Assembly: GCA_964016885.1 (NCBI GenBank)
Contig: OZ024747.1
Coordinates: forward strand, 34,968,001 to 35,032,000
Length of the DNA: 64,000 nucleotides
Direction of reading: 5' to 3'
From: Eledone cirrhosa
Taxonomy: Eukaryota
How positions within the stretch are numbered: position 1 is the stretch's first letter; every line of letters begins with the position of its first letter. The notes beneath the pieces were generated by a model that saw only the letters and a program-made list of their open reading frames with translations, was not told the origin of the DNA and ran no database searches. The position numbers and the translations under genes are program-made. This document shows positions 1 through 64,000 of this stretch, one piece after another.

Positions 1-52
1 GGAAATAATTATAATGATTAAACGATTTATGTTACCTCAGTATCCTATTTTG

Positions 53-88
<36 letters not shown>

Positions 89-95
89 ATGAAAG

Positions 96-208
96 GATGA
101 AAGGCAAAGTTAACCGCGGCGGGAGTTGAACTCAGAACGGCAAGGGCCGTAACTCTATGCGTCAAAGCAAGGCGTCCGACCCTCTTCCGATACTGCCAAT
201 TCACCGCC
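96..208 (-). mobile_element. tRNA-derived SINE, family A (partial)
   Basis: Reverse complement matches the head of the 295-490 copy (GGCGGTGAATTGGCAGTATCGG...GAGTTCAACTCC...GCCTTTCATCC). Confidence 0.85.
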
Positions 209-294
209 CTTGTTATTCATCAAATCTTGTTAGATAATATATACAAATTTCAAATCTCATTACGTACAAAGAAAGATGTTGCTGTTATTATTGA

Positions 295-490
295 TGGCGG
301 TGGATTGGCAGTATCGGTAGAGGGTCAGACGCCATGCTTTGAGGCATAGAGTTACGGCCCTTGCCATTCTGAGTTCAAATCCCGCCGAGGTTATCTTTGC
401 CTTTAATCCTAACGGGGTCAATAAAATAAAGTACCAATAATACACTGGATTAATTGCTGGCCTTGTGCCAACAGTAGAAACAATTATTGA
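295..490 (+). mobile_element. tRNA-derived SINE, family A
   Basis: Pol III A-box-like TGGCAGTATCGG, B-box GAGTTCAAATCC, central GCCTTT(C/A)ATCC..GGGGTC(G/A)ATAAAATAAAGTACCA block and ATT tail; about 8 copies or fragments in the window. Confidence 0.9.
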
Positions 491-1074
491 TGGCACGTGT
501 CCTCATGTAGTTATAGGTTATAACTCTAATTATAATGACGCAATCCTGTAACATTACAATGCCAATGATTCATTAATATCTCAATTGGACAAAAGAATAA
601 TTTGAATAATACTTCAGTTCTTAAACAGTTAGTTTGTTATAATATAAATCATCGCTCTTATTGTCATCATTCGCTGTTGAGAATTGTATCCATTATACTG
701 TTAAATTATTAAGTTACTACAATTATATAAATGAATGGAATATGGCTGTGCTAAATTACAGGAGTGAAATAATTATGCATGATACATTATTTAAAAGAGT
801 AATTCTTTAACTTGAATATATAAATTATCTTTTTAAGAATAATTTAAATAAAATTCTGTTGGAAAGCGTAGAGAAAATGCAATATATTTCTCTACTGTAT
901 AACACTAATGTATCTCCTCGTCAGGTTTAAAAAGAAAACATTTATCCCATCATTACGGACCTCAAAGAATGTTCTTATATTCTGGGCTTTATATTAAAAG
1001 CCCAAACGCGGAGTATCATGAAAAAAAGGTGCCCAGAACAGGGATAAATAAGACATAATGGGAATATTTTATAT

Positions 1075-1263
1075 AATTGTTTCTACTTTTGGAATAAGGC
1101 CAGCAATTGCCCAGTGTATTACTGGTACTTTATTTTATCGACCCCGTAAGGATGAAAGGCAAAGTTAAACTCGGCGGGATTTGAACTCAGAATGGAAAGG
1201 GCCGTAACTCTTTGCCCCAAAGCATGTCGTCCGACCCTCTACCGATACTGCCAATCCACAGCC
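1075..1263 (-). mobile_element. tRNA-derived SINE, family A
   Basis: Reverse complement of the 295-490 copy. Confidence 0.9.
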
Positions 1264-1429
1264 TGAAAGTCATTACAATTAATTATTTTCTATTAAAAAC
1301 TTAAAGGTTAGAAATAATTTGAGCATAGTTGAGCGGATTAAATTGATTAGAAATTATTCATGAGATCCATCTGGTGGTAGAGTTGTGCTTGCGAAAGGGG
1401 GTATAATTCAGAAGTCAATTAGATATATT

Positions 1430-4400
1430 ATACAGTCCAGACTGACAGATTTTTAACGATATACAAATACAACTCCGTTAGTAATTGTATACAACAACTA
1501 CAACGGTACGCAACGGGGCCCACCCACAGCCCCGGCGGACAGAATGGAGAAGGCGTTTCCTCGGGGGACGACAAGGGAGACGCGCTGGAAAAGCCACTCC
1601 AACTTGAGGGCTCACACCTACGGCTGGCTAGCTTCGCGCCTATGGTGGTGAGTAAGGAGGTAGCCCTGGGGTCGAGGACACCAGAAGTCTCCATTGCCAG
1701 GGGTACGACTGCAAACCTGTCGGAGAGCGACCGGTATTTGAGGAGTTTGGCCCCGTCAGCCCGACGAGCAGCAGAACCTGGGTCAGTCCCAGAGTGCACC
1801 AGGTTACGGTTCAGAAAGTGTCGGTGCAAGTGGCATCCCAGACGTGGGGGTTTGCCTTCGCAGAACGGGAAGACGGTCATGCCATCTGCCCTTTTCCTTC
1901 CCCTCGATCCAGCCCCACCGGCTCGAGCTGGGAAGGGAAGCCTGCAGCGTCCAAGCCATGCTTTATGACCTCGTTGAGTGCAGCATGGCGTGGAATGCAG
2001 CCGGTACTGTGGCGACAGGAAGCGAGAGGAGGCCGAAAGATTCCACGGTGGAACATCAGAGACATTGTTGTGGCTGGCAGATCCGGAGGCCGAGCCTCAG
2101 AGAAACACCGATGCGCAGGATATGGTTGTCTAGCTGCGTGCCAGTGGAGAAGGAGGGCAGGGAATGAAGCCAGGCACCACTGACTGTGGGGTTTGGAGGC
2201 CGCACGAAAACAAGCAAGGCGGTGCTGGTCGAGCTGGCGCGTGAGCCTGTCTGAGGCAAAGCTGCACTGGATGGCATCCCAAGTGCGTTGGGGGAGACTT
2301 GACTTCAACAGGAGGAGAAGGAGGAGTGACGTCTACTGGGCTATGTCCCAACCGGTCCCGTCTCACAGGCGGCCACCCGTTCTCTGAACACAGAGGGTTC
2401 TGTTGTGTTTTCAAGAACCCTACTGACGAGGACGCGGCACGTGGTTACCGATGAAAGATACGCCGGCAAAGCCAGTGAGATCGGGGACCGGAGGCCAAGG
2501 CCGCCATACCTGACAGGTAAAGTGGCCTGTGGTCACCCTATGTCATCAAACTTGACGTTGCATATCTCCTCGGCCGCTGCTCGGATACAATTGTCGAGGT
2601 CAGCAAGGAGAGATGTCTGGGGGTAACACGGAGCGGTGCGGTGTCTATAGAGGAGCTTGGGCGTGGCGAAGCAGTTCCTCAACAGAAAGAGAGCTGGGTG
2701 GCCGTCAATCAAGCCCAGTCGGCTCGTAAGAGTCTGGAGTTGTTGAAGCCTGGACCTGATGGAGGAGCTGATGGCCGGCGGGCGGATCGGTGACCCGAGG
2801 ATGAGGACATCCACTTCAGGGGTTACCTGAAGTAGATGTCCTCATCCTCGGGTCACCGATCCGCCCGCCGGCCATCACCTTCACCATCAGGTCCAGGCTT
2901 GAACAGCTCCAGACTCTCAGGAGCCGACTGGGCTTGATTGACGGCCACCCAGCTCTCTCACTGCTGAGGAACTGCTTCGACAGCCGAATTAAATTATGCT
3001 TAAAAAGATCTTCGGGAGTTACCTGAACCAGGCAGATAATGAACCACACGTCCAAGACGGAGGCTGCAAAGCTCGCAACATCGAGGCTGACATACACCAC
3101 CTCCGATTTGGCCAATTTGACCTGGAGGCCGATTCCAGCCAGGGCAAGAACTACCGATTGAAGGTCATGACAGACCGTCCGTACGGGTCCACCCAACGTA
3201 GCATCGTAAGATACCAAAAGTGGAGGGAGGCCGTGATACTCCTGGCGATGTGTTCAATACCAAGGGCGAATAGGAGGGGTCTCAAAGGGTTGCCCTGTTG
3301 GACCCCAGTAGCCGAGGGTATGACCGTATCAGCCACAAGCTGCATGCTCGGAGCTCCATATGGCAGGTACGCCATCGGGTAGGCAGATGGGTCTCGGCTG
3401 AGGCAGACCTCGAGGACATGATCGCGGCCTAAAGAGTTGAAGCCATTACTCATGTCAAGCTTGACAATGAGGTGCCTGGTGTTCCTGGATGCCGGTTCCG
3501 ATGGGCAGCTGTTGAAGAACTGCCTGGTTGCATGAGCGGCACCCTCACAGCTACTGGACACGCCGACACCCAGTTGCACCGGACTAAACTCCTCACCCAG
3601 TTCGTGTGTTACTGACTTGCAGATCACCTTGGTACCCAGCCTCCGGAAGACATTGTCCACAGGAATTGGGCGTATACCACCGTCTTTCTTCCTGGCCGAA
3701 AAAAGAGGCCTCGGGCGTAAGGGTCCAGAGCACCATGGATGAGCCTATTGGTGAGCGCGACAATTGCACACAGAAGCCGGCGCCCGGCCTCAGCGGAGAG
3801 GAGAGATGTCAACTCCCTGAGGTGGCCTGGTCGGAGACCATCAACACCTCCGCAGCTGCTAGCTGGGAAGGACCTGATGGCAGACATGATGTCTGCATCA
3901 GTAGCCGCAAGGAGCAAGTGGGGGTCGGGTGGGGGTATGGGTTTGAGATCAGTGGGTGGCTCAGGGTGTTTGAGAGAGCCAGGACCTCCTCGGTGGGTTG
4001 GAGGAGTGTCCTCTGAGGCAACAACTCTGACTGCGGCCGAGACATCACCCATGATAAGCTTGGCCTTTACCTGGTCACGCAAACGCTTGGCGCTGGCCTC
4101 AGGGTGTGGAGGATAGGGGGTACCTGAAGGTGAGGTGTGTGGGTTCGCTGGGCACGCTTGGAATGGGCGCTCGGGCAAAGGACGAGAGATTGGCCTTGAC
4201 GAAGGTTGCTGTTGACCGGCCACCCCGGTCAGCGCCAGAGCTGGGGAGGCCGTGGACGAGTGGAGCGAAATAGAACAGCTACTCCTAGTCACTGGCTAGA
4301 TTGGAGTCCAGGGCGCTCTCAATCGAGGAAGTGAGGGCATCGTGTACCGGCACCCATGCCGCACTCGGGATTATGAGTGGGATCTTCTGGAGCCGCCTGA

Positions 4401-5130
4401 GCCGAGCGATATTGACCAGCGAGGTTCGGGCGTCAGGCTAGTTCGCTGTCCCATCTGGTGTTGTGCCAGACGGCCGTGGCTGGGAAGACTTGGGGAAGAG
4501 GCATCTGCTGCACATCCACGCTGCGAGGGCATCGGAAGCTCGACGAGTCAAGCCACGCAGGTGAAGTAGTGGAAGCAGCCGCACCTCAAAGAGTTCCAGC
4601 CCCTATCCCGTTTGTTAGTGGTGCTGCAAGTGTTGTAGGTGTCGGTTTGGAGGGGAGGGGGATGGGGCGTGGCGCCGGCCGGGGACTGGGGCTCCGAGCG
4701 GCATCATGTGTAGGTGGAAGGGAAAGTTTTGGTAAGAGGGCCTCATAGCTCACCTATATATATATGGTGGTGTTAGAAAACAAGTGAGAAAAGAAGGGGC
4801 TGCATGGAGGGGTAGACACAGGAAGGTACAATGGCAGTAAATGAATGAGTAAATGGATGGATGTACACAAAAAAGAAAAAAAAGGTGGGGGTGGGGGAGA
4901 AAACAAGGGTTGTACCCAGCGGAAAGCCCCAGAGTTCAGCACTCACACATGCGAGCAACTTAGCAGTTTGTCATAGGACCTAGTGGCTGGAGGTGAGTCA
5001 CTGATGCTGGGGTTGGCTTCCGCTTTTAATGGTAGAGTTGTTGTTGTTAATGTCACTGTTGTCGTCGTTGCCTTCCTCGTGTTAATGGTGAAGATATAGA
5101 GCAAAATACAAAATTCGCCAGCAGACAATT
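1430..5130 (-). mobile_element. Decayed CRE-clade non-LTR retrotransposon (RT plus restriction-like endonuclease), frameshifted
   Basis: Minus-strand ORF fragments: GVDGLRPGHLREL, QLGVGVSSSCEGAAHA, KLDMSNGFNS, ATGVQQGNPLRPLLF (RT); RHAALNEVIK..EPVGLDRG.GK, KYRSLSDRFAVVPLAMETSG (RLE). These motifs are typical of animal CRE elements. Both ends approximate. Confidence 0.85.
2668..2979. repeat. Fold-back inverted duplication (~150-bp arms, GGTTA loop) inside the CRE element
   Basis: 2668-2820 is the imperfect reverse complement of 2826-2979. Confidence 0.9.
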
Positions 5131-5483
5131 ATATAAAAAAGTATCTAGAAATAAAAGTTAACATTTCTGTCTGGGATATAAATATTTGTTTTACATTTTC
5201 GCAAACATCGTAACGATATTCTCAATGGACGTGCTTACAATATATGAATATACCTGAACCGTCGTGTCATTTAAGTTGAAAACTGGATCAAAGTAAAAAT
5301 AGTGAATTTGGAGTGTCAATACCTTGTGTTCTTTTCGTTTTTTTCCAACACCAGACGTACAGGATTTATAGACTCATTTGTTTTTATTTATCCTTCAAAA
5401 GGATGTAGGATTTTTATCTCCTCATGAAACTGACATTACTTAATGATGTTCGTCATCTATGGCTTATTCATATGTATTATTTC

Positions 5484-5671
5484 AATGGATTGGCAGTATC
5501 GGTAGTGGGTAGGACGCAATGCTTTGACGTTAGTGTTACCGCCGTTGTCATTCTGAGTTCAAATCCCGCCGAGGTTAACTTTGCCTTTCATCCTTACGGG
5601 ATCGATAAAATAAAGTACCAGTAATGCACTGGGTATTTGCTGACCTAGTGCCAAAAGTAGAAACAATTATT
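5484..5671 (+). mobile_element. tRNA-derived SINE, family A
   Basis: Matches the 295-490 copy, including B-box and tail. Confidence 0.9.
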
Positions 5672-8125
5672 TCATAACTCTATAGAACGTTCAGAATGTG
5701 TGTGCAGTGTTCTGTGTCTAACCAGGTTTGTACAACAGGTAAGAAAAATGATGATTCGTTTTCATAAACGGCTTCGGAGATTTAAAATGATGACTTGCTT
5801 TGAAGTTATTGTGACAATATAGGAAAAACAAAGATATTCAAAGTTGAATTGGATGTGATGTGTATACAAATCATCATACAATATTTAGAATAAATGTTTA
5901 CTTAGTTGAATTACCAATTCTCAATAATACATATGTATACATAAAAATTGCCAAGCAAATAAGAAGAGAGCTCAAAAACTGGGAAAAATAAAACTAAACG
6001 GTTTCCGTCAAGATATCACATTGATGCAGATAAAAATATACTCGTACATAAAAAAATAATATTTTACTCGTTAGAACCATCAGTCTTCGCGATTCTTCCA
6101 GAAGGATATACTCTTTTAATGTTGAAATATTAAAGAAAATAATATTAATGAAAGTTATACCCATTTTCACAAAAGAAGATATCTCTCACCCACCCCAAAG
6201 TGGTTGGGAGATCTCCCTGTCCAATGGGGAGAGTTGACAGGCCTGTAATATATTTATCGGTTTACACCCACTTCATCTACGAAGTATTTACTGTCTGTTA
6301 GTATGTTTACATTGTATATTAGCTATAGCAACGGTCTTTAATGCTGAAGACACTAATTACAATAATTCAGCTATCAATTCCGTAGTTAAACAAGATATTG
6401 CATAATACAATACTATAATAGTAGCATTTAAAATGAGAATAATGTAGATATTAGACGATTTTTACCATCCTAGCTATTTAATAATATGGCATACTATTTA
6501 AAAAAAACTGCTGTGTATGATTAGAATCTCGTGCTTTTGTACACGATTACTACATGTAAAACACACATAATTATATCTACAGAGACACACTTTGCTAGGA
6601 TACATTGTTAGGTCAGCATTGAATTCTAAGGAACGTTTGTAAGTTTAACTAATATGTCAGTATGCAGACTTGTTATAGCAGACGTAACATACTAGTTACT
6701 CCTGCACATCTTCCTAAGTGTATATCATAAACACAGGTAAAATAAAACGTTCATCCCAGTGATATAAACAATGTGACAATTATATCATATCGTTATGTTG
6801 GAGCACGTATACAATGATTTAATTAATGCCGGCCCGGATACTGCTCAGTGTGCAAATGAGTTTCATCAGCTCATGAACCTAGGTTGACATCTATAATATT
6901 CAACCTTACATTAGTTTCAGCAAAGATGGAGAGATATGTAGTCTCGGTAACAACTAATAAGCCAGAAATGTGTCGATTACTCATCCCTGTTTCTGGTGAG
7001 GCTGGGTGTGTGACGATAATCACAAACATAAAATTTAAGCAAATAATCGGTGCTTTCACCCTTAACGGGATCTTCTGAAACTAACAAAGTCAATATGTGA
7101 ACGCCGAAGTGAATATTTCAAAAAGCGTTGCAACCGGAGGAAGACAGGAAGACGATGCTTTGGTTAGTGGAAACGTTCCCTGGCAAAGAACGGGCAAAAA
7201 CGAATATAATACGTCATTATTTGGAGCGGTGAAAATCAATTACACGCAAAGAAAAAACCACGTTTATGGTATAAAAGGAGTCGTAGACTAATATTCTATT
7301 AGGATGTTCAAAGAGACGTTCTCTTGAAATGAACGGAAAAAACGAAGATAATACGTCTTATGTGGAGCAGGGAGAACAATTGCACGCAAAGACAAAACCA
7401 CGTAAATCGTATAACTGAAGTCGTAGACTAACATTCTAACTAGGAAACCGAAGGATTCTCAGCTTCAAGGTTAAGAATAAAGTAAATAAAATACAGAGGT
7501 AATTGAAATTAAATAAATATATACACGCATCCATATACGTACATACAAGACCATACGCGAAAACACTCACCATAGGTATACAAATACACGCACGTACACA
7601 AAAAAAACAAAAAACCGCTCGCGCATACAGAACCCACCCAACGCCTGTACCCGCACGCATACGAAAGAATACACCAAATACACATAAAAATATATATAAA
7701 AAACAATATATATATATATATGTGTGTGTGTGTGCGTGTATACATATAATTAAATAAACGTATATAAATAAATAAATACGTATATAACAAGCGCACACAC
7801 ATATCTACATGTAAAACCACATATGTACGGAGAAGTACGTGAATCAAAACACAAAGTACACATATACACACACCCTACATACGTACGAATCAGCATACTC
7901 ACACAGACGCAAGACTCAAGTATACACATAACCAAAAACATATGTACCAGAATAAATAATATATACGCCATATCATATACAATGAAATATACGTACGAGA
8001 AGGTATACGTACCTTCACAAAACATACAGGTAATATATACTTACCTATACAAATCAGTAATTGTATAAACATAACATATACTTAGCTACCACATCAAGAC
8101 GTAAAATATCCGCGTATAGTTCTTA

Positions 8126-8548
8126 CTATTCGTTAGGGTAAAATGTGGGGCTGTAATACAGGAAAGTTTTGTGCAATTTATGTTTACAAGCCGAAATTGC
8201 CTCATAATTTTTGTTTAAGATGTGGTCTTTGGCGTAGAGTATTTCCAGGGCCTCAGCGGCGCAGAGGTCACATGGTCTTTTATTTACGTTATACGATCTA
8301 GCCCCAGCTAGGATCTCCCAGTGTAATTTATATTGGGTGTGGTTGTCTTTTAGGATCCATATATAAGCTGAAAGTGACGACATATTCCTTCTTAAAGTGT
8401 AACGAAAAGAATGGGTATGCATGTAAAGACGCTGCTTGAATCTATTGGCGCTTAACCCTATGTAGGCCCTACGGGACGTGGGTGTTTCAACCTTACATTT
8501 GTAGACAATGTTACTAGAGAGGAAATTTCCCGGATAAGGGGCAGTCAA
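8126..8548 (-). pseudogene. PLE GIY-YIG endonuclease fragment
   Basis: IVY...YIG..FKQR..H, C-x2-C, conserved E and LN; frameshifted relative to the upstream ORF. Confidence 0.85.
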
Positions 8549-9850
8549 CCCGATTCGTACAATTACAGTTAGTACGAACTACAGGGATGCACGTGTTCCT
8601 ACGGCTAGGTAGTTTAGCTAAATTTGAAGCTGTGATGTTATGTGTAATGTTAGGAGTCGTAGAGTAAGAAATGTTAATAGTATTTCTATTAAAAATATTA
8701 CTATATTTATGTGTAGGGGGAAAATGCTTCATAATAAGGGAGGGAAATATCTTAGCTAATGGTGTGGCCACCTCCAATTTATATGGTGGGTTATACCATA
8801 TAATGCGTCGGGATCTATTTCTTTTAGGTCTATTCTCGTACTCTGTATATGCTAACTTATTGACAAATCCACTCCGAGCAAGAGATTCATTGTAATATGT
8901 GGAATGGTCGTTGAAAATATGCTCGTTAGTAGATAGACGGGAAAGCCTCAAAGAAACGTTTCTTACCAGGTTCTTGGATATGCTGGCAGGATGGTTAGAA
9001 TGCTTACTTATGTAATTAAGCGTATCATTCGGCTTTCTATACGGGCAATGCAAGCCATTCGATAAATTGAGGGTAAGTCGAGGTAATTAACAACCAAGAG
9101 TTTGGCCTCAACCTGTATGGAGAGCTTGAAGCCTTTAAATAAAGCTGAGTTCTTTTCTGAACCTGTCGTAAGCACGTGGGCCGCACTTAGTCATGGTCAA
9201 AAGACCATCATCACGGTACAAACCACCGCCCACGTTTGGGAATTCTTCCTTGATAGAGAAAAGAAGGAAAAGGCCGATAAGATCAGTAACCTCCGCAGAA
9301 TCGCGGGCGCCCATGCTCACATCGAATGGGGTACAATTAGATTTTTTAATCGAAACAGTGTCGTGGAAATTAATCACCGACTTACGGTCATTGAGGATGA
9401 CACCAACTTCGAAATCCTTAACCACTGTGAGTGTTTTAGCGAAATTGTTAGCTCTAAGGAAAAGTTGTAAAGTGATGGAGGAGTAGTAATTATTGATGTC
9501 GAATTGGATAAAACGGCACTGTTCCTTGTTGCATATACCGTTGAACCAATCAATCGCCGCGAAAGAATTGTTCCACAGTGAAAGAAGGTCCAAACTTCTA
9601 ATTACAGGTATAATTATATCAAGAATACTGATACTAAGTCTATCTAAATCGGATTTCGTAGCGGTAATAAGCAGAATAGAGGGGTTATTCGGAAAATTGG
9701 ATTTGTGATCTTTCAGGGTAAAGTGGGAAGAGATAGGGTCCAGAGGTTCATTCCGGTCCAGGATGTTGAGATCAGAGGTGCTTTTAAACCCAGCATCGTT
9801 GATTTCATTAATGACGCTCCGATTAGTTTTACGGTAATCCTTAGTTACAG
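8514..9850 (-). pseudogene. PLE reverse transcriptase, thumb and linker (frameshifted)
   Basis: ORFs 9135-9593 and 8514-9053, containing YRDD and PYRKPNDTLNYISKHSNHP. Confidence 0.85.
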
Positions 9851-10515
9851 CATTATGTAACAGTTGGTGGTAAGTACTGCAGTTTTGTCGGAATGGACAT
9901 TTTAAAATATATAATTTTATGTGTATTTGGTGTATTCTTTCGCATGCGAGCTGGTACAGGCGTCGCGTGTGTTCTGTATGCGCGTGCGGTTTTTTTTCGT
10001 GTACGTGCGTGTATTTGTATACCTATGGCGAGTGTTTTCGCGTATGCTTGTATATGTACGTATATGGATGCGTGTATGTATTTATTTAATTTCAATGACC
10101 TCTGTATTTTATATACTTTATTCTTAACCTTGAAGCTGAGAATCATTCGGTTTCCTAGTTAGAATTTTAGTCTACGACTTCAGTTATACGATTTACGTGG
10201 TTTTGACTTTGCGTGAATTGTTCTCCCTGCTCCACATATGACGTAATATCTTCGTTTTTTTTCGTTCATTGCCAGAGAACGTCTCTATGAACCACATAAT
10301 AGAATATTAGTCTACGACTCCTTTTATACCATAAACGTGGCTTTGTCTTTGCGTGTAATTGTTTTTCACCGCTCCAAATAATGACGTATTATATTCGTTT
10401 TTTCCAGTTCTTTGCCAGGGAACATTTCCACGAACCAAAGTATCGTGTTCCTGTCTTCCCCCGGTTGCAATGTTTTTTGAAATATTCACTTCTGCGTTCA
10501 CAGATTGACTTTGTT

Positions 10516-10566
10516 AGTTTCAGAAGATCCCGTTATGGGTGAAAGCACCGATTATTTGCTTAAACT
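10516..10566 (+). ncRNA. Hammerhead-like motif with variant core CAGAAGA in the PLE pseudo-LTR (mirror copy at ~7031-7083, minus strand)
   Basis: AGTTT-CAGAAGA-T CCC gttat GGG T-GAAA-GCA ccgattatt TGC-TT-AAACT; stems I, II and III all pair, but U4 is replaced by A. Confidence 0.55.
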
Positions 10567-10577
10567 TTAATCTGTTA

Positions 10578-10635
<58 letters not shown>

Positions 10636-10776
10636 AAAGGAACCAAATTAAAATATATATATTTTTTTAAAATAAGACTCCAGTTGCATTTTCGATTTCA
10701 TCTTATTTTCTTTATACTTTCACTCGTGTAGGACACCTCGGTTATTTTTCATTTTCTAAAAAAACCTCACTTTCTA

Positions 10777-10854
<78 letters not shown>

Positions 10855-10886
10855 CACGGGTGTGTATGCTTGTGTATAGAAGATTA

Positions 10887-11299
<413 letters not shown>

Positions 11300-11339
11300 T
11301 GTGTGTGTGGTGTGTGTGTGTATGTATTTCACTTTCAAT

Positions 11340-12200
11340 GATTCAGCATACCGACAAATCTCAGGTACTGCAATGTGCTCGAAGGTAGCCTCCGCGCCCC
11401 AACATACAACAATTAACATTCCTTTTGACTTAGCCAAACGTATATGCACCATAGTATCAGACTAAACTAAACGGAAACAAAGACTAGATGAACAAAAAAC
11501 ACACTTACCTTAAGAGCTTTCCCACATGACATAATTAATAATGGAATAGACAGAACAAAACACGCAACTGTTCATCACCCCAACTACCACCCAAAGCACA
11601 GAACTGCAATCAATACCTTATCATATGTATCCACTTTCAACCCATGAAACATATTCGACCTCCTACACAAAAAATCCCCATTCTATTTAAAGATGAAGAA
11701 ATGAAAAAAATTCTAGAATCACATAAGATCGATAAAAGTAAAAGGCAACCCAAATCACTAAAACACATTTTCACTGGAACAAATATAAACAAACTAATCT
11801 CCAACCTTACGGTAACAAAATGCAGTAGAACAAACTGTGACCCATGCCTATACTTAATAGAAGGACAAACATTCACATTTAAAGATGGCCAAACTTTTAC
11901 AGTGAAAAACAACTTCACTTGCATCTCAGAGAACCTGATCTACGTAATCACATGCAGTGGATGTCGACATAACTACATAAGGGTATGTCATTACGCAAAA
12001 TAATGACTATCCATCGCCAACAAATCGGAGACGTAAACACAAGAAATATCCCCTTACGTAGCCACATTGCAGATTGTGCAGGAATGACTCTACCCAACTT
12101 TAAATTCACCCCACCCTTTATATTGGCTCAGATTTTTTCAAACAACAACAAAGAATAAATAAATAAAAACTATTTATTAACAGATTAAATATGTAATTAC
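11340..12200 (+). mobile_element. Penelope-like element 3' fragment (Neptune-type Cys linker plus GIY-YIG)
   Basis: [16 protein letters not shown]; KCSRTNCDPCLYL; NNFTCISENLIYVITCSGC..NYI; 5'-truncated in (TA)n/(TG)n. Confidence 0.8.
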
Positions 12201-12674
12201 CCCTATTAGATTCTTTCTCTATCTCTCTCTCTCTCTCTGTCTCTCACTCACACACACACACAGACAAATACACCACGACATAAACAATAAATTGTTCGTA
12301 CACCTAATTTCCAACAATTCCTCAGTGGACGCCATCACTGATACATTGCTCTGTCTTTTTAAATTCCAGCCACAAAAAGACCTGCGACAAACAAACTAAA
12401 GGGCGCACGCACACACTCACACGCACACTCACACACGCACCACACTACAAACACAAACACAAACACAAACATTTATATATATATATATATGTATATACAT
12501 GTGTCCCCAAAAATATATCTCTTAAACTTTATAATCTTCCCCCTATATAAGTGTTCAGATACTTTCACACAACAAGGAATGAATAGAGAAAAACTATTTA
12601 ACAGATTTAAACCAATATTAAATATGTATTTCAAATTAGATTCTCTCTCTCACTCCCGTCTCTCTCTCACTCCC

Positions 12675-12740
<66 letters not shown>

Positions 12741-12765
12741 CACTCTCTCTCTCCATCTCTCTCTA

Positions 12766-12796
<31 letters not shown>

Positions 12797-13130
12797 AACA
12801 GCAGGAAATAAAAAATAAATTGTTCATACACATATTTTCCAAAACTTCCTGATTGAAAGCTGTCACTGAAGCCATGCTCTGTTTTTTTTTTAGTTTCCCC
12901 AATCCAAAAAAACAAATACATATATACATATGCCCCAAAAATATTCCTCTCAGTTTTGATCCTTTTACAATTACAATAAGACACACACGCACGCACGCAC
13001 GCACACACACACACACCACATACACCCACACGCACACACACAAACACACACACAGACACACACACACACATATATATATATATGTTGATATACACACTCA
13101 CACATACGCACTCATACTCACTAAAACCAT
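12200..13130 (+). repeat. Diverged direct repeat downstream of the PLE (possible tandem pseudo-LTR remnant) with microsatellites
   Basis: AATAAATTGTTC(G/A)TACA..TTTCCAA..TTCCT..TCACTGA..TGCTCTGT at ~12286 and ~12815, each preceded by TTAGATTCT and (CT)n(CA)n. Confidence 0.5.
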
Positions 13131-13234
13131 ATTCCTGAAATAGAATTTCTTTTGACAATCCCATTTGCCTATTTAATTTAACTCTCTTCCCTATAGCAAT
13201 TGACTGATGAAATGACAAGACAGTTAATCATATT

Positions 13235-14430
13235 GGTGGCCTCGCCACAGCCCCGGCGGACAGAATGGAGAAGGGGTTTACCCGGAGAACGGCAAGGGAG
13301 ACGCGCTGGAAAAGCCATTCCGCCTCGTGAAGCTCAACCCTTCGGCAGGTCAGCTCAGCTCCTATGGTGGTGAGTAGGGAGATAGCCTTAGGGCCGAGTG
13401 CACCAGAAGTCTCCACTGCCAAGGGTACAACAGCAAACCTGTCGGAGAGCGACCGGTACTTGGAGAGTTTGGCTTCCTCAGTCCCACGTGCAGCAGAAAA
13501 TGGGTTAGTCGCAGACTGCACAAGGTTACGGCTGGAGAAAGTCTCGGTGCAAGCGGCATCCCAGACGAGGTTTTGCCACGGCGGAACGAGAAGATGGTCA
13601 TAGCATCTGGTCTTTTGCCGTCCCCTCGATCCAGCCCCATCGGCTCGAACTGGGAAGGGGAGCCTGCAACGTCCAAGCCATGCTTTATGACCTCGTTGAG
13701 TGCATCATGGCGTGGAATGCGGCGGGCACTGTGGTGACAAGAAAGCGGGTGGAGGCCGAAAGAGTCCACGGTGGTTCCACAGCGACATTGTTGTGGCTCG
13801 CAGATCCGGAGGCCAACTCTCAAGGAAACGCAGATGCGCACGTTATTATTATCCAGCTGCGTGCCAGTGGAGAAGGAGGGAAGGGCATAGAGCCAGGCAC
13901 CACTGTGGGGTTTATAGGCCGCACGAAAACAGACAAGGTTGTACTGTTCGAGCTGGCGCGTGAGCCTGTCTGAGACCAGGCTGCAATGGATGGCATCCCA
14001 AGTGCCTTGGGGGGGGGGGCTTGAATCAACAGGAGGAGAAGGAGAACTGACGTCTACTGGGCTAAGACCCAGCCTGTCCCACGTCTCACAGGCGGTCTCA
14101 CGTTTCCTGATCACAGAGGGTTCCATTGTGTTTTCGCGAACACTGCTGTCAAGGACGCGGCATGAGGTTACCGACGATAGAACCGCCGGCAAAGCCAGAG
14201 AGATCGGGGATAGGAGGCCAAGGCCACCATATCTGAAAAGTAAAGTGGCCTGTTGCCATCCAATGTTGTCAATGTTGACGCTGCATATCTCCTCGGTTGA
14301 TGATCAGATACAAGTATCGATGTCAGCGAGGAGAGATGCGTGGGTGTAGCACGGAGCACTGCGAAGTGTATAGAGGAGCTTCGGCATCGCGAAACAGTTT
14401 CTCAACAGAAAGAGAGCTGGCTGGCCGTCG
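13235..14430 (-). mobile_element. 5'-truncated CRE-clade LINE, same family as 1430-5130
   Basis: HSGAWLYALP...CRCG...HPLSC...RHDALNEVIK...GLDRGDGKRPD; KYRSLSDRFAVVPLAVETSGALG; clear nucleotide similarity to 1516-2710. Confidence 0.9.
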
Positions 14431-14879
14431 GTTTAGCTTACATTTCCCCTTTCCCACCTCCCTGTGAACATTTGACCGCTCCTTTAACACAATTGATACT
14501 ATTCCTAAGAATAATTGTGTTCTGTGAAAAAACACAATTACCAACACTACTTCTACTACTTCTATGAGTACATCTATATATATATATAAGGCTCCATGTT
14601 AGGCCCAGTCTTCGCAACAAACAGACCTTTTCAACTCTTAATTTAAAATTTTAAATTTTTAATTCTTTTCAGTTGTAATATTCAACATTTGATAAGATGG
14701 TTCACACTGATACATGGAAACCGTTTATATTTTATCTATTTTATATACATTATAAAACTCCTTTTTTTACAAAAAAGAATTGTTCCGCTCATTTTTTGTC
14801 ACTTGGATGAATCAAAGAAGAAAAAAAGAAAATTACATCCTTAAATATATTTTCCGCGCTACTTCCAATTCCCACCTTT

Positions 14880-14955
<76 letters not shown>

Positions 14956-15806
14956 TCACTCTCTCCCTCTGTATATATACATATGTGTGTGTGTGTGAGT
15001 GTGTGTGTATGTGTGTGTGTTTCTATATAACTGAATAAGTGATAAACATTTAGAAGAGGCGCCGAGTCCTTATTTAAGTAAGAAAAGTGTGTCGTATTAC
15101 TATCAATGTTTACAACAACCGATAATAAAAACCAGAACACAACATACGGTGATTGATGAAATAAGTTGAAAAATAACAAATATATTATATAATAATCAAG
15201 ATTATAAGGATGAGAACTGGAAACCCTTCTGTGCTCTTCATAGACATCGCCATCCTTTTCTGCCACTCTAATAATTAACGCGTTATATAATGTTACATTG
15301 AGTGTCATATGAAAATGTCATTTCTTTCCCATATTCCTATTCAATTATTCTTATAATTAATATTTTCATTTATTTCACCAGATTTAGTTTTATACTGTAT
15401 TTTCCCTGCTTTTGTTTGCATCTGTCGATTCTGATGAAAGGAATAAAGTTCGAAACTTTTAACTTGCGCTCTTTTAACGCGTTAAACTAATATTATATTG
15501 ATCGAGATTTTAAAATGAATTTAAATTTCTTTTCTATTCCTGCTGATTTTGCAATTTATAATTAACGCAAACACAACATCGTATTTGATTGGAGCACGGA
15601 ATTATATATTGGATATTGAAACTATTGGAATCCAATTTGGATTACATTCAGTTTATTCTGGTTTTTAACTGATTTGTCATTGCTTGACATTTTCTCGAAC
15701 TTACATTATTTTACTCGTTTCTTATTCTTAATAAACTACTATTCATCATCAATATCTACCTTCATTATACATACATATACATTACACATATATATACTAT
15801 AAATAC

Positions 15807-15929
<123 letters not shown>

Positions 15930-15930
15930 T

Positions 15931-16316
15931 CAGGTAAGAATATTTTCGAAAAAGCGAGCGGGTTTGAAATTATTAATGTAAGCTATCGCCGTGTTTTGAC
16001 TAAAGAAATTAAAGAAAATTATTTAGCCTAGTAGTGGGGTTGAGAACCCTCGGAGAAATGGAAAAAGATGAATATTGACGTACATGGGAGTCTAACCAAG
16101 AACTTTGGTTATCCAGACCACTGTGCTACCATTACACCAACACATCGCCCGTCTTTTTCCATTCTAATAGGAAGATATAATCTTAGCAACTGTAAATGTC
16201 AAGTAAGAATATTTTCGAAGCAGCGAGCAGGTTTGAAATTATAAATGTAAGCTATCGCCGTATTTTAACTAAAGAAATTAAAGAAAATTATTTAGACTGA
16301 TAGTGGGATTACGAAC
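15931..16316. repeat. ~1.4-unit tandem (270-bp period) between (TA)n tracts, containing a tRNA-like segment
   Basis: 15933-16047 is repeated at 16202-16316. Confidence 0.8.
16077..16146 (-). pseudogene. Degenerate tRNA-like sequence
   Basis: GATGTGT-TG-GTGT AATGGTA GCAC-A-GTGGT CTGGATA ACCAA-AGTT-CTTGG TTAGACT CCCAT-GTACGTC; cloverleaf with a damaged T-arm. Confidence 0.55.
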
Positions 16317-17236
<920 letters not shown>

Positions 17237-17239
<3 letters not shown>

Positions 17240-18735
17240 AGCTTCAGAGAGCCAAGAAGAGGATCAAGGAGGGCAGGGCTCGTGGAGAAGTTGGAGCGGC
17301 ATCAGAGGTGATGAAGAGGTGTGATTTTGATGATATCATCCTGGGGTTCTGTAACCAGGCACTGGAGAAAAGAGTTGCCCCGAATCAGTGGAGGATCATT
17401 AACATCGTCCCAGTGCCAAAGAAGGGAGATCTCTCTAACACTAACAACTACAGGGGGACATCACTGACGTCACTTATGGCAAATACCCAAATACCCGCAA
17501 CAGGATGATTCTTAACAGGATCCAGCCTGAGATGGAGAAGAAGCTCAGGGACAACCGGAACGGCTTCAGAGAGGGAAGATCAACCACCAGTCACATCCTG
17601 ATGCTGAGGAGGATATTAGAAGGAGCTAGAGCAAAGTGCCTTCCTGCGGTTATGGTTTTCATTGACTTTAGGAAGACCTTTGATTCTGTGGACCGTCACT
17701 GTCTGATGAAGATCTTACAGGCTTATGGATTCCCCAAGAAGATAGTGGACCTGATATCTCTGCTCTACACCAACACCTGATGGGATGACAGAGTTCTTTG
17801 AGATACTGCTGGAGTGCTCCAGGGAGATGCATTGGCTCCCTACCTATTTATCATCGTAGTGGACTATTGTATGCTCCTTGCACTGGAGAAACAACAGGAC
17901 TCTGGCTTTACTGTAGCACCGGCTCAGAGCAGGAGTGTTAAGGCGAAAAAGATATCAGATGCTGAATTTGCCGACGACATAGTTTTGGTGACAATTACGG
18001 GGAAGTAGGCCGAGAATTTGATGCAGGACGTTGAGACTGTGTCGATGAGTGTGGGGCTGAGAATGAATGAGACTAAAACAAAATATCTGGTAGAGGATGT
18101 TGAGAAGCCAGAAGGGATCACTAATGTAGGTGAAGGGCCGCTAGAATTGGTTGAGGACTTCCTGTATTTGGGAGCAAAGAGTGGGAATACGGAAGATAAT
18201 GTGGTTGAGAGGAAGAACAAAGTCTGGGCGGCGTGCCACAGCTTGAGATCGGTGTGGAATTCGGACCTTCGTAAAGACCTGAAAAATCCGCCTCTTCATT
18301 GCTGTAGTAGAGTCTGTGCTCTGTACGGGTCTGAGACTTGCACACTGACCAAGAAACTCACTCAGATGGTGGATGGGTGCTACACGAAAATGCTGAGGAT
18401 GGCTCTGAACATTAATTAGTATACACTGAGGATGAAAAACTCAGATCTGTATGGGATCCTCCCAAAAGTCAGCTCAAAAGTGACACAGATGAGACTGAGG
18501 TTAGCTGGACATGTTCACCGACATCCAGAGTTGACATTGCACTCAGTGCTCCTGTGGGAGCCCCTACACGGACACACTGGAAGAGGAAGACCAAGGTTAA
18601 CGTATGTTTATGCCCTAAGGACAGATACTGGTCTGTTGGAGACGCAGGACATGGCAGCGATAATGAGAGATAGAGACCGCGGGAGAGAACTCGTCCATGG
18701 ATCTCGGGAATTTTACCCGCCCTAGAAAAGAAAAA
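17237..18735 (+). mobile_element. 5'-truncated RTE-like LINE (RT and C-terminus, frameshifted)
   Basis: IVPVPKKGDLSNTNNYRG, NGFREGRST, FIDFRKTFDSVDR, GVLQGDALAPYLF, EFADDIVL, FLYLG, LRLAGHVHR...LLWEP...GRGRPRLTY. Confidence 0.88.
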
Positions 18736-19051
18736 GAATATATAAATATATTCAAATTTTGAAGACCAACACAATGCGTATGAAGACTGTTAAATTGCCA
18801 AGATAACAAAAGAATCTTATCTTAGCATATTTAACGATCCCAAATATTTTGGGGTTTAAAATCCCATTATCAAGATCGATCGGGTTAACTTGCTTGTATG
18901 GGAGCAGATTTAAGTGAAATGAAATGAAAAGACGTTTAAATTTCGAACGTGCGCGTTGTGAAATGTATGATATTTATATGATATATGCATGTGTGAGGGT
19001 ACGTGTTTGTGTGCGTCTGCATGAATATATGAAAAGTCTGGAACCCTTTTA

Positions 19052-21045
19052 TTCCTTATTTTACATGAGCAGTTATATTCAGATTTTCCAGCGAGCAGTT
19101 TGCTTGGATCGCACATCAAAAGTATATGAAATTGTGTGCGAATGCGTATATAATAAAAAATGGAAAAATATGTACGCGATATATGTATGTGAGTGTCTGA
19201 GCTTAGTGAGGACATAGATTTAATTTCAAAGAAAGAATGAAGCTGGCCGTTCGGATGTTGGAATCAAAGCTTTTAAATTAGCTATTCTGTTGCATTTCTT
19301 TCCATTCGATTATTGATCCTAGGTTTTAATTGCTTGATTAAGAGGGCTTCCTTAATTCTCAAGGTGCCTATAAAGCGATGGGTAGCTATGATAGTGGGGA
19401 GTAATGATGCCCTTGTTCCCCTATTTGAAGATGTGTTTGCGAAAGGAAGAGGAGTTGGAGTTACCACGTTCTTTAATACGGAAATGTAACGGCCGAATAG
19501 TGCTGCCAATGTAAAGTCAATTGCACATGTTCGATTTCATAAAGATATTCTCTACCATACATTTATAGAGGGATCATCAGGATTAATTATATACAACGTA
19601 TAAAAAGTTATTAAGTACCGCCTGCTGTATGTGCGTAGCCTCATGGCTGAGTCAACAAAATACAAACAAAGTTTTTTTCTAAGGTTATGGAAGGTTGGAA
19701 TTGCCAGAAATATTTAACGGTACTTCTCATAATAGTTGTGAAAAATGTATGCTTTATATGTATGTATATGTATATTAATTCAAACGTGGGTATGTTTAGG
19801 AAGCCGGCAGAATCTCTGGATAGTTTCCTTCCGAACGACCCTTGCGATAGAATGGTCAATAGGAACTATTGGGACGAATAAATTAGAAACGTAATTTGTT
19901 TTTTTACTTTCCACATTCTTCCGTTCTGTTTTCTACCTCATCTCTCTGAATACGCTTCAGACTTGATGTTTCAAATCCTCCAGAATTGTAATGGCTTCCT
20001 AAACATACCCACTTTTCATTTTTATATTCTACAATTCTTCAGGCATTCTAAAACACCGTCATACATACATACATTTTTGTGAGTATACATGTTTGTATGT
20101 GTGTGTGAGTGAAAACAAATGTTTGGCACAGCCAAGGAGTTTTAACTTCCATCTTATGGCATCGTTTCAATATTTTATTGTCTGTGTATGCTTATCAAAT
20201 AGGTCTATTGATTAGAGTGACTCATTCATGTTTATACTTTCTTATAATACACACTTTGCTGTTGATGTGTATATATGTTACTATTAAGCGCAGAATTTAT
20301 CCATATTATACAATAGTTGCTCTATTATTTCACAAGTTATTTTCCGCATACTCTTATATAAACAATGTTTCTGATAGCCAGCAACACACTAGACATGTAA
20401 TCAATGAAAACACCCTAGCAATATCTAGAAATGAAATAAATTATAGTTTCTGTACCAATAACCTTTGTTCCTCAGTGTGCTGTCGAAGAAAATCATTGCA
20501 TCGTGAGTTGATCTGCTAAAATTACTAGACAAATAACTCTGCGATGAAAATTTACTATCTAAAAGCATTTATACTGTATCTCTTTCTCAGCTCCTTTTCT
20601 TCAAGAAGTTCTCTGTGTTCAGAGCTGGAGGGAGAGATAACTCTATCAGGTTTAAAATACCCATGCCAATATTCCAAAGACTCCAGCTATTACAAGTCAG
20701 GTAGTTTCAAAGGCGTTTCGACCAAAATGTCCCGCTATTAGTTTATACAGAATAACTAGAATCAGATAATCTGATATGTTTACTTTGAAAATAGTTTATT
20801 TAGTTTTTAAAATGCACTTGTGACGCCCTTTGGCAATATGGCGTACTTACAAGTCAAACAGTAGTTACGAGATCATGCATGTTAAGTGTTTCATTCTGAT
20901 TTCAAATTATTCTTGGGGTGATGATGTTAATAAGATTGATTTACGTCCCGACAAAATCTGTAAATATTAGCTCCTTATTTTACATGAGCAGTTATATTCA
21001 GACCTTCCAGAGAGCAGTTTGCTTGGATCGCACATCAAAAGTATA
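19052..21045 (+). repeat. Dispersed ~75-bp direct repeat (19052-19126 and 20972-21045)
   Basis: TCCTTATTTTACATGAGCAGTTATATTCAGA...TTTGCTTGGATCGCACATCAAAAGTATA occurs twice. Confidence 0.75.
19270..19420 (-). mobile_element. PLE GIY-YIG C-terminal remnant
   Basis: LRIKEALLIKQLKPRINNR is typical of the end of PLE endonucleases. Confidence 0.55.
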
Positions 21046-21614
21046 TAAATCTTAATAATTACCATCGCTTTCGGAATGAAAAACCTCCATCTAAGAGGCT
21101 GTATCTCAGCTTCTGTGTTTTGACTGCAAAATATCATTCCTGACTGTCTCAAAATGATAATTTCGCTTAAAGACTAATTGTTGGTATCCACTGTCAGCGC
21201 CTCTTTTCTATTTTCCTTTGAATAACTCTCTCCCCTCCTCTTTTTCTCCAATCTCTCTCCCTCTCTCCCACTTGCCCTCCTCCCTCTCTCTCTCTATCTC
21301 TCTCTCTCTATTTATCTCGTATTATTATTATTAGCAAGCAAATAGAAATTGTTTTGCTGAGAATTTTTGTGTAGGAAATATAAAGATATATAACAGCAGA
21401 TGGCTTAAAGATGATTTCATTACGATGATTGTGATTTATATGTTTGCTTCTTGTATTTATTTTATAAATACACCTGAATTCTCACTTTGCTTACTATACG
21501 CATCGGCATGTACAGTTTTTAGAAGTTTTCAACACATAGGGACATTTTTATAGGATTAATCTTCAGTATGTATAACACTGCGTTTAAATAATTTCCTTCA
21601 TATCAATTTGTACG

Positions 21615-21718
<104 letters not shown>

Positions 21719-21851
21719 AATATATATATAGTTAAATGCTTTGTAACTCTATGATAATATTGGTTTACTATCTTGAGTGAGCATTCCATGTGTAGGCGAC
21801 GCCTCGTTCCTATTCATTATTATTATATATATAATATATGTATATATAAAG

Positions 21852-22072
21852 CGTGGTGGATTGGCAGTATCGGTAGAGAGTCGGACGCCATGCTTTGACG
21901 CATAAAGGTACGGCCCTTGCCATTCTGAGATCAAATCCCGCCGAGGTCAACTTTGCCTTTCATCCTTACGAGATCGATAAAATAGAGTACTAGTCACGCA
22001 CTGGGGTCGATTTAATCGACTTTCCCCTTCCCCCAAAATTGCTGACCCTGTGCCCATATACGAAACCATTAT
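21852..22072 (+). mobile_element. tRNA-derived SINE, family A (long-tail variant)
   Basis: Same head and central block, plus GGGGTCGATTTAATCGAC hairpin and ATT tail. Confidence 0.9.
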
Positions 22073-22090
22073 TATTATATGTTCATATAA

Positions 22091-22130
<40 letters not shown>

Positions 22131-24070
22131 TCAAAGAGAAATCACGAAGTGACGAGAGAACTTTGGAATCGGCAATAAGCAGTGTTGGGCAGAGGAATTT
22201 GTATCTTAAAAAGTTGAGTCTGTATGAATGTTTATGGTTTCTACCAGAATGATATATTGAATTGAAAAGCTAGCATGATATTCCCTCGTAAACAATAGGA
22301 AATATCAAACTTGCTAGACATCTAGTGGCAATATATTTGAAATGTAAATCTAATAAATTGCCATGGCGTGTCTTGCACCAACTCAAAAGTTTTAGGTACA
22401 TTTACTCGTAAAATATACTGCGTCTGTACATTGACATTTGATCACATAAGGTAAAATATTGTCTTCTTATAAATATGACCCACTTTGAGTCGTTTAAAAT
22501 AATGCATTTAAATGTACGTAATATCATGTTTGATATAGCAATTATAATGTCTAACGTTAAATCTAAAATTTAGATAGCAATAGTTTAACAGACTGATAGC
22601 ATACATATATGTAAAATCATAGAAATGAACCATATTTATCCAAGCAAAGGACAATGCCATTGTTTCAATTATTCCTGTCATTCTTGTAATTATTGTATTC
22701 AGAGAATCAATTGCATTTTATACCTAAAAATAAAAGAATGAAACTCATGGTCAAAGTACATGAGTTCAAGTTGCACTTAGATTTGTTGGCACATGAATCT
22801 AGAGTGATGCAATCAAAATATATATTACCAAATGTTTAAGAAGTTTGATTCTGAACGACGTTCTCTTGAAAAGTTTTCCACTGTGAGCATCTGGAACAGA
22901 ATAGTTTTATTATCGCCTCGAGTAGACCATTTCCTTGTGAATTAAATTTGTAGTAAGTAGCTTGAAATCGTGTTGAAACTAATCGGATGTTCTACACCAG
23001 TAAATGATATTGTAATTGTAGTACAACCTCCCCAGCCATAAATCTAAAGCTATGAAAACAGTATAATTATTGTATCGACAGATTAACATTCGAAAATGTT
23101 AAAGTACTGACAATTTCATCAATTAAAACAGCCGTGTTCAAAGGCATTTCTGCTGCGGCATTCACATGATGATAGAAGCATATAAATGTGGCTGTCAAAT
23201 GTGACATTGCTGCATTTAAGTCGGTATGCAGTGAGGTATTTAATTTGTCTCATATTTTAGGTGCTCAAGCTCCCTTGTAAAAGATACATCGATGGTGATT
23301 TGTTGTGGCTCTGGCTGTAGTAATTATTGCGGTCGTAGAGCTAATGGATGTGATGTGGTTGGCAGGCCATGATGAATGCGGCAGCTTGTTAATAATTGTG
23401 GCCGTGTTGGATAGTAGCCAAATGCGTGTAATATTATTTGCAAATGCTATTCAGTATCGGTGAACAGTGGTGATAAAACGAGCAATAAAACCCCCCAAAA
23501 AGCAATAATGAAATAAACCAATAAACATAGAAAAAGTATATTAAAATATCAATAAACAATGACATAGAAAAGATTTTGACACTTTATTAGTATAAAGACA
23601 AAAAATAGAAAACTGAATTTATGAGTTGTGATGGCGTAACAAATACTATAAGACGAAACTAATGATCATAAAACAGCGACAATAAGGAAGGAGATGAGAA
23701 ACACTAATAATGTAAAGTTTAGATGCGAAAGGATGAACATTTTCCCAGCACAATCTGCAATAAAGCAAAGAAAACACAACAGCAAATAGTATGTAAAATC
23801 GTTTGTTTCAAATTGTATTATTAGCAATGAATTTTATTAAAAAACCCTTAACTTATCATTAATAACTAACAAAACAACGCATAAGATCAGGGGTCCGAAA
23901 TGTTAATTCTCAGTGTTAACGGTATATAGTTATTCTCACAACGATGAGCTCTATATTTAATGCAGTTCATAATAAATTAATATAAAACACAGCATTAATT
24001 TCAATGTTTATCTTCATTTCATTGTTAGAGAAAGCAATAATGAATGATGATCTGTAAGAAAGAATAGGAA

Positions 24071-24121
<51 letters not shown>

Positions 24122-24139
24122 GGTAAGGGAAGAAGACGC

Positions 24140-24365
24140 AGGAGGTGGTAGAAGGTCATGAAATCGCTCCCGTAAGTTTTTAATTTTTAACATATTTAAA
24201 TCAATTGTGAAATAACAATTCTTAGTACAAATGTTGCATAAACCACCGAATCAAGTCCCATAAATTTTCGGATCCATATTATATTGTTATATCGCTCAAA
24301 TATTCAATTTTCTATTATATATTTTGTATTCAAAAAAGAAAATGGTTATAAATGGAAGAAAACCC
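24140..24365 (+). repeat. Unclassified dispersed repeat (second copy at ~49765-49995)
   Basis: GAAATCGCTCCC.TAAGTTTTT..TTTTTA.CAT.TTTAAA.CAATTGTGA...TTAGTACAAAT...AAATGGAAGAAAAC is shared between the two copies. Confidence 0.7.
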
Positions 24366-24399
24366 CCTCTGTCTACACTATATAGAACATCCAAATAAC

Positions 24400-27300
24400 A
24401 GCAATTTCACCAACACCAGAAACTTGATACACCACCTACCCCATCACACTAAATATAACAGCCAGATAACGGCAACAAAAAGAAAACCCCGTGACCAAGA
24501 AATACCGGGATGGCGGCCGGCGGGGAATAGCCGTGTCTCTAGGGGAGAACGACCCCTCTAGTCTTGGTTGACACTCGTTCTAGAAGTGGTAACACGAAAT
24601 GATTACCCCTTGGCGGATAAGGATAAAACGCGACAAAATAAAGTAAATGTCTAATGATAAAATCTCATACCGGATCGGCCGTCACCCGGATAAAAAAGGG
24701 CCGCGTCCCTCAGAGAGGAACCAGACTCCGGTCGAAAAATCAGCTAATGGTTCAAACCTTCCCATCACTTCGGAGCTGGAGACCTCCCATAACCGGAATA
24801 CTCCTACTGTTGGCCCTCCATGCTCACCACCAAGAAATCCAAAGAAAAAGAGAGAAAAATGGTCAAGGGAAGATAATAAAGAAGTCCTTGAGGCTTTTTA
24901 CACTGCCATGTACTACCCATCAAATACATCGAATACAGAACAGACATATATCAACTGTAAAAAGAAACATCCCCAAAACAGAGGCTATATTGACAGTAAC
25001 AAACTAGCCAATATACGAAGAGAATATTGTAAGAAAAAAGTTACTAACTGATATAGAAATTGATCAGATCAAGCTATTAGCACAAAGTCAGCGAAGGGAA
25101 AATGAAACATGTGTCAGCGAAAACGAGGTAAATTGTAACACTTCGAATCCCAGGGTTGGGGCGGAATGACTGGCAACAGAACAAATTAAAGAAAGGATCG
25201 AAAAAGTGGAGGGAGTGCATGCTCAAGATGAAACTCCAAATGAAAATAATGAGATCGTAAATGATAAAGAAATGAATGAGAATGAACTTGCCAACTTGAA
25301 GGATGAAATTATGATCGAATGGATGAAAATGAAAGAATCTGACATGGGGCAACGAGACACCCTCCCTAACATCCAGAACTCCAAACAGAACCAAAAGATA
25401 ATACACAAGACTAACATAATTCTCAAAAACATTATCATCACAAACAAACTAAACATTACTGATTTAAATCATCTCTATTATGCATCGGCTAAAGTCACCA
25501 CTCACTTATGTGGAGTGAAGATGAAAAAACAAAGGAATTCCCACAAGAAATCTACTTGGCAAGAGAACATCAATCGCCAAATAAACCTTCTCCGATCTGA
25601 CATAGAAATTTTAACAAACTATAAAGTAGGTGAACATGTTAAACAAACTAAATTTAGAAAATTGAAAAAAAAGTACAGTATAAAATCAACAAGTGACATA
25701 GACATGCTGATAGAAATAATCAAGCAAAAAGTGTCGGCCAAAGCTCCTCGTATAAGGCGCTTTGAAAAACGATCTAGATTCTATAAGGACAATAATATGT
25801 TCAAAAACAACCAAAGAAACTTCTACAGAAAAATTGGTAAGTCAACAATAACTGCTAAATCAATACCACCCAAGGAGGAAGTGCAAGAACTCTGGGAAAA
25901 GATCTGGGCCGAAGAAAAAGTTCATAACATACATGCCCCATGGATAGACAGACAAATGAAAGGTACAGCTCACCTTGAGGAACAAACATGGTAAAATATA
26001 ACAGTTGAACAGTTGCGCTATTTCCCATTGAGCAGAAAGGGTGTAAACGAGGCTCATATGGCTGTAAGGATCAGCTTCTGGTTAACAAAATGATACTGGA
26101 AGATTGTCATAATAGACAAAAAAATCTGTCGATTGCTTGGATAGATTATAAAAAAGCATTCGATAGTTTGCCACACAGTTGGATTGAAAAATGTTTAGAG
26201 ATTTTCAAAATATCCCCCGTTGTCAGGAGGTTTTTGTCATTCAGTATGAAGACATGGAAAACGACACTCCTTTTGAATAGTAAAAAAAAAATCACTGGAA
26301 GCTGGAGAAGTTAATATTAATTGTGGAATTTTTCAGGGTGACTCTTTATCACCGCTTTTAATCTGCATCGCACTTATACCATTAAGTAAAATGCTCAATG
26401 AAACAAAACATGGATATAAAGTCTATGACAAAACCATTAATCACTTGTTCTACATGGATGACCTGAAACTATTTGCAAAAAATGATGAACAATTGCAAGG
26501 GCTATTATCCACTGTGGAGCAGTTCAGTGATGACATTAAAATGGAGTTTGGACTAGATAAATGCGCCAAAGCAACGTTCACCAGAGGCAGCCTGCTGAAG
26601 AGTTCAGACATTAATCTTGATCGGGGGAACGTGATAAGAGAACTTGATCAAGAAAAAACTTACAAATATCTAGGTGTTTGTGAAGGAGACGGAATCAAGC
26701 ACTCGACAATGAGGGAAAGGATAAGGAAGGAATGTTACCGCAGAGTAAGAGCAATCTTAAGAACGGAATTGTATGCAAGGAATAGGATCGATGCCATAAA
26801 CACGCTTGCCATACCAGTAGTAACCTACAGTTACAATGTCATAAACTGGTCAAGCACAGAGATCCGTAGGCTCGATACAAAAATTCGAAAATTCTTAACC
26901 ATGCACAGAATGCATCACCCTAAGGCAGGTATAGATAGAATATATCTCCCTAGGAAAGAAGGAGGACGTGGGTTAATCGAGTTAGACATTGCGTTGAAAA
27001 CTGCAACAATTGGATTATCTACATATCTAAGGGAATCACATGATTGGATGATCAAACTCGTTTTGAAACACGAAAGCATCAAAAGATCATATTCCATTAC
27101 AAAAGATGCACAAAGATACATTAATGGACTACAAATTTCAGAAGTCCAATTTACTGCTGAAATGGAAAACACAGAAAAAGCAAAGCAGGTAAAAGTAACT
27201 GCAAAGAAAGAACTGCTACAGAAACTGGCTAAGAAATGGCAAGAAAAGCCTCTGTATGGAAAATACCCAGAGCGAGCTAACAAAACTTTAACCCATCAGT

Positions 27301-28090
27301 GGTTGGCATCCTCTGGACTGAAATCGGAGACTGAAGGACTGATTATATCAGCACAAGATCAGTGTCTGCCAACAAAAAATTACCAAGCAAACATAATAAA
27401 AAAATGGATGCTGCCCATTATGCCGTGTGTGCAAAAAACAACCAGAGACCATTGACCATATAATTTCAATGTGCAGTCCTATAGCTCCAACCGAATACCT
27501 AAACAGGCATGACAGAGCTGCATAATACATACATTGGATAATGTGTAAGCATTTTGACCTGCCCCATCAAAAGAATTGGTGGGAGCATCAACCACCTCCC
27601 ATACTTGAAAAAGATCACATCTCAATCTTGTGGAACTTTAGCATCCAAACAGACCGAAAAATAGATGCAAATAGACCTGATATAATATTGAAGGACTTTA
27701 AAAAGAGGGTATGCCTGCTAATTGATATGTCTGTTCCAATAGACAAGAATGTATCTATAAAAACATTTGAAAAATTGAGCAAGTATAAGGACCTGGAGAT
27801 AGAAATTGGAAAAATGTGGAAATGATACCTAAGGGGTCTAATGATTACTTATCGCAAATCCCAGGAAACCCGCGTATAGGAGAAATACAAAAGATAGTAC
27901 TAATGGGAACTGCCCATATACTAAGGAAGATTCTGTCAATATAGGTACATCACAAGTCTAAACACTAAAGATGCATGTGTGAGTATGTATGTTCTTTCTT
28001 GAACATGGTGGACCTAGTTGTCTCTTGAGGTCATTGGTTGTGACTTGGTGATAACTCGTATGAACATAAAGCAAGATAAATGAAACTGTA
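24400..28090 (+). mobile_element. R4/Dong-clade non-LTR retrotransposon A (internally deleted, frameshifted)
   Basis: N-terminal KREKWSREDNKEV, RIRRFEKR..NNMF, AWIDYKKAFDSLPHSWI, GIFQGDSLSP, HLFYMDDLKLF, RIYLPRKEGGRGL, CRVC..ETIDHI, QTDRKIDANRPDIIL (RLE); (TAA)n tail. 5' boundary approximate. Confidence 0.9.
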
Positions 28091-28139
28091 ATAATAATAA
28101 TAATAATAATAATAAAATATTAATAATAGTAATAAGAAT

Positions 28140-30615
28140 GCCGACGGGCTAGGACAAGCTTTGGTTGATATCCTAAACTTAGTAGCAGATGAAATGAACA
28201 ATGATAGTGGGAAACCTATGAACCTAAGATTTGTAAACAGAAAAGGTTAAAAGAAACAACAGCTATGGTAAACAAAGTCATCCCATACCTTGAGGCGAGG
28301 AACCTTCACAAATGCAACAATTTCCTCAAAGCAACAGCACATGCAGTGAGGAAATTACTTGGCGTAAAAACGAGAGGAAACAACAAACAAGAAATATCAG
28401 AACATTGGTGGAAGAAACGACTGAATGGTAAAATCAAGGAAATGAGAAATGACATTGGAAACCTTCAGTCCCTACTGAGTGGGACACTTCAAAAAATAGA
28501 CACTAAAAATAGACTGGAAATAAAGTACAAGACTAGGAGGAAAAATCTAAATATTATCATAGAGGAACTGAAGCAACGCATTGTAGCAAAGAGTGCAAAA
28601 ATTAGGCGGTATGCCAGCAAAGTCAGTCAGTATAGACAGAACCACATGTTTGACAATAACCAGAAGATGTTGTATGGACGGCTTGAAGGGAAAGAAAGAG
28701 GCAACAACTTGATCCCTGAGGAGGAACAGCCTAAGACATTCTGGAGAGGAATATGTGGGCAGGATGTTGAACACAATGATCAGGCAGTGTGGATTGAAAC
28801 AGTACAAAAGAAGATTAGTGAACAAGCACACCAACAAACTAATTTGAGTATCACAGTTGAAATCCTTAAAGGGCAGGCCAAAAAACTAACCAACTGGAAA
28901 TCACCAGGGCCAGATGGTGTGCAGGGGTATTGGATCAGAAATATAACATCCCGCCACCCGAAACTGACAACCATGTTCAATGACTGCCTGGTGTCGGGTG
29001 AGGTACCAGAGTGGTTGACAAAAAGTACCACACTTTGGCAATGAGAGACCGAATCAAGGGTAATGATGTTACCGACTATAGACCTATCACATGTCTGTCT
29101 GTAATGTGGAAACTGTTAAAAAGCATTGTGTCTGAGGAAATCTACCATCACCTCCACAGAAACAACTTGTTACCAGACGAACATAAAGGATGCATAAAAA
29201 AGTCCCGTGGTACAAAAGACCAGTTACTTATTGATAAGATGGTAATGAGGAATTGCAATAGGTGACACACTGGTCTTGCCATGGAATGGATAGATTACAA
29301 AAAGGAATTCGACATGGTCCCACATTGTTGGACAACCAAAAGCCTAGAGATAGTGAATGTGGCATATGACATCAGACAGTTGTTGAGCAAAATATGAAGT
29401 CCTGGGAAACAGAGTTAACATCGCGTGGAAAATCCTTGGGAGGCGTTAAGATCAAGAGAGGTATCTTCCAGGGAGATACTTTTTCTCCTCTGCTGTTTGT
29501 CCTTTCCCTGATACCGCTGACTATTATACTGCGAAACGTGAGAGCAGGATACAAGTTGGGAAAAGGAGACCTTACCATCAATCACCTCCCCTTCATGGAC
29601 GATCTTAACCTCTTTGAGAAGTGAGAAGGTGTTGGATGCACTTGTTGACACTGTCCGTATTTTCAGCAAATATAGATGTATGCAATATGGTATTAATACG
29701 TGTGGAGACCTAGTGATGAAGAGGGGTAAATTGAGGAGAAGCAAAGGAATCCATGTACCAACAGGTGAGATGATTAAGGGAATTTACACAGAAGGATACA
29801 AATATTTAGGTGTTCTTGCAGCAGATGACATCAAGAACAAAAAAAATGAAGGAATTGATAAGATCTGAGTACATTAGGAGAATAAGAAGCGTATTAAAAT
29901 TACATCTAAATAGTAGGAATGTCATAAGTGCAGTGAATTCCCGAGCTGAGTCTATTATTAGGTACAGTGCGGGAATTCTGATATGGAATGTTGCGGAAAA
30001 AAAAAGAAATGGATAGGAAGACTAGGTAGCTATTGACTATCTAGAACATGTTCCATAAGAGGGGTGATGTCGATAGACTATACTTAAAGAAATCTGAAGG
30101 TGGAATTTGTCTTATCAGCATAGAGGACTGTGTTCAGATGGAGAAAAAAAACCTGCACAAAACGATCAGGTGAAGGTGCAATGGGATTTTAGGATACAGA
30201 CGGACAAGAAATTAAAACACAATAGGCCTGACCTGGTGGTTGTGGACAAGGAAAAAAGATCGTGCCTGATCGTATATGAAGCCTGCCCATTTGACACGAG
30301 AGTGCAAGAAAAGGAGAGGGAGAAATTTAGCCGATACCAGGATTAAAGTAGGAGGTAAAAAGGATTTGCAACTGCCATGATGTCAAGGTCGTCCCGATTG
30401 TCATAGGCGCTCTATGTACTATCAGAACGAGTTTCCAAGGATGGTTAAAGAAGATTTGACCAGCCCCGCATTTTGGAACACTTCAAAACGCCTCCTTGCT
30501 GGGAACAGCAAGAACTCTCCGATACATCCTGAATGTCTGAGGCTGCAGGTAGCGGCTTGATATTCATTTCAACAAACTTTCCAGTTAAATAACATCAATG
30601 ACTGAGACTCAAAGA
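28140..30615 (+). mobile_element. R4/Dong-clade non-LTR retrotransposon B (5'-truncated, decayed, different family from A)
   Basis: NWKSPGPDGVQGYW, DYRPITCL, GTKDQLLIDK, RGIFQGDTFSPLLF, HLPFMDDL, WDFRIQTDKKLKHNRPDLVV; ends in (TAA)n. Confidence 0.9.
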
Positions 30616-30623
30616 ATAATAAC

Positions 30624-30670
<47 letters not shown>

Positions 30671-30930
30671 TTTCTTTATTAACCACAAGGGTTTACATAA
30701 AGTAGACATTAAGGACAGTGCAGGACAATGCAGGACGGTACAAATGGGCATTTCTGCGTGTAAAAAAACAAAAACAGAGGATGTAACAAAAATAACAATG
30801 AAAATAACAATGAAAAATTCCCCAATAGGGGGGAGACTTCGGAGGGACATTTGTGGAGAAAGCCCAGTAAAAAGCCACAATGACCCTGACCACCAAGGCA
30901 AGTGCCCTCTCCCAGTTTTCCACCTTTAGT

Positions 30931-33900
30931 TTACAGATATATACTCAGAGTCGGCCCATTCACTCGGGCCATTCTTGCTTCTCTCACCCATCTTTCAACA
31001 AAATGCTGGGAAGAGAGCACTTCCTTCTCTACTCTGATTTTCCTTTTCAAATGAAATTTGAAAAAGTCAATCAGAGCATCACCGAAGAGGTAAGTGCTCG
31101 TCTTCAGCCCTTTCAAACGTGTCCACCATACTATCTCTTTCGCCATGGCCACCAGACAGATAAAAACTGCCTGCCCTTCCCGGCTAAAGGAGGAGGGCGG
31201 GGCAATCCTCACGATAGACTCAGATGATAGCTGGATCCGTCCTAAACGCGACAGCAGGTGTTCGACATAAACCCACAAGTCAGCAATTTTCGGACACTGG
31301 ACGAGTGCGTGCAGGACGGTTTCGTCGCCCTGCGCGCATCTCGGACATGCCCGGCTGACGGCACCTCCATGCCTGTAGAGTTTATCCCGAACTGGCAAGG
31401 CTCCTCGGTAGCACTGCCAGGCCAGAGATTTCTGGAAGTTGTCCATAGGCCCTGGCCCGAAAGTTCTTCCGAAGAGATTGGCTAGTTGATTTTCGTCGAC
31501 GCCTAGAGTTTCCCCAAGTACGTCGTCGCTCTTCCCCTCCACTAATCCTCTATAGAACGCCGAGGTGGAGTTTCCACCGATCACATTGCCCGATTGGTCG
31601 AGGGCTGTGAGCGCCTGAAGACATTCCAGTCTCCAGGCGCTCCCTCTCGGTCTTCGCTTGACCCAGGACTGCAGCTCCGTCAAGGAAACGAGCTGGGGAA
31701 AAACGCGTCTAGCAAACGGCGACCACACCTGATCACCGTCGAGGAAGAGGTGGAGATGTCGTAGCCTGAGCGCGTGCCTGCGCATCATCAGCCACGGCAT
31801 GCCCAGCCCTCCACGTAGCGGGTGTTGACAACAGATGGACCGCCTGACCATCGGAGCACGTCCCTTCCACAAAAAGCGAAAGAGCAAACGCTCCAGCGCA
31901 GTCAGGCGAGGCTTAGGACAAGGTACGACGGTTAGGCGGTAGCAGATGACAGACGCGATGTACGCGTTAGCCACCTCCGCTCGACCTTTCAGGGATAGCT
32001 TCCTCTCCGCCCATTTCTGGGTGAGAGAAGCCACCCTGCTCGTCACCTCGTCCCAGTTTTTGTCCGTCTGGAGGTCCGGACCGAACCAGACCCCTAGCAA
32101 TTTAACCGGTCCGTCCGTCCAGCGCCCGACGACGCTGTTGGACGGCATGGACCTGCCTCTCCAGGTGCCGAGCTGCAGGCCCACTGACTTTTCCTGGTTG
32201 ATCATTGCTCCTGTCACCGCTTCGTATTCTCTTAGTGTAGTGCCGATCGCCTCGATGTGTTTGGCGTTCGACACCACTACGGTGACATCGTCCGCATATG
32301 CTGACACGGATCTTCCGCATCCTAGTTCGCGCGGGACTCCCCTCAACGTCTCCAGTTTGTGCAGTAATGGCTCGAGAGTCAATACGTACAAGAGGGACGA
32401 GAGGGGACATCCTTGGCGGACCGAGCGCATGATGTTGAACGGTTCCGACAGGTGACCGTTCACTCTCACCACAGAGCAGATGTCGCTGTGCATGGCAGCG
32501 ATCCAGCCTCTGAAGACGGGCCCAAAGCCAGCCGCCCTCAGGACTGCCGCTAGGTAACGATGGTCGACCCTATCGAAAGCTTTCGACTGATCTAAATTGA
32601 TCAAGGACCCACCCGTGCCAGGTTCCCTAGCTACCCTCTCTACGATGTATCGCATGAGGTGGAGGTTGTCGTGGATGGATCTGTCGGGAATGGCGCATGT
32701 CTGCGCCTCTCCCACCAGACCACCAACGACAAGCGCCAACCTCTTTGCTAGCACCTTGGCCAAAATCTTAAACTCTGTGTTTAGCAGAGTTATGGGCCGG
32801 AAATTGTCTATGTTATCCCCCTTGTTCGGATCCTTTCTCAGCAGTGCCACCGCTCCTCGGCTCACAGAACTGGGAATTCTCCCGTTCTGTTGCCAGTTGC
32901 AGTAGACGTCCGCCAAGAGGCCTCCGAACAAGTCTGGCATCTGTACGTAAAGTTCATAGGGCAGACCATCCAAACCAGGCGATTTACCCCTTGTGCAGCC
33001 AGTCATTGCCTCCCGTACTTCAGCGGCTGTTATCGGCTTTTCGCAACACCTCGCCTCAGTGGCCGAGAGCCGCGGCAGCCCGTCGAGGTAGACACTAAAG
33101 TCCATCCCTCTACCCGGCCCCCCGCTGCCCCCGAACAGCTGAGCGAAGTGTCGCTGAAAAGCTTCACACATTTGCCCGGGATCGAGTAGCATGCGCCCGT
33201 CGTGGTCCACCAAAGACCGGATCGTGGCTTTGTTGCCACGACGCGCCTCCGCCACTCGGGCCCATTGAACGGCTTTCGTCCCCTCGTGTCTGAGAGCACG
33301 CACCCTAGCTCTGACAACGCAGCCTTCGTGCTTTGCATTGAAGAATTGGTCAAGGGCCAATTTCGCCGCAAGCACGTCGGTCGCAATGCCTTTGCTAAGC
33401 GCCTCGTCTAATTTTCTAACTAGTTCTCCCTCTGCTCTATTTTTCTCTATTGCTAAAGCCTTACTAAACCTAATCGATTCTATTCTAATCGCTCTTTTCA
33501 GAGCAAACCACCACTTGTTGTTGACGATGGCCCCCGTCAACGCCCGCTTAACTAGTTCGCTAATCCGGTCTCTGTAGGCGTTGCGCGCTGGTAAGGACGC
33601 GTTTAGCTTCCAGTAGCCGGGTCCTCGTCTATGAAGCCTATCTAAGTCAAGCACACAGGTCACGAATTTGTGGTCCGTGTAGCTGACTATCTTGAATTGT
33701 GGACAGCCTATGCTAGACCTATCTATTTCCCTACAAAATACTCTATCTAGATATGATCTGGATGACCCTATGCGGTTTGTCCAAGTCCACATTGGCACAT
33801 TCGGGAAATCCAATCGGTACCTGTCAGACAGTTCAAAACGCCTGAGCAGGTTGGTGAGGCTCTTGCACCCTCCACCCCTATCCGCTAATCCCACACAGTC

Positions 33901-34350
33901 CCAGCGTGCATCTAAGATCCCGTTCCAGTCGCCCACTAACACTAAAGAGCGGGACGTTCCAAGAAAGGTCTCCAGACGCCGGAAGAAATCAGGCCGCCCT
34001 GCTCCTGTCGGGGCATAGACGGCCACTAGCCTGAAAGCTTGCCCGTCTCCGCTGGTCACGTCCAGCACCACCAGCTTACCCTCTGGGTCCAGGAAGATGG
34101 CCCGTATGGCGAGATCCAAACCTCTCCGAAAAAGTACAGCAACTCCTCCACCGGATCCAGGACGGCTGGGAGATGCGTACACATCGTAGCCGCCGAAGAT
34201 CGGTGCGAAGGCCCGTGCTTCGGAGATTCTGGTCTCGCTGATGGCCACTACATCTATGTTTAGTGACCTGAGGTCGTTGAGCAGGTGACCCTGCTTCCAT
34301 GACGACCCCAAGCCACGCGCATTTATGCTGCCTATTCTGAGTGAGGTCAT
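30931..34350 (-). CDS. LINE ORF2: APE endonuclease, reverse transcriptase and C-terminal zinc-binding region (1139 aa)
   Basis: SINARGL, ISET, VYAP, GDWN, SYLDR, TDH (APE); KSPGLDGL, NFRPITLLN, LDQSKAFDRVDH, SVRQGCPLS, AYADD (RT); CPRC...ETVLHALVQC. Confidence 0.95.
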   Translation of the reverse strand: MTSLRIGSINARGLGSSWKQGHLLNDLRSLNIDVVAISETRISEARAFAPIFGGYDVYASPSRPGSGGGVAVLFRRGLDLAIRAIFLDPEGKLVVLDVTSGDGQAFRLVAVYAPTGAGRPDFFRRLETFLGTSRSLVLVGDWNGILDARWDCVGLADRGGGCKSLTNLLRRFELSDRYRLDFPNVPMWTWTNRIGSSRSYLDRVFCREIDRSSIGCPQFKIVSYTDHKFVTCVLDLDRLHRRGPGYWKLNASLPARNAYRDRISELVKRALTGAIVNNKWWFALKRAIRIESIRFSKALAIEKNRAEGELVRKLDEALSKGIATDVLAAKLALDQFFNAKHEGCVVRARVRALRHEGTKAVQWARVAEARRGNKATIRSLVDHDGRMLLDPGQMCEAFQRHFAQLFGGSGGPGRGMDFSVYLDGLPRLSATEARCCEKPITAAEVREAMTGCTRGKSPGLDGLPYELYVQMPDLFGGLLADVYCNWQQNGRIPSSVSRGAVALLRKDPNKGDNIDNFRPITLLNTEFKILAKVLAKRLALVVGGLVGEAQTCAIPDRSIHDNLHLMRYIVERVAREPGTGGSLINLDQSKAFDRVDHRYLAAVLRAAGFGPVFRGWIAAMHSDICSVVRVNGHLSEPFNIMRSVRQGCPLSSLLYVLTLEPLLHKLETLRGVPRELGCGRSVSAYADDVTVVVSNAKHIEAIGTTLREYEAVTGAMINQEKSVGLQLGTWRGRSMPSNSVVGRWTDGPVKLLGVWFGPDLQTDKNWDEVTSRVASLTQKWAERKLSLKGRAEVANAYIASVICYRLTVVPCPKPRLTALERLLFRFLWKGRAPMVRRSICCQHPLRGGLGMPWLMMRRHALRLRHLHLFLDGDQVWSPFARRVFPQLVSLTELQSWVKRRPRGSAWRLECLQALTALDQSGNVIGGNSTSAFYRGLVEGKSDDVLGETLGVDENQLANLFGRTFGPGPMDNFQKSLAWQCYRGALPVRDKLYRHGGAVSRACPRCAQGDETVLHALVQCPKIADLWVYVEHLLSRLGRIQLSSESIVRIAPPSSFSREGQAVFICLVAMAKEIVWWTRLKGLKTSTYLFGDALIDFFKFHLKRKIRVEKEVLSSQHFVERWVREARMARVNGPTLSIYL

Positions 34351-34385
34351 GTTTAAAATAGAGTGGAAAAGATGGGAAAGACCAC

Positions 34386-36482
34386 TTACCGTATTTTTGG
34401 TAGAGGAGGGATGGTTTTTACATCCCTTTTCACTTGATCGTCTGGTGAAGGGACCGTTGAATCGTCCCTTCGGCTGGTCGTCGGCTCTTCTAAGAGAATG
34501 TCTGAATATACTCTTCGATTAATGGTTCCTCCTAGGTCCCTGAAATCACCAACTGCGTTGGGGAATTTCGTTTTAATGTTTGTGTATTGTTTCTGTGCTA
34601 TTTTTAGCAGTCTTATGTTAGTTCGCGTTTTGATTGGTGCTGGTATTATGTAGTCCTGTTGTGAAATGTCTGTGTGTTCAATTATGTAAGTCATTAGTTT
34701 CTTGTTGTGTGTGTTTATTGCCGTGCATTTGTTTTTCTGGGGGTGGGGTGTGGTTCTGCTATTTTCTTGTCGTTGTTGCTGGGTGTGTGTGTTTTGTTGT
34801 TGTGTTTGCGATGTTGGTGCTTGTGGTGGTGGTGTTGAAGGTGTTGTTGGCGGTGGGGTTGTCGCCGGTGGTGATGGTGGTGCTGGTGTGGGTGGTGATG
34901 GTGTTGGTGGTGTTGCTGCTGTGGGTCTCTTTGCAGTAGACTTTACCCTTTTCTCATTTCTTTCCTCCCTTTTCAAAGGCGACGATGCGCTGCTTCTGCG
35001 TTTGTGCCTTCTTGAGACCTTTTGCCATCCCTCTCCCACCTCACACTCCATGTCTGATTCTGTAAGGTCGGGGAGGGGTACCAGCTCCACTCTTTCACTT
35101 GTTGTTGTTGGTGATGTTTGCACTGGAGTCTCTGTTGCAGCTGCATTTGGTATTGCTGTTGTTGTTGTTAATATTTCCACTGCTGCTGCTGTCTTTGATT
35201 TCCGTGGAGTGGGTATGGGTGCCACGGACCTATCGTTCCTGGTTGCCGCTTGTCCTGTTGCTGGTAGCCGTGGAACCGGATTCGGGAGGAGGGGGGTTTT
35301 CTCCGTTCTCAGGGTCTTCTCGTTGCAGAAGGCCCTGAGGTGAGTCTTCGATCCACAGCGAAAGCATTTCGGGCGTTTGCCCTCAACACTTATGGGCAGT
35401 TGAGTGCCGTTATCGAAGTCTATCACATCCGGGATAGCTTCGATGCACTCCTGGTTGGTTTGGATTAGCATCTCAATGGAGGAGCCGACCCAATCTTCTC
35501 TTACTTTTTTCTGTACTTGCAGTACAGTTGTTTTGTCCTCGATTCCGACGAGGACAGACGCGGCCAGCCAAGAAGGGGTCATTCCGGGGGGGACGTGGGT
35601 CAGTTTGACCCTCACAATTTTTTGCCCGCAGTAGGAGGGCACCAACACCATTTCCTCGCTCCTTAGGGTCACTACTGATTGGGCCTTTGCCTCCTGGGGT
35701 GTGGCAAAAAGTACGTCTACGGTGGCGTATTTTTTGCCTCGGGTGATGTGCGTTTTCCTCTGCCACACAGACCCCAAGGCTTTTTGTATTTGGGCCTCTG
35801 TGGCTCTTTCCACCCTACGGGATTTTGTACTTACTGTACGGTACGTGACCGTACAGTGCTCTTGGGTTTCGAAAAAATTTTTCGCTGCCTTGCAGATTGC
35901 TCGGTGTCCGTTCTTTGTCACCATCTTCTTCGCTTCCTCTAATTCCTCATTTGTTATGAGGATTGTTTCCAGGTTTTTCGCAATACCTGCAAATGAGATT
36001 GGTTTTTCTCTGCTGTTGTTGTTGTCGTCAGAGCTGCTGGTACTTTTGTTGTTGCTGCAGGTACTACGACTACTGCCTCCGCCGCTGTTGCTGTGGTTGT
36101 TGTTGGTGTTGCTGCTGCTAATGCTGTTGTTGTTTATGCTGCTGGTGATGCTGTTGCGGCTGCTACTGTTGTTTTCATTGTCACTGTTACTGTTGTTATT
36201 ACGGCTGCTACTGCTATTATTCCTGACGTCAGACGAATGAACTGGGTTTTCGTATTTCCCGCACACCTGTTTCGTCGCTGTCGTCGTCGTCGTGGAGAAA
36301 TCTTGCACGCTTTGCACGAGACTTTTCTTTTCTTTCGTCGCTTGCGAAAGAGAAGGGAGGGAGAGAGACACATTTAAAGAAGGGAGGGAGAGAGACAATC
36401 TTCTCTCTGCTGTAGTGATGATTGAGGAAGAAGAAGACGGAATGAGTGGGAGTGACGTATGAAATTTCTTTTTCGTAGCCAT
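34386..36482 (-). CDS. LINE ORF1, gag-like nucleic-acid-binding protein with CCHC zinc knuckle (~698 aa from ATG at 36482)
   Basis: Open frame with CFRCGSKTHLRAFC (C-x2-C-x4-H-x4-C), S/N-rich and T/P-rich low-complexity tracts and GWQKVSRRHKRR; homologous to ORF1 of copies 2 and 3. Confidence 0.9.
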   Translation of the reverse strand: MATKKKFHTSLPLIPSSSSSIITTAERRLSLSLPSLNVSLSLPSLSQATKEKKSLVQSVQDFSTTTTTATKQVCGKYENPVHSSDVRNNSSSSRNNNSNSDNENNSSSRNSITSSINNNSISSSNTNNNHSNSGGGSSRSTCSNNKSTSSSDDNNNSREKPISFAGIAKNLETILITNEELEEAKKMVTKNGHRAICKAAKNFFETQEHCTVTYRTVSTKSRRVERATEAQIQKALGSVWQRKTHITRGKKYATVDVLFATPQEAKAQSVVTLRSEEMVLVPSYCGQKIVRVKLTHVPPGMTPSWLAASVLVGIEDKTTVLQVQKKVREDWVGSSIEMLIQTNQECIEAIPDVIDFDNGTQLPISVEGKRPKCFRCGSKTHLRAFCNEKTLRTEKTPLLPNPVPRLPATGQAATRNDRSVAPIPTPRKSKTAAAVEILTTTTAIPNAAATETPVQTSPTTTSERVELVPLPDLTESDMECEVGEGWQKVSRRHKRRSSASSPLKREERNEKRVKSTAKRPTAATPPTPSPPTPAPPSPPATTPPPTTPSTPPPQAPTSQTQQQNTHTQQQRQENSRTTPHPQKNKCTAINTHNKKLMTYIIEHTDISQQDYIIPAPIKTRTNIRLLKIAQKQYTNIKTKFPNAVGDFRDLGGTINRRVYSDILLEEPTTSRRDDSTVPSPDDQVKRDVKTIPPLPKIR

Positions 36483-36708
36483 GTTTTTTTGTTTAAAATG
36501 AAATTTTGGGTACAAAACCCCAATAACTGGTTATTTAACCCCGAAGGGCCAAATAACGGACAGAAAGACCCCTCTCACGAGGAGGAGGGTGTCTTTATCA
36601 ACAATTTGGTTCAAGTTTTAAACAATTTACAATTGTTTTAACGGTTAAAAATTACTATACCTTACAGAGCCGAGCCTCCGTCAACCATGGCATTCAATAA
36701 TAATAATG

Positions 36709-39700
36709 ATTTCATTTATTGGCCACAAGGGCCGACATATAGGGGACAATACAAAAGACTGGGTTTTACAGAAAAATCGAGTAAACAATATGAATAACAA
36801 TAACAAAGTAACAATAACAAAGTAACAATAACAAAGTAACAATAACAAAGTAACAATAAAGTAACAATAAAATTACAAGAAAAAATTTCCCAATAGGGGG
36901 GATAACCACCTAGGGTTCGCTCAGGTACCCCGCCAGTTCTGAACGACCCGACGCTTCCAGAGCACCCTGGAAGGGCACCCCTATCCTCCTCAAAGGAATC
37001 TACCTACAGCCGCATGACCAGAGTAGGCCCACACAAACGGTCCATTCTCGGCACATTCACCCACCTTTCAGCAAATGAACTGGGGGGCAGCACTTCTCTC
37101 TCCACCCTCACCTTCCTTTCCAAGTGAAACTTGAAAAAGTTGATGAGGGATTGGCCGAAGAGAAAAGTGTCTGTCTTCAGTCCTTTCAACCTCGTCCACC
37201 ATAAGACCTCTTTCGTTACTGCCACCAAATAGAGGAAAATTGCCTGCCCCTCCTGGCCAAAAGAAGGCGGCGGGTCGATCTTCACTATGGACTCCGCCGA
37301 TAGCCGGATCCGTTCTACACGCCTCAACAGCTGTTCAACATAACTCCACAAGTCAGTAATGCACGGACACTGGACGAGTGCATGCAGAACGGTTTCGTCG
37401 CTCTGCGCGCATCTCTTGCAGATCCGTCTGACAGCACTTCCGTGCCTGTAGAGTTTATCTCGAACCGGCAGTGCACCCGGTAGCACTGTCAGGCGAGGGA
37501 TTTTTGGAAATTATCCATTGTCCCGGCTCGACAGTCCTCCAATACAGACTGGATAGTTCGACTTCGTTGACTCCCAGAGCCTCTCCGAGTGCGACGTCGA
37601 ACTTGCCCACCACTAATCCTCTATAGAACTCGAGAGTGGAAGTTCCACTGACCGCATTGCCCGCCTGGTAGAGGGCAGTGAGTGCCTGGCAACATTCCAG
37701 ATGCCAGTCACCCAGTCTCGGTCTCTTCTTGACCCAGGACTGCAGCTCAGTGAAATAAACGAGCTGCGGATAGGCCCGTCTGACAAAAGGCGACCACACC
37801 TGTTCACCGTTTAGGCATAATATCTGGAGATGCCGCAGCCTCAGCGCGTGCCTGCGCATCATTAGCCACGGCATGCCCAGCCCTCCACGTAGAGGGTGCT
37901 GGCAACAGATGAACCGCCTCACCAGCGGAACCTGACCCCCTCCACAAGAATCTGAAGAGGAGCCGCTCCAAGATGGCGAGGCGCGAACGGGGGCAAGGGA
38001 CGACGGTCAGACGGTAGTAGATGACGGACGCGATGTACGCGTTCGCCACCTCCGCCCGACCTTTCAATGATAGCTTCATCCCAGCCCATTTCTGGGTGAG
38101 ACTGGCTACCCTTCCCGTCACCTCGTCCCAATTCTTATCCAGCTGGAGGTCTGTCCCGAACCAAACTCCTAGCAACTTTACCGGTCCGTCCATCCAGCGC
38201 CTAACGACGCTGTTGGACGGCACGGACTTGCCTCTCCAGGTGCTGAGTTGCAAGCCCACCGACGTTTCCCGGTTAAGTTTTGCTCCCGTCAACCTTTCAT
38301 ATTCCTCCAATAAGTTGCCGACCACCTCGACTTCTGAGGTGTCCGACACCATCACGGTGATGTCGTCCGCATAAGCTGGCACAGCCTTTCCGCGTCCAGG
38401 TTCGAGCGGGATGCCCTGCAACAGCTCCAGTCTCCGCAGTAAAGGCTCGAGAGTCATACTTACAGGAGGGAGGAAAGAGGGCACCCTTGACGGACCTATC
38501 GGGAGACCTGAAACGGTTCCGAGAGGTGGCCATTAATTTTGACCGCCGAGCAGGTGCCGCTGTGCATTGCAGCGATCCAGCTTCTGAAGACGGCGCCGAA
38601 GCCAGCCGCCTTGAGGACAGCCTCCAGGTATTGATAGTTGACCCTATCGAATGTTTTCGTTTGATCTAAATTGATCAGAGCCCCACCGAAGCCAGGTTTA
38701 CATCCTACTCTGTCTATGATGTATCGCATTAGGTGGAGGTTGTCGTGCATGGACCTGGTAGGGATTGCGCAAGTTTGCGCCTCCCCAACCAAATCCCCAA
38801 CGACAAGCGCCAACCTCTTCGTTAATACTCTGGCCAAAACCTTAAACTCGGTGTTGAGCAGAGATATGGGCCTGAAATTGTCTAATGTGTCCATCTTGTT
38901 CTCCTCTTTCCTTATCAGCGTCACTACGCCCCGGCTCACAGAATTGGGAATACTCCCGTTTTGCTGTCACTTGCAGTAGAAGGCTTCGAGGAGATTGGAG
39001 AACAAGTCTGGCATATTTACGTAAAGCTCGTAGTGCAGACTATCCAAACCGGGTGACTTGCGCCTCATGCAGCCGACAAGGGCATCCTGAATCGCAGCGC
39101 CCAGCGTTAGCCGTCGAGGGTTGCGGCATGCCATAGAGGTAGGGACTGAAGTCCGCCACCATCTCTGACCCGCCACTTCCCCAAAACAACCGAGCAAAAT
39201 GTTTGCGAAAGGCCTCACACATCCTCTTGGAATTGCTCAGCTCGTGCCCGTTTCAGTCCGTCAAAGACCGAAACGTGGTTTTATTACCACGCTGTGCCTC
39301 TGCCTCGCGGGCCCATCGAACAGCTTTGGTTTCCTCGTTTCTCAGAGTACGGGCCTTAGCTCTTAAATGCAACCTTCGTGTTTCGCATTGAAGAAATGAT
39401 CTAATGCCATTCTCGCCGCTAGCACGTCAGTTGCAATGTCACTACGAATAACCTCGTCTAACCTTCTACCACTCCCCCTCCTTTCTATTTTTCTCTAACG
39501 CTACTTCTTTGTTAAACTCTATCGACATTACTCTAATCTCTCTTTTGAGAGACCCCCACCCATCTATTTTTGACGACTGCCCGTCAACTGTTTCTTAACT
39601 AAATTATTGACATGGTCCCTGTAAGCCTTACGTGTCGGAAATGACATGTTTAGCTTCCAGTATCCAGGTCCTAACCTATGCGTCTTCTCTATGTCGACCA

Positions 39701-42620
39701 TACAGATCACACACTTGTGATCTGAATAGGGGACCGTTTCAAAACGTAGACAGCTTACACTATTTCTGTCTATTTTCCGAATGAATATCCTGTCTATATA
39801 CGATCTAGATGACCCTCTGCGTGTAGCCCAGGTTCACACTGGCGGATTAGGGAAATCTAGTCGGTACCTGTCATACAGTTGGAACTGGCTGATCAGGTTC
39901 TTGAGGCTTTTGCACCCCCCCCCCGCTCCTATCGGATACTCCCACACAGTCCCAGCGTGCTTCTAAGATGCCGTTCCAGTCCCCCGCTAACAGTAAAGGG
40001 CGAGACGTAACCAGAAAGGCTTCCAGGCGTCTAAAGTCATCCGGCCGTCCTTCCCCAGTAGGAGCATAGACGGCCACAAGTCTAAAGGCACCACCTTGTT
40101 ATTGTTCACGTCCAGGACCAGTAACTTCCCGTCCCGGTCCCGGAAGATCGACCTTACTTCGAGATCCAGACCTTTCTAAAACAGCACAGACATCCCGCCT
40201 CCCATTCCCGGCCGGCTATCAGATGCAAAGATCTGATAGTCGTCGATAATGGGGTCTAGTTCCGCGCGTGTCGGAAATCCTTGTCTCGCCGACGGCAGTT
40301 ACATCCATTTCTATAGAACTGAGGTCGTTGAGCAGGTGACCCTGATTCCAGGACGATCACAGGCCCGGAACATTTAAACATCCTACTCTTAATACGGCCA
40401 TGTTGGCAGGTTAAACAGAGAGAGAGGAAGGTTTACTTACCTTCCGGGCTCTTGTGAAGGTCGGGTTGTTCGACCTCCATAGTTGGTGGTGTTTCTTTTG
40501 GGAACCCCTTTAAAAGTCTTTAAGTGGGTTTTACATTCGCGGTTCCCACGTCTGAGGAAAGCTGTATCGTATTTCTTTGAATATATCGAGCGACATTCGT
40601 ACCAGAACCAAATCTTCTGGCACGCGAAATGTGCTCGATTTAAAAATGTCCCCCTTTTTTTGGATATTTTCACTTCGAGGCCATCAGTTCGTTGTTGGCC
40701 CTCCTGACGAGCACGAAGTTTTGTATGTTTTATTGGTGTGATGTTATTTGTTTGCGTGGCTTTGGTGGTGATGGTTTTGGTTGTGTTGTTTCGGTTGTGT
40801 CTGTGTTTTGTTGTGAGTGCGGTGTCTCTGGTTTCAGATGTGTGTGTGTATATTTGTTCTTGCGTCTGTTTAGGTTGTTTGCGTTTGGGGATTCTGGTGA
40901 TGGTGATGGTGGTGTTGATGTTGGTGTTATTGGAGAGATGTTTGCGTGGGTGGTGTCTGCGTTTTTCATTATTGTGGGTTATTTTGAGCTTTGTTGAGTT
41001 TTTATTTTATTTTTGTGTTTCCTTTTTTGTATTTTGAGGGATTTGGGTTTTCCCTCATCTTCACTACTGGTAGATGAGGGGTCTGTGTCTGTAGGTGTGT
41101 CTGTATATATGTTTATGGTTTTATTGGTGTGTGTATTTTGGGGGGACGGGGAATTTGACAGCTTTCCTCGTTTCCCCTCTGGGTGGTCAATGTTGGTGGT
41201 GGTCTTTCTATTGGTGTTGTTGTTGGTGGTTTTGCCGGTGCTGGTGTTGGTTGTGGTCCTCCCCCCAGCGTCGGCAGCAGTGGAGCCTTTCGACCCCTTG
41301 CCTCTTTCAGCAGTTGAGAGCAGAAGGCTCGCAAATGGGTTTTTTCCCCACAAATAAAACACTGCGGCCTATTGCCTTCTGTCATAATGTGAATGACCGT
41401 CCCATTCTGAAGACGGATGTGATCCTGGATTGTCTTCACATTCTCGGGCCTGATCTGGAGAAGGATCTCCAGGTCAACCCCGGACCAGTCCTCCCTGGCC
41501 GTTATTGTCACTTCTATAGGGACGGTATCCGTCCCCTCCACAATCACACATCCCAGAAGCCACCACATGTCAAGTCCTGGTAGGATTCTCGGAATACGGA
41601 GACGGGCCGTTCTTTTCCCCATGTGGGAGGGGTACATTATGGTCTTGCTCGTTTTGCAAGGAGTCATAGTGTGTTTCATAGCGAGGGCTTCTGACTTGAA
41701 CAACACCGAAATGGTGCCGTACTGTCTGCTCATCTCTATGTATTCGGTGTCTTCTCTGATACACCTCAGCGCGATTTCGACATCTTCTTGTGGTATTAAA
41801 GCTGCCCTTTTGGTTTGTGTTGAGATGCATCTATAATGCACCGTTCTGGGCTCCACTGCCTCAAAAGCTTCTACCGTGACAGTTAAGTTGGCTCAGGTTT
41901 GCTCTTGCTTGATGAGCTTCCATGCCTGGGCCAACTTTTCATCTTTGTTTGAGAGGTCCATATTGAAGCATGGCCCCTTTTTTTGCTGCTGCCGCAGCGA
42001 AAGTGTTCTTCTTGTTTTCGTTGGGGGTGTTGTTGTCGTTGTCGTTGTTCTTGTTGGTGTTGTTGTTATCACTGTCGCTGTTATCATTGTTGTCTTTGTT
42101 GCCACCGTTGTTCTCGGTGCAGTTGGTATTGTTGCTGTTGGTGTTGTCGCTATTTGTTTTCATGTTAGTCGTGTTGATATTGTTGTTGCATTTGTTATTT
42201 TTTTTTTTTGTTATCTGTATTTTCGTTGTCGCTGTTACTGTCATTTTTTCAAAACTAGAGTTCTCATTGGTATCATTGGTGTCTTTGTTTACATTTTTTG
42301 TGGTGGTGTTTGTGTTAACAATTTGTGTTGATTTTGCTGTCGCGCTCCTCTCAACTTCTACGTCGTTGTCGCACGACAGCAGACATATCGCTTGGGGGCG
42401 TGGTTCAGCCATGTTTTTTTTCTCCGTAAAATGTTAAACATGTAAAAACAAAAGTTCAAAATTTGGGCCAAAAGGCCCAAATATTATACTTCCCCCTTCA
42501 CAGGGCAAAGTCTATGGGCTTATATACCTTACACAACAAGAAATATTTAACAACAAATAATTTTAACAGGCAAATAAAGCGACTTACTGGGAGCGAGCCA
42601 AAAAGACGTCCGAACAGACC
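36709..42620 (-). mobile_element. Full-length but decayed L1/Tx1 LINE (copy 2, sister family)
   Basis: Frameshifted ORF2 (37004-40401; NFRPISLLN, PAYADD, CKRC..ETVLHAL) and a divergent ORF1 (40437-42412; CFICGEKTHLRAFC); (ATT)n at both ends. Confidence 0.92.
36795..36872 (+). repeat. 14-bp minisatellite (AACAATAACAAAGT)n in the 3' UTR of LINE copy 2
   Basis: About 5 tandem copies visible. Confidence 0.85.
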
Positions 42621-42635
42621 AATAATAATAATAAT

Positions 42636-42690
42636 AATAATTGTTTCTACTTTAGGCACAAGGCCAGCAATTACCCAGTGCATTGTGCAG
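42636..42690 (-). mobile_element. SINE family A 3' fragment
   Basis: Reverse complement of GCACTGGGTAATTGCTGGCCTTGTGCCTAAAGTAGAAACAATTATT. Confidence 0.8.
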
Positions 42691-42827
42691 TATTAACTAG
42701 CTTACCAATGCACACTGTGAATATTTGCCCTAGGTGTCAGGAAGACACTCGTCATATATCTCAGAAACAATAATGAAAGAAAATAAAAATAATAATAATA
42801 ATAATAATTATTATTATTATTATTATT

Positions 42828-42958
42828 CGAGGTTAACTTTGCCTTTCATCCTTATAGGGTCGAAAACATAAAGTACCTGTCACGCACTGGGGTCGATTTA
42901 ATCGAATTTCCCCACCCCCAAATTACTGGCTTTATGCCTATATAAGAAACCATTATTA
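42828..42958 (+). mobile_element. SINE family A 3' half
   Basis: CGAGGTTAACTTTGCCTTTCATCC...GAAACCATTATT. Confidence 0.85.
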
Positions 42959-42969
42959 TTAATATTGAA

Positions 42970-43165
42970 TGCGGTGGATTGACAGTATCGGTAGAGGGTC
43001 GGACGCCATGCTTTCCAGCATAGTTACGTCCCTTTATGATCTGAGTTCAAATCCCGCCGAGGTTGACTTTGCCTTTCATCCTCACGGGGTCGATAAAATA
43101 AAGTACCAGTAATTCACTGGGTAATTGCTGGCCTTGTGCCTAAAGTGGAAACAATTATTATTATT
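42970..43165 (+). mobile_element. tRNA-derived SINE, family A
   Basis: Full head, B-box and ATT tail, which directly precedes LINE copy 3. Confidence 0.9.
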
Positions 43166-43735
43166 GAATGCCATGTTTGACGGAGGCTCGGCTCTGTAAG
43201 GTATAGTAATTTTTAACCGTTATAGCAATTGTAAATTGTTTAAAACTTGAACCAAATTGTAGATAAAGACACCCTCCTCCTTATGTGATGGGTCTTTCTG
43301 CCCGTTATTTGGCCCTTCGGGGTTAAATAACCAGTTATTGGGGTTTTGTGCCCAATATTCATTTGAAACCGTAAAAAAACATGGCTACAAAAAAGAATGT
43401 TCACAAGTCATTTCCACTCCTTCCGTCCTCTTCTTTCCCAATCGTCATTACGTCAGAGAACAGATTGTCTCTCTAACCTCCCTTCTCTAAATGTGATTTC
43501 GCCTCTTTCGCAAGCGACGCCATTAAAGAAAAAGAAATATATAGTTTCTCGTAGCGTTCTTCATCAAGAGAACGCGCGTACTGTGGAACATTTCTCCACG
43601 ACAACGACAACGACGAAAGATGTGTGCGGTAAAAACGCAAAGCCATTTCATTCGTCTGACGTCATGAAGAATAGCAGCAGCAGCCGTAATAACAGCAGCA
43701 GCAGCACCAGCAAGAACAACAGCAGCAGCAGCTGC

Positions 43736-43767
<32 letters not shown>

Positions 43768-46700
43768 AGAAAAACCAATCTCGTTTGAAGGTATCGCAAA
43801 GAACCTGGAAACCATCCTTATAACAAATGATGAATTACAGGAAGCAAAAAAGATGGTGACGAAAACCGCACACCGAGCAACCTGCAAGGCAACCGAAGAA
43901 TTGTTCGAAACCCAACAGCACTATACGGTCACGCACCGTACAGTAAGCACAAAATCACGTAGGGTTGAAAGAGTCACAGAGGCTCAAATACAAAACGCCT
44001 TAGAGTCTGTGTGGCAGCGGAAAACGCATATCACGCGAGGCAAGAAATATGCCATCGTGGACGTGCTTTTTGTCACACCCCAAGAGGCAAATGCTCAATC
44101 CTTAGTGACCCTAAGGAGCGAGGAAATGGTGTTGGTGCCCTCCTACTGCGGGCAAAAAATTGTGAGGGTCAAACTGACCCAAGTCCCCCCCCCCTCCTCC
44201 GGGATGGCCCCTTCTTGGCTGACCGCGTCTGTCCTCGTCGGAATCGAGGAGAAAACAACCGTACTGCAAGTACAGAAAAAAGTACGAGAAGATTGGGTTG
44301 GCGCCTCCGTTGAGATGTTAATTCAAACCAACCAGGAGTGCATCGAAGCTATCCCGGATGTGATAGACTTCGATAACGGCACTCAACTTCCCATAAGTGT
44401 TGAGGGCAAACGCCCGAAATGCTTTCGCTGTGGGTCGAAGACTCACCTCAGGGCCTTCTGAAACCGGCTCCACTGCTACCAGCAACAGGACAGGCTGCAA
44501 GCAGGAAGGATGGGTCCGTTGCACCCATACCCACGCCACGGAAATCAAGAACAGCAGCTGCAGCGGAAGTATTAACAACAACAACTGTAACACCAACTGC
44601 AGCTGCAACCGAGACTCCACTGAAACCATCACCGACAAGAACAAGTGAAAGAGTGGAGCTGATACACCTCCCCGACCTCACAGAATCGGACATGGAGTGT
44701 GAGGTTGGAAAGGGATGGCAAAAGGTCGCAAGAAGGCACAAACGCAGAAGCAGCGCATCGTCGCCTTCGAAAAGGGAGGAACAAATGAAAAAAGGGTAAA
44801 CGCTACTGCAAAGAGTCTTACAGCAGCAACACCACCAACACCATCAACACCCACACTAGCACTATCATCACCACCGGCGGCAACCCCACCGCCAACAACA
44901 ACACCACCTTCAATAACACCACCACAAACACCAGCATCGCAAACACAACAACAAAACATACACATCCAGCAACAACGACAAGAACATAGCAGAACTACAC
45001 TCCACCCCAGAAAAAGAAATGCACAGCAATATATACACACAACAAGAAAGTAATTACTTACATAATTAAACACACAGACATTTCACAGCACGACTACATA
45101 ATACCAGCACCAATCAAAACACCAGCGAACATAAGACTGGTAAGAATATCACAGAAACAATACACAAACATTAAAATGAAATTCCCCAACGCAGTTGGTG
45201 ATTTCAGAGACCTAGGAGGGACACTATACCGGAGAGTATACTCGGATATACTCACAGAAGAGCCGACGACCAGCCGAAGGGACGATTCAACGGTCCCTTC
45301 ACCAGACGATCAAGGTAAGTGATCTTTCCCACTTGCCCCGTTCCTCACCAAACATGGCCGTATTCGGAAGTGTAAATGTGCGTGGCTTAAGTTCGGTTTG
45401 GAAGAAGGCTCACTTGCTTAACGACATCATGTCACTAAACATAGATGTGGTGGCCATCAGCGAGACGGGAATCTCCGAAACGCAAGGTTTCGCACCGATC
45501 TTCGACGGTTACGAGGTATCCGAGCCGTCCGGGAGTGGGGGCGGAGTAGCTGTGTTGTTTCGGAAAGGCTTGGGTCTCGTCATACGTACCATCTTCCTGG
45601 ACCCAGAAGGTAAGACGGTGGTGCTGGACGTACGCGGCACCGAAGGTAACGCTTTCAGGCTAGTAGCCGTCTATGCCCCGATTTCTTTAGACGTCTCGAG
45701 ACCTTTCTTTGAACGTCCCGCTCTTTAGTGTTAGTGGGCGACTAGAACGGTATCTCGGATGCACGCTGGGATTGTGTGGGGCTAGTGGATAGGGGATGAG
45801 GGTGCAAGAGCCTCACCAACCTGCTCAGACGTTTTGAACTGTCCCACAGGTATTGATTGGATCACTCGAATGTGCCAATGTGGACATGGATAAACCGCAT
45901 CGGGTCATCCAGATCGTATCTCGATAGGGTATTCAGCAGAGAATTAGATAAGGCTAGTATAAGTTGTCCACAATTTAAAATAGTCGACTACACAGACCAC
46001 AAATTTGTAATCTGTGATATCGACATAGACAGACTTCATAGACAAGGACCCGGTTACTGGAAGCTGAACGCGTCTTTCCCGGCGCGCAAAGGTTATAGAG
46101 ACCGTATTAGCGAATTAGTTAAGCGGGCGTTGACGGGAGCGGTCGTCAACAACAGGTGCTGTTTAGCCCTGAAAAGGGAAATTAAAGTAGAATCGATTAG
46201 GTTTAGCAAAGGATTAGTGATAGAGGAACATAAAGTAGAGGGAGAGCTAGTCAGAAAGCTAGAAGAGGCGTTTAGGACAGGCATCGCAACCAACGTACTT
46301 GCGGCGAGATTGGCACTCGACCAATTCTTCAATGCAAAACACGAAGGCTGCGTTGTCAGAGCTAGAGCACGTGCTCTGAAACACGAGGGGTCAAAAGCCG
46401 TCCAATGGGCCCGGGTGGCAGAGGCGCGACGTGGCAACAATTCAGTTTTTTCTGACCAAAACAAGCCAATAACAACCGATGAAATACGTGGAGCGATGGC
46501 TAACAGCACGAGGGGTAAATCGCCAGTCTTGGATGGTCTGCCCTACGGGACATATGCATTTATGCCAGACTTGTTCGGTGACCTCTTGGCAGACGTCTAC
46601 AGCAATTGGCAGCAAAACGGGGCATTCCCAGTTTTGTGAGCCGGGGAGCGGTGGCGCTGTTGAGAACCACGCGAACAAGGGGGTGTTATCGATAACTTCA

Positions 46701-48831
46701 GGGCCATAACTCTGCTAAACGCAGAGTCCAAGTGTTTGGCGAAGGTGTTAGCGACAAGGGTTTGGTAGGAGAGGCGCAAACATGAGAGATCCATACACGA
46801 CACCCTCCACCTCAAGCGACACATCATAGAGAGAGTGGTTAAGAAACCTGGCACGGGTGGTGCACTGATCAACTTGGATCAATCCAAAGCATTCGATAGG
46901 GTCGACCATCGGTACCTGGCAGCAGTCCTCGAGGCAGCCGGCTTCGGGACCGTTTTCAGGGGCTGGATCGCTGCGATATACAGCGACATCTATTCAGTTG
47001 TGAGGGTGAACGGTCACCTATCGCAGCCGTTCAGCATCACACGCTCTGTCCGCCAGGGTTGTCCTCTCTCGACCCTCTTGTACGTATTGGCTCTCGAGCC
47101 CTTACTGCACAAACTGGGGGTGATAAGGGGCGTCTCACGCGAACCAGGATGCGGGAAATCCGAGTCGGCTTGCCCCACCGACGTCACGATGGTGGTGTTG
47201 TGCACCAGACACGTCCAGATGCTCGGCACCGCCCTCAAGGAATACGAGCGGTGACAGGAGCAAAGATAAACCAGGAAAAGTCGCTGGGCTTGCAGCTCGT
47301 TACCTGGAAATACAAGTCCATGCCGTCCGACAGTGTCGTGGGCGTTGGACGGACGGACCGGTTAAATTTCTCGGGGTCTGGTTCGGACCGGACCTCCAGA
47401 TGGAGAAAAACTGGAGCGAGGTGACGAGCAAGGTGGCCTTCCTCACCCAGAAATGGGCCGAGAGGAAGCTGTCCTGAAAAGCCGGGCGGAGGTGGCGAAT
47501 CCGTACATCGCATCCGTCATCTGCTACCGCCTCATCCTCGTCCCTTGCCCCGGCCCAACACTCACCACAATGGAGCGCCTCCTCTTCCGCTTTTTGTGGA
47601 AGGGACGCGCTCCCATGGTCAGACGATCCATCTGCTGACAACACACGTTCTGTGGAGGCCTGGGCATGCCATGGCTGATGATGCGCAAACATGCGCTGAG
47701 GCTGCGACATCTCTGGTGCTTCATTGACGGTGAACAGGTGTGGTCGCCGTCCACCAGGCACGTTTTTCCACAGCTTGTCTCCTTGACGGAGCTGCAGTCC
47801 TGGGTCAGGAAAAGACCGAGGGATAGCGCTTGGAAACTGGAATGTCTCCAGGCGCTCACTGCCCTCTGCCAGCTGGGCACCAGTATCGGTGGAACATCTA
47901 CCTCGGCGTTCTATAGAGGACTAGTGGACAGGAAGAGCAACGACGTTCTCGAAGAGATCCTGGGCGTCGAAGAAGATCAGCTGTTTGCTCTCTTCCGGAG
48001 AACTTTCAGCTCAGCGCCTATGGATAAATTCCAAATGTCCCTGGTCTGGCAGTGCTACCGGCGAGCGTTGCCGGTTCGAGATAAGCTCTACAGGCACGGA
48101 GGTACTGTCAGCCGACCCTCTCCGAGATGCGCGCAGAGCGACGAAATCATCGTGCACGCACTCGCTCAGTGCCTGAGCATTGCTAACTTGTGGAGCTATG
48201 TCGAACAGTGGCTGTCGCGTGTAGGACTCATCCAGTTATCGACTGAGTCCATTGTGGTTATGGTCTCGCCGTCTTCCTTCGAGGAGGAAGGGCATGCAGT
48301 TTTAATCTGCCCGGTGGCCATGGCGAAAGAGATTGTGTGGTGGACAAGGTTGAAAGGGTTAAAGATAGACACTTTCCTCTTCGGCGAATCCCTAATTAAC
48401 TTTTTCAAGTTTCACCTGAAGAGGATAATCAGGGTGGTGAGGCAAGTGCTGCCTTCTAGCAAGTTTGTTGAAAGGTGGGTGAATGTAGCGAGAATGGTCC
48501 GAGTGAACGGGACCGCTCTGAATAATCGCTTGTAGTTTGAGAAATGGAAACATTGAGACAGGGCGCTTGCCCTGGTTGTCAGGGTGGCCGTGGTCTTTTC
48601 TGTGGTTTTCGCCACAAGTAACCCTCGGAGGTTTACCCCTATTTGGGAATTTTTCATTGTTTCAATTTTCATTTGTATTGTTTATATTTATATGTTTCTG
48701 TCTTTTTCATTTTCTTATATAAATAATAAAAATCTTTACACGCACAGAATCCACATCGTACCGTCCTGTACAATCCCGTGCCGCCTGTAATGTTTTTCTT
48801 CATGTCAACCCTTGTGGCCAATAAAGAAATC
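43166..48831 (+). mobile_element. Full-length decayed L1/Tx1 LINE (copy 3, same family as copy 1)
   Basis: 5' end GAATGCCATG.TTGACGGAGGCTCGGCTCTG matches copy 1; fragmented ORF1 (43381-45322) and ORF2 (45353-48535) with internal deletions; (ATT)n tail. Confidence 0.93.
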
Positions 48832-48881
48832 ATTATTATTATTATTATTATTAATATTATTATTATTATTATATCATTATT

Positions 48882-49737
48882 ATCTATATATTAATTTCAA
48901 GAACGTCATTATTCCGTGTGTCATAATTCTCGATTATCATTGGTTCAGAGGTTTCAAACGACTCCCCCCACCTCAACGACGCCAAACTTAAATTAATATG
49001 CATAATGCCAATGAGGGAGTGAGAGGAGAGAGTAAGAAACAGAGTGGCAAATTGAATGCTGTAACTATTACCATGTGTGCGTTTGTATGTAATTGCGCGT
49101 ATGTTTATGTGTTTGTGCGTGCGTGCAGCGTTCCACATAAAGTAAAAGCAATTCGACTTTATCAAACAGTGAACTACATCGGCGACGGCGTGCAGCCAGG
49201 AATGAAGAAAATCGGGCCTAACAGCGCCATCGGAACGCCGAACTTCAGAGGCGAAGACGTGCCGCCATGAATGAAGACGAGCTGGCTGAACTACGCCAAC
49301 GAAACACTGGAGCTAAGCAGCGACGGCGTGCTGCGATGGTTGAAGACGAACTGGCTGAACATCATCTTTTATATTAATTATCTATATCTATATCTACATA
49401 TATTATAAAAGATTGGAACTTCCATCAGCCTTTTGGGAAACGTGGAACAACGACCTCTTTGCAATGATACACGTTTTACAGTCAGGCAGAAAATGAACCA
49501 TCTCCTAGAGGTCACTATTCTAGGTGGGATCACCTAGAATTGTTCATATACTATATACAAACGGTACAACAGAGAATCTGGTATATCTGGAAGATTGTCT
49601 TACTGCGTTTGATATCACACAGACACCATGGACTCGCCTCATACTGTAACCAGACAAACATCCAATACAGTCATCTTCTCTTTTACCTGTTTTCTCTTAT
49701 CATCTGTTTACCCGGCGAAGCTGGGTACGTCAGCTAG
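48882..49737 (+). mobile_element. Helitron internal-deletion derivative(s)
   Basis: a|TCTATAT starts at ~48883 and 49381; 23-aa R/E-rich repeats (49170-49362); Pif1 helicase pieces KIGTSISLLGNVEQRPLCNDTRFTVRQKMNHLLEVTIL and VGSPRIVHILYTNGTTENLVY; 3' hairpin CCCGGC GAA GCTGGG followed by CTAG|t at 49734-49738. Confidence 0.85.
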
Positions 49738-50029
49738 TTATTATTAATAGGGAATGATACACACCTGGTGGATAGTGTTAAGAAATCGCTCCCATAAGTT
49801 TTTTGATTTTTTACATTTTTAAAACAATTGTGATAGAATAATTTTTAGTACAAATGGATATAAGACACCAGTCTTAATTCTCAGGTAGTGACAACACATA
49901 ACACTATGGCATAGGGCTCCAATATTTAATTTTGTATCAGAAATGTTATAGTAAAAAAAGAAAATGTTTACAAATCGTCACAAATGGAAGAAAACAACAG
50001 CCCAATAATTTAGTGTACAGTGTTCGGCA

Positions 50030-50447
50030 ACCATCGATACCATTTTGTTCAACACTGACAAAGGAAGGGTGAACTAGTTTCTAGCTTATTAGATGTCATC
50101 AGCACCGTATACCTTCCTGTCAGTGAATTGAATGTTTGAAAGTATATGCTTTCCGTATGCATATTAACAACTGAGCAGCCTAACTTGCATATCGAGTGAG
50201 TTAGACGGCCGGGTGTACCGAAAACGATAAATGGAAAAAATGAAATTTCATTTCTCATTCTTAGTACGGCGGACAGGAAGGTATGCGGTACTGACGACAA
50301 CTAATAAGCTAGAAACTAGTTCATCGTTCCTTTGTCAGTGTTGAACAAAAGGGCAACCATGGTTGCCGAAGACTGTACGGCTACTAATTCGGGCTGTTTG
50401 TTTACAAACAAACCGAGCATTATAATAAATGTTCGGTAAACCCATAC

Positions 50448-50544
<97 letters not shown>

Positions 50545-51107
50545 TGTGTGTGCATGTATGTATGTATATACATACTAATGTACGTCTGTATACATATATG
50601 TATGTACGTATACATACTTATGTTTAAGTATCAGCCGTACTAAGTGTGAGAAATGAAATTTCATTTTTTCTATTTATCGTTTTCGGTACGCGCGGTCGAC
50701 TAACTCACTCGATATGCAAATTAGGCTGCTCATCCGTTAATATGCATAAATAAAGTATATACTTTCAAACGTTCAATCAACTGACAGGAAGGTATACGGT
50801 GCTAATGAGAGCTAATATGCTAGCAACTAGTTCATCGTTCCTTTGTCAGTGTTAAACAAAATGGCGACGATGGTTGCCGAACACTGTACGGCTAATAATT
50901 TGGGCTGTTTGTCTACAAACGAACCGAGCATTATAATAAATGTTCGGTAAATCCATACGTACATATATATATATGTGTGAATGTATGTAATGTATGTATA
51001 TACTACTGTACGTCTGTATACAAATATGTATGTACGTATACATACTTATATTTAAGTATCAGCCGTAATAAGAGTGAGAAATGAAATTACATTCATTTTT
51101 TCCATTT
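50030..51107. repeat. Older diverged copy of the hammerhead repeat family (inverted fragment plus ~1.6 tandem units)
   Basis: 50043-50270 has the same orientation as the 54.6-62.2 kb units; 50271-51107 is reverse-oriented. Hammerhead cores at ~50068-50106 (-), 50286-50326 (+) and a mutated one at ~50797-50837 (+). Confidence 0.88.
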
Positions 51108-51787
51108 ATATATATATATATATAAATATGTGTGTGTGTGTGTGGGCGGGGGCGTGAGTATTTGTGTGTGTGTGTATGTATGTATGTATGTATGTATGTA
51201 TATAAAATGTAAACAGAAAAACAGCACAATCGGTACAGAATATGAAAAGGATATATTAGATAGACGCTTGTTATAGCAGGAAGAAGGTGTTAACGTTTCT
51301 GACGCTAGTCCTTCACCAGAAGAAAGAATGAGATATAAGTTAGATTGAAGGGACGTGCGGGATGTAATTGGAAAAAAATGTCTCTAGATAAAAATAATAG
51401 GTCCATTCTTGTTGACATCTCTTGAAAAACTGTTGGTGCTGGCGTTTTGTGTATGATTTATTTGTTTAGAAAAGTGCATGAAGGAGCGCGTCTACCTGAA
51501 ATGTAAAAAAAAAACGTTATGTAAAAAGAGCTATACTTGTGCACGAACGTAAGCATATGTTTGTGTGTGTTTGTTTGTGTGTGTGTGATTGTGTGTGTGC
51601 GTTTGTGTGTCTGTTTGTGTGTTATTATACGTCCGTACGAAGCTAAGAAGAAATGTGTGTGTAATGGAGTAAAATACTGTGTGTGCATGTAAGTACGAAA
51701 CAATGAGCAAAAGTATGTTAATACAAGGGTGTGTATATGTGTATATATAAAAAGAAACGAAAGGAGCTGTGTGATTACTATAAACAA

Positions 51788-52600
51788 TGTTTAGGATGGT
51801 GGTATGGACGAAACAAGAGAAGAAAAGAAATGAAGAAAAGACTCCTTTGTCAGCTGTAATCCGCGATCAGGAAGTTTCGCTTATTTACAGGACATCCATA
51901 AGCGATCAGCGGTGCGCCCAAGGTCTTTTCTTAATCACAAGTCTTGGAGGAAAAGAAGGGAAAAAAGAGAGAAAAAGGAGGGGAAAATAAGGAAAAGAGT
52001 AAGAACAAAGATGGAAAGGTCGTGAGGAGAGAGGAAGGAAGAGAAAAAACAGGAGAACAGACTCCATCGTGGGGGACAGGACAATGGTACATGCAAGTAA
52101 GTAACCGAGGAAACTCCCTATGACTTCTGCCTCTCTCTTCCGGTTGCTCCATGTCTCTCTCTCTCTCTGGTACGATTGAGTCGACACGTTCACACTGGCT
52201 TCTTGGCGCATCCCTCCAGATTTATGTCTACCCGGTTTGCTATAACTTAATTATCCCATTTTTCCTCGGTTACTTCCTTGCATGTTCCATTGTCCTGTAC
52301 CCCCACGATGGGTTATGTTGACCTGTTCTTTTCTCTCTTTTTTTCTTTTTCTTCCTCTCTCTTCACCACCTTTCCCCTTTGTTCTTCTTCCTCTTTCCTT
52401 CATTTTCCTTCCGTTTTCTCTCTTTTTTTCTGCTCTTTTCCTCATGACCTTTTGATTAAGTAAATGCATTGAACGTACCGCTGATCGCTTATAAAGGTCC
52501 TATACATAAGCGCCGAAACATCTTGATGCCGGATTACAGCTGACGAAGGATTCTTTTTTTTATTTCTTCTCTTGTTTCGCCCATACCACCATCCTAAACC
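51788..52600. repeat. ~810-bp fold-back element (inverted arms ~330 bp)
   Basis: 51789-51917 is the reverse complement of 52474-52599, and 52064-52113 of 52261-52311; purine-rich and pyrimidine-rich tracts mirror each other. Confidence 0.85.
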
Positions 52601-52637
<37 letters not shown>

Positions 52638-52641
52638 GTGT

Positions 52642-52842
52642 GAAGGCGTGTGGCTGAGTGGTTAGAGAATTGTATTCGCAATCGTAAGGTTGTGAGTTCG
52701 ATTCCTGGACCAGGCGATGCGTTATGTCCTTGAGCAAGACACTTTATTTCACGTTGCTCCTTCTACCTGGAGTTGCGACCGATAGATAGTATTAGCAATT
52801 GGAAAGACCAACGGAAACATTGTTCCCTCGGTCCGATTTGAC
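52642..52842 (+). mobile_element. tRNA-derived SINE, family B (V-domain-like core)
   Basis: TGGCTGAGTGG A-box, GAGTTCGATTCC B-box, TGTCCTTGAGCAAGACACTT; second copy at 63125. Confidence 0.85.
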
Positions 52843-52875
52843 AAAAAAAAAAAAAAGTCGATCGTTCTTTCTTTC

Positions 52876-52911
<36 letters not shown>

Positions 52912-52999
52912 AACGTTTGTATACGTATAATAAGGCCAAAACAATGCAGGTATGGACATAGAATAAAGAATGCAAATGCAAAAGATATTGTTGACAATT

Positions 53000-53407
53000 A
53001 GTCTTTTACCTTAGATTTATTTAAATGTCCTAAGTTTTCCAGATAATATCTCTTCTTCAGAGGGAATAAAGTTGTCAAACCAGTGTTCTAAATAGCTTGC
53101 CGAGTCATGCTAACAGGAAATGGTATAGAGTATCTCTTTTATCTCTAATTTCAAAGAGTTAAGATTAGGTGGATAAAGAGTAGTCTCCCTTTAAGAGGGG
53201 TTTGTTTTTGTTGTTTTTTTTATTTATTTTTTGTACATGCCTGTTTAAATGTGTGGGAGAATGCATGAAGGTGTAGGTATGTGAGTGTGTGTGTGTGTGT
53301 GTGAGTGTGAGAAGATATGTCTATACGTAAATGTGGGGGATAGATGTTATCTCGTGTTAGAACAGGTCTAGTGTGTGTATGTGTGAGAGAGGATAAGTGG
53401 AGGTGTA

Positions 53408-53466
<59 letters not shown>

Positions 53467-54567
53467 CAGTGTGTGTAGGGGGGGGGTGTAAATATGGGGC
53501 TAGGAGCTATGTCAAGTTATAAATTGGGTGTTGAGTTCTAGTCTATTATTAATTGGTGGTTGTGTTTTGTCTATAATTAGTGCTTCATTAATTCTAAGAT
53601 TGCCGAGGTTTCTTTCCTTAGTTTCTATCCTAACTGTTATGGTTTTGTCGGTGTTTTTGCATTTAACTAGGTGTTTCTTAAATAGGGAAGCGTTAGTATT
53701 GTGGTGTTCTTTTATTCTTATGTGGAGTGGTCTGGTGGTGCTATCTACGTAGAAGTTGTTGCATTTTTCACACTCTAGTCTGTATACGACGTAAGCCTGG
53801 TGGCATAGGTCTGTGTCGTTGATGGGGCAGTTGGCTAGTCTGCAGTAGTTGTCATGTCTGGTTGAGTGTCTTTTGGTTAGCTGACTGCGTAGAGAAGGAC
53901 CTGAGTGGGCCAGTTGGATATCTAGTCCCTCTCGTCTGATAGCTCTGCGGATGGCTGTTGTTGTTTCTTCACTGAAGTGTGGGAGCTTCAGGAAGCAAGT
54001 GTTAGTGCCTCGGGTGTGGTGTCCTCTGTTCTTTCTGGCACGGTTTGTGGTGGATGTCGTGTATCCGTTCAGTTTGAGTACTTCCAGGAAATGTGTGGTG
54101 TGTGTGTCTCGGTTTCTAGCGTCGGTGCATTTGTTCCGGATACGTGCCAGTTCGTTCCTTATGTATCCGAACTTGGCACCGAGTGGGAGGGCCGATCTGA
54201 AATGTACGAACAGGTCCCTGCTGGCGGCTTTTTATAGAAGCAGGTGTGGATGTTACCTTCCTCTGTTACCCTGAGTTGGAAGTCCAGTAGGGATAGGGAT
54301 CCGCGGTAATCGGGGTGTTCCATGCTGAACTTTATACTGGCGTCCATCCTGGAGAATGTTGTATATATTTTATCTGCCTCCTCACGGGATGATGTAAGGA
54401 TGAGTATGTCATCTACATATCGGGTGAAGAAGCTATGGGAATGGCAGGTGTTGAGGGCTCGGCATTCTAGCTGGTTCATGTAGGTGATGACCAGCAGGCC
54501 CGTTAGGCTGAATCCCATGGGAAATCCTGTTGTCTGTCTGTATGTGTGGTGGTGGAAGGTGAAGTAC
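53000..54567 (-). mobile_element. Penelope/Poseidon-like element, 5'-truncated (RT C-terminal half, GIY-YIG, 3' UTR)
   Basis: YRQTTGFPMG, FTRYVDDILIL, SIKFSME, LSLLDF, FYKKP; endonuclease CPINDTDLC..YVVYRLECEKCNNFYV.STTRPLHIRIKEH; hammerhead-like motif near its 3' end. Confidence 0.88.
53028..53065 (-). ncRNA. Probable minimal hammerhead in the PLE 3' pseudo-LTR
   Basis: Minus strand CCT-CTGAAGA-AG AGAT att ATCT G-GAAA-ACTT-AGG; stems I and III are weak. Confidence 0.5.
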
Positions 54568-54595
54568 CTCTCTCTCTCTCTCTCTATATATATAT

Positions 54596-54881
54596 ACACA
54601 GGAACGATGTACTAGTTTCAAGCTTGTTAGCTATCATCAGCACCGTTTACCCATCTGCCAGATAGTTGAACGTTCGAAAGTATATACTTTCCTTATGACA
54701 ATTAACGGCTGAGCAGCCAAATTTGCATATTGAGTGAGTTAAATCGGTCAGGCATACCGAAAACGATAAGTTGAAAAAAATGAAAACGAAATTTCATTTC
54801 TCACTCTTAGTATGGCACTTACTTAAATGTAAGTATGTATATATACGTACATACATATATGTATACAGACGTACAGTAGCA

Positions 54882-54947
<66 letters not shown>

Positions 54948-55399
54948 TATACACACATGCATACAGGTACACATACATATATGCACGCATCAGTTTAGCC
55001 GGCGTTTATTATAACGCCGGCCGCTTTGTTCGTTTGTTTGTCAACAAAGCGAACAGCCTGAATTTATGCCATACGGTGTTAAGGCAACCACGTCACCTTT
55101 TTGTTCAACACTGACACAGGAACGATGTACTAGTTTCAAGCTTGTTAGCTATCATCAGCACCGTTTACCCATCTGCCAGATAGTTGAACGTTCGAAAGTA
55201 TATACTTTCCTTATGAAAATTAACGGCTGAGCAGCCAAATTTGCATATTGAGTGAGTTAAATCGGTCAGGCATACCGAAAACGATAAGTTGAAAAAAATG
55301 AAAACGAAATTTCATTTCTCACTCTTAGTATGGCACTTACTTAAATGTAAGTATGTATGTATACGTACATACATATATGTATACAGACGTACAGTAGCA

Positions 55400-55463
<64 letters not shown>

Positions 55464-55915
55464 TATACACACATGCATACAGGTACACATACATATATGC
55501 ACGCATCAGTTTAGCCGGCGTTTATTATAACGCCGGCCGCTTTGTTCGTTTGTTTGTCAACAAAGCGAACAGCCTGAATTTATGCCATACGGTGTTAAGG
55601 CAACCACGTCACCTTTTTGTTCAACACTGACACAGGAACGATGTACTAGTTTCAAGCTTGTTAGCTATCATCAGCACCGTTTACCCATCTGCCAGATAGT
55701 TGAACGTTCGAAAGTATATACTTTCCTTATGAAAATTAACGGCTGAGCAGCCAAATTTGCATATTGAGTGAGTTAAATCGGTCAGGCATACCGAAAACGA
55801 TAAGTTGAAAAAAATGAAAACGAAATTTCATTTCTCACTCTTAGTATGGCACTTACTTAAATGTAAGTATGTATGTATACGTACATACATATATGTATAC
55901 AGACGTACAGTAGCA

Positions 55916-55987
<72 letters not shown>

Positions 55988-56439
55988 TATACACACATGC
56001 ATACAGGTACACATACATATATGCACGCATCAGTTTAGCCGGCGTTTATTATAACGCCGGCCGCTTTGTTCGTTTGTTTGTCAACAAAGCGAACAGCCTG
56101 AATTTATGCCATACGGTGTTAAGGCAACCACGTCACCTTTTTGTTCAACACTGACACAGGAACGATGTACTAGTTTCAAGCTTGTTAGCTATCATCAGCA
56201 CCGTTTACCCATCTGCCAGATAGTTGAACGTTCGAAAGTATATACTTTCCTTATGAAAATTAACGGCTGAGCAGCCAAATTTGCATATTGAGTGAGTTAA
56301 ATCGGTCAGGCATACCGAAAACGATAAGTTGAAAAAAATGAAAACGAAATTTCATTTCTCACTCTTAGTATGGCACTTACTTAAATGTAAGTATGTACGT
56401 ATACGTACATACATATATGTATACAGACGTACAGTAGCA

Positions 56440-56501
<62 letters not shown>

Positions 56502-56953
56502 TATACACACATGCATACAGGTACACATACATATATGCACGCATCAGTTTAGCCGGCGTTTATTATAACGCCGGCCGCTTTGTTCGTTTGTTTGTCAACA
56601 AAGCGAACAGCCTGAATTTATGCCATACGGTGTTAAGGCAACCACGTCACCTTTTTGTTCAACACTGACACAGGAACGATGTACTAGTTTCAAGCTTGTT
56701 AGCTATCATCAGCACCGTTTACCCATCTGCCAGATAGTTGAACGTTCGAAAGTATATACTTTCCTTATGAAAATTAACGGCTGAGCAGCCAAATTTGCAT
56801 ATTGAGTGAGTTAAATCGGTCAGGCATACCGAAAACGATAAGTTGAAAAAAATGAAAACGAAATTTCATTTCTCACTCTTAGTATGGCACTTACTTAAAT
56901 GTAAGTATGTATGTATACGTACATACATATATGTATACAGACGTACAGTAGCA

Positions 56954-57013
<60 letters not shown>

Positions 57014-57466
57014 TATACACACATGCATACAGGTACACATACATATATGCACGCATCAGTTTAGCCGGCGTTTATTATAACGCCGGCCGCTTTGTTCGTT
57101 TGTTTGTCAACAAAGCGAACAGCCTGAATTTATGCCATACGGTGTTAAGGCAACCACGTCACCTTTTTGTTCAACACTGACACAGGAACGATGTACTAGT
57201 TTCAAGCTTGTTAGCTATCATCAGCACCGTTTACCCATCTGCCAGATAGTTGAACGTTCGAAAGTATATACTTTCCTTATGAAAATTAACGGCTGAGCAG
57301 CCAAATTTGCATATTGAGTGAGTTAAATCGGTCAGGCATACCGAAAACGATAAGTTGAAAAAAAATGAAAACGAAATTTCATTTCTCACTCTTAGTATGG
57401 CACTTACTTAAATGTAAGTATGTATGTATACGTACATACATATATGTATACAGACGTACAGTAGCA

Positions 57467-57538
<72 letters not shown>

Positions 57539-57990
57539 TATACACACATGCATACAGGTACACATACATATATGCACGCATCAGTTTAGCCGGCGTTTAT
57601 TATAACGCCGGCCGCTTTGTTCGTTTGTTTGTCAACAAAGCGAACAGCCTGAATTTATGCCATACGGTGTTAAGGCAACCACGTCACCTTTTTGTTCAAC
57701 ACTGACACAGGAACGATGTACTAGTTTCAAGCTTGTTAGCTATCATCAGCACCGTTTACCCATCTGCCAGATAGTTGAACGTTCGAAAGTATATACTTTC
57801 CTTATGAAAATTAACGGCTGAGCAGCCAAATTTGCATATTGAGTGAGTTAAATCGGTCAGGCATACCGAAAACGATAAGTTGAAAAAAATGAAAACGAAA
57901 TTTCATTTCTCACTCTTAGTATGGCACTTACTTAAATGTAAGTATGTATGTATACGTACATACATATATGTATACAGACGTACAGTAGCA

Positions 57991-58056
<66 letters not shown>

Positions 58057-58508
58057 TATACACACATGCATACAGGTACACATACATATATGCACGCATC
58101 AGTTTAGCCGGCGTTTATTATAACGCCGGCCGCTTTGTTCGTTTGTTTGTCAACAAAGCGAACAGCCTGAATTTATGCCATACGGTGTTAAGGCAACCAC
58201 GTCACCTTTTTGTTCAACACTGACACAGGAACGATGTACTAGTTTCAAGCTTGTTAGCTATCATCAGCACCGTTTACCCATCTGCCAGATAGTTGAACGT
58301 TCGAAAGTATATACTTTCCTTATGAAAATTAACGGCTGAGCAGCCAAATTTGCATATTGAGTGAGTTAAATCGGTCAGGCATACCGAAAACGATAAGTTG
58401 AAAAAAATGAAAACGAAATTTCATTTCTCACTCTTAGTATGGCACTTACTTAAATGTAAGTATATATGTATACGTACATACATATATGTATACAGACGTA
58501 CAGTAGCA

Positions 58509-58578
<70 letters not shown>

Positions 58579-59030
58579 TATACACACATGCATACAGGTA
58601 CACATACATATATGCACGCATCAGTTTAGCCGGCGTTTATTATAACGCCGGCCGCTTTGTTCGTTTGTTTGTCAACAAAGCGAACAGCCTGAATTTATGC
58701 CATACGGTGTTAAGGCAACCACGTCACCTTTTTGTTCAACACTGACACAGGAACGATGTACTAGTTTCAAGCTTGTTAGCTATCATCAGCACCGTTTACC
58801 CATCTGCCAGATAGTTGAACGTTCGAAAGTATATACTTTCCTTATGAAAATTAACGGCTGAGCAGCCAAATTTGCATATTGAGTGAGTTAAATCGGTCAG
58901 GCATACCGAAAACGATAAGTTGAAAAAAATGAAAACGAAATTTCATTTCTCACTCTTAGTATGGCACTTACTTAAATGTAAGTATGTATGTATACGTACA
59001 TACATATATGTATACAGACGTACAGTAGCA

Positions 59031-59102
<72 letters not shown>

Positions 59103-59554
59103 TATACACACATGCATACAGGTACACATACATATATGCACGCATCAGTTTAGCCGGCGTTTATTATAACGCCGGCCGCTTTGTTCGTTTGTTTGTCAAC
59201 AAAGCGAACAGCCTGAATTTATGCCATACGGTGTTAAGGCAACCACGTCACCTTTTTGTTCAACACTGACACAGGAACGATGTACTAGTTTCAAGCTTGT
59301 TAGCTATCATCAGCACCGTTTACCCATCTGCCAGATAGTTGAACGTTCGAAAGTATATACTTTCCTTATGAAAATTAACGGCTGAGCAGCCAAATTTGCA
59401 TATTGAGTGAGTTAAATCGGTCAGGCATACCGAAAACGATAAGTTGAAAAAAATGAAAACGAAATTTCATTTCTCACTCTTAGTATGGCACTTACTTAAA
59501 TGTAAGTATGTATGTATACGTACATACATATATGTATACAGACGTACAGTAGCA

Positions 59555-59616
<62 letters not shown>

Positions 59617-60068
59617 TATACACACATGCATACAGGTACACATACATATATGCACGCATCAGTTTAGCCGGCGTTTATTATAACGCCGGCCGCTTTGTTC
59701 GTTTGTTTGTCAACAAAGCGAACAGCCTGAATTTATGCCATACGGTGTTAAGGCAACCACGTCACCTTTTTGTTCAACACTGACACAGGAACGATGTACT
59801 AGTTTCAAGCTTGTTAGCTATCATCAGCACCGTTTACCCATCTGCCAGATAGTTGAACGTTCGAAAGTATATACTTTCCTTATGAAAATTAACGGCTGAG
59901 CAGCCAAATTTGCATATTGAGTGAGTTAAATCGGTCAGGCATACCGAAAACGATAAGTTGAAAAAAATGAAAACGAAATTTCATTTCTCACTCTTAGTAT
60001 GGCACTTACTTAAATGTAAGTATGTATGTATACGTACATACATATATGTATACAGACGTACAGTAGCA

Positions 60069-60128
<60 letters not shown>

Positions 60129-60581
60129 TATACACACATGCATACAGGTACACATACATATATGCACGCATCAGTTTAGCCGGCGTTTATTATAACGCCG
60201 GCCGCTTTGTTCGTTTGTTTGTCAACAAAGCGAACAGCCTGAATTTATGCCATACGGTGTTAAGGCAACCACGTCACCTTTTTGTTCAACACTGACACAG
60301 GAACGATGTACTAGTTTCAAGCTTGTTAGCTATCATCAGCACCGTTTACCCATCTGCCAGATAGTTGAACGTTCGAAAGTATATACTTTCCTTATGAAAA
60401 TTAACGGCTGAGCAGCCAAATTTGCATATTGAGTGAGTTAAATCGGTCAGGCATACCGAAAACGATAAGTTGAAAAAAAATGAAAACGAAATTTCATTTC
60501 TCACTCTTAGTATGGCACTTACTTAAATGTAAGTATGTATGTATACGTACATACATATATGTATACAGACGTACAGTAGCA

Positions 60582-60653
<72 letters not shown>

Positions 60654-61105
60654 TATACACACATGCATACAGGTACACATACATATATGCACGCATCAGT
60701 TTAGCCGGCGTTTATTATAACGCCGGCCGCTTTGTTCGTTTGTTTGTCAACAAAGCGAACAGCCTGAATTTATGCCATACGGTGTTAAGGCAACCACGTC
60801 ACCTTTTTGTTCAACACTGACACAGGAACGATGTACTAGTTTCAAGCTTGTTAGCTATCATCAGCACCGTTTACCCATCTGCCAGATAGTTGAACGTTCG
60901 AAAGTATATACTTTCCTTATGAAAATTAACGGCTGAGCAGCCAAATTTGCATATTGAGTGAGTTAAATCGGTCAGGCATACCGAAAACGATAAGTTGAAA
61001 AAAATGAAAACGAAATTTCATTTCTCACTCTTAGTATGGCACTTACTTAAATGTAAGTATGTATGTATACGTACATACACATATGTATACAGACGTACAG
61101 TAGCA

Positions 61106-61161
<56 letters not shown>

Positions 61162-61613
61162 TATACACACATGCATACAGGTACACATACATATATGCAC
61201 GCATCAGTTTAGCCGGCGTTTATTATAACGCCGGCCGCTTTGTTCGTTTGTTTGTCAACAAAGCGAACAGCCTGAATTTATGCCATACGGTGTTAAGGCA
61301 ACCACGTCACCTTTTTGTTCAACACTGACACAGGAACGATGTACTAGTTTCAAGCTTGTTAGCTATCATCAGCACCGTTTACCCATCTGCCAGATAGTTG
61401 AACGTTCGAAAGTATATACTTTCCTTATGAAAATTAACGGCTGAGCAGCCAAATTTGCATATTGAGTGAGTTAAATCGGTCAGGCATACCGAAAACGATA
61501 AGTTGAAAAAAATGAAAACGAAATTTCATTTCTCACTCTTAGTATGGCACTTACTTAAATGTAAGTATATATGTATACGTACATACATATATGTATACAG
61601 ACGTACAGTAGCA

Positions 61614-61683
<70 letters not shown>

Positions 61684-62155
61684 TATACACACATGCATAC
61701 AGGTACACATACATATATGCACGCATCAGTTTAGCCGGCGTTTATTATAACGCCGGCCGCTTTGTTCGTTTGTTTGTCAACAAAGCGAACAGCCTGAATT
61801 TATGCCATACGGTGTTAAGGCAACCACGTCACCTTTTTGTTCAACACTGACACAGGAACGATGTACTAGTTTCAAGCTTGTTAGCTATCATCAGCACCGT
61901 TTACCCATCTGCCAGATAGTTGAACGTTCGAAAGTATATACTTTCCTTATGAAAATTAACGGCTGAGCAGCCAAATTTGCATATTGAGTGAGTTAAATCG
62001 GTCAGGCATACCGAAAACGATAAGTTGAAAAAAATGAAAACGAAATTTCATTTCTCACTCTTAGTATGGCACTTACTTAAATGTAAGTATGTATGTATAC
62101 GTACATACATATATGTATACAGACGTACAGTAGCATGCATATATATATATATATA
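54596..62155 (-). repeat. Tandem array of ~520-bp hammerhead-containing units (14 full plus 1 partial)
   Basis: Near-identical units with periods 518, 516, 524, 514, 512, 525, 518, 522, 524, 514, 512, 525, 508 and 522 bp; length differences lie almost wholly in an internal (TA)n. Confidence 0.97.
54603..54647 (-). ncRNA. Minimal type I hammerhead ribozyme (first of 15 identical minus-strand copies in the array)
   Basis: AACGGTG-CTGATGA-T AGCT aaca AGCT T-GAAA-CTAG-TA^-CATCGTT: 7-bp stem I with one G-U, complete core, GUA cleavage triplet, palindromic stem III ACTAGT. Confidence 0.9.
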
Positions 62156-62386
62156 TGGCAGATGGGTAAACGGTGCTGATGATAGCTAACAAGCTTGAAA
62201 CTAGTACATCGTTCCTGTGTCAGTGTTGAACAAAAAGGTGACGTGGTTGCCTTAACACCGTATGGCATAAATTCAGGCTGTTCGCTTTGTTGACAAACAA
62301 ACGAACAAAGCGGCCGGCGTTATAATAAACGCCGGCTAAACTGATGCGTGCATATATGTATGTGTACCTGTATGCATGTGTGTATA

Positions 62387-62454
<68 letters not shown>

Positions 62455-62502
62455 TGCTACTGTACGTCTGTATACATATATGTATGTACGTATACATACA
62501 TA

Positions 62503-62506
<4 letters not shown>
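62156..62506 (+). repeat. Inverted partial unit of the array
   Basis: Reverse complement of array sequence from TGGCAGATGGG to ATACATACTTA. Confidence 0.95.
62169..62213 (+). ncRNA. Minimal type I hammerhead ribozyme (inverted copy)
   Basis: aacggtg ctgatga tagctaacaagctt gaaa ctagta catcgtt, read directly on the plus strand. Confidence 0.9.
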
Positions 62507-62596
<90 letters not shown>

Positions 62597-62682
62597 GGTT
62601 ATATTTAATTTGTTGGGATACAACAAGCTAAAATATTTTCATAACTATATATAAAGCACTCAACAAATTATTGGAGTAAATA

Positions 62683-63046
62683 TACAATATATTAAAAAAA
62701 TGGAAACTATATTTATAAAACCATATTTATTTCATTATAGATATTTCAATGGCCACCAATGTAGATTATGGTGCGCTTTCATCAGATAAAATATAATACA
62801 GATTAGTTTTATAAATAAATATTGATATATCCTGAAAAAATGCAACCTTACCGGTTGGAGCTTCCTGGATGCTCCAACCGGTAAGGTTGCATTTTTTCAG
62901 GATATATCAATATTTATTTATAAAACTAATTTGTATTATATTTTATCTGATGAAAGCGCACCATAATCTACATTGGTGGCCATTGAAATATCTATAATGA
63001 AATAAATATGGTTTTAAGAATATAGTTTCCATTTGTTAATATATTG

Positions 63047-63048
<2 letters not shown>
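62683..63048. repeat. ~365-bp near-perfect palindrome with a hammerhead-like motif in each arm
   Basis: Arms are centred on ~62866; CTGATGA (62947) and GAAA (62985) flank a CACCA/TGGTG stem. Confidence 0.9.
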
Positions 63049-63119
<71 letters not shown>

Positions 63120-63124
63120 GCGAA

Positions 63125-63327
63125 TGAAGGTGTGTAGGTGAGTGGTTAGAGAATTGGATTCGCAATCGTGAGGTTGGGAGTTCGAATCCTGGACCGGACG
63201 ATGCGTTATGTCCTTGAGCAAGACACTTTATTTCACGTTGCTCCTTCTACCTGGAGTTGCGACCGATATATAGTATTAATAGCTGCAAATACCAATGGAA
63301 ACATTGTTTCCTCGGTCCGTTTTGACG
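63125..63327 (+). mobile_element. tRNA-derived SINE, family B
   Basis: Matches 52642-52842. Confidence 0.85.
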
Positions 63328-63355
63328 ATAAACGTTCGAAAAAAAAATATATATA

Positions 63356-63407
<52 letters not shown>

Positions 63408-64000
63408 AACTATAAAGTAAACAATTTTAAATGAAGTTTCTAAGAATATGTAGGGATGGTGAAACCAAAACTATCAAAAAATCCTAATTGTTTAAAAAGA
63501 AATAAAATGTAGATATCTAAATTGGTTACATCTTATCCTCATTCATGCGATACCTTTCATGTGTCATCACAGGACTCTATACAACGTTAAACCATTTTGC
63601 TATGTTGCTGTTGTTTAGTTTTGCAGTTATCAGTTCAAGTTGCCACGAAATATACGTGTAAAGGGTGTAAATCTATTTTTGCTATACAAAATATAGTGAA
63701 CACAATTTAGATGACCTGATATTGATCTTAGATAAATAAAAATTAGATTTTTCGAATTCAATTTATATTATTTGGATAGAATTCATACCCAAACAGGGCA
63801 CACCTATGAATATGTTTCGGTTTCTTCAGACCACATATTCTTCATCTAGGTGCCCTACGTTTGTTTGGATACATTGACAAGGTTTTTTTATACCGCACAA
63901 ACATACGGATCATTAAAGAAGATTATCACCAGTCCACAGAAAATAATATTTGGAGCAATAGGGATAGATAAACATAATTTTGAATAAAACACATGGAAAC

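What the first reader, a model, noticed from the sequence alone, without database searches (positions are those of the whole stretch)
54596..62506. Satellite-like array in which every ~520-bp unit encodes an intact hammerhead ribozyme (candidate retrozyme / circular RNA system)
Seen: 15 minus-strand copies and one plus-strand copy of AACGGUG-CUGAUGA-U AGCU aaca AGCU U-GAAA-CUAG-UA^CAUCGUU, with complete catalytic core, 7-bp stem I, stem II and a GUA site, one per unit of a highly homogeneous non-coding tandem. Established: minimal type I hammerheads with a palindromic stem III occur in PLE pseudo-LTRs and in ribozyme satellites (newt satellite 2, schistosome Sm-alpha, cave-cricket pDo500, non-LTR retrozymes); they typically cleave as dimers and yield monomer linear or circular RNAs. 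Inference: a minus-strand transcript would self-cleave into ~520-nt monomers, and adjacent ACUAGU palindromes would allow double-hammerhead folding. Monomers could circularise and be re-inserted as multimers by rolling-circle reverse transcription with a PLE RT. I cannot tell whether this family has been described.
Basis: partly seen in the sequence, partly recalled or inferred. Interest (0 to 1): 0.9.

Follow-up and report, generated by a model that had tools for sequence, protein, structure and literature searches.

The report
Ribozyme repeat bearing Penelope insertion footprint
This tandem array is one of more than 18,000 copies of a non-coding repeat carrying a hammerhead-ribozyme sequence, whose insertions have two back-to-back arms ending at two fixed sites, the same pattern left by the genome's Penelope-like retrotransposons, so it is likely a self-cleaving RNA parasite (a known kind, a retrozyme) that borrows their enzymes.

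Summary
Observation confirmed: 15 minus-strand and 1 plus-strand intact type I hammerheads, one per 508-525-bp unit. The unit is a dispersed family with at least 11,919 + 6,505 copies in two subfamilies, a new member of the described animal non-LTR retrozymes. Autonomous Penelope-like families here show the same rule, matching two-site initiation shown in vitro for one Penelope-like enzyme. Both arms share a template; the ribozyme escapes inherited change. One chimera joins it to a Hydra-type element. The window's 15-mer includes a 6-unit DNA-level duplication, and the neighbouring Penelope-like fragment is a separate insertion. Cleavage, circles and expression are untested. The scan noted similar insertion patterns before for tRNA-bearing repeats in other genomes.

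The parts
54597..62138 (-). Long arm: 14 complete units plus a partial one, 15 hammerheads; RNA-sense 3' end is atypical (unit position 13-14 after the cut site instead of E2)
54604..54646 (-). Hammerhead copy 1 (stem I 6 bp, CUGAUGA, U.U, stem II AGCU/AGCU, GAAA, CUAG palindrome, GUA); predicted cut 54610/54609. Same motif at 55122, 55638, 56162, 56676, 57188, 57713, 58231, 58753, 59277, 59791, 60303, 60828, 61336, 61858
55128..55643 (-). One unit from cut site to cut site (516 nt): predicted monomer RNA, highly self-paired
55285..55347 (-). The ~60-nt tail between family end sites E1 (unit position ~297) and E2 (~359); present in every unit; inferred RT start sites
55354..55509 (-). (AT)n run with imperfect inverted flanks; predicted long rod hairpin just upstream of E1
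55632..61851 (.). Two 6-unit blocks (55632-58746, 58747-61851) sharing 5 of 6 AT-run lengths and two point variants: a 3.1-kb duplication
62139..62151 (.). Head-to-head junction of the two arms (short AT run)
62152..62506 (+). Short inverted arm, unit position 462 through the hammerhead (62170-62212, predicted cut 62206/62207) to end site E1
62507..62591 (.). (TA)n target on the right
54568..54596 (.). (CT)n(AT)n microsatellite on the left, between the array and the PLE fragment
52912..54567 (-). Neighbour, not part of the element: 5'-truncated, frameshifted Penelope-like copy (family A; RT C-terminal half + GIY-YIG, ORF pieces 53512-54563) with its own unrelated pLTR

Best explanation
The array is an insertion of a non-coding, hammerhead-bearing repeat family (a non-LTR retrozyme) that was likely copied into a (TA)n microsatellite by a Penelope-like reverse transcriptase/endonuclease acting in trans, likely from a ribozyme-cut, circularised unit RNA, and was then likely lengthened by a six-unit DNA duplication. 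Mechanism: minus-strand multimeric transcripts would self-cleave after GUA, best as double hammerheads through the ACUAGU palindrome (inferred from newt/axolotl-type architecture), and be ligated to ~420-520-nt circles (inferred). The PLE protein, probably a dimer, would nick both strands of (TA)n and prime one cDNA at E1 and the other at E2 on the same RNA (inferred from the shown E1/E2 rule and shared arm variants); each cDNA runs through the cut site for part of a turn to several turns, and the two growing ends join head to head (structure shown). When one side fails, a single arm ending at E1 or E2 is left (shown). Long arrays grow further by unequal exchange (block structure shown, process inferred).
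For: Copy number 11,919 and 6,505 exact motif matches, controls 0. No PLE ORF beside the 20 closest dispersed loci. 63 divergent arm pairs against 2 convergent abutments in 117 loci; 46 of 46 pairs with both ends typed are E1+E2 (23 of 32 pairs in 56 motif-picked loci, 8 of 12 in the 21 closest loci, 15 of 19 in 40 subfamily-2 loci; the other 17 have one atypical end). Ends run into (TA)n. PLE families A, B, D show the same one-arm-E1/one-arm-E2 rule with own tails. PMC11167929: a purified PLE protein cuts and extends both strands and starts at two internal RNA sites that delimit the tail. Arms of one insertion are closer than the median other locus in 30 of 30 testable pairs; in 6 of 31 pairs neither arm contains the other, excluding fold-back copying there. 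20 of 101 arms cross the cut site twice or more; young 2-3-unit arrays are identical or 1 change apart (L103, L119, L106, L121, L148). Inherited variants hit 0 of 16 hammerhead 5'-half sites against 91 of 294 other sites (P 0.004), while private mutations hit both; stem I swaps G.U/U.G/A-U between subfamilies. L120 fuses a Hydra-type PLE arm (its E1) to retrozyme sequence, opposite arm ending at retrozyme E2.
Against: No cleavage, circle or transcript was observed. No 5' truncation pile-up at the cut site (0 against 3.5 expected, in a sample biased against seeing it), so nothing shows cut RNA was the template; PMC11167929 found hammerhead cleavage unnecessary for insertion in vitro, and the 2026 preprint saw cleavage for only 1 of 9 dimers. 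G10.1-C11.1 is replaced by U.U. No PLE with a homologous pLTR or a 60-nt tail was found among families A-D; the driver rests on one chimera. Arms are as close as the nearest other locus in only 13 of 30 pairs, and within-insertion distance is below nearest-other in only 8 of 13 short arrays. Other stretches of the unit are nearly as conserved as the ribozyme. This window's own long arm lacks the expected E2 end.
Confidence: 0.65

Rival explanations
1. Same PLE-driven two-site insertion, but the template is an uncut linear multimer read from existing arrays; the hammerhead cuts rarely or only with protein help and circles are not the intermediate.
For: Arms run through the cut site without truncation there; weak stem III and U.U pair; PMC11167929 reports unprocessed RNA as dominant substrate; some short arrays are heterogeneous.
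Against: Purifying selection on the ribozyme at template level; many single-unit donors could not give multi-unit arms; identical units in young arrays while most long arrays are heterogeneous; circles shown for coral, mussel and axolotl retrozymes (PMC7229834).
Confidence: 0.22
2. The unit is the pLTR of an autonomous PLE family not sampled here; arrays and inverted pairs are that element's truncated ends, amplified in tandem.
For: Same insertion signature as PLE ends; 24 of 57 Xenopus retrozyme families match annotated repeats, 21 of the 22 being PLEs (2026 preprint); the genome holds many PLE families and searches scored only the best candidates.
Against: Upstream of the hammerhead the unit closes on itself; none of 117 sampled loci has an ORF joined upstream in pLTR fashion; copies spaced 2.7-3.4 kb proved to be arrays or segmental duplications.
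Confidence: 0.08
3. A satellite spread and homogenised only at DNA level, with a fossil hammerhead.
For: Long arrays show irregular block duplications of 2-10 units.
Against: Fixed 3' ends with variable 5' ends, (TA)n targets, obligate E1/E2 arms and selection on RNA structure are retrotransposition signatures.
Confidence: 0.03

Closest known systems
Animal non-LTR retrozymes (Cervera & de la Pena 2020, PMC7229834; Li, Clavereau & Pollet 2026, bioRxiv 10.64898/2026.07.22.740005)
   Same: Non-coding tandem units, one type I hammerhead each, GC under 50%, thousands of monomer to multimer copies, self-paired predicted circle, coexistence with PLEs; 424-525 bp lies within the 51-972 bp range of the preprint.
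   Different: Larger than the 170-400 nt cases tested in 2020; no discernible TSD; the text I read reports no inverted arms, tail or microsatellite target (for the preprint; the 2020 supplement could not be read); no pLTR homologue found here, whereas the preprint's link is pLTR homology.
Axolotl/newt satellite hammerheads (HHR_Amex1, HHR_Amex2 in PMC7229834)
   Same: Single-pair helix III with palindromic tetraloop (as Amex1) and U.U mismatch at the base of helix II (as Amex2); both cleave better as dimers.
   Different: Combines both weak features in one motif; activity untested; invertebrate host.
EN+ Penelope-like elements, esp. Hydra clade (PMC8557442) and Poseidon PAc (PMC11167929)
   Same: Inverted 5'-truncated arm, tail at one end only, (TA)n targets, hammerhead.
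   Different: No ORF; tail ~60 nt rather than 30-40; whole unit repeats in tandem; strict one-E1/one-E2 pairing is counted here, while the in vitro study saw no strand difference in start site and did not report pairing per event in the section read.
PLE minimal hammerheads (PMC4209133)
   Same: Type I, palindromic helix III, predicted dimer action.
   Different: Those have helix II 7-8 bp, helix I 4-5 bp and conserved G10.1-C11.1; this motif has canonical helix sizes and U.U.

Membership tests
non-LTR retrozyme | tandem repeat with a complete type I hammerhead in at least two consecutive units | tested here: met
   15 consecutive units
non-LTR retrozyme | non-coding, no LTR/PBS/PPT organisation | tested here: met
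   only microsatellite-derived open frames; unit repeats head to tail with no internal region; PBS/PPT not searched separately
non-LTR retrozyme | dispersed multicopy family (monomers to multimers) | tested here: met
non-LTR retrozyme | ribozyme maintained by selection | tested here: met
   modest power, related sequences
non-LTR retrozyme | self-cleavage of monomer or dimer transcripts | not testable with these tools
   needs in vitro transcription
non-LTR retrozyme | expressed as linear and circular monomer RNA | not testable with these tools
   no run on record as RNA was listed
non-LTR retrozyme | homology to a PLE pLTR (2026 preprint, about 4 in 10 families) | tested here: inconclusive
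   none among families A-D and 30 GIY-YIG loci; sampling incomplete
PLE-mobilised insertion | inverted 5'-truncated copy at the 5' end | tested here: met
   63 divergent vs 2 convergent
PLE-mobilised insertion | tail at one end only (two start sites) | tested here: met
   46 of 46 typed pairs; ~60 nt
PLE-mobilised insertion | (TA)n / AT-rich target | tested here: met
autonomous PLE | RT + GIY-YIG ORF between pLTRs | tested here: not met
PLE minimal hammerhead | long helix II, short helix I, G10.1-C11.1 | tested here: not met
   against PMC4209133
Rfam hammerhead families | gathering score | tested here: not met

The most novel reading that the evidence does not exclude
These insertions are a direct genomic record of the unsolved Penelope integration step: a dimeric RT grips one ribozyme-made RNA circle at two fixed sites and primes both target strands, one from each site, so every two-armed insertion is E1+E2. 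The retrozyme needs no pLTR homology, has its own 60-nt two-site signal, and rides on a Hydra-clade element, as the L120 chimera indicates. That would give a small circular RNA substrate for reconstituting PLE integration and the first event-level proof that PLE enzymes move retrozymes.
Probability: 0.45. Interest if true: 0.72.

Novelty: new member of a known kind. Interest (0 to 1): 0.5.

Why it matters
Retrozymes were proposed to be moved by Penelope-like elements on the basis of shared ribozymes, co-occurrence and pLTR homology; how PLEs make their inverted, tailed insertions is named as an open problem in PMC8557442. This family supplies countable footprints: an obligate pairing of two start sites per insertion, a shared template for both arms, selection on the ribozyme and one chimeric event. 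It turns three open questions (which enzyme, circle or linear template, what the hammerhead is for) into specific assays with predicted nucleotide positions. The element class itself is known, which caps the score.

Tried and rejected
1) Neighbouring PLE fragment as parent or co-inserted partner: its pLTR and hammerhead-like motif are unrelated, microsatellite separates it from the array, it is about 95% like young copies and frameshifted while the array is nearly uniform, and its end plus the array's short arm would be E1+E1; family A was beside 0 of 56 loci. 2) PLE family B as partner by proximity: young copies in 4 of 56 loci, no background measured, B is abundant; not claimed. 3) Six-unit period as a fixed multimer circle: blocks are 5 and 10, 2-4, 6 and 5 units in other arrays and change within arrays; rejected. 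4) 5' truncation at the cut site as a sign of in vivo cleavage: 1 start at position 2, 0; sample biased against it; no support. 5) Apparent truncation hotspot at the 5' edge of the core: 9 against 3.5 expected, corrected P 0.11; dropped. 6) Copies spaced 2.7-3.4 kb as tandem PLEs: arrays and segmental duplications. 7) Expression: no RNA holder listed; four runs of unknown kind were laid as contigs and cannot show strand, level or ends; not used. A read-based variant spectrum was not obtained. 8) Unconstrained co-folding of two hammerheads gave a long intermolecular duplex, not specifically the double hammerhead; uninformative. 9) A DNA search for the family-D end returned nothing (common words are skipped). 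10) One search's cruder chaining called L135 E1/E1 because a long AT run split the arm; joins across it and gives E1/E2. 11) Rfam miRNA-like hits are AU-repeat artefacts. 12) Literature searches that found no description of this family or of inverted/tailed retrozymes; subscription papers, Repbase and Dfam were not searchable.
Full report
Observation. The motif is present as described: 15 exact minus-strand copies and one plus-strand copy. The 14 complete units are 508-525 bp and differ almost only in an internal (AT)n run; with it collapsed, 7 of 14 are identical and 7 differ at 1-2 places. Anatomy read from the sequence: stem I 6 bp with a longer outer stem beyond an internal loop, CUGAUGA, a U.U pair at 10.1/11.1, stem II AGCU/AGCU, GAAA, one A-U pair closing the palindrome CUAG, triplet GUA. 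By PMC4209133 (read: parts 1-2 of 4) this is the canonical metazoan type I layout that needs a second copy to fold well, not the PLE minimal form. Rfam gives nothing at gathering score and only HH9 at 18.5 bits. The unit RNA folds at -196 kcal/mol, z -12.6; folded as a circle, stem II pairs have probabilities 0.91-1.0 and the three proximal stem I pairs 0.77-0.80.

Family. The window is G000:C7:34968001-35032000 in a 3.0-Gb genome; the best named homologue of a resident PLE protein is from Octopus bimaculoides, 61% identical over half the query, so the host is likely a cephalopod (inference). A 22-mer spanning the cut site has 11,919 exact matches; a second subfamily (~424 bp, ~75% identical) has 6,505; both reversed controls 0. 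These are lower bounds. None of the 20 closest dispersed loci has a match to the neighbouring PLE proteins.

Insertion architecture. I took three samples: the window plus 20 closest loci, the 56 loci covering the first 100 listed motif matches on contig 1, and 40 loci from the first subfamily-2 matches. Arms under 55 bp or under 84% (86%) identity were dropped; one of the 40 gave no arm. There are 63 head-to-head (divergent) arm pairs and 2 convergent abutments. RNA-sense 3' ends fall at two sites, E1 (unit position ~297) and E2 (~359), each running into (TA)n; 5' ends are scattered. In 46 pairs both ends are E1 or E2, and all 46 are one of each (23 of 32, 8 of 12, 15 of 19 pairs); no E1/E1 or E2/E2; the other 17 pairs have one atypical end, this window among them. 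Single arms end at E1 and E2 about equally (13 and 17 of 36; 8 and 10 of 23). Independent choice would give half homotypic pairs.

Comparison with resident PLEs. The genome has young PLE families with intact ORFs: A (900-905 aa, the family of the neighbour), B (713 aa), C (777 aa), and D. B has the DKT and CxCx5C motifs and D the CxCx5C motif that PMC8557442 (read: passages, sections 11 and 15) gives for the Hydra clade. Read by eye where both outer ends were printed, A (6 of 6), B (6 of 6; L142 and L063 set aside as nested or unclear) and D (7 of 7) also pair one E1 with one E2. Tails counted from the printed sequence: A 44, B 89, C ~35, D ~93 nt, retrozyme ~60. None of their pLTRs resembles the unit. 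PMC11167929 (read: passages and section 3 part 2) showed that a purified PLE protein, predicted to be a dimer, nicks and extends both strands at AT-rich DNA and starts at two internal RNA sites whose interval is the genomic tail; it also found hammerhead cleavage dispensable and protein-assisted in vitro. PMC3846280 (read: passages) describes the optional tail on one inverted pLTR, trans-mobilisation by pLTRs, and proposes self-priming for the inversions.

One template, two primings. In 30 of the 44 pairs with 100 or more shared sites, the two arms are closer to each other than to the median other locus in 30 of 30, and at least as close as the nearest other locus in 13 of 30; later conversion between arms could add to this. 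In 6 of 31 E1/E2 pairs neither arm is contained in the other, which fold-back copying cannot give. 80 of 101 arms cross the cut site and 20 cross it twice or more (selected sample), so the template was circular or uncut. Young 2-3-unit arrays have 0-1 substitutions between units (L103, L119, L106, L121, L148), others 5-17; within-insertion distance is below nearest-other in 8 of 13, tied in 1, above in 4. This fits a monomer circle but does not exclude a homogeneous linear multimer.

Long arrays. In the window, units 3-8 and 9-14 share 5 of 6 AT-run lengths and two point variants but differ at others: a real 3.1-kb duplication on a ~9-unit precursor. Other arrays have blocks of 5 and 10, 2-4, 6 and 5 units, the pattern of unequal exchange rather than a fixed RNA multimer.

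Selection on the ribozyme. In 57 of 83 loci with two or more copies, variants shared by the copies of one insertion (inherited from the template) hit 0 of 16 sites of the hammerhead 5' half, which was not part of the subfamily-1 selection motif, against 91 of 294 other sites (Fisher P 0.004); alleles against private changes 0/34 versus 109/609 (P 0.01). Inherited change within the motif is at N7, loop II and position 10.1/11.1. On 16 hand-picked distinct variants, 96.3% of cells pair (slid controls 33-50%), and one stem I pair appears as U.G, G.U and A-U; the sequences are related, so this is essentially one compensatory event. Positions 404-443 and 8-47 are almost as conserved.

Driver. In L120 a 5'-truncated family-D copy ending at its own E1 is fused at the RT motif, with no microsatellite, to retrozyme position 265, and the opposite arm is retrozyme ending at E2; no retrozyme remainder follows D's end. 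This reads as one insertion with a template switch, obeying the rule across families, but it is 1 case in 56 loci and a deletion could mimic it. The window's neighbour (family A) is a separate, older insertion sharing the target type.

Known versus new. PMC7229834 (read: parts 2-4 of 6; supplement unreadable, and it may bear on host range and insertion structure) defines non-LTR retrozymes, shows circles in coral, mussel and axolotl, and names PLEs as likely drivers. The 2026 preprint (read: parts 1-3 of 5; supplements closed) adds co-occurrence and pLTR homology, units of 51-972 bp, and cleavage in 1 of 9 dimers. Searches found no description of this family or of inverted, tailed retrozymes in the open library. 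The scan's own notes (unchecked) record PLE-type insertion for tRNA-bearing tandem units in two other genomes; none matched this sequence.

Verdict. Real, a new member of a known class, with unusually clean evidence on how such elements and PLEs integrate. Shown: motif, family, targets, arm rule, shared template, block duplication, constraint on the ribozyme. Inferred: cleavage, dimer fold, circles, PLE enzyme, dimer priming. Interest 0.5.

Noticed in passing
window 62592-63054: A second, unrelated hammerhead-bearing repeat directly right of the array, also as two divergent arms in (TA)n with ends ~77 nt apart; 2,470 first-look candidates genome-wide; many loci show the same two-end pairing. 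L237 has two long ends but its flanks are inverted too. PLE end or another retrozyme: not settled.
   Followed up: partly
window 50016-51104: Older, ~80% identical, degenerate copies of the same retrozyme family in both orientations.
   Followed up: partly
L120 (G000:C1:36250600-36257100) with L238: Direct fusion of a Hydra-type PLE RT region to retrozyme sequence inside one two-armed insertion.
   Followed up: yes
L077-L096, L120, L134: At least four young PLE families, three with intact ORFs, each with its own tail length (about 35-93 nt) and hammerhead-like motif, several with non-canonical cores; all target (TA)n and nest in each other's junctions.
   Followed up: partly
L234-L236 (G000:C28:36053000-36085000): Subfamily-2 array filling all three fetched stretches (about 50 units seen), ending at E2.
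   Followed up: partly
window 8126-10022 and 11542-12003: Further PLE fragments (family B type and a Neptune-like endonuclease region).
   Followed up: partly
window 30931-34518 (minus) and 34386-36530 (minus); decayed relatives 37004-48535: An intact 1,195-aa endonuclease + RT frame with an upstream 714-aa frame: a young two-ORF LINE; further LINE remnants at 13228-14303, 17098-18419 and 25170-29044.
   Followed up: no
window 16076-16146 (minus): Weak tRNA match (31.1 bits), probably a tRNA-derived SINE or pseudogene.
   Followed up: no
runs X5 and X6: Two runs labelled as other organisms hold 71-75% of the sampled words; laid as a few low-depth contigs. Related species or mixed samples: not resolved.
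   Followed up: no
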